NCBI GenBank assembly: GCA_041651295.1
Contig: JBAZJN010000003.1
Coordinates: forward strand, 14,016 to 78,015
Source of the DNA: Patescibacteria group bacterium
GTDB taxonomy: Bacteria > Patescibacteriota > UBA1384 > XYA2-FULL-43-10 > CAINNR01
DNA: 64,000 nucleotides
Reading direction: 5' to 3'
Shown: piece after piece, positions 1 through 64,000 of the stretch
Numbering within the stretch: position 1 is the first letter of the stretch
Layout: every line of letters starts with the position of its first letter
The notes under the pieces: model-generated
The model's database searches: none
Seen by the model: the letters and a program-made list of their open reading frames with translations, nothing else
Told to the model about the DNA's origin: nothing
Made by a program: the position numbers and the translations under genes

Positions 1-744
1 CTTTTTTAATATCTGAGAGAAGTCAGTTATCACTATTAATTCCGGACTTAACTTAACCAATAGATCAGCCGTTTCTTTTGAATTTATGTCAGCAATTTTA
101 TAAACTTTTTGGCCCAGTTTACCTGCCAATTCGGCAATTAATGTCGGCTGTATTAATTTTTTACCTGTTATCCGGTCGGGTGATGTCATAACACCAAGAA
201 GTTTAAATTGGGGGTCGTCTGTAATCCGTTCCAGTGCCGGCAAACCAAGTGAGCCATTTCCGACAAAAATGGTTTTGACGGTTTTAATATGGTCGATCAT
301 TAGAACGCCGTTTAAGTGATCGATCTCATGCTGTAAAACCCGTGCCAACAGTTTTTCATCTTCGATTAGAAACTCCTTTCCCCAGCGATCCTGCGCCCGA
401 ACCATGATTCCTTTGGGTCGTTTAATATAAAGTTCTTTACCCGGGAAAGACAAACAACCTTCAATAGTAAATTCTTGTTCCTTGGATAAATCTTCGATTC
501 TAGGATTTATAACGACACAAAGTGGAAATTCTGTTTCTTCCTTTTCCGGTGTTTCATACTCGGCAACAATGATTTTCTTGCTTTGCCCGACTTGAGGAGC
601 AGCAAGCCCGATACCATCGGAGTTTCTCATAGTGAAAATCATATCGTCGATTAACTCCTGTATTTGGCCATCAAAAGAAGAGACATCTTCTGCCTGTGCC
701 CTAAGTATCGGATTGGGATCCTTTAAAATATCTAGTTTTTTCAT
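1..744 (-). CDS. def: Peptide deformylase fused in frame to the N-terminal part of methionyl-tRNA formyltransferase (3' end runs off the window)
   Basis: Absent from the ORF track because no stop lies inside the window. I checked every minus-strand triplet from ATG 744-742 down to position 1 and found no stop. Translation gives Def motifs GIGLAAPQ, EGCLS and QHEIDHLNG. It then continues without a stop into ...GVLMIDHIKTVKTIFVGNGSLGLPALERI...GVMTSPDRITGKKL...PELIVITDFSQIL, which matches the Fmt N-terminal pattern. There is an ATGA start/stop overlap with the upstream epimerase gene. Confidence 0.85.
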   Translation of the reverse strand, partial: MKKLDILKDPNPILRAQAEDVSSFDGQIQELIDDMIFTMRNSDGIGLAAPQVGQSKKIIVAEYETPEKEETEFPLCVVINPRIEDLSKEQEFTIEGCLSFPGKELYIKRPKGIMVRAQDRWGKEFLIEDEKLLARVLQHEIDHLNGVLMIDHIKTVKTIFVGNGSLGLPALERITDDPQFKLLGVMTSPDRITGKKLIQPTLIAELAGKLGQKVYKIADINSKETADLLVKLSPELIVITDFSQILKK

Positions 745-1901
745 TTTTTTAATATTTTTTCTTTATTACAGCTTTCCCACTTCCAAGCGGTTTTTGCCAT
801 ATCTGTCAAATTATATTTCGTTTTCCAACCGAGTATTTTTTCGGCTTTAGATGAATCAGCAATCGATATTGATGCATCGCCGCTTCGCCTATCCGTAATT
901 TTATATTTTACTTTTTTCCCGGATGCTGATTCCACTGCTTTTATTACTTCCAAAACACTTGAACCATAACCTGTGGCTAAGTTGAAAATTTCCGATTTAT
1001 TGTCAGATTCAAGATATTTGATGGCAAGAACATGGGCAACAGCCAAATCTGACGGATGAATATAATCTCTAACACCAGTACCGTCTTTTGTCGGATAGTC
1101 ATTTCCATAAACTAAAAGTTCGGGAATTTTGCTTAAGACCGAGAGGATCGCCATTGACATTAAATTCGTTGGCTTAGGTTTTGAATCCCCTGTTCTGCCA
1201 TTTGGGTCGGCTCCGCAAACATTAAAATAGCGAAAAGCAACGTATTTGATACCCAATGTCTTATTATACTTTTCCAGGATGATTTCGTCAAGAAGTTTTG
1301 ATACTCCATATACTGAAAGTGGTATACGAAGTTTAGTGACATCTTCATTAGATAATATTAATTCTTGTCGGCTATCAATCTCTGCACTATATCTCTCGAG
1401 GAATTTTTGCAAAAACTCCTCGCCGACAACATCTTCATTTGCCCATTTCCCTTCTAACAGCGCGGCTTTTTTCGGTTTGTAGGTCTCAGTGAAAGATTCA
1501 ATCCAAGGGACATCATTTTCTTTTATCGGATTACCATAAACTGCGGCTGTTGAAGATTTAATTATCAAACGACAATTGGATTTTAACATTGCATCGAGGA
1601 TGTTGATGAAGTTTAATACATTATTTTGTAAATATTTCTCCGGCTGGGTCATTGATTCGCCAACTGCTAAATAGGCGGCAAAATCGATTACCGCTTCGGG
1701 TTGGTGTTTTTTGAACACTTGAAAAACATCTGCTCTATCTTCTAATGAGATCTTTTCCAATGTTATATTTGCCGGCAACAATTCCTTGTGCCCGGCCCGC
1801 AGATCGTCTATAACTATGACCTGATATTTTTTTGCTAATAATTCCAGTACCGTGTGTGACCCGATATATCCGGCTCCTCCGGTAACAAAAATCTTTTTCA
1901 T
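741..1901 (-). CDS. galE: NAD-dependent sugar epimerase, UDP-glucose 4-epimerase-like, with an internal ~50-aa insertion
   Basis: The 386-aa ORF has an N-terminal Rossmann motif (KIFVTGGAGYIGSH), an SST motif and the catalytic YGVSK (YxxxK). It is longer than typical GalE because of an extra segment between SST and YxxxK. Confidence 0.75.
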   Translation of the reverse strand: MKKIFVTGGAGYIGSHTVLELLAKKYQVIVIDDLRAGHKELLPANITLEKISLEDRADVFQVFKKHQPEAVIDFAAYLAVGESMTQPEKYLQNNVLNFINILDAMLKSNCRLIIKSSTAAVYGNPIKENDVPWIESFTETYKPKKAALLEGKWANEDVVGEEFLQKFLERYSAEIDSRQELILSNEDVTKLRIPLSVYGVSKLLDEIILEKYNKTLGIKYVAFRYFNVCGADPNGRTGDSKPKPTNLMSMAILSVLSKIPELLVYGNDYPTKDGTGVRDYIHPSDLAVAHVLAIKYLESDNKSEIFNLATGYGSSVLEVIKAVESASGKKVKYKITDRRSGDASISIADSSKAEKILGWKTKYNLTDMAKTAWKWESCNKEKILKK

Positions 1902-2034
1902 AGAAAAAATTTTAAATAATTAATGCCTTTAGTCAGAGTATAACAAAATAAGTGCAATTTTCTAGACAAAAAAAATATTTTTTGCTAAAATTCTGGCAGA
2001 TTGACAGACTGGACCCATTTAGGGAGATTTAGTT

Positions 2035-2256
2035 ATGACCCGTGGAGGAAATCGCCGCGCCGCCAATAGGCTGTTCGCCGGACCATTCGCTGCTCAACTC
2101 GCTCGACAAGCCGAGGAAGCTGCCAAGTCGGAGGCAGCCGCTGATTACCAGCGAACTGGCCAAGTACCAACCGGATACAGGACCTGCCCCTACTGCCATA
2201 TGCTCAACATTTCCGACGCAACCTATTGCAAACAATGTGATCGCTTCATTAGGTAG
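2035..2256 (+). CDS. Small (73 aa) zinc-ribbon protein in a GC-rich patch
   Basis: AGGGAG lies about 8 nt upstream of the ATG. The C-terminus is CPYC-x14-CKQC (zinc ribbon). A strong intrinsic terminator follows. GC content is visibly much higher than in the flanks. Confidence 0.55.
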   Translation: MTRGGNRRAANRLFAGPFAAQLARQAEEAAKSEAAADYQRTGQVPTGYRTCPYCHMLNISDATYCKQCDRFIR

Positions 2257-2276
2257 CCGCCCGCAAGGATCACTAC

Positions 2277-2301
2277 CCAGGCCACCAGGCCTGGTTTTTT
2301 T
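2277..2301 (+). terminator. Rho-independent terminator
   Basis: Stem ccaggcc, loop acca, stem ggcctgg, followed by a run of 7 T. Confidence 0.75.
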
Positions 2302-4282
2302 AAAGCAGATTCAACGCATCAACATCCCAAGTCAGAGACACGAATTGAGAAAAAAGAGATGAAATATCTTTATTGGGTAAATTTTTTGATTTTATAATAA
2401 TTTGATAACGGTATTTGTTATGTAACCGCCCGAAGAAACACGGCCCCGGCCCGATTATTTCAATGCCTTTCTCTTTTAGGTTAACCGCTAGTTTTCTAAT
2501 ATCTTCTCTAGCCTTGCTTTCAGATTTATTTTCCGATAGTACTCGTATCAAATGCGAAGCCGGCGGATAATTTTTAGCTAATCTTTTATCGATCTCAGCC
2601 TGATAAAATCCTTCAAAGTCATGTAGGGCGGCAAATTTGATAGCGGCAGAATTTGGCCAATAAGTTTGGATAATTGTCTGCCCCAATTTTTGTCTTCGAC
2701 CGGATCGCCCGGAAACTTGAGTAATTAAACGAAATATTTTTTCTGAAGCTCGAAAATGTGGCATATGAAGTCCGACATCAGCAGAAATTATGCCAACAAG
2801 TGATACTCCCGGGATATCAAAACCTTTGGCCAAAATTTGCGTTCCAATTACTATGTCAAACTTGTGATCCCGAAAATCCTCGTAAAACTGTTCATACTCA
2901 TTATGATTATGTAATACTTTTGCATCAACCCGCTTTATCCTAGCTTTCGGAAAAAGTCTTTTTATCTCTAATTCAATTTTTTCGACGCCAGAACCAAAGT
3001 ACCTAATTCGAATACTGCCGCAATCGGGACACTTTGCCGGAACCGCTAGTTTTTTTTGGCAATGATGGCAAATTAAATAGTTTCCACTCTGATCAAGGTG
3101 TTGAATCATTGGAATTTCACAATTTGAGCAGCTAACGACAAAACCACAATCACGGCAGGAAACGAAAGTCGCCATGCCACGACGATTCAAAAATAATAGG
3201 GCTTGTTCCTTCTTTTTTAAAACGCGTAATATTGCTTCCTGCAGTTTTTCGGATATAGGTGAATAATTTTCTTTTTTAATTTCATTTTTTAAGTCAATAG
3301 TTTCTGCGACTGGCAACATCAATGAATTATAACGGCCTGACATTTTAAAAAGATCGTATATACCATTTTCAGCTTTATAATATGTTTCAATTCTTGGAGT
3401 TGCGGAGCCGAGGACCAAAAGTGCACCAAGCTTTTGTGACATTTTTTCCGCCAGGACGACAGCATCATATCGCGGATTTTGTTCCTGTTTGTAAGATTCT
3501 TCCTGTTCCTCATCAATAATTATCAAGCCAATTCTTTCATTTGGAACCAATAAAGCGCTGCGCGGTCCGACAATAATCTTTTTTTCTCCAGCGGAAAATG
3601 ATTTATAACAACTAAACTTTTCTGATTTCGAGAGTCCGGAATGCATTAACACAACATCTTGACCAAAAACTTGCTCAAAGCGCTCTATATTTTGTGGCGT
3701 CAAGACTATTTCTGGCACTAGCAAGACAACTGATTTTCCAAGTTCAATAGTTTTTTTGGCTAGATGAAGATAAATCTCTGTTTTGCCCGATCCGGTCACT
3801 CCATATATCAACGCCGGTTTTTTCTTTTTGACAACTAGATTTTGTGATAATCTGTCAAAAATATTTTTCTGATCAGTTGTCAGTGAATTCAGCTTGTATC
3901 TCTTGGCTTCTAATTTGCCTGTTTCTTGTTTCTTGTTTCTTGAAATCTTTAGCGATGGTGGCAAAAAGAGCGAAACTGCTTCCCCCGGGCTACATAAATA
4001 ATATTCGGATATCCACCTTGACAGTTCAATGTATTTTTTCGGAATAACAAATTCCTGATTAATTGAGACAATTTCTCTAATTTTAAATTTTAAAGTGTCA
4101 TTTTGAGCTTTAGAATTTGAAATTTGAACTTTTGATATCACTCCCCGAATCATATTTTTTCCAAAAGGAGCCTCAACTATTGCACCAGCTACAACTTTGT
4201 TTACCAAATCCTTCGGCACCGCGTAACAAAAAACTCCTTCACCCCAACAAGTCTTTGTTTCTGGAATTACATCAATTATCAT
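2300..4282 (-). CDS. priA: Primosomal protein N' (replication restart helicase PriA)
   Basis: 660 aa. Walker A is GVTGSGKTE, the DEEQ box is IIIDEEQE, there is a Cys-rich zinc-binding insert (CRDCG..CSNC..CHHC..CPDCG), and helicase C motifs are present. Confidence 0.9.
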   Translation of the reverse strand: MIIDVIPETKTCWGEGVFCYAVPKDLVNKVVAGAIVEAPFGKNMIRGVISKVQISNSKAQNDTLKFKIREIVSINQEFVIPKKYIELSRWISEYYLCSPGEAVSLFLPPSLKISRNKKQETGKLEAKRYKLNSLTTDQKNIFDRLSQNLVVKKKKPALIYGVTGSGKTEIYLHLAKKTIELGKSVVLLVPEIVLTPQNIERFEQVFGQDVVLMHSGLSKSEKFSCYKSFSAGEKKIIVGPRSALLVPNERIGLIIIDEEQEESYKQEQNPRYDAVVLAEKMSQKLGALLVLGSATPRIETYYKAENGIYDLFKMSGRYNSLMLPVAETIDLKNEIKKENYSPISEKLQEAILRVLKKKEQALLFLNRRGMATFVSCRDCGFVVSCSNCEIPMIQHLDQSGNYLICHHCQKKLAVPAKCPDCGSIRIRYFGSGVEKIELEIKRLFPKARIKRVDAKVLHNHNEYEQFYEDFRDHKFDIVIGTQILAKGFDIPGVSLVGIISADVGLHMPHFRASEKIFRLITQVSGRSGRRQKLGQTIIQTYWPNSAAIKFAALHDFEGFYQAEIDKRLAKNYPPASHLIRVLSENKSESKAREDIRKLAVNLKEKGIEIIGPGPCFFGRLHNKYRYQIIIKSKNLPNKDISSLFSQFVSLTWDVDALNLL

Positions 4283-4343
4283 TGAAAAAATATTAAATTT
4301 GTGTTATTGTAATATATATTATTCTTACTGCTATCATAATCAG

Positions 4344-5681
4344 ATGAACACAAAATTACAACAACAACCAAAAGTTGCAATTGTTGGCAGGCCGAACGTC
4401 GGCAAGTCGACATTTTTTAATAGAATAGTAGGCAAAAGAAGGGCCATAGAATCCGAGATACCGGGGACAACTCGTGACAGAATTTATGCCGATGCTGATT
4501 GGTGCGGAAAGGCTTTCACATTAATTGATACGGCAGGTTTAACCGATGAAAAATCCGGTGACGAATTGGTTAACCTAACAGAAAAGAGTGCCAAGTTTGC
4601 AATAGAGCAGGCGGATATTATCGTTTTTATTATTGACCAAGCCGAAATTTCAGCCAGTGATAAAAAAATCGCAAAAACCTTACACAGTGGTGGTAAAAAA
4701 ACTTTTTTAGTTGCAAATAAAGCTGATAATTCAGGTCGAGAAATTGTTAACAAAGAGATGTTCTCACTTGGTTTCGGCGAGCCGTCATTTGTGTCGGCGA
4801 TATCGGGACGGGGTGTAGCAGATTTTCTGGACAAATTGACTAGCAATTTTGATAATGCACAGCAATCCATTAAGAAAACATTAGACATTAAAGTTGCTAT
4901 CATCGGACGACCGAATGTTGGTAAATCAACTTTACTAAACTCTCTCTCGGGACAGGAAAAAGCAGTCGTCTCTACTACCCCGGGGACCACAAGAGACACA
5001 ATGGACGAAATTATTACGCACAAAGGCAAAACTATCAGTTTTGTAGATACAGCGGGCATAAGAAGGAGAGGAAAAGTCGAGTCGGGTATTGAAAAGTTCT
5101 CAATAATTAGGACTATGTCAGCCATAAAAAACAGCGAGGTAGTTGTAGTTTTGGTTGACGCAGATGAAGGACTAACGAATCAAGACACTCATATTGTCGG
5201 CGAGGCTAAAGAACAAGGCAAATCTATAATTATTGGCGTTAACAAATTTGATCTACTGGACGGAGAAAATGATACTGATCAAAAAAACAAAATGTCGGAG
5301 ATTTTAGGTTATATGCAAGAAAACCTGGCATTCGTACCTTTTGTCCCGGTAATTTTTATCTCCGCAAGAGAAAAACAAAACTTAAATGTGCTCTTAAACA
5401 AGATTGTTGAAATTCATGATCAGAGATATTTGGAAATTGATAAATCAGTTCTTAAAAAAGTAATTAAAGAAGCTTTGGAAAAAAATCCGCAGTTACCAAA
5501 GATTATTGATTTTTATCAAAATAATACTAACCCGATTGTTTTTAAATTGGTTTCAAAGAATCCAAAACTCTTTCATTTTTCACACTTAAGATATTTAGAA
5601 AATCGTATTCGAGATAATTTTCCATTCATGGGTACCCCGATTTTTATCGATCTAATCACAAACAAAAAATCATCTAAATGA
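4344..5681 (+). CDS. der: Ribosome-associated GTPase Der/EngA
   Basis: Two tandem GTPase domains are present (GRPNVGKST twice, DTAG twice, NKxD twice), plus a KH-like C-terminus. I chose the start at MNTKLQQ (ATG 4344) rather than the ORF-track start at 4299. Confidence 0.9.
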   Translation: MNTKLQQQPKVAIVGRPNVGKSTFFNRIVGKRRAIESEIPGTTRDRIYADADWCGKAFTLIDTAGLTDEKSGDELVNLTEKSAKFAIEQADIIVFIIDQAEISASDKKIAKTLHSGGKKTFLVANKADNSGREIVNKEMFSLGFGEPSFVSAISGRGVADFLDKLTSNFDNAQQSIKKTLDIKVAIIGRPNVGKSTLLNSLSGQEKAVVSTTPGTTRDTMDEIITHKGKTISFVDTAGIRRRGKVESGIEKFSIIRTMSAIKNSEVVVVLVDADEGLTNQDTHIVGEAKEQGKSIIIGVNKFDLLDGENDTDQKNKMSEILGYMQENLAFVPFVPVIFISAREKQNLNVLLNKIVEIHDQRYLEIDKSVLKKVIKEALEKNPQLPKIIDFYQNNTNPIVFKLVSKNPKLFHFSHLRYLENRIRDNFPFMGTPIFIDLITNKKSSK

Positions 5682-5725
5682 TGATGCTCGTCCCATAAAC
5701 TTTAATGTAATTTACATCATCCGGT

Positions 5726-6367
5726 TTAATACGATTGCTTGCTCCAGAGCTTGAATCTTTCCAGTGGCGTAACTGTTAGCCACACACGACCGATAATATT
5801 TGCTTTCGGAAGAACTCCCCACTCCCGTGAATCTGAAGAGTGTTCTCGGTTGTCGCCAAGAACGAAAAACTCATCGGATTTTAGCGTCAACTTGAAATCC
5901 TCTTTGTTAATTTCGTTACTGTAGATACTTGTTTTAACATCGGGCAGCAGATAATTTTCAGTTAATTGTTGAAATGGACCGTCTGGAGTTTTCCCCACCA
6001 TAACTTTGTTGTCCTTGATATTTACAGTCTCTCCCGGAAGACCAATGACTCTTTTGATATATATAATTGATGGATTCTTAGGATATCGAAAAATGACCAC
6101 GTCACCCCTATTTGGCGCTTTGAAATCATAGGAAATCTTTTCAGCAATCAAGTACTCGTTATTAACAAATGTCTGAGTCATGGAATCACCATCAACAACA
6201 AATGGCTGAATAACAAAATATCTAATTGCAAAGGCAATTAGCATCACTACAACAAAAGTCTTAACTAAATCAAGCAGGAAAGAAAAAAATCCGACTGCTC
6301 CAGTTTTTCCGGGATTGATTTTGTTTAGAGTTTCGCTTTCGGACTGTTCGTTTTTATTATCATCCAT
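5726..6367 (-). CDS. lepB: Signal peptidase I
   Basis: There is an N-terminal TM helix. Motifs are GDSM (catalytic Ser), RGDVVIF, IKRVIGLPGE (catalytic Lys box) and GDNREHSSDSREWG. The start could be 6403 or 6367. Confidence 0.88.
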   Translation of the reverse strand: MDDNKNEQSESETLNKINPGKTGAVGFFSFLLDLVKTFVVVMLIAFAIRYFVIQPFVVDGDSMTQTFVNNEYLIAEKISYDFKAPNRGDVVIFRYPKNPSIIYIKRVIGLPGETVNIKDNKVMVGKTPDGPFQQLTENYLLPDVKTSIYSNEINKEDFKLTLKSDEFFVLGDNREHSSDSREWGVLPKANIIGRVWLTVTPLERFKLWSKQSY

Positions 6368-6465
6368 TACTTTTATTTTAGTATTACTATTACATGTTAG
6401 CAATTATTGACAGCGGTAGTCAATATGAATTAGACTGAACTAAAGATAAAAAATTAAATGCGATT

Positions 6466-7203
6466 ATGAGAATCGTCTTGTTTTCAATTTTTGGATACAA
6501 TATCTACAGTCATGGCGTGTTTTTGACATTGGCACTGGTCATTGGCGGTTATTTGTTATTTCGATTCGCGAAGAAAGAAAATGCAAATACCGATCGGTTT
6601 TTAAGCAACTATATTATCTCTGTTATTTCGGCCTTAATAGCAGCCAGAATCGGTTTTCTGGCAACTAATCTGTCTCTGTATCGTAATTACTCTGACATAT
6701 ACAAATACTGGCAAGGAGGATTGGTTTCCTTTGCCGGCTTTATTGTCGGCGCAGCGGTATTCTTTCTCTTGCTCAGGGCCCAAAAGCAAAAAATTGCCCT
6801 TTGGTTGGATCTCTCTAGTATTGTTTTCCCTCTGGCTATCGCAATCGGCAGAATCGGTTGTGTTTTAGCCGGAGAGGTTGGCAAAAGATATTACGGAACC
6901 TTCGCATACTACAATCATTTTCCTGTTACTGCTTTCGAAATTTATCTTGGATTGGTCGTATTCTCAATTAACCTAGCAATTTATACTTATGCCAGAAAAT
7001 ATCTGATTAAATATTTCTTGTTTTTGAATTTTATTATGCTCTACTCTCTCGGGAGAGTGTTTATCGATACATACAGGGCTGATAAATCTTTGATTATTGG
7101 TATTAACCTGAGCCAGTTGACTTCTTTTGTAATTTTCACCGCAGCATTCTTTGTTTTCAGTATATACTATATCAAGAGAAAGGGGGGAATTAATGAAAAT
7201 TGA
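6466..7203 (+). CDS. lgt: Prolipoprotein diacylglyceryl transferase
   Basis: A 245-aa polytopic membrane protein with Lgt-like motifs YWQGGLVSFAGF and GRIGCVLAGE. It lies in the same cluster as lspA. Confidence 0.75.
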   Translation: MRIVLFSIFGYNIYSHGVFLTLALVIGGYLLFRFAKKENANTDRFLSNYIISVISALIAARIGFLATNLSLYRNYSDIYKYWQGGLVSFAGFIVGAAVFFLLLRAQKQKIALWLDLSSIVFPLAIAIGRIGCVLAGEVGKRYYGTFAYYNHFPVTAFEIYLGLVVFSINLAIYTYARKYLIKYFLFLNFIMLYSLGRVFIDTYRADKSLIIGINLSQLTSFVIFTAAFFVFSIYYIKRKGGINEN

Positions 7204-7528
7204 TGAGAAATTTTTAGCCAAGCAAAAAAAACGGCTCAAAACCGAGAAGATAAAATTAGAGAAAAAAATCACAGAATTAGAAAAATACCCGGATTATGGT
7301 CGAGGGGAAGATGATAATGCCAGGGAATTTGAAGATTTTGAAACAAATTTAAGCGTCGATACACAATTAAAACTTTTGTTAAAGAAAATTAACATAGCGC
7401 TATCTTCAATCGAAAAAAGTACATATGGCAGATGCACAATCTGCAAACAGGAAATAGAAAATGGCAGACTTAAATTGATGCCCTACGCGGCCATTTGTGT
7501 TACATGCGAAAAGAAAACAAAAAAGTAA
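7193..7528 (+). CDS. DksA/TraR-type C4 zinc-finger protein
   Basis: A coiled-coil N-terminus is followed by CTICKQEI-x17-CVTCEKK. AAGGGGGG lies upstream of ATG 7193. The gene overlaps the lgt end and the lspA start. Confidence 0.75.
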   Translation: MKIDEKFLAKQKKRLKTEKIKLEKKITELEKYPDYGRGEDDNAREFEDFETNLSVDTQLKLLLKKINIALSSIEKSTYGRCTICKQEIENGRLKLMPYAAICVTCEKKTKK

Positions 7529-7917
7529 ATCGTTTCTTTTTGAATTTCACATACGCCCTATTTTTAGCCTTGGGTTTCCAATTAATAACTTATTTGATGC
7601 CGACTCAATTTGTCTACTTAAACACTAGACTAATATTTGGAACTCTTGAATCCGCAACTATTTCGATTGTTCTATTATCTCTTGCAGCGTTGATCTCAAT
7701 CTATTTTTTGATAATTACAACTAAATCACGAAGACTGATAACATTTTTGTTAGCTGGGCTCATTTCTAATTTATTCGACCGGATTTTTAGAGGAGGCGTA
7801 ATTGATTATATTTATATTCATGGTTTTCCAATGTTCAATATCCCGGATATCGCAATCGTAGTGACGATAACCCTCTTGGCAATTTCTGGCCTTAACAAAC
7901 TAAAAAGCGCTGACTAG
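7495..7917 (+). CDS. lspA: Lipoprotein signal peptidase (signal peptidase II)
   Basis: A four-TM small protein with the motifs NLFDRIFRGGVIDYI and FNIPDIAI (the two catalytic Asp boxes). The true start may be a few codons downstream, for example 7504. Confidence 0.8.
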   Translation: MCYMRKENKKVNRFFLNFTYALFLALGFQLITYLMPTQFVYLNTRLIFGTLESATISIVLLSLAALISIYFLIITTKSRRLITFLLAGLISNLFDRIFRGGVIDYIYIHGFPMFNIPDIAIVVTITLLAISGLNKLKSAD

Positions 7918-7948
7918 CGCTTTTTAGTTATGACCAAACCTGAATGAT

Positions 7949-8296
7949 TTATTTAGTGACTTGTTTAACTAGCTCTGCAAACGCTTCCGACTCAGTTTTT
8001 GCCATCTCTGCCATTACCTTTCGATTTAGTTCGATTTTTTGATCTGACAGCTTATTAATGAATTCCGAGTATGTAATTCCGTTTATTTTACAAGCGGCAT
8101 TTATAGAAATTATCCAAGAAGCCCTAAAATCTCTCTTTTTTCTTCGACGATCAATAAAAGCATTTGTTCCAGCTTTTAGTACTGCCTGTTTTGCCAGTTT
8201 AACGGAACTTCTTCGGCTAGACTTCATACCCTTAGTTTTGGCTAAAAGTCTTTTATGTTTTGCATTAGTTGTAACTCCACGCTTAACTCTCGACAT
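7949..8296 (-). CDS. rplT: 50S ribosomal protein L20
   Basis: The N-terminus MSRVKRGVTTNAKHKRLLAKTKG is the canonical L20 N-terminus. Confidence 0.95.
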   Translation of the reverse strand: MSRVKRGVTTNAKHKRLLAKTKGMKSSRRSSVKLAKQAVLKAGTNAFIDRRRKKRDFRASWIISINAACKINGITYSEFINKLSDQKIELNRKVMAEMAKTESEAFAELVKQVTK

Positions 8297-8297
8297 C

Positions 8298-8483
8298 TTA
8301 TCCTCTTCCAATTAGTTTTTTGACTCTCTTCTGGTCATTCTTGCTAACTGCGACCATACCTTTTTTTCGATCAGATTTATTCGTTAAAAGATGATTCTTT
8401 GCAGCTGGGATTCGAAGAATCTTACCGCTTCCGGTAATTTTGAATCTTTTAATTGACGTCTTGTGTGTTTTCAATTTCGGCAT
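8298..8483 (-). CDS. rpmI: 50S ribosomal protein L35
   Basis: MPKLKTHKTSIKRFKITGSGKILR is the canonical L35 N-terminus. Confidence 0.95.
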   Translation of the reverse strand: MPKLKTHKTSIKRFKITGSGKILRIPAAKNHLLTNKSDRKKGMVAVSKNDQKRVKKLIGRG

Positions 8484-9003
8484 CTTGACCTTGTGAATTT
8501 TTTCTCTTAATTAAATTGACTTTGATTTGATTCCCTAATTTTTTTGGTTCTTCTTGCAATTCCATGCCGGCAATATCGGCAAACTTTTTAATTACTTCTA
8601 TTGCCCGGTTTGCGAAGATATTTTCACGTCCGCGTAATCTAAGCGAAATGTTTATTTTGTGACCTTTTTCGGATAATTCTTTGGCCTTGTTAGCTTTGAC
8701 TTGAAGATCATGATCACCAATTTTCGCCGATAATCTGATTTCTTTGTCCTCAAATATCTTGGATTTCTGCTTGTTGTCTTTATCTTTTTTTTCTTGCTCG
8801 TATTTAAAGCGGCCAAAATCCATGATTCTGGCAACTGGAGGATTAGAATTCGGAGAAATTTCCACCAAGTCTAAGCCGGCTTGACGGGCCAATGATAAGG
8901 CCGAAAACAAAGATTGAACACCATGTGATGTCCCATCCTCATCGATCAGTAATACTCTTGCAGCCCGAATCCGATCGTTGACTCGAAGAAAATTTTTGCT
9001 TAT
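8449..9003 (-). CDS. infC: Translation initiation factor IF-3, with probable non-canonical ATA start
   Basis: The ORF-track M at 8910 is a TTG inside the protein. The frame stays open upstream to the stop at 9013-9015 and encodes ISKNFLRVNDRIRAARVLLIDEDGTSHGV, which is the IF-3 N-domain. No ATG, GTG or TTG is available upstream. AGGAGA sits 5 nt upstream of ATA at 9003-9001. Confidence 0.85.
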   Translation of the reverse strand: MSKNFLRVNDRIRAARVLLIDEDGTSHGVQSLFSALSLARQAGLDLVEISPNSNPPVARIMDFGRFKYEQEKKDKDNKQKSKIFEDKEIRLSAKIGDHDLQVKANKAKELSEKGHKINISLRLRGRENIFANRAIEVIKKFADIAGMELQEEPKKLGNQIKVNLIKRKNSQGQDAEIENTQDVN

Positions 9004-9087
9004 CTTGGTCTCCTATGTCCTCTGTAGCCGTGGCGAAGGAAGATTAATTCCTAACAAAAGTAATACTAACAAATTACTCAAGTTTGG

Positions 9088-9855
9088 TCAAGCATTTAAG
9101 CTCTTCTTTGTAATCAATCGGATAGTTTTTTGCGATATGCCAAATGTTGCCGGTGTTTTAGCAAAGGGCCGACCATCAACAAGAATGGACAGTTGGCGAG
9201 GAGAAAATAATCTAAGCCCATCACTGCGAATAATTGTTGCGTCTTTCTCTTTAGCGCCTGGAACAGAGCCGACAGCCCGCTTCAATCTACTCCAAATGGT
9301 ATCAAATTTTGGATCAACGCTTTTCATAATCACATCCAAGAGTCCTGGATCTTTTTTGTTGACTCCGGGCATAACATTTGCAATATAAAGCTCCCGAGCC
9401 TTTGCCTGGACAATATAATTCTCAAACTCCAAAGTCAGAGATGCAGGCCGCTCCAAATCAACTTCGCAATAACTAAAAAAAACATGCTTTTCATTAAGTA
9501 TCCCTACTCTCGTATCAGTAATTTTTCTATATCTAAGACTGGTAGCCGCCTCTTCCCAGGTTGTGACGCCGATTGTCTTTAAAATATTGTCGCTGGCCTT
9601 CAGCGGCACAATACCAAAAGCCTGCTGTTTGGAGAGCATAACTGCTGCTACTTCATCTATTAAGTCATCCGAACCGATTGCAACAATTGTCGAGTAGCCT
9701 TTAAAAACGCCTTGCTCGGCTAAATCCCTCGCCGGCCGAATTCTATCAGGAATCACAAACTCACCGGAGATACCAAGCCCTGACAAGTAATCCTTTATAA
9801 CTTCGATCTGCCGGCGATTTTTGCACTTTCTGACATCAAAAATATAATAGTACAT
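9088..9855 (-). CDS. Diacylglycerol/lipid kinase-like (DAGK catalytic domain) protein
   Basis: 255 aa with YegS/BmrU-like layout. The usual GGDGT motif appears degenerate here (AIGSDDLIDEV). Confidence 0.45.
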   Translation of the reverse strand: MYYYIFDVRKCKNRRQIEVIKDYLSGLGISGEFVIPDRIRPARDLAEQGVFKGYSTIVAIGSDDLIDEVAAVMLSKQQAFGIVPLKASDNILKTIGVTTWEEAATSLRYRKITDTRVGILNEKHVFFSYCEVDLERPASLTLEFENYIVQAKARELYIANVMPGVNKKDPGLLDVIMKSVDPKFDTIWSRLKRAVGSVPGAKEKDATIIRSDGLRLFSPRQLSILVDGRPFAKTPATFGISQKTIRLITKKSLNA

Positions 9856-9874
9856 TTATTAGTGCCAGCTTAAT

Positions 9875-10285
9875 TTATTTTGAAGACTTTTCTTCTTCCG
9901 GCTCCTCCTCCGGCTTTTCATCTTTTGTTTCAATTGCGTCACCAGCTTGGTCTGGCATTGCAGACTTGCCAATAAAGATAGCTCCTTGTTTGATAATAAG
10001 AGACTTGGCATTGATATCCCCAATAACTTTTCCGGTGGGATTTATCTCAAGTTTTTCCGAAGCCTCAATTAAACCTTTGATAGTTCCCGAAACTTCGATA
10101 ACTTTTGCCGCAACCGGGCCTTTGATCATCGCGGTTTCACCGACTGTGATATTATCATCGCTGCGCACCTCCCCTTCAACAGATCCGTTAACCTGAATAG
10201 AACCTTGATTTTTTAGATTGCCTTTGAGGTTCACATTCAAACCTATCACAGTGTCAACGCTTTCAACCATTCTTTCTCCTTTCAA
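9875..10285 (-). CDS. Bactofilin (polymer-forming cytoskeletal protein)
   Basis: A repetitive beta-helix core (NLKGNLKNQGSIQVNGSVEGEV...IKGPV...VSGTIKGLI...GKVIGDI) is followed by an acidic tail. Confidence 0.8.
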   Translation of the reverse strand: MKGERMVESVDTVIGLNVNLKGNLKNQGSIQVNGSVEGEVRSDDNITVGETAMIKGPVAAKVIEVSGTIKGLIEASEKLEINPTGKVIGDINAKSLIIKQGAIFIGKSAMPDQAGDAIETKDEKPEEEPEEEKSSK

Positions 10286-10481
10286 TCCCCTAATTGTTGT
10301 ATATGTAATTTATTATAGAATATACTAGCATACTTGACGGAATTTAGACAGAAATTGTCCTACATAACTTAACCTAACAAAAAAAATATTCTTTTGGAAG
10401 AGGCCAAACACTTAGCCTTTACTTCTATTGACAAACTTGCTACAATACCTAGCAGTTTGGCTATAAATTTAGTACTAATAT

Positions 10482-13301
10482 ATGAACAAAATAAAAATCA
10501 TCGGCGCCAGAGAACATAATTTGAAAAATGTCTCTCTTGAAATCCCGCGAGACAAAATGGTTGTTATTACCGGACTCTCCGGTTCGGGAAAATCATCATT
10601 GGCCTTTGATACCATTTTTGCCGAGGGACAGCGAAGATATGTTGAAAGTTTATCTTCGTATGCCAGACAATTTCTCGGCGTGATGGAAAAGCCGGACGTT
10701 GATTATATCGAAGGCCTGTCGCCGGCTATTTCTATTGACCAAAAATCCGCGTCCAATAATCCCAGATCAACCGTGGGGACAATCACGGAAATATACGATT
10801 ATTTAAGATTGCTTTTCGCCAGAATCGGTATTCCTCATTGCCCAAACTGTAAAAAACCGGTCAAACAACAAACTCCGACGCAAATCGCCAACCAGCTGCT
10901 CAATAATACTACTGAGACACTCAGGGTAATGATTCTGGCAATTTTGGTTTCAGATAGAAAAGGCGAACACCAAGATGTTTTTGCCCGAATAAGAAAATCC
11001 GGATTCTCGCGGGTTCGGGTCGATGGAGCCGTCATGGACATCGACGAAGCAGAATCAAAGGAACTGGATCGACAAAAAAAACACACGATTGAGGTGGTAA
11101 TTGATCGGTTGATAATTGAGCACGGTGGCAAAGACAAAAGTACGGAGATGAGACTTTTTGATTCTATTGAAAAAGCATTGGAAATTGGCGGAGGCTATAT
11201 AAAAGTTGCGTACATTGACAAGAAAACAGAAGAGCAATTTTCTGAACAATTCGCTTGTCCCGACTGCAACATATCACTACCGGAAATTGCGCCTAGATCA
11301 TTTTCATTTAACTCTCCACATGGCGCTTGCCCGAGATGCCAAGGCCTGGGAACAATATTGGAGATTGATCCGAAACTGATTCTTCCCAATCCTCGCTTAA
11401 CAATTCTCGAAGGAGCTATTAGACCTTGGTCCAAAACAGCTTCCAATTCGACTTGGTACATGGCCGGATTAAGAGCGATGGCAGACAAGCACAAGATTCC
11501 GCTAGACAAACCGATCGGACAATTAAAAAAAGAACATCTTCGGAAGGTGCTCTACGGCACTGATGAAGATCGTTACGACGTTTCGGGTTATTCATTGAAA
11601 TACGAAGGTATTATTTCAAATTTAGAGCGACGCTACAAAGAGACGCAGAGCGATTATATACGTTCGGAAATTGAAAAATACATGGTAAACCGAGTTTGCC
11701 CGGTTTGCCAGGGGCAAAGACTCCGACCTGAAATTTTGGGAATTACGATCACCGATAAAAATATCATCGAAGTTTCGGATATGACTATTGATAGTTGCTA
11801 CAGTTTTTTTCAGGGACTTGAAGAAAAATTAAATGAAGAACAGAAAATTATCGCAAACCAAATAATTAAGGAGATAAAAGCAAGGTTATCCTTTCTTCTG
11901 AATGTAGGTCTGCCATATCTTACTATTAATCGAAATGCCGCCACCCTTTCGGGCGGGGAAGCACAAAGAATCAGATTGGCGACTCAAATTGGGTCCGGAC
12001 TCCAAGGTGTGTTATACATTTTGGATGAACCATCTATCGGTTTGCATCAGAAAGATAATTCCAAACTGTTAAAAACTTTAACCAACTTAAGAGACTTGGG
12101 AAATTCAATAATAATTGTCGAACATGATGAAGAAACAATCCGATCCGCTGATTGGCTAATTGATGTCGGCCCCGGCGCCGGTGAAGCAGGCGGCAAAATC
12201 ATTTTTGAGGGCACACCAAAAGAAATTGAAAAAGCCGATTCAATTACCGGTGAATACTTATCAGGAAAAAAGAAAATCGCCACCCCTAAAATTAGAAGAG
12301 ATGGTAACGGTAATAAAATTTCCATTTTGAAAGCCAGAGCCAATAATTTGAAAGATCTCGATGTTGAAATCCCGCTAAATACGTTTACTTGCATTACAGG
12401 AGTTTCTGGCTCGGGCAAATCTACTTTAATTAATGATATCCTGTCGAAATCGCTGGCTAAAAAATTCTACCATGCAAAAGAAGTCCCAGGAGAGCATGAA
12501 GATATTGCCGGCACGGAAAATATTGATAAAGTAATAACGATTGACCAATCCCCGATCGGCAAGACTCCCAGGAGTAATCCGGCAACATATACGGCAGTCT
12601 TTACTTTTATTCGAGAATTGTTTGCTTCAACAGTTGAAGCAAAACTTCGAGGCTATAAGTCGGGACGCTTTTCTTTTAATGTTAAAGGAGGCAGATGCGA
12701 ACGCTGCCATGGTTGCGGAGTTTTAAAGATTGAAATGCACTTTTTGCCGAATGTTTACATTAGCTGCCCGGAGTGTAAAGGCGCAAGATATAACCACGAG
12801 GCGCTTGAAATTCATTATAAGGATAAAAATATATCCGAAGTTCTTGATATGACCGTAGATGAAGCGTTGAAATTTTTTGAAAATATTCCGGTAATAAAAC
12901 CAAAACTCCAAGTGCTTTCTGAGGTTGGTCTGGGATATATTAAACTTGGACAGCCAGCAACTACTTTGTCCGGCGGAGAAGCTCAAAGAATTAAATTGGC
13001 TACCGAACTTTCCCGCAAATCAACCGGCAGAACATTATATATTTTAGACGAACCGACTACAGGTCTGCATTTTGAAGATGTTAGTAAACTTCTTGGAGTA
13101 CTTATGGCTTTGGTTGACAAAGGAAATACTGTTGTGGTTATCGAACATAATTTAGACGTTATTAAATCGGCTGATTATATTATTGACTTGGGACCCGACG
13201 GCGGTGCGGCCGGCGGAGAAATTGTTGCCTTGGGAACTCCGGAAGATGTGGCCAAAAACTCAAAGTCATACACCGGCCAGTATTTAAAAAAAGTTTTATA
13301 A
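10482..13301 (+). CDS. uvrA: Excinuclease ABC subunit A
   Basis: 939 aa with two ABC ATPase modules ([26 protein letters not shown] twice), zinc modules ([28 protein letters not shown]) and a typical start ([13 protein letters not shown]). Confidence 0.97.
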
Positions 13302-13379
13302 CAAGACAGCGAAAACTTCGATCTTTAAATCGAGGATGAAGCGATTGATAGTAAAGCCGCAGGCACACAGAGCGTTAAA

Positions 13380-13410
13380 AAATACTCTGCGACTTTAACC
13401 CAGAGTATTT
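13380..13410. terminator. Hairpin between convergent uvrA and a membrane-protein gene (possible bidirectional terminator)
   Basis: A 10-bp stem (aaatactctg / cagagtattt) is flanked by an A-run and a T-rich tail. Confidence 0.35.
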
Positions 13411-13967
13411 TATAGTTTCTTCGATCTCTTAGCTAGAACTAAAAATAGTACCAATGTAAAAATTGCTACGGTTAAATATTCAGCCACGATAAGTTGTCGG
13501 CTAAAGTTTGAAGTATCAAAAAAACTAAACGATTTAGTTGAGAATTGAACAAAAAAAGAAATTAATAAAAAAATTGAAACGAGTGCTGAATAAACGGGTT
13601 TGATTCGATTGTGGATAATTAAAAATAACCCCTGTAATCCATAAACGGCGACCCAAAATATCTGGCCGAATGATAATATATCAAAACCATTCAGTGTTAT
13701 CCAAGTTGGATAATAAATAATCGCCGCTATTAGGTAAACAAAACTTGGAATCGAAGCGAACGATAACAAAAAATTATTTTGTTTCCCATAAATACTGGTC
13801 ATCCAATGAATTGCTAAAAGCATGGGAAAAATTGGGCAGATAGCGATAAAAGGCCAAAAAAATATCGGCAGGTTTATAATTCGCTCAAAATCATAAATCA
13901 AGGCTGATATCGACCAAATTACATCAATAATAATTAGAATTACCAGGATATTTTTCCTCAGCTGCAT
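13410..13967 (-). CDS. Polytopic membrane protein (about 5-6 TM), function unknown
   Basis: A 185-aa hydrophobic ORF with no overlapping alternative. Confidence 0.6.
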   Translation of the reverse strand: MQLRKNILVILIIIDVIWSISALIYDFERIINLPIFFWPFIAICPIFPMLLAIHWMTSIYGKQNNFLLSFASIPSFVYLIAAIIYYPTWITLNGFDILSFGQIFWVAVYGLQGLFLIIHNRIKPVYSALVSIFLLISFFVQFSTKSFSFFDTSNFSRQLIVAEYLTVAIFTLVLFLVLAKRSKKL

Positions 13968-14014
13968 AGATTAAGTATACTAAAGTTGTGATATAATTAG
14001 CAGTGGAGGCCTAA

Positions 14015-14251
14015 ATGGAAAATGAAAAAAATCTGATTGAATCAATTATTAAACTCAAGAGAGCGACTGACCGGTCAAATAGTCTAGGCTGGATGATACT
14101 AAAAGGTATTTTCTATAGCATTGGCTGGGTAATTGGTCTAGGTATTATTGCAACAATCTTGTTTTACATTCTTCCACAGACGGGAGAAGGAAATATTATC
14201 GGCAAATTTATCCACGCCATGTCCGACGCCCTCCGTCAAAACAATTATTGA
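14015..14251 (+). CDS. Small membrane protein, function unknown
   Basis: 78 aa with one long hydrophobic hairpin. GGAGG lies upstream of the ATG. Confidence 0.55.
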   Translation: MENEKNLIESIIKLKRATDRSNSLGWMILKGIFYSIGWVIGLGIIATILFYILPQTGEGNIIGKFIHAMSDALRQNNY

Positions 14252-14332
14252 CAGTAGATAAAGTTTGTTCTATAATTATTTTGTTTCGATATTCGGGTTT
14301 CGAATTTCGAAATTCTGGCATCGGCGGATTAT

Positions 14333-14718
14333 GGGGCTGTATTAGCTTCGACAGAAGGATTTTAGATACACTATTGCAAGCAGGTAAGCCATGACCTTAA
14401 CAATGCAAACTTTAAGTGCAAAAACACTTACAGAAAAAGTTAAAACTGCTTTCGCAGGATTAGCTCTTTCGCCAGTCGCCGCTTAATTGCAGCGACCGTT
14501 CACTTGAAATCTACTCGAATTTCGAGATTCGAACGTCATACTTCGAGTTGCACTTAGCCTGACTCCTTAGCGGTTTAAGTCAAGATATTCTAAGGATAGA
14601 CTGACGATTTTTTGCAGCGACTTTACCGTCAGTTCGAAAACTTTTAGTCGTTGATAAGCTTGTAGAAAATTTTGTGTCTACCTTTTGGACAGGGGTGCAA
14701 CTCCCCTCAGCTCCACCA
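14333..14718 (+). ncRNA. ssrA: tmRNA (SsrA)
   Basis: The 5' end GGGGCTGTATTAGCTTCGACAG and the 3' end GGACAGGGGTGCAACTCCCCTCAGCTCCACCA match the tmRNA tRNA-like domain. The acceptor stem carries G3-U70 (GGGGCTG / CAGCTCC). An internal tag frame ends ...KTAFAGLALSPVAA followed by TAA. Confidence 0.92.
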
Positions 14719-16243
14719 TATCGTTTTTTTGGTCGTTTTTGACCATTTCAATATCCCGAATTAGCTTCAAAATAGGACTAATTTCGGGGGTGTAAACTTT
14801 TTTGACAGAATTTATAAAAATGTCCTGTTTTGAAATCAAAAGTTTACACTCTATTTTGTCGGCATGTTCAAGTCCCCACCAGTTCGTTTTTAATTCTTTG
14901 ATATAGCCGACTGAAAACTCAACAAACTCAATAAAATCATTCTCAATATTTCCTGTTTCTGTGATCTCTTTTTCAAGTTCGACAATCTCCGCTTTCTTTT
15001 TCTCGATTGATTCTTTTAACTCCTCCGCAATATCTGGATGGCTGATAACGCCTTCTGCTAGTTTTGTTTTCTCGTCTTTTAGTTTCGCCAACCTGATATT
15101 AAGCTGTTTTAACAGCGAGAAGCTATCTTTTTGCTGTTCTGTCCAAACCCTTCGCAAAGCGTTCTTAAAACCCTCCGTGTTGCTCTCAACCATCTCTATG
15201 TTACCCAAAAGCTCATCAGTCCACTCGTGAGCGTTTTGCTTCTTAATCACCTTGTGACAACCCCTGCAACGATACTCCTCGCCAATCCAATTATTTTTGC
15301 CGTTTCTGTGATCGTAGCCAACTATTTTTTTATCCAAACAATCACCGCAATAAAACAAATTCGAAAGCGGGTATTTTGGATTGTGTTGTTTTCTTTGAAA
15401 CTTCCGCATTTTATTATCAACAATTAGTTGTAATTCTTCCCATTCTTCTAGAGTGATCATTGCTTTGTGCAGTCCTTTGTCGTTCCACAGCTCTTTGTCC
15501 CAAGTTTTAACTCTTAATGCTCCTGCATAATAGGGGTCTTTTAATAACCTCCGAAAAATATCAATTCGAATTAGTTTGCCACTAGGTGCTGTATAACCTT
15601 GATTTGTCAATCGTGCAAACGCCTCATTAACAGTGTATCGTTGCGTCAATACCTCTCTAAACGCCTTTTGGAGCGATCCAAAGCGAGCTGGATCTGGAAT
15701 ATGAAAACCATCTTCCGTTCCCTTGGCGTAACCCTGGTGAAGTGGGAATGGCCAATATCCAAGAGAGACTCGAGCCTTAAGCCCACGAAGCGATTTACCA
15801 GCTCTTTCATCATTACTCATTTCTGCTTGGAGAATTTTTAGTAATTTCCCGACTTTTGCTGCTGTTGTATTCTCATTTAATTCAGGTGAAGATGCATAAT
15901 AAACAATTACCCCTAACTTTTCAAATTCGACTTCATACCAGTAAAACTCTTTTATACATCTCATAAAACGGTCAACTTCATCTACAAGCAAATATTTAAC
16001 TTGACGATTTGCCTTACAAAATTCAAATGCTTGTTTCAAATCTTTTCTAGCAAGGTTTTTCCCAGCTCTGCTGGACTGATCCACTGACCATTGTTTAACA
16101 ATAGGAGCATCAAGAAGTTCTGATGCTTTTTTAACGCTTGATTCCTGCCTCTCTAGGCTGTTGCCTTCAATTTTTTGCTCCAATGTGGATACACGACACA
16201 GAGCAATAGATTTTATGCTCATTTTTATTTCCTCCGCCAACAC
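14678..16243 (-). CDS. Large serine recombinase (integrase)
   Basis: 521 aa. The N-terminal resolvase domain is IALCRVSTLEQ...LERQ. A recombinase domain, a Cys-rich zinc ribbon (YCGDC...CRGC) and a coiled-coil C-terminus follow. The last 13 codons are antisense to the tmRNA 3' end. Confidence 0.9.
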   Translation of the reverse strand: MLAEEIKMSIKSIALCRVSTLEQKIEGNSLERQESSVKKASELLDAPIVKQWSVDQSSRAGKNLARKDLKQAFEFCKANRQVKYLLVDEVDRFMRCIKEFYWYEVEFEKLGVIVYYASSPELNENTTAAKVGKLLKILQAEMSNDERAGKSLRGLKARVSLGYWPFPLHQGYAKGTEDGFHIPDPARFGSLQKAFREVLTQRYTVNEAFARLTNQGYTAPSGKLIRIDIFRRLLKDPYYAGALRVKTWDKELWNDKGLHKAMITLEEWEELQLIVDNKMRKFQRKQHNPKYPLSNLFYCGDCLDKKIVGYDHRNGKNNWIGEEYRCRGCHKVIKKQNAHEWTDELLGNIEMVESNTEGFKNALRRVWTEQQKDSFSLLKQLNIRLAKLKDEKTKLAEGVISHPDIAEELKESIEKKKAEIVELEKEITETGNIENDFIEFVEFSVGYIKELKTNWWGLEHADKIECKLLISKQDIFINSVKKVYTPEISPILKLIRDIEMVKNDQKNDMVELRGVAPLSKR

Positions 16244-16256
16244 AAAAGGCAGCCTC

Positions 16257-16340
16257 TGGACAATCCGCTACGACACGGAATGAAGAGACTGCCATTTGCG
16301 TCAACAAGTAATAATTGATTGTGTCGTAGTTTATTGTCCA
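16257..16340. repeat. Imperfect inverted repeat just upstream of the recombinase start
   Basis: tggacaatCCGctacgacac (16257-16276) pairs with gtgtcgtagTTTattgtcca (16321-16340). That is 17 of 20 positions complementary with a 44-nt spacer. Confidence 0.6.
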
Positions 16341-16346
16341 TATTTA

Positions 16347-16493
16347 TTATACTCTTTCCTTAATTTTTAATAAAGATTCTTTGATTTTTTTCTTTCTATA
16401 TTGTTTATACAAAAATCTTGCCCAAGCTTCGTTTTCTTGTTCAATGATTTTACTGTTTATCGTCTTATTTGTTTTTATGCTATCATCGTTCAT
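16347..16493 (-). CDS. Small basic ORF (48 aa) upstream of the recombinase
   Basis: Hand-translated as MNDDSIKTNKTINSKIIEQENEAWARFLYKQYRKKKIKESLLKIKERV. It is below the ORF-track length cutoff and has the same orientation as the recombinase. Confidence 0.35.
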   Translation of the reverse strand: MNDDSIKTNKTINSKIIEQENEAWARFLYKQYRKKKIKESLLKIKERV

Positions 16494-16563
16494 TCTTATA
16501 CGAATTTGTTAGATTTTGAATATTTTTACCCTTGATTTCTTATGTTTATTTAGAATAAAGGCA

Positions 16564-16722
16564 TTATTTGTTAGCCCATGGTCTGAACGGAAAAAGTGAG
16601 CAATTTTCTAGCAAACAATCAGTTTTTGTCTGGTGGCACATACAGTCATAACATTTAGCTTTGATTGCTTTTTCGATCTCCACTTTGAATCCAGTCAATC
16701 TTTTCTTTTTTTCTCGATTCAT
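16564..16722 (-). CDS. Small Cys-rich ORF (about 52 aa), mobile-element type
   Basis: Hand-translated as MNREKKKRLTGFKVEIEKAIKAKCYDCMCHQTKTDCLLENCSLFPFRPWANK. The pattern is CxxC..C..CxLxPxRP. AAGGA lies upstream. Confidence 0.45.
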   Translation of the reverse strand: MNREKKKRLTGFKVEIEKAIKAKCYDCMCHQTKTDCLLENCSLFPFRPWANK

Positions 16723-17171
16723 TCAATTCCTTTCAAAAGAAAATCCCTGTAGTAACAGAACGAAAACTACAAGGATTATCTTTGTTCTGTTAATAAATTT
16801 TTTACAAAAAAAGGCAGCGTTGAGTGCTGCCTACAAAAAAGAGACTAAACTAAATAAAGAATAGACATGCACCCAGGTGCATCGGCTATTCTCCGTCAGG
16901 TTTAATCTCGCCAGTAAATAAGAGATTGATAATGGATTTTGGTTTTCCATTTAAGCAAAGCCAATTGCTTAACGATTTTTCCAGATTTCTCCACTAGATG
17001 TTATTTACTGATAACACGGAACTAATTTCCCATTCAGAAGAATGTTTTATAAATGTTCGAAGAACAATTCAATTTTATCGCTAAATTGGTGACTTGTCAA
17101 ATTTCATTAAAATTATGTTGTAGCGTCGGCACGATTGAATCTTGTCAGCTAATTTGGTAGTATTTAATCGT

Positions 17172-17297
17172 CTAGGTAACCATGGCGAATTGGCTATTTT
17201 TGCCAACGAACGATTATGCCCGATATAGGGCAGTCGTTCGAAAAACTGGGCGTAATCCGCCTGGTTGCCTAGACAGCTAGAACGGCTGTCCTTTTTA
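17172..17297 (+). promoter_or_regulatory. Structured leader ending in an intrinsic terminator (riboswitch-like or attenuator) upstream of two small membrane-protein genes
   Basis: A closing stem (ctaggtaacc 17172-17181 with ggttgcctag 17263-17272) encloses an inner hairpin at 17207-17240 (cgaacga/tgccc...gggca/tcgttcg). A terminator follows (gacagc...gctgtc plus cttttt, 17272-17297), about 25 nt before ATG 17322. Confidence 0.4.
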
Positions 17298-17321
17298 TTC
17301 AATGAAAATAATTGAAATAAA

Positions 17322-17600
17322 ATGAAAAAAATAATAGTGAGAGTCAAAGCGTTTTGTGCATTAATTGTTTGTCTGGCGATTATTTTGATGACCACAGTGG
17401 GGTTCCAGTGGGCAATTTGGACGGGGTTGTATCCAAGCAGCCTATTCTTGGTGATTATTGCTTGCCCGATAGCGTTGCTTACTGCGATTTGGGTACTAAT
17501 TGAGTTTGGCAAGCTTATTCCTGACCTTTTCAAAGTGGTAATTACTGGAAAAGAAATTTATTATTCAGCAGATGATGACTATCATTATCCAACTTGCTGA
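17322..17600 (+). CDS. Small 2-TM membrane protein (island cargo)
   Basis: 92 aa with two clear hydrophobic helices. I prefer it to the overlapping antisense ORF 17081-17533. Confidence 0.55.
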   Translation: MKKIIVRVKAFCALIVCLAIILMTTVGFQWAIWTGLYPSSLFLVIIACPIALLTAIWVLIEFGKLIPDLFKVVITGKEIYYSADDDYHYPTC

Positions 17601-17703
17601 TTAAAATAATAACAGTATCGTGGATAGAAAGGCCTCGTAGATCAATTTATGCTCGAATTAGATAGTTTGCAAGAATAATAAAGTAATTTAGAAAGAAGAT
17701 AAA

Positions 17704-18090
17704 ATGACCGAATCTAACATTGCGAAAGTTTCGGCCAAAAAATGGTATCAAAAGCCTTTTTGGTTGATCGGTTTAGTTGTTCTTGCTTTCGGGAGTATTA
17801 GTGATAGTACAAGCGTCGAGCGGTTTTTAATCTTGATTTTTGTAATTACAGGAATTTTATTCTTATTGTGGTTTTATTCTGCCATGAAAACGAAACATAA
17901 ATTTTTTGCATTTACAATTTCAATGTTTATTACAATAATTTTGTTGATTGTATTGTTCCTGTTATTAAATTGGATCAAATGCGGGGGTTCTTACTATGGA
18001 ATTTTTGGTGGAAGATGTCCAACCTATCGAGAATCAATTTATAGTACTTCATCAACTACTTCTGGGAAAAAAGGTTTAGATAAGTATTAA
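17704..18090 (+). CDS. Small 3-TM membrane protein (island cargo)
   Basis: 128 aa with three hydrophobic helices and a Cys/Gly/Ser-rich tail. Confidence 0.55.
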   Translation: MTESNIAKVSAKKWYQKPFWLIGLVVLAFGSISDSTSVERFLILIFVITGILFLLWFYSAMKTKHKFFAFTISMFITIILLIVLFLLLNWIKCGGSYYGIFGGRCPTYRESIYSTSSTTSGKKGLDKY

Positions 18091-18314
18091 GTAGTTTTAA
18101 CTATTTTAGTATTGGAGTTAGAACTACAATAAAAGTATAATTTACTTTGACATTAGTTAATAGAAAAGACTTGATACTGAAATTGTTGCATTTTGTTGCA
18201 TAACTAAATATTTTTGCTGCAATTCTGTGTTCGTCATATTGAAACAGAGGGGGTGGGATAAGAATCATTTTTCGGGGGTATGGCACATTCATTTTTCTAT
18301 CTTCATTTGTCAAA

Positions 18315-19160
18315 CTACTCAAGTGATGAAGGCAACTCATTATTGCCAATAGGGGACAACTCAACACGGGCCTTTATAGAGTCGCCTAAAATTTCCTCGT
18401 TTATTAACTTGCCTAAGGATTCACTCGTAATTCTTTGCAGCACTCGCTTGACAGTTTTAATGTTATCTTTTCCAATACCATGTATTGTTAAATACAACAA
18501 ACCAAATTCTACATTTTCTCTAATTTTTTTAAAGATTTTGTTGTTGATGTCATCATCGGTCATGCCTTGATAAACAAAAACAGCTGTTGGATAGCTATCA
18601 ATTAGGTCGTAAAAAATACTCCTAAATTTTTCAGGTTCTAGCCATTTTTCTTTATCGAGCTCCTTAAATAGGGGTATTATGCTGTTTTCCAAATAGCCTG
18701 CGGTGCAAAGATTACTTAAGTTTGCACCCCTTGTTCCATATCGACTTATGATCTGTGTTTTCAGCAATTTGCATCGTTCTCTGTCTCCGCTCTTATAAAC
18801 TTTTCTTAAATACAATGCAGTTTCGAGTAAATTAAGATCTACTTGTGGCAATCTATTTCTGAAAAAACCTACAATGCTTTGATATTCTTGATCTGATGAT
18901 ATTTTTGCATAATCTAGGCAGGTTAAATCAGCACTGGGCTCAATAAATTCCATCCGTCTACTAAAACTACTAGTTATAAAGTCATCAATAACTTGCTTTT
19001 CTTCACCTTTGGCATAATGGGGATTAACTATATTAACAACACAATTTTCGAGTTTAACTTCAACCTTCTTCTCTTCAGAAGTTAGTATTTTTATGCCACT
19101 CAAAATACTGGATCTTTTTATTTGAAATTTTTCAAATAATTTTTCCCAGATACTCACCAT
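18315..19160 (-). CDS. Hypothetical protein (island cargo)
   Basis: 281 aa. The start is 1 nt after the stop of the upstream 82-aa ORF. The C-terminal segment YLTIHGIGKDNIKTVKRVL is weakly Smr-like. Confidence 0.6.
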   Translation of the reverse strand: MVSIWEKLFEKFQIKRSSILSGIKILTSEEKKVEVKLENCVVNIVNPHYAKGEEKQVIDDFITSSFSRRMEFIEPSADLTCLDYAKISSDQEYQSIVGFFRNRLPQVDLNLLETALYLRKVYKSGDRERCKLLKTQIISRYGTRGANLSNLCTAGYLENSIIPLFKELDKEKWLEPEKFRSIFYDLIDSYPTAVFVYQGMTDDDINNKIFKKIRENVEFGLLYLTIHGIGKDNIKTVKRVLQRITSESLGKLINEEILGDSIKARVELSPIGNNELPSSLE

Positions 19161-19161
19161 G

Positions 19162-19410
19162 TTATTTACCTAGTCTAAATTTTTTGGTGTATTCGATCAA
19201 AGAACCAATATCAGATTTAATAATAATTTCTGACCCTTTTCGAATCCCAGCAAAATCCTTTATTTTTACTTCCTCTCCATTTAGAGATAAAGCAGGCTGT
19301 TTGGTTTGAGCATCAACAATAATTCCCTTCTTAGTGCCTTTCCCGAGTAATTGCAACAAATAACGTTTCAGCTCTGAATTGTTTTCGAAAAGTACTTTAT
19401 TTGTTGACAT
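19162..19410 (-). CDS. Hypothetical small protein (island cargo)
   Basis: 82 aa. AAGGAGA lies upstream of the ATG. It is tightly coupled to the downstream 281-aa ORF. Confidence 0.55.
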   Translation of the reverse strand: MSTNKVLFENNSELKRYLLQLLGKGTKKGIIVDAQTKQPALSLNGEEVKIKDFAGIRKGSEIIIKSDIGSLIEYTKKFRLGK

Positions 19411-19597
19411 TGTGTCTCCTTGTTATGCAAGCATTTGTTTGATATTTATGATCCAATAATAGCACATTGTCGGTATGTAGTGATAATACATCAAGGGATT
19501 ATAATTGCAAGGCAAATTTCTTCTTCTGAAAGCGTGGGTAAATTATTTCCTTCCATCTTTTAGCTTCATCTTGAATAGAGCGTAAATTAATTCTAAC

Positions 19598-19608
19598 CAG
19601 CTCCACCA
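19598..19608 (+). repeat. Right-hand copy of the tmRNA 3'-terminal 11-mer (putative attR core)
   Basis: The sequence cagctccacca is identical to 14708-14718. Confidence 0.6.
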
Positions 19609-19671
19609 AACAAAACAGAGCAACTTTATGTTGGTCTTTTTTGTTTGACACGAATATGATTAAATACTTCT

Positions 19672-20268
19672 ATGAAAAAGAAAATATTACTCCATGCCTG
19701 CTGCGCTCCTTGTACCGCCGGAGTCTACGAACAACTAAAAGATGATTTTGATGTAACACTTTTTTGGTATAATCCAAATATTTTTCCCAAAGTCGAACAC
19801 GATCGAAGATTGACCGAACTTCTAAATTTTTGTGATAAAAAGAATATTAAAATTATAGTTGGTGAATATGATTGGGATGAGGAACATAATTATTGGCTGG
19901 GGCTGATAAAAGGATTAGAAAAAGAACCCGAACGCGGCAAACGATGTCAGGCTTGTTATCAAATGAGGCTAGAGGCAACTGCGGCTCTTGCAGCCCAAGC
20001 AAATGATCATCATGACGGCGAATTTAATTATTTTGCCGCCGAGCTTTCAATTTCACCCCACAAGAACTCAAAAACAATCAACGAAATAGGGGATAAAATT
20101 AGTAAAAAATTGACCACAAGTCATCCCCGCGAAAGTGGGGATCTACTCCGTTATTATTCTGCTGATTTCAAAAAGAACGACGGCATCAAAAAAGCCTCGG
20201 AAATTAGTACAAAAAATAACCTTTACCGCCAAAACTATTGCGGTTGCGAGTTCTCTATTGGATCTTAG
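19672..20268 (+). CDS. queH: Epoxyqueuosine reductase QueH (DUF208 family)
   Basis: LLHACCAPC at the N-terminus, CQACY in the middle and YCGCEFS at the C-terminus form the typical QueH Cys pattern. Confidence 0.8.
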   Translation: MKKKILLHACCAPCTAGVYEQLKDDFDVTLFWYNPNIFPKVEHDRRLTELLNFCDKKNIKIIVGEYDWDEEHNYWLGLIKGLEKEPERGKRCQACYQMRLEATAALAAQANDHHDGEFNYFAAELSISPHKNSKTINEIGDKISKKLTTSHPRESGDLLRYYSADFKKNDGIKKASEISTKNNLYRQNYCGCEFSIGS

Positions 20269-20704
20269 ATTTCAAGGCTCTACCGGCCTCAATCTCTTCT
20301 TCCCGTCGCTTGATAGTTGATCTTTTATCATGAAGTTTTTTGCCGCGTGATAGGGCAATTTCGATCTTTGCCTTTCCGTGTTTGAGATAGATTTTTGAAG
20401 GAACAATTGTTAAACTTTTTCCTTCAGACTTTGAAACTAACCGCTCGATCTCTTCGGCGTGCAAAAGCAGTTTCCTAGTTCGTTGCTGGTCACCGTCTGA
20501 GACCGAAATGACTCCCCCAATCCACCATGCCTCGCCGGCGACTATTTTTACATGAGATCCGCTTAAGTTGACCTTGTTGGCTCTAATAGCTTTAATTTCT
20601 TCGCCGGTAAGTACAATCCCGGCCTCAAGGTCTTCAACAAAAGTGTATTCAAACCTCGCCTTGCGGTTTATTAAATTCTTCGACTTGCGCTGTTTGATTT
20701 TCAT
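20255..20704 (-). CDS. smpB: SsrA-binding protein
   Basis: NRKARFEYTFVEDLEAGIVLTGEEIKAIR...LLLHAEEIERL...KLHDKRSTIKRRE is canonical SmpB. Confidence 0.93.
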   Translation of the reverse strand: MKIKQRKSKNLINRKARFEYTFVEDLEAGIVLTGEEIKAIRANKVNLSGSHVKIVAGEAWWIGGVISVSDGDQQRTRKLLLHAEEIERLVSKSEGKSLTIVPSKIYLKHGKAKIEIALSRGKKLHDKRSTIKRREEEIEAGRALKSKIQ

Positions 20705-20753
20705 CAGTGTTAGATCCGTGTTAAAGATCAGTGTGGTTGCCTCCGTTAAATCT

Positions 20754-21764
20754 CTATTCCTTTGAAAATATCTTATTGATCGTCGGCCATTCCAGAATTA
20801 GAACGGAAACTGATGCCGCTAGTGGAATTGCCAATATTGCCCCGACCACGCCCATTAATTTTGCTCCGATCAAAATTGCAATGATAATAACCGCCGGAGA
20901 TATGCCCACGGCTTTTTGCATAATCTTCGGCACCAAAACGTTGTTTTCTACCAGTTGAACTGCGAAATAGTAAATTAGAACGAATAATGCTTTCCAAGGA
21001 GAGATTGTTAAAGCAAACAGCGCAGCCGTAATCCCGGCAATGATTGGTCCAACTGTGGGAACAATTTCCAGAATTCCGGCAATCAACGCCAAGACAAGAG
21101 CATAGGGAATGCCAATTATTGAGAGCCCGATGTAATCGATAACAAATATAACCAGTCCCAAAAGCAGTTGTCCTCTAAACCAGCTACCGATTTTGCTGGC
21201 GATTTTGTTTATGACACCTACTGCCGCCTCCTTGTGCTCTGGTGCAAAGATAGATGATATAAAACGCTTGACATCGTCTTCATCAAGAAGAATGTAAAAT
21301 GTCAGAACGAAAATCATCAGCAAGGTAAAAACTCCGCCAATTAGACCGGCAGTGAACGAGTATATATTACTCGTAACTGACCCGAGATTGGACGACAGAC
21401 TCTGCAAACCGCTTTTTATTTCTGAAGTGTAATTTCTCAATGCGCTGAAGTTTGTATTTGCGATATAGTCAGGCAAAGATAATGCAAGTTCAGAAATTTG
21501 GTTGACCAAAGGCGGGATGATTATATAAAAAACGCCCACTAGCGAAGCAACTACCAATAAAACTAGCAAAAATATCGACGCTAACCTGCCAATAGTTTGC
21601 TGCCACGATTTAATGACCGGCGAAAAAGTAGATACTAAAATTAAAACAATAAAGACCAGAGCTACAATGTCGCGAACCAAATACAGAAAATAGAAACCGG
21701 CCGCCACAAGAAATAATTTCACAATTGTCCAAGTGGTAATTTCGAATTTTACTTTATCGTTCAT
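20754..21764 (-). CDS. AI-2E family transporter (PerM/UPF0118)
   Basis: A 336-aa polytopic protein with the conserved C-terminal segment YFAVQLVENNVLVPKIM. Confidence 0.75.
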   Translation of the reverse strand: MNDKVKFEITTWTIVKLFLVAAGFYFLYLVRDIVALVFIVLILVSTFSPVIKSWQQTIGRLASIFLLVLLVVASLVGVFYIIIPPLVNQISELALSLPDYIANTNFSALRNYTSEIKSGLQSLSSNLGSVTSNIYSFTAGLIGGVFTLLMIFVLTFYILLDEDDVKRFISSIFAPEHKEAAVGVINKIASKIGSWFRGQLLLGLVIFVIDYIGLSIIGIPYALVLALIAGILEIVPTVGPIIAGITAALFALTISPWKALFVLIYYFAVQLVENNVLVPKIMQKAVGISPAVIIIAILIGAKLMGVVGAILAIPLAASVSVLILEWPTINKIFSKE

Positions 21765-21790
21765 ATGTCCTCCCTATTTAATGTTTATCC

Positions 21791-21867
21791 TGGTCGGGGC
21801 GACTGGATTTGAACCAGCGACCTCATCGTCCCGAACGATGCGCGCTACCGGGCTGCGCTACGCCCCG
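21791..21867 (-). tRNA. tRNA-Pro (anticodon CGG), CCA encoded
   Basis: The reverse complement is CGGGGCGTAGCGCAGCCCGGTAGCGCGCATCGTTCGGGACGATGAGGTCGCTGGTTCAAATCCAGTCGCCCCGACCA. It folds as a cloverleaf with anticodon loop TTCGGGA. Confidence 0.9.
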
Positions 21868-21922
21868 ACAATCAATTCCGCTTTATCATAACCGAAAATT
21901 GTGCTAAAATCCAGAGAGAAAT

Positions 21923-21998
21923 GCCGATGTAGCTCAGTGGATAGAGCGCCTCCGTCCTAAGGAGGGCGTCGCAGGTTCGATTCCTGCCATCGGTACCA
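21923..21998 (+). tRNA. tRNA-Arg (anticodon CCT), CCA encoded
   Basis: GCCGATGTAGCTCAGTGGATAGAGCGCCTCCGTCCTAAGGAGGGCGTCGCAGGTTCGATTCCTGCCATCGGTACCA. The anticodon loop is GTCCTAA. Position 1-72 is a G-U pair. Confidence 0.9.
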
Positions 21999-22204
21999 AC
22001 ACATGTCGTTCTGGGCGACTGGAACGCAGTAAGTGCGAGAGTTGTTCGGTAGATTCGCCAAAAGCTTTACAAATCACCAAATTTAGTGTATATTAATTGA
22101 AGATGAAAACTGATATCAAAAAACTAAATAATATTCATCATCACAATTCTTTACTTTCGGGAAAGAATTGTTTTGATCGTTAAGTTTTAGACAAAGTTCT
22201 CAAA

Positions 22205-22239
22205 ACAGCTCCTTCTCGGAAGAGAAGGAGCTGTTTTTT
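22205..22239 (+). terminator. Perfect 13-bp hairpin plus T-run
   Basis: Stem acagctccttctc, loop ggaa, stem gagaaggagctgt, followed by ttttt. Confidence 0.7.
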
Positions 22240-22263
22240 GATACCACGAAAGGGGAGCTGGGA

Positions 22264-22944
22264 ATGGATATGTTCAGTCGGCTACGGGAGTTGTCGTCAG
22301 TGTTGAAGGTCAGCAATTTGTATCAACAAGTCGCTGACGAAGTGATTACCTTTGTCTTCTTCATCTGTCCCAAGATGAAGGGTCAGGGGTTCAGGCTCAA
22401 TAGCAACAAAACAGGATTTGACGCTGAGTATGTTCCAGCAGTCCTGGCGAACAGTGCTATTCTGGCGATTGAGAGGGCTACACGATTCCTATCTGAGTTC
22501 GAGACACTTGGCCTTCCGTTCGTGGCACGGGCGCTTTACGCATCTGCAGACGCGCTTATCCTGCCATCAGTACCAACTACTCCACCAGCTACACCAGTAA
22601 GTCCAAGCATCGAGATCGTTTCCAACAATCGGGTGGTTGTTGAACATCTCACCGATTTTGGAAGACTGTATCGCGAGAAGCCGTGGCGCAATACCCCGCA
22701 AAAGATCAGCGAGCTTGAAAGGCAACGGCTAGTTTCGATTCTGCCGTCAAACACCCCGGCAAATGTCGCTTGTGATTTCGTCGAACGCACTTGGTCTGGG
22801 TTTGCACTTGACGGAGTGCTGATCCGTGGCGAGTGTTTTGGTCCCAATCCCGTGCTTCTAGGTGTTGAAAGCCCGGGTGTTGGCGTGCTTCAAAACGCTG
22901 CACTTCCGAGAGACCGGTGGTTGCCAGTAATTCAACTGGTATGA
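22264..22944 (+). CDS. Hypothetical protein in a strongly GC-enriched gene; apparent distant paralog of the next gene
   Basis: 226 aa. GGGGAG lies upstream. GC is far above the flanks, so all frames are open here. It shares ITFxxFxCP, GLPFVARALYASADALI versus GINFRYVKIIADTNLSYI, and ERTWSGFALDGVLI versus KRTIATYAAEGIIF with ORF 23011-23862. Confidence 0.6.
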   Translation: MDMFSRLRELSSVLKVSNLYQQVADEVITFVFFICPKMKGQGFRLNSNKTGFDAEYVPAVLANSAILAIERATRFLSEFETLGLPFVARALYASADALILPSVPTTPPATPVSPSIEIVSNNRVVVEHLTDFGRLYREKPWRNTPQKISELERQRLVSILPSNTPANVACDFVERTWSGFALDGVLIRGECFGPNPVLLGVESPGVGVLQNAALPRDRWLPVIQLV

Positions 22945-22950
22945 ACAAAT

Positions 22951-22982
22951 CGGGGAGGTTTATCCCTCCCCGAGCTATTTTT
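22951..22982 (+). terminator. GC-rich hairpin plus T-run
   Basis: Stem cggggagg, loop tttatc, stem cctccccg, followed by agctattttt. Confidence 0.6.
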
Positions 22983-23010
22983 GCTAATATTATTTTAGAT
23001 AAGGAAAAGA

Positions 23011-23862
23011 ATGAACGAAAATGAATTAATTAAGAAAATCGAATCAGGTTTGAAATTGAAAATTATAAACAGATCGTTTTTCAGAAAATATTTATCTGAA
23101 TCTATTTTGTTGGATAAAAAAATTACATTTTACGACTTTGAATGTCCTCCAAGAAAAGTCATTTATTTTGATGGGAAAGAATACATTGATTATCAAATGG
23201 ACTTGAATGAGATATTTTCGGGCAAAAAAGATGATAACTTCACAGAACTGCCTAAAGCAGTTGAATATCGCGGTCAAGAGATAAAAATTTTAAAGTCCTT
23301 ACAAAAATCGGGGATTAATTTTCGATATGTCAAAATTATTGCAGACACCAATTTGTCCTACATCACCCCTGAGTCTTTAGCTATTACGAGCAAACAACAA
23401 AATGTCTCGCGATTTAGATTATTCAAGTTACTAATTGAAAAGGCTGTGCAAAATTATCCAATTAAATGTGGAGTAGTGCTATTTTCCGAACTCATCAAAT
23501 CTTTTCAAAAAGATTATGACGAATCATTTGATATGGCAATGAAAATGTTATCACTAAAAAAGTTGGTTGATATGACAACTTTAAATTCACAAATTCTACG
23601 GACGAAACAGCACGTTGGTATCGATAATGCTGAATTTGCCGAGATCTTTTCCAAGCGAACGATAGCGACTTACGCTGCCGAAGGAATTATCTTCAATCTT
23701 CTTTCCCGTACCAACTATTTTTCAAATTGTGTTTGGCTAAATTTGTACGAGTTTAACAAAAGGACAGAAAAAATTACGAATTGTTTACGAAAACAAAAAG
23801 GGATCAAAAAAGTTCCCATGTTGGCAGAAACAATCCACAGCAAAAAACCATGCAAATCTTAA
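23011..23862 (+). CDS. Hypothetical protein (AT-rich member of the same family as 22264-22944)
   Basis: 283 aa. AAGGAAAAG lies upstream. Composition matches the host genome. Confidence 0.65.
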   Translation: MNENELIKKIESGLKLKIINRSFFRKYLSESILLDKKITFYDFECPPRKVIYFDGKEYIDYQMDLNEIFSGKKDDNFTELPKAVEYRGQEIKILKSLQKSGINFRYVKIIADTNLSYITPESLAITSKQQNVSRFRLFKLLIEKAVQNYPIKCGVVLFSELIKSFQKDYDESFDMAMKMLSLKKLVDMTTLNSQILRTKQHVGIDNAEFAEIFSKRTIATYAAEGIIFNLLSRTNYFSNCVWLNLYEFNKRTEKITNCLRKQKGIKKVPMLAETIHSKKPCKS

Positions 23863-23882
23863 GTTTCGGGATGGCAATATTT

Positions 23883-25190
23883 TTATGGTTCTAATCTTTT
23901 CACTCCACGATAAAGATAAGTTACTTCCCGAACATTTCCAATATCAAATAATTTCATCAGCATTCTGGTTGGGCCCAAGCCGAAACCTCCATGTGGAGGA
24001 CAGCCAAACTTAAAAAAGTTCAGATAAAATCTTATCGATTCAGGACTTAGCCCTTTTTCTTTTGCTTGCTCAACCAAAATCTCATATCTGTGTTCTCTTT
24101 GCGCGCCAGTTGTAATTTCCATCCCGTTCCACAAAAGGTCAAAACTTTTTGTTAGAGTCTTATCATCTTCTTTTCGCATATGATAAAAGGGTCGAACAGC
24201 GATCGGATACTCCGTAACAAACAAAAATTCGTGGCCAGTTTTTTCTTTCATGTATTCACAGATCTTTACTTCCTCATCAGGACTTAAATCCCCGTCTCGC
24301 TCATTTTTAACATTAAGTTTAGATAGAATCTCTTTAGCCTCTTTCATGGTTATTTGCGGAAATGGTAATTCAGGAACAACGACTTCCCGGTTGTAATTAC
24401 CTTGAATTTCGTCGCCAAATTTCTCTTTTATTTTCTTCAAAGCAAATTGAATTGCTCTGGATTCTTCAGCCATAACATCTTCGTGTGACTCAACATACGA
24501 TATTTCAGCATCATATCCGGTAAATTCGGTGTCGTGCCTGGAAGTAAATGATGGGTTGGCTCGAAAAACTGGACCGACTTCAAAAACCTTTTCAAAGCCG
24601 GAAGCCATCGCCATCTGTTTATAAAACTGCGGTGATTGAGCCAAATAAGCTTTTCTGTCAAAATATTTGACTTCGAACAATTCTGCTCCCGATTCGCTCG
24701 GAGTAGACATAAACTTTGGAGAATGAATTTCGATGTAATCTTCACCTGTCCAATATTCTCTGAATGCCTGTTCCATTTCCGTCCAAACTTTGAAAATCAG
24801 AGTTTTTTCGGGTTTTCGCAGATCCAACCATCGCCAGTCAAGCCTTTGTTGAATGTTTGTCTCTTCTTGGCCTTTTTCCACAACTGGAATCGGTAATTCC
24901 TCAGCAGGTGTTGATAATATTTCAATGTTTTTCGCTTCAATTTCAAAACCGCCTGGGGCTTGTTTTTCTTCTTTGGCCATACCAATAATTTCAGCCACAG
25001 ACTCGAGTTTCAGTTCAGACGCTTTCTTCAACAATTCCTGTTCGGCAACCACAACTTGAATAGTTCCGGAAATATCGCGAATCATCAGAAATTGAATTTT
25101 GCCTTGATCGCGAATTGCTTGAACAAAACCAGCGATTTTCACTTCTTCGCCAGCACTTTTCTTAACTTCATCAACTTTTACCCTTTTCAT
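23883..25190 (-). CDS. aspS: Aspartate--tRNA ligase, archaeal/type-2 form (AsnRS not excluded)
   Basis: 435 aa. It has an N-terminal OB anticodon-binding domain and class II motifs (FEVGPVFRANPSFTSRHDTEFTGYDAE, GGFGLGPTRMLM). The C-terminus ...RGVKRLEP is typical of archaeal-type AspRS/AsnRS. Confidence 0.8.
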   Translation of the reverse strand: MKRVKVDEVKKSAGEEVKIAGFVQAIRDQGKIQFLMIRDISGTIQVVVAEQELLKKASELKLESVAEIIGMAKEEKQAPGGFEIEAKNIEILSTPAEELPIPVVEKGQEETNIQQRLDWRWLDLRKPEKTLIFKVWTEMEQAFREYWTGEDYIEIHSPKFMSTPSESGAELFEVKYFDRKAYLAQSPQFYKQMAMASGFEKVFEVGPVFRANPSFTSRHDTEFTGYDAEISYVESHEDVMAEESRAIQFALKKIKEKFGDEIQGNYNREVVVPELPFPQITMKEAKEILSKLNVKNERDGDLSPDEEVKICEYMKEKTGHEFLFVTEYPIAVRPFYHMRKEDDKTLTKSFDLLWNGMEITTGAQREHRYEILVEQAKEKGLSPESIRFYLNFFKFGCPPHGGFGLGPTRMLMKLFDIGNVREVTYLYRGVKRLEP

Positions 25191-25410
25191 TTTGCTCCTT
25201 ATCCTAATTATATCAGTTTACTAAAAAACGCCCTTACGTCGCTAAACAAATTTAGCAATATAAGGGCGATTTCTCGCGGTGCCACCTTAATTTATTCTTT
25301 AGATGCTCCGAATTTTACTCCGACACATCCTTCGTTCTGTAACGGGAACTTCCCGAACGGTTCTACTCATCTTTCGATTTTCTTCCGTTAGCTCAGCCGT
25401 GTCAGCGGCG
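25191..25410 (-). promoter_or_regulatory. T-box riboswitch leader of the aspS gene
   Basis: On the minus strand, AAATTAAGGTGGCACCGCGAG (plus-strand 25275-25292) matches the T-box consensus AAnnnGGGTGGTACCGCG. It is followed by the terminator CGCCCTTAT...GTAAGGGCG plus TTTTTT (plus-strand 25222-25268), whose 5' arm can alternatively pair with the T-box. A stem I candidate is closed by AGATG...CATCT. Confidence 0.7.
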
Positions 25411-25485
25411 TCAACGCTTTTGTAATTTTCTTTATCTTAACAAAATCCTCAGAAAAAATCAATGTTTGGTTAAAACAATATGTTG

Positions 25486-26172
25486 TTACAAATCTTTTAA
25501 GAAATTTATAACATTATTATTAACGGACTCTACCTCTCTCGCGTTATGACGATAGTCGTGCCCAATTCCTTCCATTTCAATCAATACTTTTGGTTGATTA
25601 GCCACATTGTAGATATCTTTGAGTTGTTGCGGAACGACGCAATCGTCTAGTTCTCCGGCAATTAGAAGCATATTTCCATGAAAATTGGGTATTTCTTTTA
25701 CCACATCATACTGCTCAGCATCCTCGATAAAGCTATACGGCAAAATGAATTTTCTACTTGTGGTTTCATCCTCCGGCAAATTCCTGCTCGAAGTTTTTAA
25801 TCCTTCTTTTTTCCACTTCTCAATCTTTTCCAAGTTCTCATCTCGAATATAAGTAGTAGGTGACATTATGCCGATAGTGGTTGTAACTTGTGGATGCCGA
25901 GATGCATAAATTAATGCAATTGTACCACCTAAACTATGTCCGGCAAGAAGTATTTCGTCATATTGACCTTGTTTTTTTATTTCGGCATCAACATCTGCTA
26001 GATACTGAGTCATCGTGTATTTGCTGGCATCTTCCGAATCTCCCCAGGTTCCAGTTGGATTCAAACGAACCGTGGTATATTCTAGTTTCTTTAATTTCTC
26101 ATCAAGATCAACAAGATGAGGATAATCTTTTGAATCCAAAAAACCAGGTAATAGTATTGCTAATTTTTTCAT
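25486..26172 (-). CDS. Alpha/beta hydrolase
   Basis: 228 aa with the nucleophile elbow GHSLGG and a C-terminal GIGHD (catalytic His). Confidence 0.75.
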   Translation of the reverse strand: MKKLAILLPGFLDSKDYPHLVDLDEKLKKLEYTTVRLNPTGTWGDSEDASKYTMTQYLADVDAEIKKQGQYDEILLAGHSLGGTIALIYASRHPQVTTTIGIMSPTTYIRDENLEKIEKWKKEGLKTSSRNLPEDETTSRKFILPYSFIEDAEQYDVVKEIPNFHGNMLLIAGELDDCVVPQQLKDIYNVANQPKVLIEMEGIGHDYRHNAREVESVNNNVINFLKDL

Positions 26173-26771
26173 TATGAAAGTTTATTTTTTATTTCTTCCC
26201 AGTCAACAGCATCTGCCCAATTAGGAAGTGGAGTTTCAAAAATCTTTTCTTTCATTTCTTGTTTGCCAGTGTAATGGTCAACGCCTTCTTTAACAACGAC
26301 TGGATAATGACCTCGCCAATTTAGTTCTTGTGCAGTGGATAGAACGCAACAATCAATTGTTAGACCAATAAGAACAGGAGTCACTTCGGAAGGTTTGCCT
26401 ATATTTTCTTCAAGCCACTTGCCAAATCCGATTGTATCCTGTCTTGGTAACCCAGGTTCTTTTGATGTATCTCCGGCATTATCCCTAGTCCAAATAGGAG
26501 AATTCATACATTTAATCCACTGACCGCCGACAAATTCCTTTGGAACAACTGATTCATATCCCCATGTTCCAGGGACGCAAGACTCGTCAGCATCTCCTGG
26601 CCGAGGTTGTCGATAATCAGAAACAATTTCAGCGATTTTGATTCCTTTTTCTTTGAGAAAAGGCAAAATTTTAGATTTCAGAAAATCAACCGATGGTTTG
26701 TGAGTATAATGCTTCCCACCTTCGGTGGCAAAATCGTTCTGAATATCAATTGCTAATATTTTGTATTTCAT
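26172..26771 (-). CDS. Isochorismatase-family cysteine hydrolase
   Basis: 199 aa with ILAIDIQNDF and LIGLTIDCCVLSTA (catalytic Cys). Confidence 0.7.
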   Translation of the reverse strand: MKYKILAIDIQNDFATEGGKHYTHKPSVDFLKSKILPFLKEKGIKIAEIVSDYRQPRPGDADESCVPGTWGYESVVPKEFVGGQWIKCMNSPIWTRDNAGDTSKEPGLPRQDTIGFGKWLEENIGKPSEVTPVLIGLTIDCCVLSTAQELNWRGHYPVVVKEGVDHYTGKQEMKEKIFETPLPNWADAVDWEEIKNKLS

Positions 26772-26803
26772 AGCTAAATCTTATCAACCAGCAATATAAA
26801 TTG

Positions 26804-27580
26804 CTAGTTTTTCTTTTGAGCCCAAAATACTGCTCGTTTGCAACCTGAATAATACGGATCTTGTTTGGTGCTGCTATATTTTTCAATTTTTTTAAAACCA
26901 TATTTTTCGAGCCACTCTTGAATATCAACTGCACTTGATGGATGAGTTACAGCATCTTGTTTTATAGTTTTTTCTGATCCATCAGGATAGGTGATTTTTG
27001 TGACTCGTTCTGCTCGCCAAATTCTGTTGTCAACATCAAAAGATTTTGTTGTGACAGTAGTGTCGAGTTTTGTTCCGTCTTTACAAACTCCTGATGGGAA
27101 CCAATGTTTTCGAACATCCAATTTCTGCCACGACTTATCTAGCTTACCTTCCATATTATCGTTTTCAATATAAACAAAACCGCCAGGTCGCAAAGATTGT
27201 GCAGCTTTTTTGACACAAAGTTCTTGATCGTCACCATTTCCAAATTCATAAAATGAATTACCGCCTAAAATTACCAAGTCAAAATTTTTTGGCCACTCTG
27301 ATTTCAAAACATCGGCATGAATTAATTCGGCTTTCAATTTATCATCATCTAACTGCCTCTGTAATCGATTAAGCATGCTTTGTGATTGGTCGATGCCAGT
27401 TAGATCAAATCCTGCTTTGACAAGAGGTAATAAAATTCTGCCACTGCCACAGAAAGGTTCAAGAATTTTGCTCAATTTATTATTCTTGGCGAACTTTGTT
27501 AACAAAGGTATATCGTCAGTTCGTTTTTCTATCTGATCATATATTTCAGCAAAATGGGCTTCATCATATTTATTTTCCAT
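26804..27580 (-). CDS. Class I SAM-dependent methyltransferase
   Basis: 258 aa. Motif I is ILEPFCGSGRILLPL and motif II region is DLVILGGNSF. Confidence 0.75.
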   Translation of the reverse strand: MENKYDEAHFAEIYDQIEKRTDDIPLLTKFAKNNKLSKILEPFCGSGRILLPLVKAGFDLTGIDQSQSMLNRLQRQLDDDKLKAELIHADVLKSEWPKNFDLVILGGNSFYEFGNGDDQELCVKKAAQSLRPGGFVYIENDNMEGKLDKSWQKLDVRKHWFPSGVCKDGTKLDTTVTTKSFDVDNRIWRAERVTKITYPDGSEKTIKQDAVTHPSSAVDIQEWLEKYGFKKIEKYSSTKQDPYYSGCKRAVFWAQKKN

Positions 27581-27597
27581 TTTCAGTTCCTTTTTTA

Positions 27598-28368
27598 TTA
27601 CAAATCTTGAATAAAACTTTCATTCTCTTGGACAAAATCCCATGACTTTTTTAAGAAATCCTCAAAGTCGTTTCTTGTGTCATAAAATTCTTTAAGATAT
27701 GACAGCAATGATTTGCCATGCAAAGTCGCATCCTCGTAAATGTCATATGACCGAAAATTATATTTAAAAACTTTTTGTAAACACTCATCATTCAAAATTA
27801 TTGCCGGCACCATTTCGCTTAGATGCCAAGCGAGATAAGGAGCGTCTAATTCTCGTTCCTTAGTTTTCGGAAAAACTTGTCTGCATTTTTTGAAGTAAAT
27901 AAAATGAAGTAACTCATGAATAGAAACGCTGATTACCCGTTCTTGCGGATATTTGTAAAACACTTCAAAACTAAAATTTTCAATATCTCTTGGGTTAATT
28001 GGGTTCAATGAAATATATGCAGATATTTCTGGCGGTATTCCAGCCCAATCGACTTCGAGTATTTCAGCCAATACTAAAAAAATTTCATTTCCAAACTTAT
28101 CCCAACAATGCTGAAAAATTTTGGCGGTGGCGGATAAGTCGATATCATTGTTCACAATATATTCCTTAAAAAAGTCCGTTTCAATCGCTTTTCGATCTCC
28201 AACTTTATTAATACCTTTAAGTTTATCTTTTATGTTAGGGTATTCCCCATAAATCATTTCGCTCCAGTCCCACTCGTTTTTATAAGGATTTAAAAAACCG
28301 TGGATCGAGTCAACAGATTCCGACAAAGGCATGGCTTTAAAAATAATTTTTGGAACTTTTTCACTCAT
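27598..28368 (-). CDS. Hypothetical protein with HExxH motif (putative metallopeptidase fold)
   Basis: 256 aa, with SIHELLHFIYF. Confidence 0.5.
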   Translation of the reverse strand: MSEKVPKIIFKAMPLSESVDSIHGFLNPYKNEWDWSEMIYGEYPNIKDKLKGINKVGDRKAIETDFFKEYIVNNDIDLSATAKIFQHCWDKFGNEIFLVLAEILEVDWAGIPPEISAYISLNPINPRDIENFSFEVFYKYPQERVISVSIHELLHFIYFKKCRQVFPKTKERELDAPYLAWHLSEMVPAIILNDECLQKVFKYNFRSYDIYEDATLHGKSLLSYLKEFYDTRNDFEDFLKKSWDFVQENESFIQDL

Positions 28369-28386
28369 GCTTAAATTATATCATAA

Positions 28387-29751
28387 TCACTCAATCACTG
28401 AGATTTGTTTGTCTTTTAAGCTCATCTTGATTTTAAGGCAATTTAGGAGTTCTCGCTTTTCTTCTCTGGCTCCTTCGCGAAGGACGAATTTTGAGTAATC
28501 CCTTAAATCAACTTCGTTGTTTAAGTCTTTGCTGACTTTTTGCTTTAGTATTTTTTGCATGAATCTTTCGTATCTGGTGATTTCCTCCTGCAAATGCTTT
28601 TGGGTGTTTAATGTATCCGGGTCAATTTGATCCATAATATTACAGATTTGCTCCGTGACTTCTTCTTCTCGAATATATGGTTGTTTGCAGTTCCGGTCTT
28701 TACCTCCAGTGCAGTGATAATATACGTATCTTCGAATTACTCCATTATCCTGTCGTTTGAATTTTTCTTCAGCGGTTACGCCTGAACCGCAGACTCCGCA
28801 ATAGATTAGCTTCGTAAAATCAAACTCTTTCGTCCCCGGTCTGGATTTGGGAATAATAGCCAGCCGTTCTTGCACTTTATCGAATAGTTCTTTGGTAATG
28901 ATGGATTCATGAGCTACTTGATACCAAGTTCCACTTCCGCTTGGGTACTGAAAGAATCCATAATAGTAGGTGTTATTAAGAATTGTGTAAATTGTACTTA
29001 AAACTACCAGTTTACCTTGGCGAGATTTAAAGTTAATTGAATTTAGCCAGTTTAATACTTTCCGGTCACTTTCACCGTTGGAGACCCGTTCAAAAACCTC
29101 TTTGATTGTTGTGGCTCTCTCTGCGTCAAGGAATATCTTTCGATAGCCCTTTTTGCCTCCGATTTCGTTGACATATCCCAGTGGTGGAGCACATGGTCTG
29201 AATCCCATTTCACATTTGGCCTTGAGCCCTCGCTTAACATTAATCACCTTGTTATCGTTCTCAAGTTTCGCCTGACTTCCTAGAATCATTAACAGAAATT
29301 TATCATTCGGTGAATTGGTTAAAGCCTGGCTGTGGGTCCTAATCTCCCTTAAGTGGCCATTGTCCATTAAATCCACCAGCATTCCCAAATCCCCGGCATT
29401 TCGACTCATTCTGTCCGGTGCCCAAGTTAAAATTCCGTTAAATTCGCCTTTTTTAATGTCGGCAATCAACTCATTAAATACTGGCCTGGTTCCCGAATTC
29501 TTGGCTGAATGACTCTCTCGTCGTATATCGGTTACTAGCAACCCCTCAGATTGAGCCAAGTCGGCCATTTCTTTTACTTGCGAGTCGATTGAAAGTGCCT
29601 GGCGCTCATCATCCTCGCTGGATTTTCTAGCATAAAGGCAATATTGAATCTGTGTGCTACCAAGCTTGATTGGGTCAGCATAAACGCCGTTTACCTCGTA
29701 AGGCATTCGGGTATGTGTTTTATTGTTGAATTGTGGCTCCAGTGGTTCCAT
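28387..29751 (-). CDS. Large serine recombinase
   Basis: 454 aa. The resolvase domain is YARKSSEDDERQALSIDSQ...APDRMSRN. A recombinase domain and a zinc ribbon (YCGVCGSG...YYHC) follow. It lies 18 nt upstream of the next minus-strand gene. Confidence 0.9.
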   Translation of the reverse strand: MEPLEPQFNNKTHTRMPYEVNGVYADPIKLGSTQIQYCLYARKSSEDDERQALSIDSQVKEMADLAQSEGLLVTDIRRESHSAKNSGTRPVFNELIADIKKGEFNGILTWAPDRMSRNAGDLGMLVDLMDNGHLREIRTHSQALTNSPNDKFLLMILGSQAKLENDNKVINVKRGLKAKCEMGFRPCAPPLGYVNEIGGKKGYRKIFLDAERATTIKEVFERVSNGESDRKVLNWLNSINFKSRQGKLVVLSTIYTILNNTYYYGFFQYPSGSGTWYQVAHESIITKELFDKVQERLAIIPKSRPGTKEFDFTKLIYCGVCGSGVTAEEKFKRQDNGVIRRYVYYHCTGGKDRNCKQPYIREEEVTEQICNIMDQIDPDTLNTQKHLQEEITRYERFMQKILKQKVSKDLNNEVDLRDYSKFVLREGAREEKRELLNCLKIKMSLKDKQISVIE

Positions 29752-29924
29752 ATTTCCTCTCTGATCTTTTGCTCAGGGAGGATTATACCGCAAGTGTTTT
29801 ACAAGTCCAGATGTGCATAAAAATGCTTTACTTTAAGCGTGGTTATGCTATTATTAAGTAGTTATCGTACATCAAAACTTATTGCCTAACCCTCAAAGAT
29901 TTTCTTTGAGATATGGCGCAAAAT

Positions 29925-29966
29925 CTATCCCTAGTAAATAGCTCGTCGTCAGAGCACTAGGGATAG
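29925..29966. repeat. 42-bp site with 11-bp terminal inverted repeats (candidate recombinase site or hairpin)
   Basis: ctatccctagt, then 20 nt, then actagggatag. Confidence 0.6.
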
Positions 29967-30052
29967 TTGTATCTCGAAAGGGATACAGGTGATCGCAAGA
30001 TCATCGCTGGCGGCGGGCTTTTTGTATCTTGCCGCCCAGATAAAGCGGAATA

Positions 30053-30628
30053 ATGATTCAACCGAATAAAATTGCAAAATTAGCGGCAAATACCAAGTTT
30101 ATTAACCGTGACAAAACAATTTGCGCATCGGATTTTTGGGCTTGGGCCTATTCGGATTTACTTCAAAATACTACCAGAGGAGTTTTAGCCGAGTACATAG
30201 TATCCTTTTTACTCGGTACGGTTGATGAAGTAAGAAATCCGTGGGATGCGTACGATCTTAAGTTGAAAAATGGCAAAACAATTGAAATAAAGACTACGGC
30301 GAAGTTGCAAGCCTGGGCGCAAAAGGAATTATCTAAGCCAAACATTGTTTTAAGTCCAACCAGATTCTGGGATCCGAAAACGGGGAAGATGGAAGAAAAG
30401 GCAACATTCAACGCCGACTACTATATCTTCTGCTATTTTACCGCCGAAGATCACAAGACAGCCAATCCACTGGATTTAAGCCAGTGGCAATTCTACGTTT
30501 TCACAAAAGAACAACTAATCACAATTCTAAACAACAGAAAATCAATCTCCCTGAAAAATCTTGAAAAACAAGGAATCAAACCAGTCGGGGCATTAGAACT
30601 AAGGAAAACCGTTGAAAATATTTCTTAA
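30053..30628 (+). CDS. PD-(D/E)xK-fold nuclease-like protein
   Basis: 191 aa. The motif order is LAEYIV ... YDLKL ... TIEIKTT (E, D, ExK). Confidence 0.55.
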   Translation: MIQPNKIAKLAANTKFINRDKTICASDFWAWAYSDLLQNTTRGVLAEYIVSFLLGTVDEVRNPWDAYDLKLKNGKTIEIKTTAKLQAWAQKELSKPNIVLSPTRFWDPKTGKMEEKATFNADYYIFCYFTAEDHKTANPLDLSQWQFYVFTKEQLITILNNRKSISLKNLEKQGIKPVGALELRKTVENIS

Positions 30629-30743
30629 TCTAAACGATAATACTCCAGCTTAATTTGAGCTCATTTACCGCTTCAAAACTCAGTAGATTAGTGATATGAT
30701 CAAGAAAGAAGCAAATTTGGTATTTGTTGAGAAATGAGTCTTC

Positions 30744-32423
30744 ATGGCAAAATTAAGTGATACTCCAAAATTTGATCGACCCAGAGAAAAATTTCTGGAA
30801 AAGGGAGCTGACGCATTGACCGACAGCGAGCTTTTGGCGATTTTACTCGGCAGCGGAATAAAAGGAACCAATGTAAAAGTTTTATCGCAAAAAATTCTGA
30901 AAAAGTTCGGTGATAATTTTCTCAACGCTTCAGTTGATGACTTGACTCAAATTTCGGGAATCGGACAGGCTAAAGCTTTACAGATCTCATCCGCTTTCGT
31001 TTTGACGAGAAGAATTTTCGACAAACAAAATTCATTGGACAATTTGGTTTTGTCGGCTCAAGATGCGGTTGCCCTCGTTTCCGACTTGAAAGATAAGAAG
31101 CAAGAACATCTGGTTTGCCTGTATTTGAACGCGCGCAATGCCTTATTGAAAAAAGAGACCATTTCCATAGGGACTCTGGATAAAAGCATTATTCACCCGC
31201 GAGAAATTTTCGCCCCGGGATTGGAATTACATGCGGCGGGTGTGATTTTGATCCATAATCATCCTTCCGGAGATTCTTCGCCTAGCGAACAAGACAAACA
31301 AGTTGCTAAGCGGATTATTGAGGCGGGTCAGTTAATGGGCATTAACGTCGTTGATTTCTTGATTATCGCAAAAAACGAAGTTCACAGCATACTCGGCGAG
31401 GTCAAAAACACGAAGTTGTCCGGCACGGAATATGTTGCCGAAGGTGCTCAGGCATCGTTGTTTGATCTGCTTGTTGACGCAAATCAAGTTTATTTTCGTC
31501 AGGATATTTCGCTAAAGAATCCGCCCGAAGTCAAAAAGAAAAAAGATGATTTGAAATTTATCGATTTGTTTGCCGGAATCGGCGGTTTTCATATAGCGTT
31601 TCATAATTCGGGAGCCGAGTGTGCTTTTGTCTCCGAGTGGGATGCACCGGCCCAAAAGACATATCATCACAATCTTTACAAGCTTTCTCCCGAGATGTTT
31701 GATTCTGGGAATTTCGTCGGTGATATAACGAAAGTCGATCCGAAAAGTATCCCCGACTTCGACATTTTGACGGCCGGCTTTCCTTGCCAACCATTCTCCC
31801 AGGCGGGGTTTAAAAAAGGTTTCAGCGAGACGCGGGGAACATTGTTTTTTGACATCGTCAAAATAATGAAAGAAAAAAAACCTCAAGCCTTTTTTCTTGA
31901 GAATGTGAGAGGTCTGCTCAGCCACGACGGCGGTAAAACCTTCAAGACAATCAAAAGGATTCTTACCGAAGAGCTGGGGTATTCATTCTTCCCTCAGATT
32001 GTAAAAGCTTCCGATTTCGGTCTGCCCCAACATCGTCCGCGTCTTTTCATGGTCGGCTTCAAAGACAAATCCATAGATTTCAAATTTCCCGAACCCGTAA
32101 AAGAATTGAAATATACCATGTCGGATATATTTAACGGAAAATGCGATAAAGAAGTCGGCTTTACTCTTCGAGTCGGAGGGCGTGGAAGCAGAATAACCGA
32201 TCGCAGAAATTGGGACGCATACCGTGTCGATGGAAAAATCGTTCAGCTTGGATCGAGAGAGGGGCTGAGGATGCAAGGATTCCCCGACTGGTTTGAATTT
32301 CCCCCCGCAATGTCCGAGGTGCAAGCCATGAAACAGCTTGGAAATTCGGTTGCCGTTCCCGCAATTCAAGCCGTTGCCGAAGAAATTGTTAAAACTTTAC
32401 GGAAACATAAAAATGGAAAGTGA
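30744..32423 (+). CDS. Fusion of RadC-like JAB/MPN domain protein and DNA (cytosine-5) methyltransferase
   Basis: A single 559-aa ORF. Residues 1-225 look like full-length RadC (DSELLAILLGSG, HhH, HNHPSGDSSPSEQD). Residues about 265-559 carry Dcm motifs: FAGIGGF (I), GFPCQPFS (IV), ENVRGL (VI), QHRPR (VIII) and GNSVAVP (X). Confidence 0.88.
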   Translation: MAKLSDTPKFDRPREKFLEKGADALTDSELLAILLGSGIKGTNVKVLSQKILKKFGDNFLNASVDDLTQISGIGQAKALQISSAFVLTRRIFDKQNSLDNLVLSAQDAVALVSDLKDKKQEHLVCLYLNARNALLKKETISIGTLDKSIIHPREIFAPGLELHAAGVILIHNHPSGDSSPSEQDKQVAKRIIEAGQLMGINVVDFLIIAKNEVHSILGEVKNTKLSGTEYVAEGAQASLFDLLVDANQVYFRQDISLKNPPEVKKKKDDLKFIDLFAGIGGFHIAFHNSGAECAFVSEWDAPAQKTYHHNLYKLSPEMFDSGNFVGDITKVDPKSIPDFDILTAGFPCQPFSQAGFKKGFSETRGTLFFDIVKIMKEKKPQAFFLENVRGLLSHDGGKTFKTIKRILTEELGYSFFPQIVKASDFGLPQHRPRLFMVGFKDKSIDFKFPEPVKELKYTMSDIFNGKCDKEVGFTLRVGGRGSRITDRRNWDAYRVDGKIVQLGSREGLRMQGFPDWFEFPPAMSEVQAMKQLGNSVAVPAIQAVAEEIVKTLRKHKNGK

Positions 32424-33507
32424 TATGGAAACAGGAAACAATAAGGGAGAGTGGTCGGAATTTTATGCTTTCCTTAAAATATTAGAGGAAAGAAAGCTTT
32501 TTGCGGCCGATAAAAATCTCGAAGTAATCGACGGAAAATATTTTGTATTTCACAAGATTATCAGGGAAGAAAAAGATGAAACGACTAAAATATACGATAT
32601 TTCGCAATCGTCTGCACAGCTTCTGATAACCGACGACGAAGGCAGATTGTTGAAGGAGTTTGACACGGCTTCATTGAAAGAAAAAACTTTGAAAATATTT
32701 GAGAGAATCAAGCACGAGAAAAGCCCCTCTTTCAATATTCCCGAAGCTCGGGAGCTGATGAATGAATTGCTTTGTACGAAAGTCAAAGCCAGCAATGCGA
32801 AAAAGGCCGATTTGGTGGCGATCATCTACGACAGGATTTCAAAAACGATGCCGATGCTCGGCTTCTCCATAAAATCAATGATTGGAGGAGCATCCACTTT
32901 ATTGAACTCGGGGCACACCACAAATTTTATTTATGAAGTCCATGGTTTTAAGGGAGAGATCGGGAAAGTTAATACGATTCAAACAAGGGCGCAAGTCCGT
33001 GATCGTATTCACGAGATATCAACACACGGCGGGTCTTTTGAATATGTGGGTGTATCCAATGAGCAATTCGAATCGAATATGAAAATGATCGATACGGCAT
33101 TGCCAGAATTCATCGCTCAAATGCTGTTGGACTTTTTCTCAAATGTGCACAGAACGGTTGCCGATTTGACTGGTGAGCTTTCCAAAAACGAGAAAATGAA
33201 ACTAAAATTTGGAGTAACCAATTACGAGTTTAAAATAAAAAACTTTTTGGATGCCGTCGCCCTCGGTATGGTACCGAGCAAGTCTTGGGATGGTTTCTCT
33301 AAGGCACAAGGCGGGTATATCGTGGTGAAGGAAAATGGAGACGTCGTTTGTTATCACTTGTATAATCGCGACGAGTTTCGTTCCTACTTGTATGAAAATA
33401 CGAAGTTCGACGCTCCGAGCACCACCCGACACGGTTATGGCGAATTGTACGAAGAAAATGGTAAGCTACTTTTCAAACTGAATCTTCAGATCAGGTTTTT
33501 GAAATAA
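32413..33507 (+). CDS. Type II restriction endonuclease partner, HpaII-family-like
   Basis: The start overlaps or abuts the methyltransferase stop (TGA 32421-23). The N-terminus NKGEWSEFYAFLKILE resembles what I recall of HpaII-family enzymes. It is flanked by an m5C methyltransferase and vsr. The family call is from memory plus context. Confidence 0.5.
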   Translation: MESDMETGNNKGEWSEFYAFLKILEERKLFAADKNLEVIDGKYFVFHKIIREEKDETTKIYDISQSSAQLLITDDEGRLLKEFDTASLKEKTLKIFERIKHEKSPSFNIPEARELMNELLCTKVKASNAKKADLVAIIYDRISKTMPMLGFSIKSMIGGASTLLNSGHTTNFIYEVHGFKGEIGKVNTIQTRAQVRDRIHEISTHGGSFEYVGVSNEQFESNMKMIDTALPEFIAQMLLDFFSNVHRTVADLTGELSKNEKMKLKFGVTNYEFKIKNFLDAVALGMVPSKSWDGFSKAQGGYIVVKENGDVVCYHLYNRDEFRSYLYENTKFDAPSTTRHGYGELYEENGKLLFKLNLQIRFLK

Positions 33508-33514
33508 GACGATT

Positions 33515-33919
33515 ATGGCCGATATATTTTCCAAAGAGAAACGAAGCGGCATAATGTCTAAAGTCCGCAATAAGAATTCCAAAATAGAGGTTGGGTTTCG
33601 GAAAAAACTCTGGAAAGCGGGATTTCGTTATCGAAAGAACTCTCCAAAATATTTCGGCAATCCCGATCTTGTATTGAAGAAATATAAAACCGTAATATTC
33701 ATAGATTCTTGTTTTTGGCATGGATGCAAAGATCACGGTTCAATGCCTAAAACCAACAAAAAATTCTGGAAAGAAAAAATCAAGCACAATATTGAGCGAG
33801 ACCGAGAAGTGGATGCCCATTATGCAAAAATAGGGTGGAATAATATCAGAATATGGGAACACGATCTAAAAAACAATTTTGAAAATATTATTGGTAAAAT
33901 GGTTAATGAAAATCTATAA
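33515..33919 (+). CDS. vsr: Very short patch repair endonuclease
   Basis: RSGIMSKVRNKNSKIEVGFRKKLWKAGFRYR...PDLVLKKYKTVIFIDSCFWHGC is canonical Vsr. Confidence 0.9.
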   Translation: MADIFSKEKRSGIMSKVRNKNSKIEVGFRKKLWKAGFRYRKNSPKYFGNPDLVLKKYKTVIFIDSCFWHGCKDHGSMPKTNKKFWKEKIKHNIERDREVDAHYAKIGWNNIRIWEHDLKNNFENIIGKMVNENL

Positions 33920-33967
33920 AGTGGCATATAATTTTTATGAATTATCGCAGAAATAAATATGTGAAAT

Positions 33968-34531
33968 ATGACCACACAAGAGAATATTAGTATTGCCATC
34001 GAAAAAATAATAAGCGATTTTAAGGAGTATCCTGATAAGTATTTAACTGAGGATGATGTTAGATGTTTTTTGTTCAATGAGTTAATGAAAATTGATGAAT
34101 TCAGCTTACCAATACATACTTCAGACAATTCTAAATCCATAACCGTTCATTCCGAGGTTCGCTGGTATGGTAATTCAGGAAAATTGAAATGGCGATCAGA
34201 CATTGTGATTGTTGATGTAAGTACCTTAAGGGTCAAAAATGATATTTTCAAACTTCCAAGTAAGGGCTTTGGATTTAATAGACCAAAAGTGATTATAGAA
34301 ATTAAACTTCGTAGGATAAATGGAGAATCGGATAATGGTTTTATCAATCAAATTAGAAAAGATTTGGACAAAGTAAGCAAAATTAAACAAGAAATTAGCG
34401 GTAATTTTATATCGTGTTTGTTGGTTTTGGATAAAAAACGAGACCTTAAAGATGGTATTGATCACCTAGGTCAGAGTGGGATAGAAATATTTTATCAATT
34501 CGCATCCTCGTCGCTACAATTACAAAGTTAA
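33968..34531 (+). CDS. Stand-alone PD-(D/E)xK-like protein
   Basis: 187 aa, with WRSDIVIVD ... VIIEIKLRR. This is the same motif layout as the C-terminus of the following STAND protein. Confidence 0.5.
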   Translation: MTTQENISIAIEKIISDFKEYPDKYLTEDDVRCFLFNELMKIDEFSLPIHTSDNSKSITVHSEVRWYGNSGKLKWRSDIVIVDVSTLRVKNDIFKLPSKGFGFNRPKVIIEIKLRRINGESDNGFINQIRKDLDKVSKIKQEISGNFISCLLVLDKKRDLKDGIDHLGQSGIEIFYQFASSSLQLQS

Positions 34532-34620
34532 ATATACAAAATGAGCTTGCATATTTAAAAACAAGTAAGGATATAGTCATTCCGCTAATGGTAAATTAGT
34601 TAATAACTGATAATTATAAA

Positions 34621-37600
34621 ATGTCTAAAGAAATAATAAAATCCAACAAAACATATATTATTCCAAGAATACAAATCTTTCAATCTTTTAGAGAAGCGAC
34701 ACCAGGAATAGAAAGGTCAAGTTTTCTCGTCAACAAAGGTGATGATAAGGAAAAACTGAGAGATTATTTTACTTATCCCAGAATGTTTGTTGTTGCTGAG
34801 GCAGGTTTTGGGAAAACTAGATTACTTAAAGAACTTACTGCAGAATCAAGCTTGAGGGGTAAAAAATCAATTTGTGTGGATTTAAAAAAAATGTCAATTT
34901 CAGAAACTCTTGTAGATTTTATTGACAAACAAATTATCGAACAAAAAATTAAACCATTCAGCATCGTAAATTCCGAAGAATTGCTTGTTTGTTTTGATGC
35001 TCTTGACGAGGTCAAACAAGAAGAATTTTCAGCAACAGTTGAAAAGCTTAAAACATTGGCGGCGAATTACCCTAAACTAAATATTGTAGTCGCCTGCAGG
35101 TGGTATTTTTTTCAAAAATATCAGGAGCTATTTATTGATTCTGACTTTAGATACGCTCATATTTCGCAATTTTCACTCAACGATGTCAGGCGATATTTGA
35201 AAACTAACTTAATCTCTGGGGCTGAAGTTGAAAAGCTTATTAACTCTTTAAATTTTAAAAATAGAGAGCTTATTATTCAAACTCCACGTTATTTGGAGTT
35301 GTTGGTAGATTACATCAATAATATTAAATCTGGCAACGTAGACTCTGTGACTAGGACAGATTTGTTCGAATATTTCATTTACAAAAAGCTGGAGCTAGAA
35401 GACAAAAACTTAACAACCCAAAAAAAAGATTTAATAAAACGTGTGTTGGAAAAACTCGCACTATTGATGGAAATATATCAGACCAATATCCTGACCAAAG
35501 ATGAATTAATGACTTTCTTTGATGATTTGAAATCTGATTTGAAAGCAAGTTTTTTGCAGCAAGTTCCGATTGAAATTTTTTACGACAAAACAGCTTTGAA
35601 AGACAATGGAAACACCATTGAATTTGAAAATACTGAGTTTCAGGAATATTTAGCATCTAAAGAAATAAGTCGACTTGGACATCCACTCCAGACTGTTTTT
35701 GATTTGATAGTTGATCAAGAACTTAGAGAGATTTATGCGAGTTGGTCCAATGCCCTGACTTTTTTAATTGAACTCGACATTACATTGTTGAAACCAATAT
35801 TGGATTTTACCAATCGTAAAAATGACGGTTACCTGCAAGGAGAGGAATACCATCGACTCATCACAAGGGTTAATATTAACCAGTTATCTGTGGAAGACCA
35901 GAAGTCAATATTTGAACAAGTCTTTGAATATTACCAATCAGTTCTTCACTGGATTGATTGGGACATTGCCAGCAATCTAGCGCGGTACTTTGACATTTCT
36001 CAGCATTATATGTTGGAAGCATATGTAAACAAGATTCATTTTTCCTCCGATACTGAACGCTTCGTTCAACTTGGTAATCTTGTCCTTATTGTGGGTTTTC
36101 TAATTGAACGAGATATTTTTAATCAAGCGGAGAAAACATTTTGGAAGAAAAATATTTTAAAATACGCAAAAGATAAGAACAAAAATGGAGTATTACAACG
36201 GCATGCTCTGTTCGCACTTGAAAAATTAATGGATGATAGCATAATTGATAAAATTGATTATGTATGGAAACACGACGAGGAACTTGTCCGTAGTCGATTT
36301 TTGGAATTGTGCAGTGTGGTAAATCCCAATCACGTGACGTCCGTAAAATATTTTGTAGAAGGAGTGAAACAGCAAGTCATCTCTGCAAGATATGGATTAT
36401 TTTTGGTTTCCGAGCCAGCAGCAATTAAAAAACTATTGCAATATTTCATTAATGATGAAGTTTTTTTATACCAATTTATTGATCATGAAAGTATTTATGA
36501 AAAAAGAGATAGACAAATTATTGAACATATAGTTATAGTCTGGGATGCTGACATTAAAAATCAGTTGGAACAAATAATCTGTAATGTATTCGCATCACAG
36601 TTTTGCTATCATGCTGAAAAATCTGACTTTATTAAAAGTTTGGCTTTAGTACTTAAGGAGAAGAATAAAGACTATATATTTGAGTTATTAAAACAAATTA
36701 AAACCTCAAATGAACTCAAAAATAATCTTTTTAGCTTTTTGTATCTATTTGCAAGCATTCTGCAGAAGAACCAGATTAAAAGTTTTTTAGAAATGATTAC
36801 GGAATTTGACAATGGGACTAGGTTTGCTTTGTGGACACTTCAACAGATCAAGTTTTCAAAACGTAGCGACGCCAAAGATATTTATGAGGAAGGCAGGAAA
36901 TATCTAGCCGAAGAATATAAAATATCTGAAAAACATTGGAAAAAAGAGGCAAAGAGACCACCTGAAGAAATTATTTTACATCAAGAATTTCAATACAAAC
37001 TTGAGCCAATTCCTGGCCAATATATGACTGATGTTTTTGAGTTCTACATTCGCAATGAGAATAAAATTGAAAAATTTATCACTGATGCAGAGAAAAAGAA
37101 ACTAATTGACCTCGTTATCAATATTATCTTCGAAAAATTTGATCCATCAGGTCAGGACATTAAAATCACCAAACAGGAAGACGGGCACAAAAGATTCACG
37201 GTTCAGTCATGGATACCAATATTTGGAGATTGCTTATTGGTCGCGCAAAGACTTAAACTAGATGTTTCAAAATATAGAGGCAAAATTATCAGTTATTTAC
37301 CATTTGCTTATCATGATCACAGAAAGGCCATTTTTGAGATGGTAAAGCATATCAAGCCAGAAGAAATAAAAACTCTTCTGAATATTTATAATAATAAGAG
37401 TTCAGATCTTTGGGGAAATTTACCAGACGGGTTGATAGAAGCGACAATAAAATATCAAATATCAGAAGCTGTTCCCATACTCAAAGAATTTATTAACCAA
37501 AATGATTTTTTTATTCATGATAGAATCGCCGCACTTGAGGCGAGCGAAACGTTAAATCCCGATCAACATTTTTTAGAATCTATATTTGAAGAATATTCAA

Positions 37601-38607
37601 AAACTCAACCAAGTATTGCCGATAAGGCAAACGAACTTTTAATTGAAAAATACCGAAATACTACAGCCATCAATCGAAGATTCGCACAAATAAAAGATAG
37701 GGCATTTAAATTTAAAAAGCCTGTTGGAGTGCATTCTGTAAGTGATCAAGAAAGCGAATTGCACGATAAAAAATTCGCTATTCCATTAATTAATCTTAAG
37801 GATCTGAAGTTCCAAAATAATTTTCTAAACTTGTTGGGTTTTTCATTTGCATTACTAAAGAAGGACGAGTCTTACTATCCATATGTCCACTATCTGTGGC
37901 AAATAGTATCTTCTTATTTTGAGAACCTCAAAGAAGGTAAATCATATGATCCTTTGAAAACATTGGGTGAATATTCTCAAAAGCATTCCACAGAGGGTAC
38001 GAATTGGTTTACCAGTGAGGTAAATAAACTCAGGTTATCGTACATGAATTTTTTAGGTAAACCTAATAATATCGCGGAGTGTATTTTGAAATACAACAAT
38101 TTGAAAACAATGCAATACCTTGATATCAATACCCCGAGAGATCTATTTGAGAAACTCAAGAATATTATCTCTCACGAAGTCAGAGACTGGGTGACAGGTG
38201 AAGGTGTCAAGTTGATGAACTCTATCGAAACCGACGCGCAGAAGCATATTAAAACTCAGTTAGAGATCAGTTTTTTAAGGAAGGGGTTTAGGCCAAACGA
38301 GATTGCAATTATTAGAGAGCCTCAAATGCTAAATGACAAACGCACAGACTTTCTTTTATCTTACGGCTTTATAGGTCCCATAGTGCTTGAAATTAAAATG
38401 AGTGATAGCTCAGATTTAACAGGCAGGCTAAAAAATAAGAAGTCATACAAGAACCTCCAGCATTATTTAATCAATTACAATGCGTATTTTGGAATATTTT
38501 TAGTAATTGATAGCAAACAAGTGAACAGCTGGCCTACTCAGTTTGAAAAAGTAAAAGAAGCTTATCAGGAAATTGAAAATGTAGAAGTTATCGAAATTTC
38601 AAAATAA
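34621..38607 (+). CDS. NACHT/STAND-type P-loop NTPase with long helical-repeat region and C-terminal PD-(D/E)xK-like module
   Basis: 1328 aa. Walker A is VVAEAGFGKTRLL (K65) and Walker B is LLVCFDALDEV. About 900 aa of helical sequence follow. The C-terminus is ...TQLE...KRTDFLLSYGFIGPIVLEIKMS (E, D, ExK). Confidence 0.8.
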   Translation: MSKEIIKSNKTYIIPRIQIFQSFREATPGIERSSFLVNKGDDKEKLRDYFTYPRMFVVAEAGFGKTRLLKELTAESSLRGKKSICVDLKKMSISETLVDFIDKQIIEQKIKPFSIVNSEELLVCFDALDEVKQEEFSATVEKLKTLAANYPKLNIVVACRWYFFQKYQELFIDSDFRYAHISQFSLNDVRRYLKTNLISGAEVEKLINSLNFKNRELIIQTPRYLELLVDYINNIKSGNVDSVTRTDLFEYFIYKKLELEDKNLTTQKKDLIKRVLEKLALLMEIYQTNILTKDELMTFFDDLKSDLKASFLQQVPIEIFYDKTALKDNGNTIEFENTEFQEYLASKEISRLGHPLQTVFDLIVDQELREIYASWSNALTFLIELDITLLKPILDFTNRKNDGYLQGEEYHRLITRVNINQLSVEDQKSIFEQVFEYYQSVLHWIDWDIASNLARYFDISQHYMLEAYVNKIHFSSDTERFVQLGNLVLIVGFLIERDIFNQAEKTFWKKNILKYAKDKNKNGVLQRHALFALEKLMDDSIIDKIDYVWKHDEELVRSRFLELCSVVNPNHVTSVKYFVEGVKQQVISARYGLFLVSEPAAIKKLLQYFINDEVFLYQFIDHESIYEKRDRQIIEHIVIVWDADIKNQLEQIICNVFASQFCYHAEKSDFIKSLALVLKEKNKDYIFELLKQIKTSNELKNNLFSFLYLFASILQKNQIKSFLEMITEFDNGTRFALWTLQQIKFSKRSDAKDIYEEGRKYLAEEYKISEKHWKKEAKRPPEEIILHQEFQYKLEPIPGQYMTDVFEFYIRNENKIEKFITDAEKKKLIDLVINIIFEKFDPSGQDIKITKQEDGHKRFTVQSWIPIFGDCLLVAQRLKLDVSKYRGKIISYLPFAYHDHRKAIFEMVKHIKPEEIKTLLNIYNNKSSDLWGNLPDGLIEATIKYQISEAVPILKEFINQNDFFIHDRIAALEASETLNPDQHFLESIFEEYSKTQPSIADKANELLIEKYRNTTAINRRFAQIKDRAFKFKKPVGVHSVSDQESELHDKKFAIPLINLKDLKFQNNFLNLLGFSFALLKKDESYYPYVHYLWQIVSSYFENLKEGKSYDPLKTLGEYSQKHSTEGTNWFTSEVNKLRLSYMNFLGKPNNIAECILKYNNLKTMQYLDINTPRDLFEKLKNIISHEVRDWVTGEGVKLMNSIETDAQKHIKTQLEISFLRKGFRPNEIAIIREPQMLNDKRTDFLLSYGFIGPIVLEIKMSDSSDLTGRLKNKKSYKNLQHYLINYNAYFGIFLVIDSKQVNSWPTQFEKVKEAYQEIENVEVIEISK

Positions 38608-38621
38608 AAAGAACTAAAACT

Positions 38622-39212
38622 ATGAATGTTGATCAGGAGAAATTGAAATTTGAGGGGAAAATTACAGATCTATTAAATCTATCTGAGCTGTATTTGAATT
38701 TTGCTTTAAATTACAGAAAATTATTTGATGAATTTTATGTGGGTGCAAATCCCGCGTATCAACAATTAATTTTAAACCATCCAATTACCAGTAATATTAT
38801 TTTAAACGCAAATTCATACTTATTTTTATCAATTAACTCCTATCACTCGCTTCTCAACAAAAAATCCATTACTGAAATATCGTTTTCTAAATATTTCAAT
38901 AAATTTGGTAAGTTACGGGGAGAAATAGTTGAGACAAGAGCTGAATATCAAAATTCCTTGCTTGACCAAGTCAGAGATAAAATTATCGCTCATAAAGATA
39001 TTAAAAATATTGGAGACCCTGGAGTTTTAGCTGTAATTCTCATAGACAAGAAGTTTTTTGATAGTGCCAACCAAATAAATAACAAACTCAATAAAATTGT
39101 TCAAAATAATTTTACCGATCCTCACGTGAATAATCCACTCTTGGATCTTTGTGAAGAAGGTTTAAAATCTACTCTGAGCCATTACCGAGAAATATTAAGC
39201 CGGATTAAATGA
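38622..39212 (+). CDS. HEPN-motif protein (AbiU2-like)
   Basis: A 196-aa helical protein carrying VRDKIIAHKD (R118-x5-H124, which fits Rx4-6H). It lies 14 nt downstream of the STAND gene. Confidence 0.55.
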   Translation: MNVDQEKLKFEGKITDLLNLSELYLNFALNYRKLFDEFYVGANPAYQQLILNHPITSNIILNANSYLFLSINSYHSLLNKKSITEISFSKYFNKFGKLRGEIVETRAEYQNSLLDQVRDKIIAHKDIKNIGDPGVLAVILIDKKFFDSANQINNKLNKIVQNNFTDPHVNNPLLDLCEEGLKSTLSHYREILSRIK

Positions 39213-40003
39213 AGTTGAATTATTTATTCAATACCAATGCTGTTCTCATAAACGATGAGAAACCCGAAGAAATATTTAATTCCCATATTTTTCGTTTTTT
39301 GGATGAAAATATTATCTGGAAGATTAAGAATCAGGGAAGCGATATCGTGCTGGAAGTTGTGTTGCGTAATTTGAATTATGCTAAAAAGATTGAAAAACTT
39401 CTTAAGTTTGCGTCGGTGGTTGTTTATCGCAACAGCCATGTTAATGGTTTTCGATATGTAACCTCGTCAAACGCTGAAATCGGGCAAATAAAATCAGAAG
39501 CTGGAATCGAAACTAGATTTCTACTCAGCGGGAATGAGGATTCCTTCAGCCCAAAGATGTGGTCAATGTTATCGTTTTATCTTGAGGCCAGAAATTCTAC
39601 AAGTAATTATTATAAATTTATCTGTCTGTATAAAATAATTGAGATACAAAATTTAAAATCAGAGAATAGAAATGGCAAAAAAATATTAGTTGAAAATAAT
39701 ACCGCAACTCAGTCATATATCGAAACAGAAATAAAGAAAATTATCACTCGACATGAATTAAACAAATTACAAAGTGCGGTTAAGACAAGCTCAATTAAAC
39801 CGAAAACCATCGGTAAATATTTTGAACATATTTTTAGAGATGCTTTTGCACACACAGGATTTCTAACAAAAAATAACTACATTAATGGATTCCCAACATT
39901 AAATCCGACCAATTTTAATGATGCCAGGAGATACCAAGAGGCTGTGGTTTGGTTTGACCAAATAGCCAAGACTGCTCTGCGAGCTAATGAACCAAGTCCA
40001 TGA
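39209..40003 (+). CDS. Second HEPN-motif protein
   Basis: 264 aa, with FRDAFAHTG (R210-x4-H215) and an upstream FYLEARN...YKIIEI helix pair. There is an ATGA overlap with the previous gene. Confidence 0.5.
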   Translation: MKLNYLFNTNAVLINDEKPEEIFNSHIFRFLDENIIWKIKNQGSDIVLEVVLRNLNYAKKIEKLLKFASVVVYRNSHVNGFRYVTSSNAEIGQIKSEAGIETRFLLSGNEDSFSPKMWSMLSFYLEARNSTSNYYKFICLYKIIEIQNLKSENRNGKKILVENNTATQSYIETEIKKIITRHELNKLQSAVKTSSIKPKTIGKYFEHIFRDAFAHTGFLTKNNYINGFPTLNPTNFNDARRYQEAVVWFDQIAKTALRANEPSP

Positions 40004-40272
40004 AAATTAAAAACGAAATTATTGAAAAGCGAAAAGAAATTAAAGAAGAATTTGAGGAATTGTTGGCCGAGCATTCCAGTCCTTTTACTTTTGACCATAT
40101 TCTGGACATTATCAAATACGAAGACGATACTGATGATATGATGAAAATAGTCAGAATCTTTGATCGTGGCAATCCAATGGAATTGGATAATGTTTTAGAA
40201 CTAGCGACTGATGCTTGGAACTATTTCCCTCACAAAATACTCAAAGATAAATCTCCGGCGGAGATGGTATAA
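40000..40272 (+). CDS. Small acidic hypothetical protein
   Basis: 90 aa. It has an ATGA overlap with the previous gene and ends DAWNYFPHKILKDKSPAEMV. Confidence 0.5.
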   Translation: MKIKNEIIEKRKEIKEEFEELLAEHSSPFTFDHILDIIKYEDDTDDMMKIVRIFDRGNPMELDNVLELATDAWNYFPHKILKDKSPAEMV

Positions 40273-40285
40273 TAGCCGCATCCTT

Positions 40286-40456
40286 ATGAAATATAAAGTT
40301 TGTGATAAATGTGGTGAGGTTGTGGCGAGGACGGGAATAATTTCCTCGTCTCGAGTTTCGGATGATAAAAGTTGCTATGCCAGATGCAATAATAAAAACT
40401 GTCAGCAATATTATTCAAAAATCAAATTTGAAAAACTGAAAGAAGAGGAGTTTTAA
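40286..40456 (+). CDS. Small zinc-ribbon protein (56 aa)
   Basis: MKYKVCDKCGEV...CYARCNNKNCQQY has CxxC plus CxxC-like pairs. Its stop overlaps the start of the next gene. The ORF-track start at 40211 seems too early. Confidence 0.45.
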   Translation: MKYKVCDKCGEVVARTGIISSSRVSDDKSCYARCNNKNCQQYYSKIKFEKLKEEEF

Positions 40457-41202
40457 TGGATGGGGTAGTCAGTAACAATAAATGCAGGGTCTTTATCCAA
40501 GATATTGAGAATACTGCTTGGCAGATTTTTTCAATGACGCAACTCAAGAAAGATGGAAGTATTTATTTAGGATCTCCTGAATTTACAAAATTTGAGTGGC
40601 TAACTTTTGAGGTCAAAGATGGGAAGTTAGACACATTCAAAGTTGAGCAATCACGCAACGGACACTTAAGTTTTCATGGGTCAGGACAAGTTCATGTTCG
40701 ATCTGGAGATGATGAATATAAGCTCGCCATCGACGGTCAGCACATACTCAAATTAGAAAAAAACGATATCAGTCTCAGGCATCTGTTCACGCTATTTCCG
40801 AAAAAACCAGAGCATATTCCAACATCTGCTGCACTTAATCGAAAAAGTGATCAATTGATAAACTCAAAAAAACCTCTAAAACCATTTGCGGTAATTGCTT
40901 TTGCACTGCCAAGAGTCGGATATAATTTGAGCTTTCAAATGTCGTTTGATATTGATGACCTCGAGCCAGAGGATATTCCAGGTATTATGGGCACGCATAT
41001 ATTTCCTCTAATTCATCATGATATTTTTCTAATTTTTTATAGAACTAAAAACATGAATGAATGGCCTAAAAGAAATATGCTGCAATACCTTGATGGAATT
41101 GCTGTGCCAGTCTTTATTGGTCAACATGAGAGAAAGATCAGGGTTGAATTTAGAATGCCCAAATATGCCATATTGGACGGGGAACTGAGAATAGAACTGT
41201 AA
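40456..41202 (+). CDS. Hypothetical protein (248 aa)
   Basis: Coupled to the previous ORF (TAATG overlap). I recognise no motif. Confidence 0.55.
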   Translation: MDGVVSNNKCRVFIQDIENTAWQIFSMTQLKKDGSIYLGSPEFTKFEWLTFEVKDGKLDTFKVEQSRNGHLSFHGSGQVHVRSGDDEYKLAIDGQHILKLEKNDISLRHLFTLFPKKPEHIPTSAALNRKSDQLINSKKPLKPFAVIAFALPRVGYNLSFQMSFDIDDLEPEDIPGIMGTHIFPLIHHDIFLIFYRTKNMNEWPKRNMLQYLDGIAVPVFIGQHERKIRVEFRMPKYAILDGELRIEL

Positions 41203-41241
41203 TTTGTTGGGTCACAATTTTAGCTATGGTATTATTAGTTT

Positions 41242-41889
41242 ATGAAACTATTTCATTACGCACATCCAGACCGATATCAAGGTATTGTCATAGGAAAAGA
41301 AGGTTTAAAACCTGAGACAAAACTTGGTATCACCCCCAACCTTCAAAAAAAGAAGTTTGTTTTTGCTTTAACTGACCCACAGCCTGAAAAATGGTTGCAA
41401 AATACTGAATTTTCAAAAGCTGTTTGGCATCGACTAATTATGAATGCAGGTACTTTGCTTCTGGATTTTGATTTCGACGAACAGAATCAAGAGGCTTATG
41501 TTGCTGATTGGGGACACCGTGAAGGATATCTTTTGGGCAAGAGGGATAAAAACGCTCCGGAACGATTTACTCATGATTCCAGAGAAGAAGCAGAAGAGGC
41601 TTACGCGTCAACAATGGTGGAGCTAAAAAGATATTTAGACGATCCCGGACTTGCACAATCATATTCATTGCCAGAAATTTTAATACCCGGGAAAATTCCC
41701 GCAGACCTAATCCATGTGTCAGAAACTCAACCAGAAATTGAACGACTCATCGAATTTGCACGAGAAAATCCAAACAGCCTAGAGATCCACAGGAGCAATC
41801 TCGCTAATATTCCGGAATTGCATAATCAACTGATGGAAATTGATAGCCATCTGGCTGAACTTGAAGGTGGAGTTTCTAGGAGAGGATAA
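41242..41889 (+). CDS. Hypothetical protein (215 aa)
   Basis: This is the last gene of the co-directional array. It has an acidic C-terminal half. I recognise no motif. Confidence 0.55.
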   Translation: MKLFHYAHPDRYQGIVIGKEGLKPETKLGITPNLQKKKFVFALTDPQPEKWLQNTEFSKAVWHRLIMNAGTLLLDFDFDEQNQEAYVADWGHREGYLLGKRDKNAPERFTHDSREEAEEAYASTMVELKRYLDDPGLAQSYSLPEILIPGKIPADLIHVSETQPEIERLIEFARENPNSLEIHRSNLANIPELHNQLMEIDSHLAELEGGVSRRG

Positions 41890-41905
41890 CAAAATCTCTC
41901 CCTAT

Positions 41906-43396
41906 TCAGATAATTCTCGAATACATCCCCCTACAGTTAATCATTTCGACAGTTTCTTGCTTGGACTCATTTTCGGCTATTCCTTGAATTAGAGTTGAAT
42001 ACGCATCAGCAACGTCCTCATGTTTTAACATGCCAAATTTAAGCATTTGGTTTTGCAATATCTCTGTACCCGGATTGCAAAATAAGATTTTACCTAATTG
42101 CATCCTATTGGTTGTCATCCCTAATCTGGTTTTTTTATCAAGGCCATGGATCTTAACGCCAACTGCCCGAAAGTTTTTTGATTGCAACTCCCGAGTTAAC
42201 CAACCTTGAAGCGCGACTTCCTCAACATAAATTGTAGTTGAATATTGGCCACCAAATCCTTTGATTATCAAATCTAGAGTAGCGACAACTTCTGACATTC
42301 CCATCTGTTTGTTTATGATATTCGGTAAAATGTAGTATTTTTTGTTCTTTCCAGAACCTAAAATCATGCAGGAAACAATTCCAGTTGGATCATTTTTATC
42401 GCCATCTCCGAGTGATGGATCAACACCAATCGCATAAGAAACAGTCTCGTTCTGGGTTGGTTGTGGCACTCCTGAAAATTGATGAATCCATTCAGGTCTG
42501 ACAACAGGTTCCTTATCATCAATTGGTTTTAATAAGTACTCTCTTTGAAAAGCAAATTCATTACCGATCCGCAATCGTAATTTTTCAATTGCCTCCATAT
42601 TCGAATATTTTCCAGGCCAAGCAATGTTGTCGTCATCATCCAACAGTGGAAATTCACGGTAAACACCGCTTCGCTTGCCGCTGGTTATCTCGGTTTTGAG
42701 TCGCAGAAGTAAACTATCCTCATGTAACGGACTTCCAACAATGATACATTTTGTGTTGGAATCACCGAGAGGCAAGATTTCAGTCACAAACCATCGATAT
42801 GTCTTATCTCTCCCCTCCTGGGTTTCAACCGACTCATTATTTTCAACATCATCAAGCACAATCAAATCTGGCCGATGTTCACCGTGAGTAAACCCACGAA
42901 TTTTTTGCCCGACCGAGGCAACCATGATTCTTGCTCGGTATTTGGGGATATAAAGGGAGGTAGCGTTCCATTCATCTTCCTCAAATGGGCCCAGATCATC
43001 TTTCATTAATGGACTGCCAAGAATCATTTTCAGATTTTTAAAATGCTGTCTAACCTGCTCCTGGGTCTGAGAAAAAATGACAACATATTTTTTCTGCATT
43101 TTCCCGACAATGCTCCAAATAGAATTACTTAGAGTAAAAATAGTACTTTTAGCCGACCCGCGAAAAGCGGTGATCACCGCCAAATCTGTATTTTCATCTT
43201 CGGTGAGTCTAAAAAATTCATGATGAAACGGCGCAATTTTATATTTTGCAAAATGACTCAAATAAATTGTAAAGAAGGCCAAATGGTTCCGTCTCGCAAG
43301 TTCAGATCTTGTCTCCTGATTTTTGATGGCAGAATTAAAGGCACTCTCATTTGATTTTCTTTTTAGCATTTTGACCTCTTTTCTCACCTGAGTCAC
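41906..43396 (-). CDS. Phage terminase large subunit
   Basis: 496 aa, with APFHHEFF, Walker A-like AFRGSAKST, Walker B LIVLDDVEN and a C-terminal RNase H-like nuclease region (GVDPS...). Confidence 0.75.
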   Translation of the reverse strand: MTQVRKEVKMLKRKSNESAFNSAIKNQETRSELARRNHLAFFTIYLSHFAKYKIAPFHHEFFRLTEDENTDLAVITAFRGSAKSTIFTLSNSIWSIVGKMQKKYVVIFSQTQEQVRQHFKNLKMILGSPLMKDDLGPFEEDEWNATSLYIPKYRARIMVASVGQKIRGFTHGEHRPDLIVLDDVENNESVETQEGRDKTYRWFVTEILPLGDSNTKCIIVGSPLHEDSLLLRLKTEITSGKRSGVYREFPLLDDDDNIAWPGKYSNMEAIEKLRLRIGNEFAFQREYLLKPIDDKEPVVRPEWIHQFSGVPQPTQNETVSYAIGVDPSLGDGDKNDPTGIVSCMILGSGKNKKYYILPNIINKQMGMSEVVATLDLIIKGFGGQYSTTIYVEEVALQGWLTRELQSKNFRAVGVKIHGLDKKTRLGMTTNRMQLGKILFCNPGTEILQNQMLKFGMLKHEDVADAYSTLIQGIAENESKQETVEMINCRGMYSRII

Positions 43397-43796
43397 TATT
43401 CGGCATTAAAAGCTTTTCTGCTTTATTAATGTCCGCCTCTTGCTCTGGTGAGAGTTTACCGTCAGAAATCTTTGTCGTAACCTCAAGTTTATTCTTGTAG
43501 ATGTTGTGGCGATGGTTCAGCCAGTACATAACCGCCGTAAGATTATTATCCTTCATAGCGCTAATCAGCTGACTTTCCGCAATGTCATTAATCAGTGCGC
43601 AGCCTTCTTCCATCGCTTTATTACATTCTTCGGAGAATTTAACATCTTGCCGTTTCCAGCGATAATATGTGGTTCGCCCGATCTCCAATCGTTCACATAC
43701 GATTTGGACAATTGGCGTTTTTTTCAACTGTTCAGTAAACATTTCTTTTTGCTTTTTCTGCTTTGTATCATCTTTTTTCATCCGACCCTCCATCAA
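43347..43796 (-). CDS. Terminase small subunit-like HTH protein
   Basis: 149 aa, with GRTTYYRWKRQD (HTH). It lies directly upstream of, and overlaps, the terminase large subunit gene. Confidence 0.55.
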   Translation of the reverse strand: MMEGRMKKDDTKQKKQKEMFTEQLKKTPIVQIVCERLEIGRTTYYRWKRQDVKFSEECNKAMEEGCALINDIAESQLISAMKDNNLTAVMYWLNHRHNIYKNKLEVTTKISDGKLSPEQEADINKAEKLLMPNSDSGEKRGQNAKKKIK

Positions 43797-44550
43797 TTAT
43801 TTTTACTGCCTTGAGACCGGTCGCTTGTGTAACTCGGTCAAGGATAACCTGACAATATTCGGGATCCAATTCCGATCCGTAGCAAATTCTTTTAACTTGT
43901 TCTGCTGCCAAAATTGTCGTCCCGGATCCAAGAAACCCATCAAAAACTATATCGCCGACACTTGAACTGTTAAGAATCAGATTCCGTAAAAGTGGAATTG
44001 GTTTCATGGTAGGGTGTAGTTTTGATTTACTCGGTCGCGGATAGAATAACACTGATTTGTCTTGAGATTTTTTAAATTCATGAACCCCAAACCATCCATA
44101 TAGAATCAATTCATGCTGAGGTAGATAATTCAGTCTGCCGATTACCGCATGACTTTTAACCCAAATCAAAAGTTGTGAATATTTAAAACCTGCTTGTAAA
44201 AATCCCTCCCGAAGAGCGTAAATCATTTTGTCACAGTTGAAGAGATATGCGGAATTTTTGCGTTCGAGATGTGACTTAATAACATTGAGCCACTCTTTCG
44301 TAAATTTGGCGTACTCTTCATCAGTTTGCTCTTGATCATTTAAAATATCCTTGTGTTTTGTCGTAATATTTCCAAAATTTCTCTTACTTTGTGTTACGGA
44401 TGCTCCATATGGGACATCACAGAGTAAAACTTTTATCTTGTTATTTTCAACCAACTTATCGATCATTTCTTGATCTCGAGCATCACAGCAGGCGACCCGA
44501 TGCGGTCCAATCTGAAAAATGTCTCCATATTTGATTTCAGTTTTTTCCAT
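43768..44550 (-). CDS. DNA methyltransferase (N6-adenine/N4-cytosine, beta class)
   Basis: 260 aa. Motif IV is LLCDVPYG, and it precedes motif I, FDGFLGSGTT. Confidence 0.8.
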   Translation of the reverse strand: MEKTEIKYGDIFQIGPHRVACCDARDQEMIDKLVENNKIKVLLCDVPYGASVTQSKRNFGNITTKHKDILNDQEQTDEEYAKFTKEWLNVIKSHLERKNSAYLFNCDKMIYALREGFLQAGFKYSQLLIWVKSHAVIGRLNYLPQHELILYGWFGVHEFKKSQDKSVLFYPRPSKSKLHPTMKPIPLLRNLILNSSSVGDIVFDGFLGSGTTILAAEQVKRICYGSELDPEYCQVILDRVTQATGLKAVKIIDGGSDEKR

Positions 44551-45838
44551 TTTGACCTCCTGATATTAATTTTGCCTCTTCTCCTGTAAGATCTTTAAAT
44601 CTTTTGATTACCAAGTCACAAAAAATCGGTTCGATATCCAGGGTGTAACATCGACGCTTGAGTTGCTCACAGGCAATTAAGGTCGAACCCGACCCCGATG
44701 CGAGGTCAAGTACCACATCATTGACTTTGGTGCATCTGCGAATTGGCTTTTCGTGCAAAGTGATAGGTTTTTCCGTGCTGTGAGTGTAATCTTGACCCGC
44801 AAGTCGTTTAACAAGCCAGATATCCATCATGTCCAAGATGTCATCAATCTGACGATTGCCGGAAGCCACATCGCGATTCAAAACTTCTGATAAATTAGCT
44901 AATTTCTGCGAAATAAACGGTTTACCGATCGTGCCGTACAAAACTGGTTCATAACTTTTGTTAAACGCTACTTGTGGAGTGGGGTTGATTCCATTTTTCA
45001 ACCACAGGCACAATCTTTTGCTGTTAATACCCAGATCGCGATATATTTCCTGCAGAAGCCAGACGTATAATTGGTCCGAGTAGAAAAATACGTGGCAATC
45101 TGGTTTGGCGACTGATAAAGCATTGCTGATAGTTTTCTTCAGAAAATCTTTATAGTCATCATCACTCATATTGTCGTCGGTGTGGCCACCGTACGATGAT
45201 TTTCCGCCAATGCCCGAATTGTAGCTCAGACCGATATTAAATTTAGTGTCTGTGTAAATCATATCGACCTTAGTGTCGCCTAAAAGCTTTTTGACAAATT
45301 CCGAGTCGGTAGAGTCGCCGCAGCCAATGACGTGTCGTCCAAGCTGATAAATTTCACCTGTCTTGGTTTTAGGGACTTTGATCTGCTGAATTTCTTTATC
45401 TACATCGAAGCCATCACTTTCCGTACTCAACATATCGTCCAAAATAGCCGAAATATCATAATCTTTCATTCCAGCATCGAGAAGAATCTTTATGTCCCAG
45501 TTTCTAAGTGCTTCAATGTCCCAGTCTCCGTTATTAATATTTCCCAATAAAACAAGCTCCTGTTCGATTTTCGGATCATCAATTCGGATCTTTATAACTG
45601 GCACTTCTTTCATGCCCAACTCGCGGGCTACAATCAGACGCAAATTACCCGAAAGCACTATATTTTCCCTTCCCGGTGCAGTATTTACAATAAGAGCGCC
45701 AACGAATCCATGTTTAAGAAAGCTCTTTTTTACCTCATCCTTGCTTTTTTGAGTATGTATTCTGGGATTTCCAGGAAATTCCAGAAGTTTATCAACCATT
45801 TCGTACCCAAAATTGAATTTTTCCTCCAACTTATTCAT
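44537..45838 (-). CDS. ParB-like N-terminal domain fused to a DNA methyltransferase domain
   Basis: 433 aa. The ParB/Srx-like N-terminus is GNPRIHT...GALIV. Motif I is VLDLASGSGST. The motif IV position reads MIYTDTKF rather than DPPY. Confidence 0.75.
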   Translation of the reverse strand: MNKLEEKFNFGYEMVDKLLEFPGNPRIHTQKSKDEVKKSFLKHGFVGALIVNTAPGRENIVLSGNLRLIVARELGMKEVPVIKIRIDDPKIEQELVLLGNINNGDWDIEALRNWDIKILLDAGMKDYDISAILDDMLSTESDGFDVDKEIQQIKVPKTKTGEIYQLGRHVIGCGDSTDSEFVKKLLGDTKVDMIYTDTKFNIGLSYNSGIGGKSSYGGHTDDNMSDDDYKDFLKKTISNALSVAKPDCHVFFYSDQLYVWLLQEIYRDLGINSKRLCLWLKNGINPTPQVAFNKSYEPVLYGTIGKPFISQKLANLSEVLNRDVASGNRQIDDILDMMDIWLVKRLAGQDYTHSTEKPITLHEKPIRRCTKVNDVVLDLASGSGSTLIACEQLKRRCYTLDIEPIFCDLVIKRFKDLTGEEAKLISGGQNGKN

Positions 45839-45860
45839 TTTGCCTCCATAATTAATTTTT

Positions 45861-46250
45861 CTACTTTAAAATCCCTTGCTCATCTAATGCTTTTTCTATT
45901 CTCTTCAATCTTCTTTCTGTTTCTAATTGCTTCTGCGCTTCTAATAATTTGCTGGTTAAGAAACCAATACAATTAGCAGCTTTGATGTCTAAACTGCCAT
46001 CTGGATCAACTTGTCTGACTCGGTTAATGGTATCGGCAAGCAAATAAGCAACCATTTTACCATCTGTTAGAATGTCGATTGGATCAGCTTGAATTAATCC
46101 TTTTTTGTAACAACTCACCTGTCCGCCTTTTCTGCCGGCTTCTTTTACTTGATCTTTAGTATTCGGATCATGCATGAAACAGAATTTACTGTTGTGCATT
46201 GCGTTAGCTTTGCACTGCTTACCATTGTTCATTACTTGTTCGCATGTCAT
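45861..46250 (-). CDS. Hypothetical phage-type small protein
   Basis: 129 aa, with a Cys/His cluster (CKANAMHNSKFCFMH) and an EAGRKGGQ motif. Confidence 0.55.
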   Translation of the reverse strand: MTCEQVMNNGKQCKANAMHNSKFCFMHDPNTKDQVKEAGRKGGQVSCYKKGLIQADPIDILTDGKMVAYLLADTINRVRQVDPDGSLDIKAANCIGFLTSKLLEAQKQLETERRLKRIEKALDEQGILK

Positions 46251-46618
46251 TTTTTCCTCTCGTTTTATTGATTAAGCTATGGGGTGTTTACACTGCTGTA
46301 TCTTGTCCTCGAATTGAGAAGGGTATAAGTTTTTTCTTTTTTTGTGACATTTTGCCTCCTTTCGACGAGTTAGTTTGCTTACAAAAAAACACCTGCGACA
46401 GGTATGTGGATTTAGCGTCCTTCACACCAATACGCACGTGCTTTATTCGCACTTATTCTGCCTTAGCGGCATTTCTTTTGTTATCCTCAGTATAATCAAC
46501 CGAAGTTGCTTGTCAACAATCGGTTTAGAAAACTTACGCTTGTTTACATTCTAAATTATTAACAATATTGTAAAAATAGATAGTACCAAAGCTAATAATT
46601 AAATAGGAGAAACAAAGT

Positions 46619-48175
46619 ATGAAAGTAGCCATTTATTTGCGAGTTTCCACAATGGATCAGGCGACCAGAGGCAACACTAATCGAGACGGTTTTTCTATCC
46701 CGGCACAGCGCGAAGCTTGCCGTCATAAAGCCGAAAGTCTTAAAGCCACTACTATTCAGGAGTATACGGATCGCGGCGAAAGTGCCCGTTCGGCTGCAAG
46801 ACCAGCGCTGCAACGATTATTGGCTGACCTGGGCAAAAAGAAAAGCTTCGATTATGTTATCGTTCATAAAATTGATCGTCTGGCCAGAAGTACGTTTGAT
46901 GACGTCACCATTTGTTTAGCTATCAAGGAAAGTGGAGCTCAACTAGTTTCTGTCACTGAGAATATCGATGACTCTCCTTCAGGTGGCTTGATGCATGGAA
47001 TTATGGCTTCCATCGCCGAATTTTACAGTCGTAATTTGGCGGCGGAAGCACTAAAAGGTGCAGTCGAAAAAGCCAAGCAAGGCGGAACGCCATACATGGC
47101 ACCAATTGGATATACCAACATAATTGAGAGGATCAATCACAGAGAAAATCGAACTGTTATTCTTGATTCTGAACGCGCCCCACTTATTATCTGGGGCATT
47201 GAGCATTATGCCACCGGCGATTACAGCAAAACACAATTACGCGAAGAGTTGATAAAACGAGGTTTGAAAAATCGTCCCAATGTTAATAATCCAATCAGTC
47301 TGACTAGTTTGGATCGGATGCTAAGTAATCGATATTATCTTGGCTATGTAAATTATTGCGGGGTTGAATACAAAGGGAATCACCAACCTTTGGTGACGCC
47401 AGCAGTTTTTGCCGCAGTTCAAGCCGTTCGATCAAGTCAGAAATCTCATCGCGGTAAGAGTCATAAAAATTTTCATTATCTATCCAGACTGCTAGTTTGT
47501 GAGCGTTGCCATCGTCATCTTTGTTTTGCAATTTGCAAACGCCGATACTCATATTTCTTTTGTATGAACCGAAAGGACACAGGTTGTGAACAACCATATA
47601 TTCCACTGACTTTAATCGAAGAAAAAATCATAGATGCCTTCAAACAAATGAATTTATCCAAAAATGATCATGAAAAAATAGCATCTGGAATCGATGAGGA
47701 ATTAAAAGCCGGTCGAATCCAAGCAGAATTTGAGATAAAAAGGCAAAAGCAGCGAATTAATCGACTCGAAATCGAGCAAGAAAACATGCTACAGGCGTAT
47801 TACGATAAAATCATCGAACCGGATTTAATGAAAAAGGAACAAAAGAGGCTAAATAAGGAGATTAAATCAGCTCAAATTGTTACCTCAGATTCAGAAAAAC
47901 GATTATCGGTTATCAATAATAGGAGAGTTCGCGCTCTGGAAATAGCCAGCGACTTAGATATTGGTAATACTTATTTGAAAGCCAACCCGGTGATAAAGAG
48001 ACATTTCTGCCAAGCACTATTTTCGGAGATTGCCATTAATGATCAACCAGATGGTCAGATGAAAGTATATTGGTGGCAGAAAGAGCATCACGTCACTGTA
48101 AAGGTCAATTGGCATCAGCCAATCAACATTCGCCACATTACCGAAGCTATTTTAATGTTATCCCTTGAAAGGTAA
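46619..48175 (+). CDS. Large serine recombinase
   Basis: 518 aa. The resolvase domain is VAIYLRVSTMDQ...HKIDRLARS. A recombinase domain, a zinc ribbon (CERCHRHL...) and a coiled coil follow. AGGAGA lies upstream. Confidence 0.9.
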   Translation: MKVAIYLRVSTMDQATRGNTNRDGFSIPAQREACRHKAESLKATTIQEYTDRGESARSAARPALQRLLADLGKKKSFDYVIVHKIDRLARSTFDDVTICLAIKESGAQLVSVTENIDDSPSGGLMHGIMASIAEFYSRNLAAEALKGAVEKAKQGGTPYMAPIGYTNIIERINHRENRTVILDSERAPLIIWGIEHYATGDYSKTQLREELIKRGLKNRPNVNNPISLTSLDRMLSNRYYLGYVNYCGVEYKGNHQPLVTPAVFAAVQAVRSSQKSHRGKSHKNFHYLSRLLVCERCHRHLCFAICKRRYSYFFCMNRKDTGCEQPYIPLTLIEEKIIDAFKQMNLSKNDHEKIASGIDEELKAGRIQAEFEIKRQKQRINRLEIEQENMLQAYYDKIIEPDLMKKEQKRLNKEIKSAQIVTSDSEKRLSVINNRRVRALEIASDLDIGNTYLKANPVIKRHFCQALFSEIAINDQPDGQMKVYWWQKEHHVTVKVNWHQPINIRHITEAILMLSLER

Positions 48176-48183
48176 AAACTGTT

Positions 48184-48227
48184 AAATGGCACACACCTTT
48201 TTTATAGTGTGCCAAAATGTGCCATTT
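48184..48227. repeat. 44-bp site with 10-bp terminal inverted repeats just after the recombinase stop
   Basis: aaatggcaca, then 24 nt, then tgtgccattt. An inner pair ggcacac / gtgtgcc is also present. Confidence 0.55.
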
Positions 48228-48368
48228 ACTCTCAAATTGGTTAAAAAATGATACACTTGGCTGATGGTAGTGTCTCACTTTTTTGAGTTGCCAAATTAGC
48301 CTCAATGAGGTATAGTGAAAGAGGTAAAAGGTACTAGACTAGTAGGGGGTACCATTAAATTTATTTAT

Positions 48369-48842
48369 ATGTGGAAAAAAGTATTACGATCCATCGAAGA
48401 ATATTATTCTGAAAAGATCGCAGATCTTAATCGGCAGATTGAGGAGAAAAGAGATAGCGCGGCCAAATCTCCAGGTTCGATGCAATCTTGGTCTGATAAA
48501 AGCAAGCAGGAATTCTCCCAACTGGCAAACGCTCTATTAAAGAATCTGGAACCGCTCAAGATTTCTTTAAAATCAGTTAAGGAAATTCTTAGTACCAAAA
48601 ATAAATCAAATGCTATTTCAATTGGATCAATCATTAAAACAAAATCGGATGAAGAAGACCAGGAACGTCTTGTTATAGTTCCTGGTGTTGGCGGAGATCA
48701 AATTATTGTTGATGATATTGAATATTTCCTCTTGTCAGCAAAATCAGAACTCGCAAATCAATTATTAGAAAAAAAACCTGGCCAGAAATTGACTTTGAAG
48801 TCAGGTACAGAAATAACAATCATTGAAGTAATAAACAGCTAA
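48369..48842 (+). CDS. GreA/GreB-like C-terminal domain protein
   Basis: A coiled-coil N-terminus is followed by LSAKSELANQLLEKKPGQKLTL, which resembles GreA xSPLGxALLGKKxGD. I chose the start at MWKKV. Confidence 0.55.
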   Translation: MWKKVLRSIEEYYSEKIADLNRQIEEKRDSAAKSPGSMQSWSDKSKQEFSQLANALLKNLEPLKISLKSVKEILSTKNKSNAISIGSIIKTKSDEEDQERLVIVPGVGGDQIIVDDIEYFLLSAKSELANQLLEKKPGQKLTLKSGTEITIIEVINS

Positions 48843-50021
48843 CTACAGTACTATTTTGACAAAAGTCTTTTTGCCGATGCGAAGAATGGTTTCTTTGGTT
48901 GGTGCAAAATTTATTTCATTAATTTTATTTCCGTCGGCAGTTTTTACCGCCCCGTTTTCAACCAACCGGCGCCATTCCGAGCCTGAGGAAACAATATTTT
49001 TCGAAACTAATAATTGCATGACCGACTGGCCTTTTTCCAATTTAACTTCTTCAATATCGGTTGGAATTTCACCTTTGGAAAATGTATCAACGAAACTTTT
49101 TTCAGCTTTTTCAGCAACATTTTTCGTATGAAGAAGTGTGACAATCTCTTTGGCTAAACGGATTTTTGCGTCGCGAGGGTTCAGTTTCCCAATTAACATC
49201 TCGCGTTTCATCACTTTGACTTCGTCCATAGGAACACGAGTCAAAAGCTCAAAATACTTAACAATTAATTCGTCCTTAATGGACATTATTTTGCCAAACA
49301 TTTCGTTTGCCGAATCAGTTAAATTAATTGTGTTTCCCCAACTCGAACTCATCTTCCGACCATCTGTCCCTTCAATCAAAGTGTTGGTAATTATATCCTG
49401 AGGTGCCTGACCAAAATGCTTTTGCAGATCGCGACCAGCAAGTAAATTAAAGCGCTGATCAGTTCCGCCCAATTCAACATCGGCTTTGATGGCGACAGAA
49501 TCGTAACCCTGCATTATTGGGTATAATACTTCGCGCAGCGAAACCCGTCTCCCTTCATCCAATCGTTTTTTAATATTCTCACGAGCAATAAAGTTATTGA
49601 CAGAAAAAACATCCGCTTGCTCGCCAATTTTATTGTAGGTCAAATCACGTAACCATTCGCTATTATAACGAATTTCACATTTATCAATATCAATAATCTT
49701 TCCAGCTTGTTCAATATACTTCTCGAGATTTTTTTTGATTATTTCTGAAGTAAGCATTGGCCGTTCTGAATCTTTGTCTGATGTATCGCCAATGACACCT
49801 GTAAAATCACCGATGATTAGAACTATTTTGTGTCCGAGATTTTGAAAATCTCGGAGTTTCATCAATGGCACTGCCCTACCTAGATGAATATTCGGACTTG
49901 TTGGGTCAATACCAAGTTTTATCCGTAGTTTTTTGCCGGACTCAAATTTCTTTTTTAAAGAATCGATTTCAATAACTTCTTCGACTCCTCGGGTTAGAAG
50001 TTCGTTAATTTTCTCGTTCAT
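48843..50021 (-). CDS. tyrS: Tyrosine--tRNA ligase
   Basis: 392 aa. The HIGH region is PTSPNIHLGRAV, KMSKS appears as KMSSS, GDFTGVIGDTS is present, and there is a C-terminal S4-like domain. Confidence 0.9.
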   Translation of the reverse strand: MNEKINELLTRGVEEVIEIDSLKKKFESGKKLRIKLGIDPTSPNIHLGRAVPLMKLRDFQNLGHKIVLIIGDFTGVIGDTSDKDSERPMLTSEIIKKNLEKYIEQAGKIIDIDKCEIRYNSEWLRDLTYNKIGEQADVFSVNNFIARENIKKRLDEGRRVSLREVLYPIMQGYDSVAIKADVELGGTDQRFNLLAGRDLQKHFGQAPQDIITNTLIEGTDGRKMSSSWGNTINLTDSANEMFGKIMSIKDELIVKYFELLTRVPMDEVKVMKREMLIGKLNPRDAKIRLAKEIVTLLHTKNVAEKAEKSFVDTFSKGEIPTDIEEVKLEKGQSVMQLLVSKNIVSSGSEWRRLVENGAVKTADGNKINEINFAPTKETILRIGKKTFVKIVL

Positions 50022-50059
50022 GCTTTGATAGTAGCACTTTTACGAGCATCCGAAAAGCG

Positions 50060-50088
50060 TTGACATAATGATTCATTTATGGTAATTT
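50060..50088 (+). promoter_or_regulatory. Sigma-70-like promoter candidate
   Basis: TTGACA (50060-65), a 17-nt spacer, then TAATTT (50083-88). Confidence 0.3.
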
Positions 50089-50264
50089 CTGGACGAAGGA
50101 GAGTGATCGCTGTGCATGAAACGCATGTGCTAACCTGGATCATCATGATAGTCGGAACGCTCTGGGGTTGGGGGATGGCGATTTGGGATCTGCGCGGGGC
50201 GCGCGAAACCTTTCGCCAGGGTAAGCAGGACAAAGTCGGCCCGTTTTTTTATTGGCTAAAATAA
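50079..50264 (+). CDS. Small membrane protein in a GC-rich patch (probable GTG start at 50112, giving 50 aa)
   Basis: AAGGAGAG lies 8 nt upstream of GTG 50112. There is one TM helix (LTWIIMIVGTLWGWGMAIW). GC is far above the flanks. A 16-bp hairpin starts at the stop codon. Confidence 0.45.
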   Translation: MVISGRRRVIAVHETHVLTWIIMIVGTLWGWGMAIWDLRGARETFRQGKQDKVGPFFYWLK

Positions 50265-50302
50265 TATGGCCGGCGCAGGGGGAGAACGCCGGCCATATTA
50301 TT
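50260..50302. terminator. Perfect 16-bp GC-rich hairpin (likely bidirectional terminator)
   Basis: Stem aataatatggccggcg, an 11-nt loop, then stem cgccggccatattatt. On the minus strand it is followed by tttt, downstream of the histidine kinase gene. Confidence 0.65.
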
Positions 50303-50452
50303 ATCCAAATTAATTAATAATTATGAATTTGCGGATATTTGACCAAACGAATTTGCTTTCCCCTGAACCGTGATCGCCTGCCCTCGACTTACACTTTATA
50401 AAAATATTTTAGGACTAATTTCTGAGAAAAAGCTTAAAAAAAAAGGAAATTA

Positions 50453-51454
50453 TTAGAATTTTACAGTAAATTCGCTTCCCTTTCCAGGAGCCGAGTCAAC
50501 GAAAATTTTTGCTTTGTGCAGATCAGCAATCCTTTTGGCGATAGACAAACCAAGACCATATCCGTCGGCTTTTTCTTTATTGCGCGACTGATCCGCACGA
50601 TAGAATCGATCGAAAATATGAGGTATCTCCGAGTTTTTTAGACCAACTCCCCGATCCTTAACTTTCACCAAAAAGTCCTTGCCCTCCTTGGTAATCTTTA
50701 CATTAATTTTTGAACCTGTCGGACTGTATTTAATTGCATTATCAAAAAGGATAATAAATAATTCGCTTAAAGATGTTTTGTCGCCCAAAATTTTTCCCTT
50801 GATTAATTTGGCGTCAAAATCAATTTCTTTCTTCGCCGCAACAGATTCAACTTTTTCAAACGCTTCAGCAATTACCTCATCTAAATTAATTATCGAAAAA
50901 TCTAATCTTTCAATCTCGTCAAATTTTGAAAGTTTCAGAAGCGCAGAGGACAAATCTTGTAATTTCTCAATTTCTTCCAAGTTCGAATCTAAAAGTTTTT
51001 TTGCTCCAGCAAGGGTTAAAGCATGGTCTCTTAAATTTACTTCGATTTCTGATTTAATCGCAGCCAGAGGAGTTTTTAGTTCATGTGATGCGTCGGCAGT
51101 AAAACGATTTTGCTCCCCAATAGCTTCTTCAAGAGGTTTTAATGTCCAGCGGGCAAAAAAGTAGCTGCCGAATCCGGCTAAAATCAAAATCAAAAGATTG
51201 TAGTAAAACAAATTCTTTTTCAACCGATTTAAACTTTCATCAATCTGATTACGTTTGAGATTTTCTAAATCATCAAGCAAATGGTTGTCCGACCATTGGG
51301 GTGATCCTTGTAATATTTGCCCTTGGCGCCCCAAACCACGATCGATTTCATTTGAGGAGATTTGAAAAATTGCCAAAGAAAAAATAACGCTGATGACCAT
51401 TATCACCAAAACATAAAACACTGTCAGTTTGGTTAAGGCGGAATTAATCCTCAT
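50453..51454 (-). CDS. Sensor histidine kinase
   Basis: 333 aa with two TM helices, the HisKA H-box ASHELKTPL, and the HATPase N, G1 and G2 boxes (NAIKYS, DRGVG, GYGLGLS). Confidence 0.9.
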   Translation of the reverse strand: MRINSALTKLTVFYVLVIMVISVIFSLAIFQISSNEIDRGLGRQGQILQGSPQWSDNHLLDDLENLKRNQIDESLNRLKKNLFYYNLLILILAGFGSYFFARWTLKPLEEAIGEQNRFTADASHELKTPLAAIKSEIEVNLRDHALTLAGAKKLLDSNLEEIEKLQDLSSALLKLSKFDEIERLDFSIINLDEVIAEAFEKVESVAAKKEIDFDAKLIKGKILGDKTSLSELFIILFDNAIKYSPTGSKINVKITKEGKDFLVKVKDRGVGLKNSEIPHIFDRFYRADQSRNKEKADGYGLGLSIAKRIADLHKAKIFVDSAPGKGSEFTVKF

Positions 51455-52127
51455 CTGCTGTTAATTTATAGCCAAACCCCCTGGCTGTTTTTATCATTTT
51501 TTTACTCTCGGGGTGGCCTTTGTCAATTTTATTTCGTAAATAACCAATATATACTTCAACGGTGTTGGGCAGTATGTCTGCATCATAATCCCAAACATGG
51601 GAAATAATGTTGTCTTTAGTCAGAATCCTATCCGGATTGCGCATCAAATATTCCAAAAGTGAAAATTCTTTAGATGATAATGGAATATTTTTGCCTTTGC
51701 GACTAACTTCATAATTCGAAGTATTGAGCGAAAGACTACCAACTGTCAATATATTTCCGTCTACTTTTTGTGGTCGCCGAATAAGAGCCCGAACTCTGGC
51801 TAATAGTTCCAAAAAAGCAAACGGTTTTGTTAGATAATCATCGGCGCCACAATTCAAACCTTCTACTTTATCATTTAGCCGATCTTTAGCTGTGAGCATT
51901 ATAATCGGTATATGGTTATTTTTTTCTCGCAAAATTCGGCAAATTTCTATGCCATCAATTTCCGGTAGCATCCGATCGAGGATTATAACATCGTAATCAA
52001 TTGTTAATGCCTGACCAAGACCGTCTTTACCGTCAAAAGAAATATCAACAGCAAAATGTTCCTGTTCAAGTCCTTTCTTTATTGCATTAGCAATTTTGTG
52101 GTCGTCTTCAACAATTAATAGCCTCAT
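51444..52127 (-). CDS. OmpR-family response regulator
   Basis: The receiver domain is MRLLIVEDD...DVIILDRMLP...LTAKD. The winged-helix output domain is LSSKEFSLLEYL...GFGYKL. I chose the start at MRLLIVEDD rather than 52202. Confidence 0.9.
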   Translation of the reverse strand: MRLLIVEDDHKIANAIKKGLEQEHFAVDISFDGKDGLGQALTIDYDVIILDRMLPEIDGIEICRILREKNNHIPIIMLTAKDRLNDKVEGLNCGADDYLTKPFAFLELLARVRALIRRPQKVDGNILTVGSLSLNTSNYEVSRKGKNIPLSSKEFSLLEYLMRNPDRILTKDNIISHVWDYDADILPNTVEVYIGYLRNKIDKGHPESKKMIKTARGFGYKLTADED

Positions 52128-52291
52128 AGTCAGAATATTATAGCAGAAAACTGAGAAATAGTTGAGAATCAAAAATCCCTCGATATCTCGAAGGATTTTC
52201 ATTCATATTTATACATTTTTTTGTTTTTATGTTTTTTAGATGGAACAGATCCATTCGACTCGCTAACGCTCGCCCAGGATGACACACTGTG

Positions 52292-52567
52292 TCATTTTCG
52301 AACATCTTTCTTAAGGGATCTTGCCGGTCGGAATCTTGGCATCTTTGATGCACTAATTTTAATTTTGGCTCCGGTTCGCGGATTAACTCCGGCTCTGGCC
52401 TTTCTTTTGCCAACATCGAAAGTTCCAAATCCGGTCAGTGTGACTTTTCCTCCCTTTTTGAGTTCTTTTGCAATAAGACCCAGGGCGGTGTCCACCCCAA
52501 CTGTTGCCTCTCTTCTAGACAGTCCGGTTTTTTTTGCGACTGCTTCGATCAGCATGCTTTTGTTCAT
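52292..52567 (-). CDS. hup: HU family DNA-binding protein
   Basis: MNKSMLIEAVAKKTGLSRREA...GFGTFDVGKRKARAGVNPRTG is canonical HU. Confidence 0.93.
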   Translation of the reverse strand: MNKSMLIEAVAKKTGLSRREATVGVDTALGLIAKELKKGGKVTLTGFGTFDVGKRKARAGVNPRTGAKIKISASKMPRFRPARSLKKDVRK

Positions 52568-52641
52568 ACTCTCCTTTCGCCTCCTCCATGTTATTACAAG
52601 TATATTATGGCCCAGAAGGGCTGCTAAACATATCTGAAAAT

Positions 52642-53442
52642 TTATTCGATTGGAATCAATTCGTTAATTCTAGAAATCGATGTTGTAATTTTACGCTCTG
52701 GATCTATCTCAATCAATAACGCGCTAAAATTTACATCTCCACTTGCTACTTTATGCGATGCGGGAAGTTGTGTCAAGAACTTTCCAATAATAATCTCTTT
52801 TTCAACACCCAGAACAGAAACGACAGGTCCAACCATGCCAACATCAGTAATATATCCTGTGCCCTCCGGCAAAATTGTTTCATCTGCGGTCTGAACATGG
52901 GTATGGGTGCCGATGATAGCTGCAGCTTTTCCGTCCAAATACCAACCAAAGGCAACTTTCTCTGATGTTGCTTCGGCGTGAAAATCAATAACTACCGGCA
53001 ACTTACATTTATCTTTAATATAGCGCTCTACCGCTATAAACGGATCGTCAATATCGTCCGGCATAAAAACCCGGCCTTGGGCATTGATTAGACAAATTTT
53101 TTTCTCGCCTTTTTCCAAAATTGCTGATCCGCGGCCGGGAGCATCCGGAGAATAATTTATCGGCCGCAGGATCTTTGTCTCGTCATCGTTTAAATGTTCA
53201 ATAATATCTTTATTTTTCCAAATATGATTGCCAGAGGTAAAATAATCAATTCCCGCAGCAATCATATCTTTGTAAGTGTCATACGTCATTCCGCTCCCAG
53301 AAGCCAAGTTCTCCCCGTTGGCAATGACAAAATCTACCTGATGTTTTTCCACAAGTTCCGGAATCAGTTTTTTGCAAGCATTTCTGCCCGGACGCCCAAC
53401 TATGTCCCCGATAAACAACACTTTTATTTTTTCTCTGCTCAT
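52642..53442 (-). CDS. ymdB: YmdB-family metallophosphoesterase (2',3'-cyclic-nucleotide 2'-phosphodiesterase)
   Basis: KVLFIGDIVGRPGR, ANGENLASGSGMT, DFHAEATSEK and GTHTHVQTAD are present. It lies downstream of rny, as in Firmicutes. Confidence 0.85.
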   Translation of the reverse strand: MSREKIKVLFIGDIVGRPGRNACKKLIPELVEKHQVDFVIANGENLASGSGMTYDTYKDMIAAGIDYFTSGNHIWKNKDIIEHLNDDETKILRPINYSPDAPGRGSAILEKGEKKICLINAQGRVFMPDDIDDPFIAVERYIKDKCKLPVVIDFHAEATSEKVAFGWYLDGKAAAIIGTHTHVQTADETILPEGTGYITDVGMVGPVVSVLGVEKEIIIGKFLTQLPASHKVASGDVNFSALLIEIDPERKITTSISRINELIPIE

Positions 53443-53561
53443 AATCTGAATTTGCTTTTAATTTGATTTAGAATAATTTAAGTTTTTGAATTATGAATAT
53501 CGAATCATGAATTATAGTTTTCGTCCCATGATTCTTACTTCATAATTCTTAATTCTAGTTT

Positions 53562-55085
53562 TTACTTCGCGTATTCTGTCGCTCTAATTTCACGGATCAC
53601 ATTAACCTTAATCTGACCAGGATACTGCATTTCTGATTCAACTTTTCGGGCAATTTCTTTTGACAGTTTTTCGGCACCCAAATCATCAATTTCTGACGGC
53701 AAAACCAAGACTCTAACTTCGCGACCGGCTTGAATGGCGAAAGATTTTTCAACACCCGGGAAAGTATTGGCGATATTTTCCAAATCTTTCAGCCTCTTAA
53801 TGTAGGTCTCCAACGATTCACGTCTTGCACCTGGCCTTGCAGATGATATGGCATCTGCTGCCTGGACAATCGCCGCTTCGACAGTTTCAATTTCAACGTC
53901 TTCGTGATGAGCCTCAATGGCATGAATTATCTTTGGATCGATTTTGTATTTTCGGGCAATGTCGGCAGAAATAGTCGCGTGGTTTCCCGGCACATCTTGG
54001 TCAACAGCCTTGCCCAAATCGTGCAAAAGTCCTGCAGTTTTTGCGATTCGAACATCAGCGCCTAACTCCTCGGCTAAAAGTCCGGCGATGCCGGCAACTT
54101 CGACCGAATGCTTTAATTGATTCTGTCCGTACGAGGTTCGATATTTTAGACGGCCCAAGACTTTAATAACCTCCGGAGTCAGTCCAGCGACTCCAACTTC
54201 GTAAGCCGCTTCTTCGCCGGCTCTTCTAATATCTTCAGAAACTTCTTTCTTGGCTTTTTCATACATCTCTTCAATCCTGGTCGGATTAACCCTACCATCA
54301 GCCACCAGCTTTTCCAGAGTAACTTTAGCTAATTGTCTTCGAAGTGGGTCAAACGATGACAAGACAACCATTTCAGGGGTATCATCAATGATTAAGTCAA
54401 CGCCCGTTACCTTTTCGAATGATTGAATATTTCTACCTTCCCTCCCGATAATTCGGCCTTTCATTTCATCGGAGGGAATTTGCAAAGAAGAAACTGTCGT
54501 TTCGGCTGCAAAATCCGGCGCCAGTCTTTGAATTGCTGACGCGATTATTTCTCTGGCCTTCTCGTCCGCTGATTCTTTAACAAAAGTATTCACCTCTTTA
54601 ATTTTCTTTACCAGCTCCTCTTTGCCTTCTTTTTCAGCTAAATTTAATAGGACATCTTTGGCTTCATCCTTGTTCATCTTGGCAATTCGCTCAAGGCTTT
54701 CTTCTTGCTTAACCCGCAAATCCCGAAGTGTTTGTTTAAGTTGATCAACATCTTCAGCTTTTTTCGATACATTTTTTCTCTCGGCCTCAAGCTGATCGAA
54801 TTTTTTATCTAAACCAATTTCACGATTTCGCAGAGATCTCTCAAGCTCAGCGATTTCCTTTTCTTTAGGAGCCAACTCTTTTTTAATGTCCTCTTTAATC
54901 TTTAACGCTTCATCTTTTGCCGAAATTAAAACATCTTTCGACTCTGACTTAGCGTCGGCAATAATTTTGTCCGCACGATTTTTAGCACTATCAACTTTCT
55001 TACTTGTGAGAGCCCGAAATAAAACAAATCCAATCCCACCGCCAACTATAAAAGCGGCAATAGTAATTAATATTGTTGTCAACAC
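53562..55085 (-). CDS. rny: Ribonuclease Y
   Basis: 507 aa with an N-terminal TM helix, a coiled coil, a KH domain (GRIIGREGRNIQSFE) and an HD domain (LLHDLGKA). Confidence 0.93.
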   Translation of the reverse strand: MLTTILITIAAFIVGGGIGFVLFRALTSKKVDSAKNRADKIIADAKSESKDVLISAKDEALKIKEDIKKELAPKEKEIAELERSLRNREIGLDKKFDQLEAERKNVSKKAEDVDQLKQTLRDLRVKQEESLERIAKMNKDEAKDVLLNLAEKEGKEELVKKIKEVNTFVKESADEKAREIIASAIQRLAPDFAAETTVSSLQIPSDEMKGRIIGREGRNIQSFEKVTGVDLIIDDTPEMVVLSSFDPLRRQLAKVTLEKLVADGRVNPTRIEEMYEKAKKEVSEDIRRAGEEAAYEVGVAGLTPEVIKVLGRLKYRTSYGQNQLKHSVEVAGIAGLLAEELGADVRIAKTAGLLHDLGKAVDQDVPGNHATISADIARKYKIDPKIIHAIEAHHEDVEIETVEAAIVQAADAISSARPGARRESLETYIKRLKDLENIANTFPGVEKSFAIQAGREVRVLVLPSEIDDLGAEKLSKEIARKVESEMQYPGQIKVNVIREIRATEYAK

Positions 55086-55181
55086 TTGTTCCTACTTTCA
55101 TAATCAAAATAAATTAAGAGTTACTGATACAATAGTAGCTCTTTTTTCATTTTTCGTCAACGAAAGTTTGCGACTCTGGAA

Positions 55182-55751
55182 CTACTTATAGACCAGTAGC
55201 TTTAGGGTTTGCCAGTTGGCATAAATCAGGATTAATAGGATGATATTTATCAGCGGGAAAATTACCAGATTTTCAAACCACTGCCCTGTTTGAATTCGAA
55301 TACCGTGAAAGGGTTTTGGCGGAATTCCAAAGTTACGTTTCCAGGGCCAAAGGATTGGGATCCCTTGAATCGTAAAAGCGTCGGAAAGCAAATGACTAGC
55401 GAATGCGATCGAGGATGCGATAAGAACTGGCATTATTGATATACCCCAATAACCGGGAAATGATTGCAGGATTAAATATAACACGCAGGCATAAATCGCC
55501 AGACCTAATGTTGAATGTGATAAATTACGATGTTTAAAAATCGGATCGGATATTTTTCCGACCGAATGTCCAAAAGGTAATGTACTCCAAATATCAGCGC
55601 CGGCATCATCTGCATCGGGCATCAGTGACCCTAAATATGACGCGATGATGACCGCCCCCAAAGTTGCCGGTTGGTATTCCGGTTTCACGGTTGCCAAAAA
55701 ATAGCTTCCGCCGGCAACCAAACCAATTATTCTGTGAGTTTTTCCTGTCAT
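55182..55751 (-). CDS. Membrane-bound metal-dependent hydrolase (YdjM/DUF457-like)
   Basis: 189 aa. It begins MTGKTHRIIG and carries conserved His/Asp residues (PDADD, HRNLSHS, SHLLSD) in a polytopic protein. Confidence 0.65.
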   Translation of the reverse strand: MTGKTHRIIGLVAGGSYFLATVKPEYQPATLGAVIIASYLGSLMPDADDAGADIWSTLPFGHSVGKISDPIFKHRNLSHSTLGLAIYACVLYLILQSFPGYWGISIMPVLIASSIAFASHLLSDAFTIQGIPILWPWKRNFGIPPKPFHGIRIQTGQWFENLVIFPLINIILLILIYANWQTLKLLVYK

Positions 55752-55765
55752 GCGTTTATTGTAAC

Positions 55766-55800
55766 AAAAAATGCTGAAACATTAAGCTTCAGCATTTTTT
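55766..55800. terminator. Bidirectional terminator hairpin
   Basis: aaaaa, then stem atgctgaa, a 9-nt loop, stem ttcagcat, then ttttt. Confidence 0.6.
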
Positions 55801-55817
55801 GGTAGCCCGGATGAGAG
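55800..55817 (-). repeat. Duplicated 3' end of tRNA-Glu (17 of 18 nt), 166 bp downstream of the gene
   Basis: tggtagcccggatgAgag (55800-55817) compared with tggtagcccggatgGgag (55966-55983). Confidence 0.7.
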
Positions 55818-55965
55818 GCTCACACCCCTTCGGCTTATAGAAACCCACGGTTTCCTATTATCTTCCTCAGCGGGAAAACAACTGTTTTCCCGACCCCTTT
55901 CGTGTTCGACTCCCATAAACAAAATACCACCCCGTATAGTTCAGATTTATCTGAACTATACGGGG

Positions 55966-56042
55966 TGGTAGCCCGGATGGGAGTCGAACCCATGATCTCC
56001 TGGATGAAAACCAGGTATCCTAGGCCACTAGACGACCGGGCC
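55966..56042 (-). tRNA. tRNA-Glu (anticodon TTC), CCA encoded
   Basis: The reverse complement is GGCCCGGTCGTCTAGTGGCCTAGGATACCTGGTTTTCATCCAGGAGATCATGGGTTCGACTCCCATCCGGGCTACCA. Confidence 0.9.
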
Positions 56043-56065
56043 ATAAATAAGCAAAACGAACCGAA

Positions 56066-56140
56066 TGGTGAGTCGCCTGGGACTCGAACCCAGAACCAAT
56101 AGCTTAAGAGGCTACTGCTCTACCATTGAGCTAGCGACTC
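56066..56140 (-). tRNA. tRNA-Lys (anticodon CTT), CCA encoded
   Basis: The reverse complement is GAGTCGCTAGCTCAATGGTAGAGCAGTAGCCTCTTAAGCTATTGGTTCTGGGTTCGAGTCCCAGGCGACTCACCA. Confidence 0.9.
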
Positions 56141-56194
56141 GCTTCATTTCATTCAGCGTAAACCAGTTTACATCGAGCCAATTATTTGGCGAGG

Positions 56195-56270
56195 TGGTAC
56201 CCCAGGCAGGAATCGGACCTGCGACCTTCTCCTTAGAAGGGAGCCGCTCTATCCACTGAGCTACTGGGGC
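56195..56270 (-). tRNA. tRNA-Arg (anticodon TCT), CCA encoded
   Basis: The reverse complement is GCCCCAGTAGCTCAGTGGATAGAGCGGCTCCCTTCTAAGGAGAAGGTCGCAGGTCCGATTCCTGCCTGGGGTACCA. Confidence 0.88.
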
Positions 56271-56287
56271 TCTTTATTACACTCAGA

Positions 56288-56506
56288 TCAAGCTCTATTA
56301 ATCAAAGCTTCTTTCTTTGTTCGGCGCCATCCTTTAATTTCCTTTTCCCTTGCCGCCGCTGAGTGAATACTGCTAAACACTTCCTTGTAGACTAATCTAG
56401 TCTTACCCCTATTCTTAGTGTTTCGACATAATCCATTTCGGTATTCAGATAATCTTTTCTTAATATTACCTGTAATACCAACATAAAGATAACCATCGTC
56501 GCACAA
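56288..56506 (-). CDS. GIY-YIG nuclease-family protein (UPF0213-like), short N-terminus, embedded in the tRNA cluster
   Basis: 72 aa, with DGYLYVGITGNIKKRLSEYRNG...REKEIKGWRR. The only available in-frame starts after the upstream stop are ATT, ATT and TTG. Confidence 0.6.
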   Translation of the reverse strand: MCDDGYLYVGITGNIKKRLSEYRNGLCRNTKNRGKTRLVYKEVFSSIHSAAAREKEIKGWRRTKKEALINRA

Positions 56507-56558
56507 AATAATTTAGAGGCATCGATTCATAGTTTACACTGAGGAATTTATTCCGAAG

Positions 56559-56634
56559 TGGTACGCCCTGAGGGATTCGAACCCCCGACTTCCACGTCCG
56601 AAGCGTGGCGCTCTATCCGCTGAGCTAAGGGCGC
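56559..56634 (-). tRNA. tRNA-Arg (anticodon TCG), CCA encoded
   Basis: The reverse complement is GCGCCCTTAGCTCAGCGGATAGAGCGCCACGCTTCGGACGTGGAAGTCGGGGGTTCGAATCCCTCAGGGCGTACCA. Confidence 0.88.
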
Positions 56635-56699
56635 ATTTCGAAAATGCTTTCAAATTTTCTCAATGCAAGCTAGTCAAGTTTACATCAAGAAAAACGAGA

Positions 56700-56775
56700 T
56701 GGGGCGGCTAACGGGAATTGAACCCATGACTCCAGTGCCACAAACTAGCGTGATAACCACTTCACCATAGCCGCC
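56700..56775 (-). tRNA. tRNA-His (anticodon GTG) with encoded G-1, CCA encoded
   Basis: The reverse complement is G-GCGGCTATGGTGAAGTGGTTATCACGCTAGTTTGTGGCACTGGAGTCATGGGTTCAATTCCCGTTAGCCGC-C-CCA. G-1 can pair with C73. Confidence 0.9.
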
Positions 56776-56781
56776 ATATTT

Positions 56782-56856
56782 TGGAGCGGGTAACGGGAGT
56801 CGAACCCGTCTCTCCACCTTGGAAGGGTGGCATAATAGCCACTATACGATACCCGC
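56782..56856 (-). tRNA. tRNA-Gly (anticodon TCC), CCA encoded
   Basis: The reverse complement is GCGGGTATCGTATAGTGGCTATTATGCCACCCTTCCAAGGTGGAGAGACGGGTTCGACTCCCGTTACCCGCTCCA. Confidence 0.9.
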
Positions 56857-56932
56857 TGGTCGGGGAGACAGGACTCGAACCTGCGGCCTCATCGTCCCAA
56901 ACGACGCGCGCTACCAACTGCGCCACTCCCCG
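56857..56932 (-). tRNA. tRNA-Pro (anticodon TGG), CCA encoded
   Basis: The reverse complement is CGGGGAGTGGCGCAGTTGGTAGCGCGCGTCGTTTGGGACGATGAGGCCGCAGGTTCGAGTCCTGTCTCCCCGACCA. It abuts tRNA-Gly with no spacer. Confidence 0.9.
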
Positions 56933-56985
56933 GTTAACGAACGATAAAATTATACACTAATTTTAGCACAAATTCAAGGCTGAAG

Positions 56986-57714
56986 TTATTTATATAAACC
57001 TTTGGCGATATTTCGATTAACTCGCCACGCATCACGTATCATTTTTAATCCGTCTTTTACAGGAGAAACAGTCGAGTGCGGATCATTAAACCAAGTAATC
57101 CCGACTTCTTTAACCTTATAATCCAGTTTCTTGCCGATTGCTAACACTTCAATATCAAATGAGAAACGATCAAAAGTCATTTTCTCAAAAACATTCTTTC
57201 CGGCGCTGTGTTCAAAAAGCTTGAAGCCACACTGGGTATCAATTATACCCGGCACAGCTAGCCCTTGAATCATTAGATTTAACGCTCTACCGCCAATCTT
57301 TCTAATAATACCTTGCGGTACCGCCAGCTTGCCACCTTTGATATATCTGGAACCGATAACTATTTGATATTTATCGGTATATTCCAGCAATTTATCCACT
57401 TGTTCAATTGGGGTGGCATTGTCAGCATCTGTAAACAATATGAATTTGCCTTTCGCGGCTAACACTCCTTCTTTTACCGTATAGCCCTTGCCTTTATTTT
57501 CCTTCCGGTCAATAATTTTGAGATGTTTTAACTTGTCTTTGTATTTTTCAACTACAGAGAGCGTATTATCGGGGGTGCCGTCTAAAACTACCAGTGTTTC
57601 AACGACAAAATCATGGCCTTTTTCATATTTAATTATGGCGTCTAAGGACTTATGAATCCGAGTCTCCTCTTTGTAAGCCGGAATTACTATAGATAATTTG
57701 ATGTCGTTTTCCAT
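56986..57714 (-). CDS. GT2 glycosyltransferase, polyprenol-phosphate sugar synthase-like (Dpm1/GtrB type)
   Basis: 242 aa, with LSIVIPAYKEE, a DxD motif in FTDADNATP, and GSRY. Confidence 0.8.
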   Translation of the reverse strand: MENDIKLSIVIPAYKEETRIHKSLDAIIKYEKGHDFVVETLVVLDGTPDNTLSVVEKYKDKLKHLKIIDRKENKGKGYTVKEGVLAAKGKFILFTDADNATPIEQVDKLLEYTDKYQIVIGSRYIKGGKLAVPQGIIRKIGGRALNLMIQGLAVPGIIDTQCGFKLFEHSAGKNVFEKMTFDRFSFDIEVLAIGKKLDYKVKEVGITWFNDPHSTVSPVKDGLKMIRDAWRVNRNIAKGLYK

Positions 57715-59967
57715 TTAAAGTTGGTTATTATTTATAATTTTTTTCGGCATGTCATATTTAATAATTGGATATGATGAATGAGGGGGATTTTTGATTAGAT
57801 CTTCTGGAGTTATATTAAATACCAGGATGGAATCACCAATTATGGCAACCGGTTGATAATCATCTAACCAACCGTATGACCATTTCCCTTCTTGCTCCCC
57901 ATGCAGTTTAGACATCTGATAGAAAGTCGCCGAAACTGCCAACCAACCAGTTGTAGGCCCATATCCGGATCTCCATTCGCTAGAATCCGGAATATAGTAG
58001 CTTGGTAATCCGCCGCCAAAATAATCTATCTTAATATTTTGAATATTATTATCATCAACATATGTTGCCAATCGTTTCAAATCCTGTCCCCAGTCAAGCG
58101 ACGAATCGACCATTAGATTATATTCTTTGTGTCCGTAGGTAAACGCATTGAAGTAGCTAATATATCTGGGATAAGCAGCAACAACCGGAACTGCAACCGC
58201 AAATGCAACGATAATGACTGCAATATTAGCAGCGATTTTTTTGCTCTCAATAATTTTTTGAGTTGCCAAACCGATAAATAAATAAAGAAACGGTAATGTC
58301 GGAAGTAAATGTCTGGTTCCGATATTTAATGAACCTTTTAGGGTGATCGCCCAGTAGACTACAAACGGGACGCCCAAGAGCCAAAGCAACCAAACCTTTC
58401 TACTAGAATCAACTTTTTTAATCGCTACAAAAATTATTGAGAAAACAAATAGAATCAAAATCATTACCGGAGTCTTAATTAAATACGCAACCGGAAAAAA
58501 CCAGCTTATTGCTTTGTCAGAAAATTGGCCGATAATGTATGTCGAATTGCCTCCGGCTACTCGCCCGAACACCAACATTACGCCAAGCAAATAGTGCCCG
58601 ATACCTCGAAGAAATGGATTGTCGGCAAAAAAACCGAGAAAATTCCGAAAGACTGCCAAGTCGGCCGCTGGCATATTCTTGAGAATAACTTCCCTCTCAA
58701 TGTCACCGGTCATATTCCAGACCAATGGAATATAAACAATCCAAACCACTGCAAGTGAAATTACAGAAATCCAAAAAAGCGGTTTAAAATATTTCCAAAA
58801 GTTTGGAAAAAATTTGGTCCTTTCGGTTTTTCCATCAATCCATGATTTAATAATGATGAGTAAAAACAAAATCGGATATAACATAAAAGATGAAAACTTG
58901 AGCAGCTGAGCAATACCCAGACCCAGGCCGGCGAGGATTAAATATTTTAGGTTTTTCTTGTCTAAAAACTTGTTAAATGTGTATATGGCCAGAGCAAAAC
59001 CGAATGCAGCCGGAACGTCTGTTGTCACAAAATGCCCGTGAGCCAAGATGTCGGGGGTAAAACAATAGAGCAATAAAACAAAGAGAGCCGTTTTATTACC
59101 AAATTCTTCCGAGGCCCATTTGTAAATTAAAATACCCAACGCTAAAACGAATAAAAGCATTGGCAATCTGGCCCAAAAGACGACTTGGTCGGGATTATTT
59201 CCTCCATTGAAGATAAAGAACCAGCCGCTGTCCCATTGAAGAATATTCTGCCAACTACTGTCTAATTTTGGGCCTTTAAGATCTAGAAATTGAAGTGGCA
59301 AGCCCGAAATAAGTTTTACTAGAGGCGGATGCTCCGGATTAAGCCGATAATCGCCGTAAGCCACATAAGAATACCCTGCCGGTATATGAGCTGTCTCATC
59401 GACAATTGCGGCATCCCGACTAATCAATGTAAAAGAAATTGCCAGTGAGACAAAAATCAATACTCCGGCGACGATATCGTATTTAAACACTTTTGCCTTC
59501 TTGACAGCTTCATCTTCCGAATAATTAAGTGTTTTTTTGTAAGTCCAGAGTTTGTTGATTAAGAAGTTCCAGACAAGAGCTGCTCCCGAAGCCGCGAATA
59601 AGCCGATAATATTTGAGTGCGCCGAAAACCAACCAGTTGCGTTGTATATAACATATCTGAAAGTTAAATAATTGATGGCAAAGCCGACTAAGCTGACCAA
59701 GATAAAACGTATAAAATAGTTTGCCAAACTATAGAACTTAATATTTTTGTTTTTTATCCCTCGATAAAATTCATCTCTAAACGTCCAAATACTATTTAAT
59801 ATAAAACTGTTCACCACCGCAACGACAAACGAAATTGCTTTGGCGAATAAACGCTCGTCTGGTGTAATAAAATAAACGAGCAAATAAAAAACCACCCAAT
59901 CGATTAGTGTGTTTAGAACCCCAACAGCAACAAATTTTGCAAATTGAATTATTCCACCAAGTTTCAT
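57715..59967 (-). CDS. GtrA-like domain fused to a PMT/ArnT-type (GT-C) polyprenol-phosphate-dependent glycosyltransferase
   Basis: 750 aa. The N-terminal ~140 aa look like GtrA (FAKFVAVGVLNTLIDWVVFYLL...LWTYKK). A GT-C polytopic core follows (DETAHIPAGY, HPPLVKL). The gene abuts the GT2 gene. Confidence 0.75.
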   Translation of the reverse strand: MKLGGIIQFAKFVAVGVLNTLIDWVVFYLLVYFITPDERLFAKAISFVVAVVNSFILNSIWTFRDEFYRGIKNKNIKFYSLANYFIRFILVSLVGFAINYLTFRYVIYNATGWFSAHSNIIGLFAASGAALVWNFLINKLWTYKKTLNYSEDEAVKKAKVFKYDIVAGVLIFVSLAISFTLISRDAAIVDETAHIPAGYSYVAYGDYRLNPEHPPLVKLISGLPLQFLDLKGPKLDSSWQNILQWDSGWFFIFNGGNNPDQVVFWARLPMLLFVLALGILIYKWASEEFGNKTALFVLLLYCFTPDILAHGHFVTTDVPAAFGFALAIYTFNKFLDKKNLKYLILAGLGLGIAQLLKFSSFMLYPILFLLIIIKSWIDGKTERTKFFPNFWKYFKPLFWISVISLAVVWIVYIPLVWNMTGDIEREVILKNMPAADLAVFRNFLGFFADNPFLRGIGHYLLGVMLVFGRVAGGNSTYIIGQFSDKAISWFFPVAYLIKTPVMILILFVFSIIFVAIKKVDSSRKVWLLWLLGVPFVVYWAITLKGSLNIGTRHLLPTLPFLYLFIGLATQKIIESKKIAANIAVIIVAFAVAVPVVAAYPRYISYFNAFTYGHKEYNLMVDSSLDWGQDLKRLATYVDDNNIQNIKIDYFGGGLPSYYIPDSSEWRSGYGPTTGWLAVSATFYQMSKLHGEQEGKWSYGWLDDYQPVAIIGDSILVFNITPEDLIKNPPHSSYPIIKYDMPKKIINNNQL

Positions 59968-60001
59968 CGCCCTCCTAATATCATGTATAATATATCACTA
60001 A

Positions 60002-61522
60002 TCAAGCTTGTATTCCAGATTCACTCTTTCTAACCTTGATTGTTACTCGAAAAACTTTAGGCTTCCAACCAAGCATCAATCGCGTTTGAGAATCAAGCGC
60101 CGGAATTGAAGAAAAGAAAATATTGGTGATTGGCATAACAAACGGAGTTAAAACCCAATCCCAGAAAATTCTTGCATTTGATGATCTGCCTTTCCTTCTC
60201 GGCAAGACCAGTAGCGTTGAGATGACCAGAGTCGTAATCATCCCAATATAAGCGGCAGCAACGATGTAAGTGTATATATGACGGAAATTGAATGCTAGGA
60301 CTGAGTTGCCAAAATCCGGGTGAACTAACAAGGGAATCCAGGTGTACAAGGCTAAAATTAAAGAGATTGTTGCCCAACTCCAATGCGACTCAAGTAAAAT
60401 TAAAGAGTTTGCCAGCCGGTCAAACCAATGAATTTGCTTATCTTTAATGGCATGAAAAAAAACGTAAGGAATATCGGAGACGCCCCAAGACCAACGTTTT
60501 TTTTGCAAATATTGCTCTTTAATGGTCATAAAAATATTTGAGCCAAGAATCGCGTCTTGATAGATTGGCACAAATATCGGCACTGCCTGATGATTACCTT
60601 GAAATTTGAAGTAAGAGCGCCAGAATTGATGACCGTCCTCGACAATAGTGTCTTTAGCCCAAAAGTCAATTGCAACAAGTGCTTCCAAGCTTTGTGCATG
60701 AGAAGAAAAATTTCGCAATCGTGAAATTCTGGAAGACACGATAATTTGCCAAGCAGAGCTGCCCATGCCAATTAGTCTCATAGGCATCGGCACATCCCAA
60801 ATATTGTTAAAGTACATTGGTAGAGGTTGAAAACTCTTATGCATCACATCTGGAGTTGTCAAATATTTATAAGTCAGACAAGATAAATATTTTCGGTCCA
60901 TGATATTGTCCGTATCCATGTTCGTGACAATAATATCTTTAAACGGTATTTTCATCTTTTCGATCGTAGGCAAGATTTCTTTCATGGCGTAAGTGATGTT
61001 CGGGCCCTTGCCTTTTATTTCGTCCGGCAAATTGTCAGGGTGCTCAGTAACTAGAAAATTCAAAAATTTGTTTTTACTTTCCCTCTTTAATATCTCAACA
61101 TAACCGCGGACATTTTCTTTGTCGCGTTCCTCAGTCGCCAAAACATAAATTATCCGATCTTTAGGGTAATCGGCATTGTGTACGGAATCAATTGATCCCC
61201 GGATTATATCAATGTCTTCTTTGTAAGTCGGTACTAACACAATATGATAGATTTTCCGCCAACTGTCCTTGGGAGGTAATTTTTCCAGTAAGGAATTCCA
61301 ATCAATTTTCATTTCTCTTGAATGAAGTACATAACCATGAATTAGCCGGTATGACATAAAAATTACTCTTACCAACCAGAGAACAATAAAGAAAATCATA
61401 AAAATTGCCAGATATTTGGGCGAAAACAGTGCAAAAAAGAATAAAATAATTATCGTACCCCAAGAAAGTGCCCCGGGCAGAATTTCAAAAAAACGTATTA
61501 ACTTTTTGTCTTTATTATCCAT
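60002..61522 (-). CDS. Membrane-integrated processive GT2 glycosyltransferase (cellulose/chitin/hyaluronan synthase-like)
   Basis: 506 aa, with VPTYKED, TNMDTDN (DxD) and a QxxRW motif in QKKRWSWG. TM helices flank both sides. Confidence 0.75.
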   Translation of the reverse strand: MDNKDKKLIRFFEILPGALSWGTIIILFFFALFSPKYLAIFMIFFIVLWLVRVIFMSYRLIHGYVLHSREMKIDWNSLLEKLPPKDSWRKIYHIVLVPTYKEDIDIIRGSIDSVHNADYPKDRIIYVLATEERDKENVRGYVEILKRESKNKFLNFLVTEHPDNLPDEIKGKGPNITYAMKEILPTIEKMKIPFKDIIVTNMDTDNIMDRKYLSCLTYKYLTTPDVMHKSFQPLPMYFNNIWDVPMPMRLIGMGSSAWQIIVSSRISRLRNFSSHAQSLEALVAIDFWAKDTIVEDGHQFWRSYFKFQGNHQAVPIFVPIYQDAILGSNIFMTIKEQYLQKKRWSWGVSDIPYVFFHAIKDKQIHWFDRLANSLILLESHWSWATISLILALYTWIPLLVHPDFGNSVLAFNFRHIYTYIVAAAYIGMITTLVISTLLVLPRRKGRSSNARIFWDWVLTPFVMPITNIFFSSIPALDSQTRLMLGWKPKVFRVTIKVRKSESGIQA

Positions 61523-61829
61523 TAGGGTTTGTTAAATTAAATATATACGCCACCAAAAGAAGAAAGGATATGCCAATAGTAATACAATTTAGTCCCAATG
61601 CCAATAACTTTTGTTTGTTTTCAATTAGTAAGGCCATCAAGAAATTTAACAAAAAAACCAAAACAATAAAAATATAAATCGGAATAAACATTGGCGCCAA
61701 CCAAAAACTTGAATTTTTCACCAACAGATTGAAGAATAGATAAAAAGCCAAAGATGAAACCAATATAGCAAATAAAAAAGAGACGACAAACGATCTATCT
61801 GAAAATACTTTTTTTAGACTTAATACCAT
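61515..61829 (-). CDS. Small 3-TM membrane protein
   Basis: 104 aa and hydrophobic. It overlaps the start of the GT2 gene by 8 nt. Confidence 0.5.
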   Translation of the reverse strand: MVLSLKKVFSDRSFVVSFLFAILVSSLAFYLFFNLLVKNSSFWLAPMFIPIYIFIVLVFLLNFLMALLIENKQKLLALGLNCITIGISFLLLVAYIFNLTNPNG

Positions 61830-61944
61830 ATTATTTGTTTATAGATTAATTGTAGCAAAAATAATGGAAGAACAAAATAATTAAGCTTGACAGTAATTAA
61901 ATAGTTGTTTAAGTTAACTAGAGAAATTAATTTTTAGGAGAAGC

Positions 61945-62436
61945 ATGAAAAACTTTATTTATGCCATAATTGCTATAGTAATTATCGGCACAGCCGGCTA
62001 TTTTATGTTTAGGGGAAACGCCAAAGAAAGCACAGCAGACAACAATACAGCGACTACCGGCACAAATTCTGAGAATAACGGAAAAATTGTAGATGGTGAT
62101 ATTATTATGCCCGGCGCAATTGCAACTCTTTACTACGGAGATGGTTGCTCCCATTGTGCTAATACAGAAAAGTGGCTTCTTGAAAACGGTTATCTTCCAA
62201 AATCTACTCCGGTTAAACAAGCGGATGTTGATTCTTGGATTGGAAATGTAAAAGTAAAATTCAACCTCAAAGAGATTTGGTATAATAAAGGCAATTCGGC
62301 TGAATTGTCCACAGCCACTAAAGAATTAGGACTCTCAGACGACTCAGTAGGAGTACCTTTTCTCTATGACTCGGCGAACAAGAAGAGCTACGTCGGCGAA
62401 ACAGACATTAAAAGTTTTTTTGAAAGCCGAAAATAG
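61945..62436 (+). CDS. Secreted or anchored thioredoxin-fold protein with CxxC
   Basis: 163 aa, with an N-terminal signal/anchor helix and YYGDGCSHCANTEKWL. AGGAGAAG lies upstream. Confidence 0.65.
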   Translation: MKNFIYAIIAIVIIGTAGYFMFRGNAKESTADNNTATTGTNSENNGKIVDGDIIMPGAIATLYYGDGCSHCANTEKWLLENGYLPKSTPVKQADVDSWIGNVKVKFNLKEIWYNKGNSAELSTATKELGLSDDSVGVPFLYDSANKKSYVGETDIKSFFESRK

Positions 62437-62490
62437 ATTGGTTTTTTGCCAATATTTAAGATTTGATTTTTAATTTTTGTTTTATCTGCA

Positions 62491-62937
62491 ATGTGCCAAA
62501 TTTGCACCGTCGCAATAATTGGAGGTTTGGGTCTCTCTCGCTGGCTGAAAGTTGATGATACGGTCAGCGGTGTTTGGATTGGCGCTCTTTTGATTACGAT
62601 AATTTATTACAGCATTAGATTTCTTGAAAATAGAAAAATCCGTTTTTGGGGCCGAGATTTCTTAACCGCCATCACTTATTATGCAGCAACTGTTTTGCCT
62701 CTCTATTACTATGATATAATCGGCCATCCGGCAAACAAGGTCTGGCTAATCGATAAGTTTTTAGTCGGCATAATTGCCGGAAGTGTTATTTTCACTTTGT
62801 CGGTAATCCTGTACAGTTGGATGAAAAAGAAAAATGGCGGACATGCCCATTTTCCAATGGAGAAAGTGATCATTCCTATAGTGGCTTTAATTATTGTGAG
62901 CGGCATATTCTACTTGCTGACCAAACAAAACATTTAA
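62491..62937 (+). CDS. 4-TM membrane protein with N-terminal CxxC
   Basis: 148 aa. MCQIC sits at the edge of TM1. Confidence 0.55.
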   Translation: MCQICTVAIIGGLGLSRWLKVDDTVSGVWIGALLITIIYYSIRFLENRKIRFWGRDFLTAITYYAATVLPLYYYDIIGHPANKVWLIDKFLVGIIAGSVIFTLSVILYSWMKKKNGGHAHFPMEKVIIPIVALIIVSGIFYLLTKQNI

Positions 62938-63020
62938 CCTAGATTGGAATGACCATCCCGAGCGACCATGAGCTTGTCAAAAGGGAGTCGAAGGATCTAA
63001 TAAATAATTAGATAATTATT

Positions 63021-63557
63021 ATGGCAAAAATAAATTCAAATGATGTAAATGATCTAATTAATAACTTTGATAAATTAAAGAAGGACCACAAGCTTGATTT
63101 ATCTGCTGATGAAGATTTGTCGATTGCAATAATGAATTTGGTATCAATTGAAGAACATTTCTTTTTTACCGCCGAGAAAACCGAGGATAAAAAATATTAT
63201 GATCTTTTGGCTGGCGTGCGTGAAATTCGAAAATCTCTATTAAAAAAGTTAGTGGATGATAAGGTCGAAGGCGAAGTTTGGTGCATTTCCAAACATTTGC
63301 TCGCTTCATCAATGCGAGTAATGGAAGTCGGAACCAAGGAACTCGGCCGCGGACACAAGAAAGAAGCTTACGAGTTGTTCGAAAAAGCCTATGAACTGTA
63401 TTCCTTATTCTGGGGCGTTAATTTAAAAGCTATTCCAACCAAGAATATCAGCAAAATATCAGCAAAATCATTGGATAATAAAGACAAGACTAAATCCGGT
63501 GCACTCGCCAAGTTTAAAGATTTAGTTAAAAAAGTTGTTGACTGTTGCATTGAATAG
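63021..63557 (+). CDS. Hypothetical soluble helical protein
   Basis: 178 aa. I recognise no motif. Confidence 0.55.
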   Translation: MAKINSNDVNDLINNFDKLKKDHKLDLSADEDLSIAIMNLVSIEEHFFFTAEKTEDKKYYDLLAGVREIRKSLLKKLVDDKVEGEVWCISKHLLASSMRVMEVGTKELGRGHKKEAYELFEKAYELYSLFWGVNLKAIPTKNISKISAKSLDNKDKTKSGALAKFKDLVKKVVDCCIE

Positions 63558-63570
63558 TAAAGGAGGAAAA

Positions 63571-63999
63571 TTGAAGTTCTTTAAGCTTGATCGGTTTTTT
63601 GCCTGGGTTCTGTTTATTTCCATGCTTCTTTTTTTCATATCCGGCTACGGAATGACGAGAGGGATCATCACCAATTCTTTGGCGATTGATATACACAACA
63701 AAATTTTGCCTCCAGTTACAATCGCCGCTTTTACAATCCACACCTGGTACGCAATTCACTTAGCTTTTAAACGCTGGCAAATATGGAACTGGTTTACAAA
63801 AATATTTTTAGTCCTATTTTTTGTCGCTTTTATTGGATATTTCAATTACTTGCAATATTTTTATCAGGAAAAAACAAACTCCGACACCGGCAATACTATT
63901 TCTGATGACAATAGCAATAACTCCGCTAATACCGACTTAAACAATTCTGCCGACAATATTCAAACAAAAACCTTCACTGTTTCTGAGCTGTCAAAATAT
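63571..63999 (+). CDS. Membrane protein, partial (runs off the window); the last residues resemble the start of a cytochrome b5-like domain
   Basis: Absent from the ORF track because no stop lies in the window. AGGAGG lies 5 nt upstream of TTG 63571. The protein has 3-4 TM helices and a low-complexity N/S/D linker, and it ends FTVSELSKY. Confidence 0.45.
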   Translation, partial: MKFFKLDRFFAWVLFISMLLFFISGYGMTRGIITNSLAIDIHNKILPPVTIAAFTIHTWYAIHLAFKRWQIWNWFTKIFLVLFFVAFIGYFNYLQYFYQEKTNSDTGNTISDDNSNNSANTDLNNSADNIQTKTFTVSELSKY

Positions 64000-64000
64000 A

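Follow-up and report, generated by a model that had tools for sequence, protein, structure and literature searches.

The segment at 14719-19608 of the window (the whole stretch of Patescibacteria DNA analysed, 64,000 nt of contig JBAZJN010000003.1) is very probably an integrated mobile element of ~4.9 kb, which its own large serine recombinase (LSR) placed there by recombining an attP core with the identical 11 nt that end the tmRNA gene, in an event that splits the integrase gene itself. The core lies within the 3' end of the integrase ORF, and the free form encodes a protein of 537 aa; integration leaves an exon of 32 codons stranded at the end of the island distant from ssrA (19499-19597) and joins the rest of the gene to ssrA antisense sequence, yielding a protein of 514 aa with nine unrelated final residues and a stop codon inside the tmRNA gene. 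Because the integrase gene spans the attachment site, integration trades a conserved 32-residue tail for nine residues encoded antisense to tmRNA.

The target gene, ssrA (14333-14718, plus strand), is complete, with an encoded CCA and a tag peptide, AKTLTEKVKTAFAGLALSPVAA, assigned by ARAGORN; the Rfam model RF00023 matches it over the full length of the model (positions 1-374, 110 bits), ending on ...CAGCTCCACCA. This 11-mer, made up of the acceptor-stem 3' strand of tmRNA, the discriminator and CCA, constitutes the attL core at 14708-14718, ssrA providing the B arm and core for integration, and a displaced copy of the tmRNA 3' end constitutes the attR core at 19598-19608. An earlier note on this DNA had taken the 11-mer to mark the limits of an island, a view that the repeat bears out: these two sites are its only exact copies in the window, which holds four matches with at most one mismatch, against a mean of 0.36 in dinucleotide-shuffled windows (0 of 100 shuffles reach four), and within the island there is no internal copy at up to two mismatches. 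The arrangement is that of an island in a tDNA (a tRNA or tmRNA gene): one end has an intact tmRNA gene, and the other has a displaced 3' fragment of that gene, in direct repeat and here only 11 nt long. As with elements of the Islander/TIGER type generally, the gene stays intact because the element carries the tDNA 3' fragment, in this case the acceptor 3' strand together with ACCA. The G+C content of the island is 0.350, compared with 0.38-0.39 in its flanks. Upon excision, the chromosomal B' flank (19609-19671, plus strand), which runs from attR to queH and shows the same attR junction in a second sample, would lie directly 3' of ssrA, leaving 63 nt between the ssrA 3' end and the start of queH (19672-20268; smpB is at 20255-20704, both from Pfam searches). 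A putative sigma-70-like promoter 5' of ssrA (14248-14276, plus strand; TTGACA-17-TATAAT, hexamers matching the consensus at 12 of 12 positions) may, judging only from that consensus match, drive transcription convergent with that of the integrase gene, which it would meet at the 3' end.

The divided integrase gene

The earlier note had described the integrase as a large serine recombinase whose ORF crosses the att core into ssrA, and both statements agree with our searches. The likeliest start of the minus-strand ORF (14678-16243 at full extent) is an ATG at 16222, which makes the integrated form (14678-16222) 514 aa long. Its product matches the Pfam Resolvase (PF00239, the catalytic domain, E=9.6e-11) and Recombinase (PF07508, E=1.4e-7, exceeding the gathering score) families as well as the phrog_95 integrase (E=5e-43). 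In alignments of 28 and 80 sequences, residues R10, S12, R85 and R88 show little or no variation and Cys295, Cys319 and Cys322 show none; Pfam Zn_ribbon_recom has no match to the window protein. The family profile aligns to the C-terminal domain of A118 integrase (4KIS/6DNW, E=6e-13), the 4KIS alignment covering both zinc ribbon and coiled coil. This enzyme, of the serine rather than the tyrosine type, is the sole recombinase of the island, whose other ORFs have no match to any Pfam family. Its final codons, M-V-E-L-RGVAPLSKR-stop, occupy 14719-14678; the attL core, read on the minus strand, codes for (M)VEL, and the nine codons that follow it, with the stop (14707-14678), run antisense to the body of tmRNA, so that 41 nt of the ORF lie within the 3' end of the tmRNA gene. 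Immediately before the core, the codons at ~14719-14745 presumably represent the P' arm of attP.

At the opposite end of the island, 19499-19597 (minus strand) contains 32 codons plus stop, VRINLRSIQDEAKRWKEIIYPRFQKKKFALQL, which homologous tails and a tail HMM (E=5e-16) identify as the detached C-terminal exon of the integrase, and which would also serve as the P arm of attP. It joins the integrase gene in frame only in the circular (attP) form, for which an in-silico join gives an ORF of 537 aa; 505 of these residues (~94%), with all catalytic and DNA-binding domains, remain after integration. The earlier note had proposed that the recombinase C-terminus changes with integration state, and the joined tail that it derived in silico is exactly that encoded by 19597-19499. 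A natural counterpart is LSR P0003 on contig L095, which is 66% identical and in which a homologous tail of 32 codons succeeds an identical 11-nt core; its attP-type junction is colinear with the in-silico attP of the window, at 71% identity over 245 nt. The L095 contig is 2.9 kb long, and its junction could belong to a tandem array rather than to a free circle. Tail length and stop position are equal in the window, in P0003 (observed tail) and in L084 (in-silico tail), and comparisons among these three give pN of 0.22-0.28 versus pS of 0.63-1.0, the signature of purifying selection on the attP-form tail. The AF2 prediction for P0003 is an LSR fold in which beta strands at 290-327 precede long helices at 346-446, residues 490-507 are disordered, and the tail forms a helix at 509-536. 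On this model, a flexible linker and then a conserved helix of ~28 residues bearing ExxRW[KR]x[IL]L are predicted to close the 537-aa protein.

Distribution across Patescibacteria and among strains

The structural claims of the earlier note all hold and each generalise to the whole protein family, and locus comparisons show the split-integrase layout to be the standard design of a patescibacterial LSR clade, shared by dozens of related bacteria of the candidate phyla. [quoted passage not shown] The tail motif, [WLF]Hx[IL]xxExxRW[KR]x[IL]L, emerges in frame from 14 in-silico joins and is naturally present in five database ORFs (P0003, P0035, P0056, P0067 and P0075). Stops inside tDNAs, detached upstream exons and the tail motif together argue that the integrase gene is split by integration. 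An alternative arrangement considered for these loci, in which LSR and tDNA are fixed and syntenic and distal tail exons are absent, is contradicted by the upstream exons just enumerated.

The LSR clades sort by target tDNA, with sub-clades at tmRNA, tRNA-Gly, -Lys, -Arg, -Glu and -Val genes, and besides ssrA the architecture is found at no fewer than six other tDNA types. Islands span 3.2-11.1 kb from tail-exon start to LSR end, with distal repeats that start precisely at the 3' end of the tDNA and identity blocks of 8-21 nt. The shortness of these blocks, together with a pair of loci (L045 and L047) in which two LSR elements at tRNA-Gly stand in swapped order with junctions at the core, provides indirect indication of attP x attB recombination with a 2-bp crossover, whose dinucleotide would be situated within the last ~8 nt of the tDNA. 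The swapped order also speaks for mobility of such elements.

In a comparison of ssrA loci of the kind that the earlier note had recommended, three near-identical strains (L089, L090 and L092) are without the island; their identity is 99.92-99.96% as far as the tmRNA CCA, at which the breakpoint falls. They carry instead a different filler of 1.9 kb, encoding an ice-binding-domain protein and a sortase, and their right flank is divergent (87.5% identical); with such a flank and filler, they do not form a clean before/after pair. The note had also suggested a search for traces of excision, and a JGI metagenome scan found neither the exact empty attB of the window element (predicted as ..CCCCTCAGCTCCACCAAACAAAACAG..) nor its circular junction (attP, ..TTCTAACCAGCTCCACCATATCGTTT..). 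It is nevertheless highly improbable that the repeat is a coincidence and the recombinase a resident (domesticated) gene beside ssrA in an ancestral segment. The repeat is only 11 nt and a clean empty site is lacking, but the shuffles make a second exact copy unexpected by chance, joining the ends in frame over it restores a conserved peptide that occurs naturally, the sister strains lack the segment from CCA onward, and the same architecture recurs at other tDNAs.

An integrated element could also have become a stranded remnant, having entered once by the same mechanism and being now immobile in this lineage. The outcome of the JGI scan, identical island copies in two samples (the second being L082), the small size of 4.9 kb and an orphan cargo that includes ~1 kb with tiny ORFs only would be consistent with that fate. 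It is unlikely, however, for an element with an intact integrase ORF that retains all invariant catalytic residues, with identical cores, with a 32-codon tail exon that is free of stops and frameshifts and terminates where those of relatives do, and with a size inside the family range.

Consequences of the tail exchange and known parallels

The exchange of C-termini might be a neutral by-product of an attP that overlaps the end of the integrase gene, in which case the element would be real, its two isoforms alike, and direction governed by a separate, unrecognised factor as in other serine integrases. We regard this as possible but doubtful. The antisense-encoded tails range from a few to more than 50 residues, with a reading frame that differs between sub-clades, and some relatives have LSR stops 6-23 nt into the tDNA, which together imply that the integrated-form tail has no conserved sequence; moreover, the attP-form tail is tethered by a disordered linker in the model of P0003, and a small conserved ORF on the 5' side of the integrase gene may encode a directionality factor. 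Against this, the attP-form peptide is conserved across sub-clades with different targets, lies at a fixed distance from the core, and has pN well below pS. A dispensable tail should decay, and losing this conserved one through integration therefore probably has consequences. Given that conservation, a switch in directionality or regulation, as the earlier note had envisaged, seems more plausible than a neutral by-product. The two isoforms would then differ in activity, with integration state feeding back on recombination in the manner of IntP/IntX of phage Mx8, and convergent transcription from the strong ssrA promoter may further lower integrase expression in the integrated state.

A more specific and still more tentative version of such a switch is that the split gene is a built-in directionality device that needs no separate factor, each DNA state encoding the isoform that drives exit from it. 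The free element would make full-length integrase, whose tethered RW helix would fit it for, or confine it to, attP x attB recombination, for example through contact with the coiled coil; the integrated element would make a tail-less integrase competent for attL x attR, kept low by convergent transcription and by antisense pairing with abundant tmRNA or tRNA. If so, compact elements of 3-11 kb would possess a two-state toggle, and engineers would gain serine integrases with universal landing sites in tRNA genes and programmable direction.

Elements of the Islander/TIGER class, such as the mycobacterial prophages at the tmRNA gene, likewise target tDNA 3' ends, place the integrase gene beside the tDNA, leave an intact tDNA with the displaced fragment as a direct repeat, and are sporadic among strains. 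Their recombinases, however, are of the tyrosine type, in contrast to the serine recombinases of the window family, and their repeats are 25-76 bp (PMC8092301) rather than 8-21 nt. Serine integrases favour coding sequences according to later surveys (PMC13626063; PMC8092301); we found no description in the literature of serine integrases that target tRNA or tmRNA genes, and no close relative among 50,697 phage records. Phage-type LSRs (A118/LI, TP901-1, Bxb1, phiC31) share the order of resolvase and recombinase domain, followed here by a putative zinc ribbon with embedded coiled coil, as well as a short common core and an integrase gene at the edge of the element. They target protein-coding genes, whereas the window family targets tDNA 3' ends and, unlike them, has attP inside the integrase ORF and an extra C-terminal linker and conserved helix that are encoded across attP and lost on integration.

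The known parallels for an integrase gene that spans its att site, Mx8 and SSV1, use tyrosine integrases. In Myxococcus phage Mx8, whose target is a tRNA-Asp gene, attP lies in the integrase gene and integration alters the protein (IntP/IntX), as in the window element. For this phage, PMC6070905 (citing Tojo 1996 and Magrini 1999) places attP within the integrase coding sequence and describes a new 3' end on integration, an altered protein and a recombination switch. Mx8 Int is the tyrosine recombinase of a single phage system, whereas the window LSR is a serine enzyme from a diversified clade and the segment it loses is a discrete conserved helix. Archaeal integrases of the SSV1 type have the att site in the integrase gene, so that integration partitions the gene (PMC5861418), but these are tyrosine recombinases of archaeal viruses whose split falls in the gene body and is inactivating, whereas most of the window protein is left intact. 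For mycobacteriophages such as BPs and Charlie, attP is in a regulatory ORF and integration into a tDNA consequently changes the C-terminus of the protein, with effects on stability or activity (PMC8092301); in that integration-dependent immunity it is the repressor that changes, alongside an integrase of the tyrosine type, whereas here the serine integrase itself changes.

Other genes of the island

Family searches recognised no directionality factor, replication module or transfer module in the island, whose cargo is orphan, and the ~1 kb at 16.2-17.3 kb holds tiny ORFs only. Upstream of the integrase gene, a leader with an inverted repeat (GGCAGTCTCT...CCAGAGGCTGCC; 16244-16346, minus strand) is also kept in L095, where homology to island DNA (L095 655-2322) reaches ~210 nt upstream of the integrase start. 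It is adjoined by a conserved ORF of 48 aa (..ENEAWARFLYKQYRKKKIKE..; 16347-16493, minus strand), with a homologue in L095 (..ENEAWARFLYKQYKKKKLKE..), a weak likeness to the integrase tail motif (tail HMM E=0.0018) and no match in family searches, Pfam, PHROG and PADLOC among them; it is a candidate regulator or accessory factor. No homologue or family match was found for a Cys-rich ORF of 52 aa (16564-16722, minus strand), which may be cargo or accessory. Two predicted membrane proteins on the plus strand are orphan cargo, one of 92 aa (17322-17600) having as its sole, weak match a PADLOC 2TM effector (E=0.005), and one of 128 aa (17704-18090) having no family match and an identical protein in the second sample. 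An orphan protein of 281 aa (18315-19160, minus strand) has only a weak match to the ParB-like phrog_26387 (E=0.003) and no homologue among 85 related islands; in the circular form its gene would follow the integrase gene in the same orientation. An orphan of 82 aa (19162-19410, minus strand), with no family match, would be encoded by the first gene past the integrase stop codon in that form.

The island and its integrase

The complete tmRNA gene (ssrA) occupies window positions 14333-14718 on the plus strand, where the ARAGORN and Rfam assignments agree, and its 3' end reads ...CAGCTCCACCA. Across the 64 kb of the window, this terminal 11-mer has exactly two copies (14708-14718 and 19598-19608), against a mean of 0.36 matches in the shuffled window with one mismatch permitted, and no degenerate copy of the core was found within the island. 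The two copies, which an earlier note had described as bracketing a recombinase gene, are thus exact, unique in the window and located at the ends of the island; queH and smpB follow the second repeat, and all features that the note described are present. The island has a G+C content of 0.350, versus 0.38-0.39 in both flanks, and an E-value scan of it with Rfam returned tmRNA as the sole RNA family.

Between the core copies lies the integrase ORF (14678-16243, minus strand), with a likely ATG start at 16222 that yields a protein of 514 aa. Its 3' codons specify M-V-E-L over the 11-mer and then RGVAPLSKR before the stop at 14678, and because the tmRNA body lies opposite this stop codon, on the antisense strand, ssrA contains 41 nt of the ORF, confirming the reported read-through. 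Its identity as a large serine recombinase (LSR) is borne out by Pfam Resolvase and Recombinase domains, in addition to a match to the phage integrase family phrog_95. The catalytic Arg-x-Ser, a DRFMR motif and three cysteines are invariant or nearly so in alignments of 28 and 80 homologues. While a search of the PDB with the single integrase sequence gave nothing, the LSR family profile matched the Listeria phage A118 integrase (4KIS, E=6e-13) over the recombinase, zinc-ribbon and coiled-coil region, as well as the catalytic domain of the TP901-1 integrase, and an AlphaFold2 model of the homologue P0003 (mean pLDDT 88.7) has the expected large-serine-recombinase fold. A Pfam search detected no tyrosine recombinase among the island ORFs, and no relatives of the integrase were found among cultured phages. 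The integrase leader (16244-16346, minus strand) contains an inverted repeat, GGCAGTCTCT..22 nt..CCAGAGGCTGCC, and the corresponding region is conserved in L095, the contig encoding P0003; the repeat could serve as an operator or attenuator, or could form a structure in the RNA.

A split integrase gene and its conserved tail

Joining the island ends in silico across the core (CTCCACCA) yields a predicted integrase tail, VRINLRSIQDEAKRWKEIIYPRFQKKKFALQL, encoded at 19499-19597 on the minus strand. This prediction, made in the earlier note, has a natural counterpart in P0003, a protein of 537 aa that is 66% identical to the window integrase and has the C-terminus ...HLVEL-IRENLHIIQAEARRWREIINPKYQKYKFTLQT. 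Its contig has the identical 11-nt core, TGGTGGAGCTG, and is colinear with the reconstructed attP of the window over the junction, at 71% identity across 245 nt; past the tail stop codon its cargo is unlike that of the window. A third relative, L084 (67% identical), likewise adjoins a tmRNA gene, and this tail exon is found there 7.3 kb upstream. All three tails are of equal length with the same stop position, their pN is 0.22-0.28 versus a pS of 0.63-1.0 (Nei-Gojobori), and purifying selection evidently acts on the tail as a translated peptide, beyond any role as a mere DNA binding site. In the AlphaFold2 model of P0003 the tail forms a single helix (residues 509-536, pLDDT 72-78), preceded by a disordered linker of approximately 18 residues (490-507) that holds the core-encoded residues. 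Upstream of the integrase gene, a 48-aa ORF (16347-16493) that is conserved in L095 and shows weak similarity to the tail is a candidate accessory factor.

The same design recurs in a family set of 86 loci, comprising 80 from a scan in which each GTDB species was represented by a single genome (labelled almost entirely Saccharibacteria, Saccharimonadales or Patescibacteria), plus the window and some additional contigs. In 63 of the 86 loci, an opposite-strand tRNA or tmRNA gene (tDNA) contains the LSR stop codon, at a depth of 6-194 nt; the targets include tRNA-Gly (21), tRNA-Lys (20), tmRNA (8), tRNA-Arg (5), tRNA-Glu (4) and tRNA-Val (3), and the enzymes cluster by target in a neighbour-joining tree. 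With a threshold of at least 9 nt, a distal repeat of 9-21 nt starting exactly at the tDNA 3' end was found in 15 loci with an adjacent tDNA. In-silico joins over such repeats give an in-frame tail motif, [WLFY][HY]x[LI]xxExxRW[KR]x[IL]L, always 4-5 residues past the core, in tmRNA-, Arg- and Gly-targeting elements alike, and the tail is present naturally in five database ORFs. When the whole set was searched with a tail HMM in six-frame translation, all 66 matches fell on the LSR strand; a tail exon lies upstream of the LSR in 56/86 loci, and in most of those without an HMM match the available upstream sequence is shorter than 3.5 kb. Island size, taken as the distance between the start of the tail exon and the end of the LSR, is 3.2-11.1 kb (median 6.9 kb). 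On this evidence, integration splits the integrase gene in this clade: the LSR body remains beside the tDNA, and the last ~30 codons are moved to the other end of the island.

In the most likely mechanism, the core of attP (AAATTAATTCTAACCAGCTCCACCATATCGTTTTTTTGGTC, as predicted for the window island) is flanked by the integrase C-terminal coding region as P' arm and by the tail exon as P arm, and that of attB (predicted as GGTGCAACTCCCCTCAGCTCCACCAAACAAAACAGAGCAAC) by the tmRNA T-arm/acceptor region and the downstream flank. Since TGGTGGAG is present in every block that attL and attR have in common among tmRNA-targeting members, the crossover is probably placed within the last ~8 nt of the tDNA. 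As reconstructed, integration leaves ssrA intact and changes the 537-aa integrase into a 514-aa form devoid of the conserved helix. The tail is likely to be functional in the free form, and its loss would therefore alter activity, stability or choice of partner, a parallel being documented for the Mx8 tyrosine integrase (PMC6070905). In the integrated state, moreover, the integrase gene runs at its 3' end into ssrA, to which it is convergent and antisense and whose promoter matches the consensus perfectly; this should lower integrase expression. It is possible that direction is set by the integrase isoform itself, through a candidate isoform switch.

The conserved "NKKD.." linker that immediately precedes the core corresponds, on the tDNA strand of many relatives, to a stem-loop followed by a T-run, one example being GAAAGACTTTTCaagctctGAAAGGTCTTTTTTGTT; such structures lie at about 11485-11522 in L043, L045 and L093, about 8250-8283 in L008 and about 4190-4226 in L084. 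The chromosomal flank at the distal repeat resembles this structure, which cannot readily be seen in the window island itself. Through its integrase coding sequence, the element may thereby provide the tDNA with a substitute intrinsic terminator.

Occupied sites, strain comparisons and element order

Comparison of ssrA loci among relatives revealed three contigs from other samples (L089, L090 and L092) that are 99.92-99.96% identical to the window from position ~9.9 kb up to the T after the tmRNA CCA, and diverge completely past that point. Because near-identical strains part there, the species did not have the island ancestrally, and the breakpoint falls exactly at the tmRNA end. The interval before queH in these contigs is instead 1.9 kb (G+C 0.42) and encodes a 320-aa surface protein with an ice-binding domain plus a sortase (L089 4866-6795, in place of window 14719-19656). 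This filler lacks the core repeat, and the locus is not a clean empty site. The queH region of the three contigs is only 87.5% identical to that of the window, in contrast to 99.96% for the left flank, which suggests a recombination breakpoint at ssrA. The window's occupied site recurs in a second sample, and contigs encoding the window's QueH are all occupied, with no empty one among them. A degenerate pattern for attB, attP, attL and attR, first checked on the window itself, detected in JGI metagenome contigs only an unrelated low-GC tmRNA locus (L086); the empty site and circular junction foreseen in the note were not found there, nor was any evidence of excision. Overall, the note's interpretation of the island is supported.

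Evidence of recombination comes from two related loci targeting tRNA-Gly, L045 and L047, which share a 7.2-kb LSR element (98.4% identical) and a second element of 2.7 kb (84% identical). The two elements sit in tandem, in opposite order relative to the tRNA, with every junction at the core TGGTGCGG, an arrangement that requires site-specific recombination at the core. The second is a minimal element of 2.6-2.7 kb (L047 12493-14157, plus strand; L045 1736-4425) with little beyond a 554-aa LSR of another sub-family, whose ORF ends inside tRNA-Gly(GCC) as ..FVCGAG-stop with 13 nt of overlap; an initial view of this module as an LSR-less satellite was accordingly rejected. Four loci in which the LSR is followed by non-tDNA sequence (L083, L085, L047 and L074) were considered as free attP forms and likewise rejected, since the tail exon is also present 5-7 kb upstream; in L047 the sequence past the core belongs to the second element, and the junctions lie within tandem arrays. 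In L084 (4071-4226), an 18-nt tmRNA 3' fragment lies 156 nt outside a 9-nt distal core, and the intervening DNA resembles a remnant of another LSR 3' end, an arrangement that suggests successive integrations at the same ssrA.

Known systems, cargo and neighbouring elements

Serine integrases, the principal tools for inserting large DNA in one direction only, normally depend on a separate protein for that direction and in nature mostly target protein-coding genes. To our knowledge, tDNA 3' ends have been thought a niche of tyrosine integrases, to which the classic tDNA-targeting islands are attributed, whereas the enzyme here is a serine integrase. In recent large surveys, serine integrases are still reported to favour coding sequences as targets and to have short cores (PMC13626063, PMC8092301). 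We found no description of serine integrases at tDNAs, or in Saccharibacteria, in the literature, where island catalogues such as TIGER may hold cases uncommented. An integrase gene that spans attP is found in Mx8 and SSV1-type viruses, both of which use tyrosine recombinases, unlike the present element; in mycobacteriophages it is the repressor whose C-terminus changes on integration, whereas here it is the serine integrase. The window island is a member of a tDNA-targeting, split-gene serine integrase clade that is, as far as we could determine, previously undescribed. This sizeable and diversified clade targets tRNA and tmRNA genes at their 3' ends, which are the most conserved sequences of bacterial genomes, and keeps its attachment site within its own gene, such that only the free form has a conserved C-terminal helix. 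It raises the questions of how serine integrases read tDNA ends and whether direction can be encoded in an integrase isoform, and offers a first handle on small integrative elements, possible genetic tools, for the hard-to-manipulate Patescibacteria/Saccharibacteria.

Cargo ORFs of the island gave no significant match to Pfam, PHROG, PADLOC or NCBIfam, the only weak ones being to a ParB-like phrog (E=0.003) and a PADLOC 2TM effector (E=0.005), and had no homologues in 85 related islands. Cargo is heterogeneous and for the most part orphan; in relatives, the proteins encoded immediately upstream of the LSR lack Pfam matches, and neither the island nor the sampled relatives had recognisable genes for phage structure, conjugation or replication.

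Two further complete LSR genes, at 28387-29751 (minus) and 46607-48175 (plus), each with Resolvase, Recombinase and Zn_ribbon_recom domains, bring the window to three serine integrases; both belong to sub-families other than that of the tmRNA-island enzyme, and neither has a detected tRNA at its 3' end. LOOT RNA (Rfam RF03000; matches of 66-91 bits) occurs in the window at 29883-30005 (plus), 132 nt upstream of the second window LSR gene and divergent from it. Among 17 scanned related loci, six (L005 5046-5158, L006 9191-9301, L016 8776-8891, L030 9208-9323, L059 8565-8682 and L075 7319-7439) have a LOOT RNA 0.6-2.7 kb upstream of the tDNA-targeting LSR, five of them within 1.4 kb, and in L042 (12922-13030) it is downstream. 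We found no published function for LOOT RNA, which may be an RNA carried by serine-integrase elements. Finally, the segment at 22250-23000, just downstream of tRNA-Arg (21923-21998), has a G+C content of 0.51 versus 0.38 for the window and overlaps a 226-aa ORF with no recorded Pfam match; two near-copies of the tmRNA core, CTACTCCACCA and CAGCTACACCA, occur at 22577-22596.

What the first reader, a model, noticed from the sequence alone, without database searches (positions are those of the whole stretch)
33968..41889. Tightly coupled 7-8 gene operon: STAND NTPase-nuclease, two HEPN-motif proteins and four orphan ORFs - candidate undescribed defence system
All genes from 34621 to 41889 are co-directional with tiny gaps or overlaps. 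The spacings are 14 nt, an ATGA overlap at 39209, an ATGA overlap at 40000, 13 nt, an overlap at 40456, and 39 nt. This indicates one translationally coupled unit.

The unit sits in a defence-island context, next to an m5C restriction-modification module with Vsr, PD-(D/E)xK genes, serine recombinases and phage remnants. Its parts are a 1328-aa NACHT-like P-loop NTPase, two proteins carrying Rx4-6H HEPN signatures, a 90-aa acidic protein, a 56-aa zinc ribbon, and two proteins of 248 and 215 aa in which I recognise no motif.

Known STAND defence systems (Avs/AVAST, bNACHT) are typically one or two genes. I do not recognise a STAND gene followed by a fixed train of six accessory genes as a described system.
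Basis: partly seen in the sequence, partly recalled or inferred. Interest (0 to 1): 0.85.

Follow-up and report, generated by a model that had tools for sequence, protein, structure and literature searches.

The report
Mosaic defence island, not one system
The eight tightly packed genes are real, but they are separately exchangeable cargo genes (probable anti-phage genes) in the variable bay of a phage-derived mobile element of a candidate-phyla-radiation bacterium, not a single new multi-gene defence system.

Summary

- **B (1328 aa, NACHT-type NTPase with a C-terminal PD-(D/E)xK motif):** at least 389 full-length relatives. In 80 fetched loci none has a homologue of A, C, D, E, F, G or H.
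- **G (248 aa):** found in 20 other loci across at least six phyla. It never occurs with B, C or E. It occurs with D and H in only one closely related island.
- **D (MauJ family):** sits behind a different upstream gene in each of 7 other contexts.
- **A and C:** no homologue in any locus fetched here.
- **Breakpoints:** nucleotide homology between related islands starts and stops at gene boundaries, with discordant identity levels.

The cluster fills the cargo bay of a roughly 20 kb element. The element runs serine recombinase, LOOT RNA, cargo, terminase large and small subunits, ParB-methylase, second serine recombinase.

Tight spacing is the norm in this compact genome: 52% of same-strand gaps are 40 nt or less.

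B is best read as a stand-alone STAND nuclease of a known kind. G (confident all-β model with no PDB match), H and the D cassette are uncharacterised candidate genes. Interest is moderate to low.

The parts
28387..29751 (-). Large serine recombinase (SR454). It marks the left end of the roughly 20 kb mobile element.
   Evidence: Pfam Resolvase, Recombinase and Zn_ribbon_recom. Homologues of 49-85% identity flank related elements. Host-type genes lie to its left.
29883..30005 (+). LOOT RNA (Rfam RF03000), a conserved backbone feature of the element. A terminator-like hairpin follows at 30004-30016.
   Evidence: Rfam 90.6 bits against a gathering score of 46.4. The same RNA is found in 8 related element loci. 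The intergenic block is 96% identical to L102, while the neighbouring recombinase gene is 76% identical. Terminator-like site.
30744..33919 (+). Type II m5C restriction-modification module: RadC-C5 methylase fusion (30744-32423), HpaII-type endonuclease (32413-33507) and Vsr (33515-33919).
   Evidence: Precomputed Pfam families for the contig's gene calls: RadC/DNA_methylase, RE_HpaII, Vsr.
33968..34531 (+). A187, an orphan protein with a D...E-x-K-like motif visible by eye. No family assignment.
   Evidence: No hit in Pfam, PADLOC, NCBIfam or PDB. No homologue in any fetched locus. Not similar to the C-terminus of B.
34621..38607 (+). B1328, a stand-alone STAND/NACHT-type NTPase. It has an N-terminal P-loop, central HEAT-like repeats and a C-terminal PD-(D/E)xK motif.
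   Evidence: - Weak NACHT hit, with PF05729 in many relatives.
- Invariant Walker A G62/G64/K65, Walker B D126/D129/E130, and E1233/D1243/E1257/K1259.
- alphaRep/HEAT-like match at about 509-613.
- C-terminus matches the C-terminus of NCBIfam HyoA at 1.2e-10.
- 80 homologue loci have none of the other genes.
38622..39212 (+). C196, a possible HEPN (AbiU2-like) protein with R118-x5-H124. It is the local upstream partner of D.
   Evidence: HEPN_AbiU2 at E = 0.0054 and 16.7 bits, below the cut-off of 26.8. Motif position. No homologue in any fetched locus.
39209..40003 (+). D264, a MauJ-family protein. It has an N-terminal β domain and a C-terminal helical domain with conserved R210-x4-H215. It behaves as a discrete cassette.
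   Evidence: - Pfam MauJ at 5.9e-14.
- Family of 15 clusters. Alignment.
- AF2 model pLDDT 73.8.
- Homology to all related loci starts at 39206-39209.
- Upstream partners vary.
40000..40272 (+). E90, an acidic 90-aa protein that follows D in some islands.
   Evidence: pI 4.71. An 89% identical copy follows D in L100/L101 only.
40286..40456 (+). F56, a Cys-rich 56-aa putative zinc ribbon. It recurs at different positions in related islands.
   Evidence: 5 Cys. Homologues lie after G in L006, after an unrelated 251-aa gene in L100, after D in L102 and after D in L104.
40456..41202 (+). G248, a member of a conserved all-β protein family of unknown function that occurs as a solitary gene across phyla.
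   Evidence: - 31 clusters.
- 17 genome loci in Patescibacteria, Bacteroidota, Chloroflexota, Acidobacteriota, Proteobacteria and Planctomycetota.
- Invariant R11, S72, H74, H109, D132, H188 and K198.
- AF2 pLDDT 80.8, pTM 0.84.
- No PDB fold match. One unnamed viral match.
41242..41889 (+). H215, a member of an uncharacterised family of about 200-230 aa.
   Evidence: 139 clusters at 50% identity. No Pfam, PDB or PADLOC family. The H profile is found only in L102/L103 among all fetched loci.
41906..45838 (-). Element backbone: terminase large subunit (41906-43396), small-terminase-like HTH protein (43347-43796), DNA methyltransferase (43768-44550) and ParB-DNA methyltransferase (44537-45838).
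   Evidence: PHROGs: phrog_38 terminase large subunit at 5.9e-65, small-terminase families, and phrog_498 methyltransferase. The backbone is conserved in L030, L043, L045, L049, L054, L061, L062, L102, L105 and L107.
46619..48175 (+). Second large serine recombinase (SR518), at the right end of the element. A tyrosyl-tRNA synthetase gene lies beyond it.
   Evidence: Pfam Resolvase/Recombinase for the called gene, and tRNA-synt_1b for the neighbour. 68% identical homologue in L102.

Best explanation
Window 33968-41889 is the distal part of the variable cargo bay of a roughly 20 kb phage-derived integrative element of a Patescibacteria (candidate phyla radiation) bacterium, spanning about 28.4-48.2 kb. 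The element's order is serine recombinase, LOOT RNA, cargo, terminase large and small subunits, ParB-methylase, second serine recombinase.

The cargo is a defence island assembled from independently exchanged modules:
1. HpaII-type restriction-modification plus Vsr.
2. A187, function unknown.
3. B, a single-gene STAND/NACHT NTPase.
4. A D-centred cassette (MauJ-like, Rx4H), here flanked by C (possibly HEPN) and E.
5. F, a small zinc ribbon.
6. G, a solitary all-β protein.
7. H, a solitary protein.

The tiny gaps and ATGA overlaps reflect genome compaction and probably read-through transcription. They do not indicate a shared mechanism.

**Mechanism for B (inferred by analogy to Avs and bNACHT STAND proteins).** The central HEAT-like repeat region senses a phage cue. 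NTP-dependent oligomerisation through the NACHT module (K65) then activates the C-terminal PD-(D/E)xK nuclease (D1243/E1257/K1259), which cleaves DNA and aborts infection.

**Mechanism for C-D-E (weaker inference).** A HEPN-type RNase toxin or regulator module.

**What is shown and what is inferred.**
- Shown: the anatomy, the family memberships at the stated scores, the independent assortment and the element backbone.
- Inferred: defence function and all mechanisms.
For: **Independent assortment**
- 80 B-homologue loci carry no homologue of A, C, D, E, F, G or H, by tblastn and by profile or jackhmmer searches.
- The gene after B varies in 38 loci with downstream flank, and is on the opposite strand in 10 of them.
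- An Arcobacter plasmid homologue of B also stands alone.
- G occurs in 17 genome loci and one viral contig without any partner, apart from F in L006.
- D has a different upstream gene in each context: HEPN PF05168, Hypoth_Ymh, HNH, an uncharacterised 209-aa protein, a 1203-aa protein or a 90-aa protein. Downstream, E or F follows D in two contexts each and other genes elsewhere.
- H is absent from all loci except L102/L103.

**Mosaicism**
- blastn blocks begin and end at gene boundaries.
- Identities are discordant. Window against L102: D 77%, F 89%, G 96%, H 93%, terminase 44%. Window against L100: D 87%, E 89%, F 65%, terminase 92%.

**Element backbone**
- Backbone genes.
- LOOT RNA in 9 element loci.
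- B occupies different slots of the element in other loci.

**Composition and spacing**
- GC is 0.32-0.35 in the cargo, against 0.38-0.41 on the flanks.
- Tight spacing is the background state of the window.

**B motifs:**
Against: - The six junctions from B to H are all 40 nt or less. That is somewhat tighter than background: about 0.52^6, roughly 0.02, if junctions were independent. Co-transcription and some local functional coupling are therefore not excluded.
- In L102/L103 the string D-F-G-H recurs, and in L100/L101 D-E recurs. Some sub-blocks do travel together among close relatives.
- Very divergent homologues of small proteins (C, E, F) could escape tblastn or jackhmmer.
- No expression or phenotype data exist. 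Defence function is inferred only from context and domain type.
- The fetched B loci come from JGI metagenomes and many contigs are short.
Confidence: 0.8

Rival explanations
1. The seven or eight genes are one translationally coupled multi-gene defence system, in which the STAND NTPase-nuclease works with a fixed set of six accessory proteins.
For: Co-directional genes with gaps of 40 nt or less and overlaps from B to H. No named system claims any part. Defence-island context.
Against: - No co-occurrence of B with any of the other genes in 80 loci.
- G is solitary in 18 other loci, with F beside it in one of them.
- D has variable partners.
- A and C have no homologue in any fetched locus.
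- L102 keeps D-F-G-H but replaces B with a helicase-nuclease plus RmuC and lacks E.
- Tight spacing is generic in this genome.
Confidence: 0.04
2. Sub-blocks are genuine small systems: C-D-E (HEPN-like, MauJ and acidic protein) as a toxin/antitoxin-like or two-nuclease module, and F-G-H as a three-gene module. B stays independent.
For: - ATGA overlaps at C/D and D/E.
- D-E recurs at 83% nucleotide identity in L100/L101.
- D is preceded by a HEPN-clan or HNH nuclease gene in 5 of 8 contexts, with a 4-nt overlap in window, L105, L107 and L109.
- F-G-H is one 92% identical block shared with L102.
- F lies next to G in L006.
Against: - E is absent from 5 of 7 other D contexts. C has no homologue next to any other D.
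- G is found without F or H in 17 loci.
- The H family (139 clusters) is not found next to G outside L102/L103.
- F appears next to unrelated genes.
- The recurrences are limited to closely related islands, so they may be shared ancestry rather than function.
Confidence: 0.12
3. Some or all of the orphan genes (E, F, G, H) are not host-defence genes. They would be functions of the phage-derived element itself, for example helper-phage interference, anti-defence or maintenance.
For: - They lie directly next to the terminase genes of a capsid-less, satellite-like element.
- E is small and acidic, as many anti-defence proteins are (own knowledge).
- G has one structural match among viral proteins and one viral-contig homologue.
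- None matches a PADLOC model.
Against: - G and H are absent from most copies of the backbone.
- Scans of viral contigs for D and H found nothing.
- G's neighbours elsewhere are helicases, HNH, PLD and toxin-antitoxin genes, which is typical of defence or variable islands.
Confidence: 0.1

Closest known systems
Single-gene STAND anti-phage NTPases: Avs/AVAST, bNACHT, and the NCBIfam families HyoA (NF058534) and EruA (NF058535)
   Same: - P-loop STAND/NACHT module with invariant Walker A and B residues.
- Long repeat region that could act as a sensor.
- Nuclease-type effector in the same polypeptide.
- Encoded as a solitary gene in defence islands and mobile elements.
- The C-terminal roughly 80 residues align locally to the C-terminus of HyoA, and the NACHT region aligns to EruA.
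   Different: - Scores are far below the family cut-offs: 39.7 against 1200 bits for HyoA, 28.3 against 1000 bits for EruA.
- No PADLOC Avs or bNACHT model matches B. One of 32 relatives hits Avs2 weakly.
- Domain order is NTPase first and nuclease last, the reverse of the nuclease-bearing Avs proteins (own knowledge).
- No experimental evidence exists for this family.
Defence islands carried in the variable cargo regions of phage satellites, prophages and integrative elements (own knowledge: P4-like and P2 hotspots, PICI-type satellites)
   Same: - A conserved backbone of recombinases, terminase genes and methylases.
- A hyper-variable bay that holds restriction-modification, STAND, HEPN-like and helicase-nuclease genes.
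- The cargo differs between otherwise related copies.
   Different: - The host is a Patescibacteria/CPR lineage.
- The backbone carries two large serine recombinases and a LOOT RNA.
- No capsid genes and no helper phage are known.
- There are several cargo slots: on either side of the LOOT RNA, and beyond the methylase.
HEPN-domain abortive-infection and toxin modules (AbiU2, Hypoth_Ymh, HEPN PF05168; HEPN-MNT type pairs)
   Same: - C and D each carry an Rx4-6H motif in a helical region.
- D is usually preceded by a HEPN-clan or other nuclease gene.
- They are located in defence islands.
   Different: - C's HEPN_AbiU2 hit is below threshold.
- D matches only MauJ (PF17419). It shows no profile-profile similarity to three HEPN-type partners and no fold match to PDB HEPN structures.
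- No MNT or antitoxin partner was recognised.

Membership tests
   - None of 80 B loci has any other component.
- None of 18 G loci outside the L102 island has B, C, D, E or H.
- D contexts differ.
STAND / NACHT NTPases | Match to the NACHT profile (PF05729) and conserved Walker A and Walker B residues | tested here: inconclusive
   B scores 20.5 bits, E = 4.7e-4, below the gathering score of 26.7. Many 40-57% identical relatives carry PF05729. G62/G64/K65 and D126/D129/E130 are invariant in 32 sequences. Membership is probable.
NCBIfam HyoA / EruA (NACHT domain-containing antiphage proteins) | Whole-protein score at or above the curated cut-off | tested here: not met
   HyoA 39.7 bits against 1200. 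EruA 28.3 bits against 1000. Only local matches, to the C-terminal domain and to the NACHT region.
Avs / AVAST | Match to Avs models, with an N-terminal effector, central STAND module and C-terminal TPR sensor | tested here: not met
   No Avs hit for B. One of 32 relatives hits Avs2 at 1e-4. In B the P-loop lies at residues 55-195 and the nuclease motif at 1226-1307, which is the opposite order.
PD-(D/E)xK nucleases (B C-terminus) | Conserved D...(D/E)xK catalytic motif within the restriction-endonuclease fold | tested here: inconclusive
   E1233, D1243, E1257 and K1259 are invariant. There is a local match to the HyoA C-terminus. No Pfam PD-(D/E)xK family hit was found, and the fold was not modelled.
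HEPN superfamily (C196) | Rx4-6H motif in a four-helix HEPN domain recognised by a HEPN-clan profile | tested here: inconclusive
   Motif R118-DKIIA-H124 is present. HEPN_AbiU2 gives 16.7 bits against a cut-off of 26.8. No relatives were available to test conservation.
HEPN superfamily (D264) | Rx4-6H motif plus profile or fold similarity to HEPN domains | tested here: inconclusive
   R210 and H215 are at least 90% conserved, and the C-terminal half is helical. No HEPN Pfam hit. hhalign probability is below 1% against three HEPN-type proteins. No PDB fold match.
MauJ (PF17419) | Score above the Pfam gathering threshold | tested here: met
   53.4 bits against 28, E = 5.9e-14, residues 121-257. 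14 of the 15 family clusters carry PF17419.
LOOT RNA (RF03000) | Covariance-model score above the Rfam gathering score | tested here: met
   90.6 bits against 46.4 over the full-length model. Eight further full-length hits in related elements.

The most novel reading that the evidence does not exclude
Although the cluster is not one system, it could hold several undescribed stand-alone immune or counter-immune genes.
- **G family:** a solitary, cross-phylum protein with a confident all-β model, no PDB fold match and an invariant His/Asp/Ser/Lys set. This suggests a new enzyme fold.
- **H family:** 139 clusters with no annotation.
- **D (MauJ-like):** a cassette that docks precisely at its start codon behind unrelated nuclease or NTPase genes.

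All of these are delivered by a previously unplaced LOOT-RNA-bearing, terminase-encoding satellite-like element family of Patescibacteria.
Probability: 0.3. Interest if true: 0.6.

Novelty: new member of a known kind. Interest (0 to 1): 0.33.

Why it matters
- **A caution about method.** In compact genomes such as those of Patescibacteria, tiny gaps and ATGA overlaps are not evidence that neighbouring genes form one system. Gene-neighbourhood conservation is the decisive test.
- **A usable hotspot.** The analysis defines a mobile-element family in the candidate phyla radiation: serine recombinases, LOOT RNA, terminase and ParB-methylase. Its cargo bays act as a defence-gene hotspot that can be mined in a lineage where few defence systems are known.
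- **Candidates for testing.** It nominates a large family of solitary NACHT-nuclease proteins and two or three uncharacterised families (G, H and the MauJ-like D).

Tried and rejected
- **Library scans.** PADLOC, Pfam, NCBIfam and PHROGs scans of all eight proteins and of family alignments assigned no named system.
- **PDB sequence searches.** Searches for A, C, H and the B, D, G and H profiles found only HEAT-like repeats in B.
- **Fold searches.**
  - Foldseek of the G and D models against PDB found no significant match.
  - G against BFVD gave one unnamed hit.
- **D as a HEPN protein.** hhalign of the D family against the HEPN-type partners (Ymh, C196, PF05168 protein) showed no similarity.
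- **A and the nuclease domain of B.** They are not similar.
- **Viral-contig scans.** Scans for H and D found nothing.
- **Promoter and terminator scan.** Counts equalled the shuffled expectation, so it was uninformative.
- **Literature searches.**
  - No source was found for the names HyoA and EruA, or for a MauJ-HEPN link.
  - LOOT is not discussed in the held text of Weinberg 2017.
  - Sequences of the Patescibacteria defence proteins LdgA and DdgA (PMC12366544) were not available for comparison.
- **F56 cluster.** Its 90% cluster contains 390-aa cystathionine lyases. Inspection shows no similarity, so this is a clustering artefact.
- **Tool error.** One call used a non-existent RNA model id.

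Full report
**1. Observation**

- A 33968-34531 (187 aa)
- B 34621-38607 (1328 aa)
- C 38622-39212 (196 aa)
- D 39209-40003 (264 aa)
- E 40000-40272 (90 aa)
- F 40286-40456 (56 aa; a longer ORF starts at 40211)
- G 40456-41202 (248 aa)
- H 41242-41889 (215 aa)

The junctions are as stated:

| Junction | Spacing |
|---|---|
| A-B | 89 nt |
| B-C | 14 nt |
| C/D | ATGA overlap |
| D/E | ATGA overlap |
| E-F | 13 nt |
| F/G | 1-nt overlap |
| G-H | 39 nt |

Public gene calls on the source contig agree, except that F is not called. The source is ENA ERZ27247363 k141_2388483, 106 kb.

The packing is not exceptional for this genome. In a greedy gene map of the window, 52% of same-strand gaps are 40 nt or less and 36% are 15 nt or less. 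The convergent terminase gene ends only 16 nt from H. The neighbouring backbone genes overlap each other by 14-50 nt.

**2. Motif claims**

- **B.**
  - It has a sub-threshold NACHT hit of 20.5 bits against a cut-off of 26.7. It also has weak local matches to two NCBIfam "NACHT domain-containing antiphage protein" models: the HyoA C-terminus at 1.2e-10 and the EruA NACHT region at 4.7e-7. Both are orders of magnitude below the family cut-offs.
  - Its family is large, with at least 389 full-length relatives of about 1340 aa. Many of these carry PF05729 and a newer family, PF28130, that is absent from the local Pfam copy.
  - In a 32-sequence alignment the Walker A residues (G62, G64, K65), the Walker B residues (D126, D129, E130) and a C-terminal E1233...D1243...E1257-x-K1259 motif are invariant.
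  - Residues around 509-613 resemble HEAT/alphaRep repeats.
  - The description "STAND NTPase-nuclease" is therefore reasonable.
- **C.** It has only a weak HEPN_AbiU2 hit (E = 0.005) over the region that holds R118-x5-H124.
- **D.**
  - It is a significant member of Pfam MauJ (5.9e-14), with a conserved R210-x4-H215.
  - Its AF2 model (pLDDT 73.8) has an N-terminal β domain and a helical C-terminal half.
  - Neither Foldseek against PDB nor hhalign against three HEPN-type proteins supports a HEPN assignment.
- **E.** It is acidic, pI 4.7.
- **F.** It has five cysteines.
- **A, G, H.** None has a family hit. PADLOC recognises none of the eight proteins.

**3. The decisive test: do the genes co-occur elsewhere?**

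- **G family.** There are 31 clusters. A scan of one genome per species returned 17 loci in Patescibacteria, Bacteroidota, Chloroflexota, Acidobacteriota, Proteobacteria and Planctomycetota. One viral contig was also found. None carries B, C, D, E or H. Only L006 has F next to G. G's neighbours are unrelated to each other: a UvrD helicase, HNH, PLD, an IrrE-type peptidase and toxin-antitoxin genes.
- **B family.** 80 metagenome loci were fetched. None contains a homologue of A, C, D, E, F, G or H, by tblastn at E of 0.01 or less or by profile and jackhmmer searches of six-frame ORFs. In the 38 loci with at least 800 nt downstream, the next gene ranges from 60 to 717 aa, is on the opposite strand in 10, and forms no recurrent family. 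A 27% identical full-length homologue on an Arcobacter plasmid is also solitary.
- **D family.** There are 15 clusters. Seven other contexts were read, and the neighbours of D differ from one to the next:

| Locus | Upstream of D | Downstream of D |
|---|---|---|
| L100 | HEPN PF05168 protein | E |
| L102 | 209-aa protein | F |
| L104 | HNH | F |
| L105, L107 | Hypoth_Ymh (preceded by UvrD) | 351-366-aa gene |
| L109 | 1203-aa protein | opposite-strand peptidase M23 gene (start of a type IV secretion cluster) |
| L110 | 90-aa protein | 192-aa gene |

- **H family.** It is sizeable, with 139 clusters at 50% identity. Its profile is found only in L102/L103 among all fetched loci.
- **A and C.** Neither has a homologue in any fetched locus.

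It is also met for G outside one closely related island.

**4. What the region is**

All D loci, and at least nine of the B loci, share a backbone with the window:
- a large serine recombinase (28387-29751, minus strand);
- a terminase large subunit (41906-43396; phrog_38, 5.9e-65);
- a small-terminase-like HTH protein;
- one or two DNA methyltransferases, one of them fused to ParB;
- in the window and L102, a second serine recombinase (46619-48175).

Host-type genes lie outside these limits. On the left are a methyltransferase, an isochorismatase, a hydrolase and a class II aminoacyl-tRNA synthetase. On the right is TyrS. The flanking host genes differ in L102.

The cargo between the recombinase and the terminase has lower GC, 0.32-0.35 against about 0.40.

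Nucleotide comparison shows the mosaic directly. Homology to every D locus starts at 39206-39209, at or within 3 nt of the D start codon.

| Compared with | Block (window coordinates) | Nucleotide identity |
|---|---|---|
| L102 | D | 78% |
| L102 | F-G-H (40283-41888) | 92% |
| L102 | recombinase | 76% |
| L102 | 250-nt intergenic block | 96% |
| L102 | everything between 30.0 and 39.2 kb | unrelated |
| L100 | D-E | 83% |
| L100 | F | 70% |
| L100 | terminase | 87-89% |

Protein identities are discordant. The terminase is 44% identical to L102 and 92% identical to L100. F is 89% identical to L102 and 65% identical to L100.

In other copies B sits in other slots. It lies to the right of the methylase in L030, L049, L061 and L062, and to the left of the recombinase in L043 and L054. 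It is always alone.

In L061 the bay between the LOOT RNA and the terminase is only about 0.7 kb, against 11.9 kb in the window.

This is the behaviour of a defence or cargo hotspot on a mobile element, not of a single operon-encoded machine.

**5. Mechanism**

- **Shown.**
  - The anatomy described above.
  - B's conserved NTPase and nuclease motifs.
  - D's MauJ membership and conserved Rx4H.
  - G's conserved polar set (R11, S72, H74, H109, D132, H188, K198).
  - G's confident all-β model (pLDDT 80.8, pTM 0.84), with no PDB match (best E = 0.24) and one unnamed viral match.
- **Inferred for B.** It acts like other single-polypeptide STAND immune sensors. Ligand recognition by the repeat region leads to NTP-dependent oligomerisation, which activates the nuclease and aborts infection.
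- **Inferred for D.** The ATGA at D's start supplies a TGA stop for whatever gene lies upstream in the right frame. This explains how unrelated upstream genes (C196, Ymh, the 1203-aa protein) all end in a 4-nt overlap with D without implying co-evolved coupling. D's recurrent position behind nuclease or NTPase genes leaves open that it is a portable toxin, regulator or partner module. I give this low confidence.
- **G and H.** Their functions are unknown. G's invariant His/Asp/Ser/Lys cluster suggests an enzyme (inference).

**6. Comparison with known systems and novelty**

- B is a new family-level member of the known class of solitary STAND/NACHT nuclease immune proteins. It fails the curated cut-offs of HyoA and EruA and matches no Avs or bNACHT model. 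Its domain order is NTPase first and nuclease last.
- The island as a whole is an ordinary phenomenon, a defence hotspot on a phage-derived element, in an under-studied lineage.
- A 2025 functional-selection study reported Patescibacteria-restricted defence proteins (LdgA, DdgA) with no recognisable homology (PMC12366544).

**7. Verdict**

The motif calls are partly supported. The interpretation of one novel 7-8-gene system is not supported.
- Interest is moderate to low (0.33). It rests on the candidate orphan families (G, H and the D cassette) and on placing the LOOT RNA in a CPR mobile-element family, not on a new multi-gene system.

Noticed in passing
window 29883-30005 (+); also L102 1606-1728, L105 12334-12457, L107 12407-12532, L043 9770-9883, L045 9474-9588, L049 4231-4344, L054 7919-8040, L061 1900-2021: - A full-length LOOT RNA (Rfam RF03000, 71-94 bits against a gathering score of 46.4) is a conserved component of this element family.
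- In six of the nine loci it lies within about 250 nt of the start of the left serine recombinase gene, transcribed divergently.
- The window copy is followed by a terminator-like hairpin.
- To my recollection this RNA is known only from metagenomes and has no assigned biology, so the link to a Patescibacteria mobile element may be new.
   Followed up: partly
window 40456-41202 and loci L003-L019, L111: The G248 family is a solitary gene spread over at least six phyla. It has a confident all-β AF2 model of 19 strands that has no PDB fold match, and an invariant R/S/H/H/D/H/K set. It may be a new enzyme fold in variable islands.
   Followed up: partly
window 39206-39209, the C/D junction, and the equivalent position in L100-L109: Nucleotide homology between islands begins at or within 3 nt of the D start codon in every D locus except the weakly similar L110. 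Unrelated upstream genes terminate in D's own ATGA, so D behaves as a precisely bounded cassette.
   Followed up: partly
window 40286-40456; L006 10797-10964; L100 12666-12830; L102 10862-11029; L104 10860-11027: The 56-aa Cys-rich F protein recurs at 52-89% identity at different positions and next to different genes in related islands. It was not called as a gene in the window's own contig or in L104. Its role is unknown.
   Followed up: partly
window 30744-32423: The C5 DNA methylase of the HpaII-type restriction-modification module is fused to an N-terminal RadC/UPF0758 domain (precomputed Pfam families).
   Followed up: no
window 28387-48175: The element carries terminase large and small subunits and ParB-methylase, but no recognisable capsid, portal or tail genes. 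It is flanked by two different large serine recombinases. This looks like a satellite-like or degraded prophage element, with several cargo slots.
   Followed up: partly
window 14333-14718 (+); 55969-56932 (-); 21794-21995: A tmRNA gene, an array of eight tRNA genes within about 1 kb, and a divergent tRNA pair (Rfam).
   Followed up: no
L100 5102-9118; L102 3847-9193; L109 6393-10004: In sister islands the slot occupied here by B holds other large proteins:
- a 1338-aa protein with an N-terminal LexA-type DNA-binding domain;
- a 1384-aa AAA_11/AAA_12 helicase with DUF559/MTES_1575, plus RmuC;
- an unannotated 1203-aa protein.

These are further candidate defence genes.
   Followed up: no
L112 (Arcobacter sp. 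plasmid CP129951.1, 92472-96518): A full-length 27% identical homologue of B is annotated as a hypothetical protein on a 133 kb plasmid of a cultivable bacterium, a few genes from a dGTPase gene. It is a possible experimental entry point for the B family.
   Followed up: no
cluster look-up: The 90% cluster that contains F56 also holds 390-aa cystathionine β-lyase-like proteins with no visible similarity to F56. This looks like a clustering artefact in the protein collection.
   Followed up: yes
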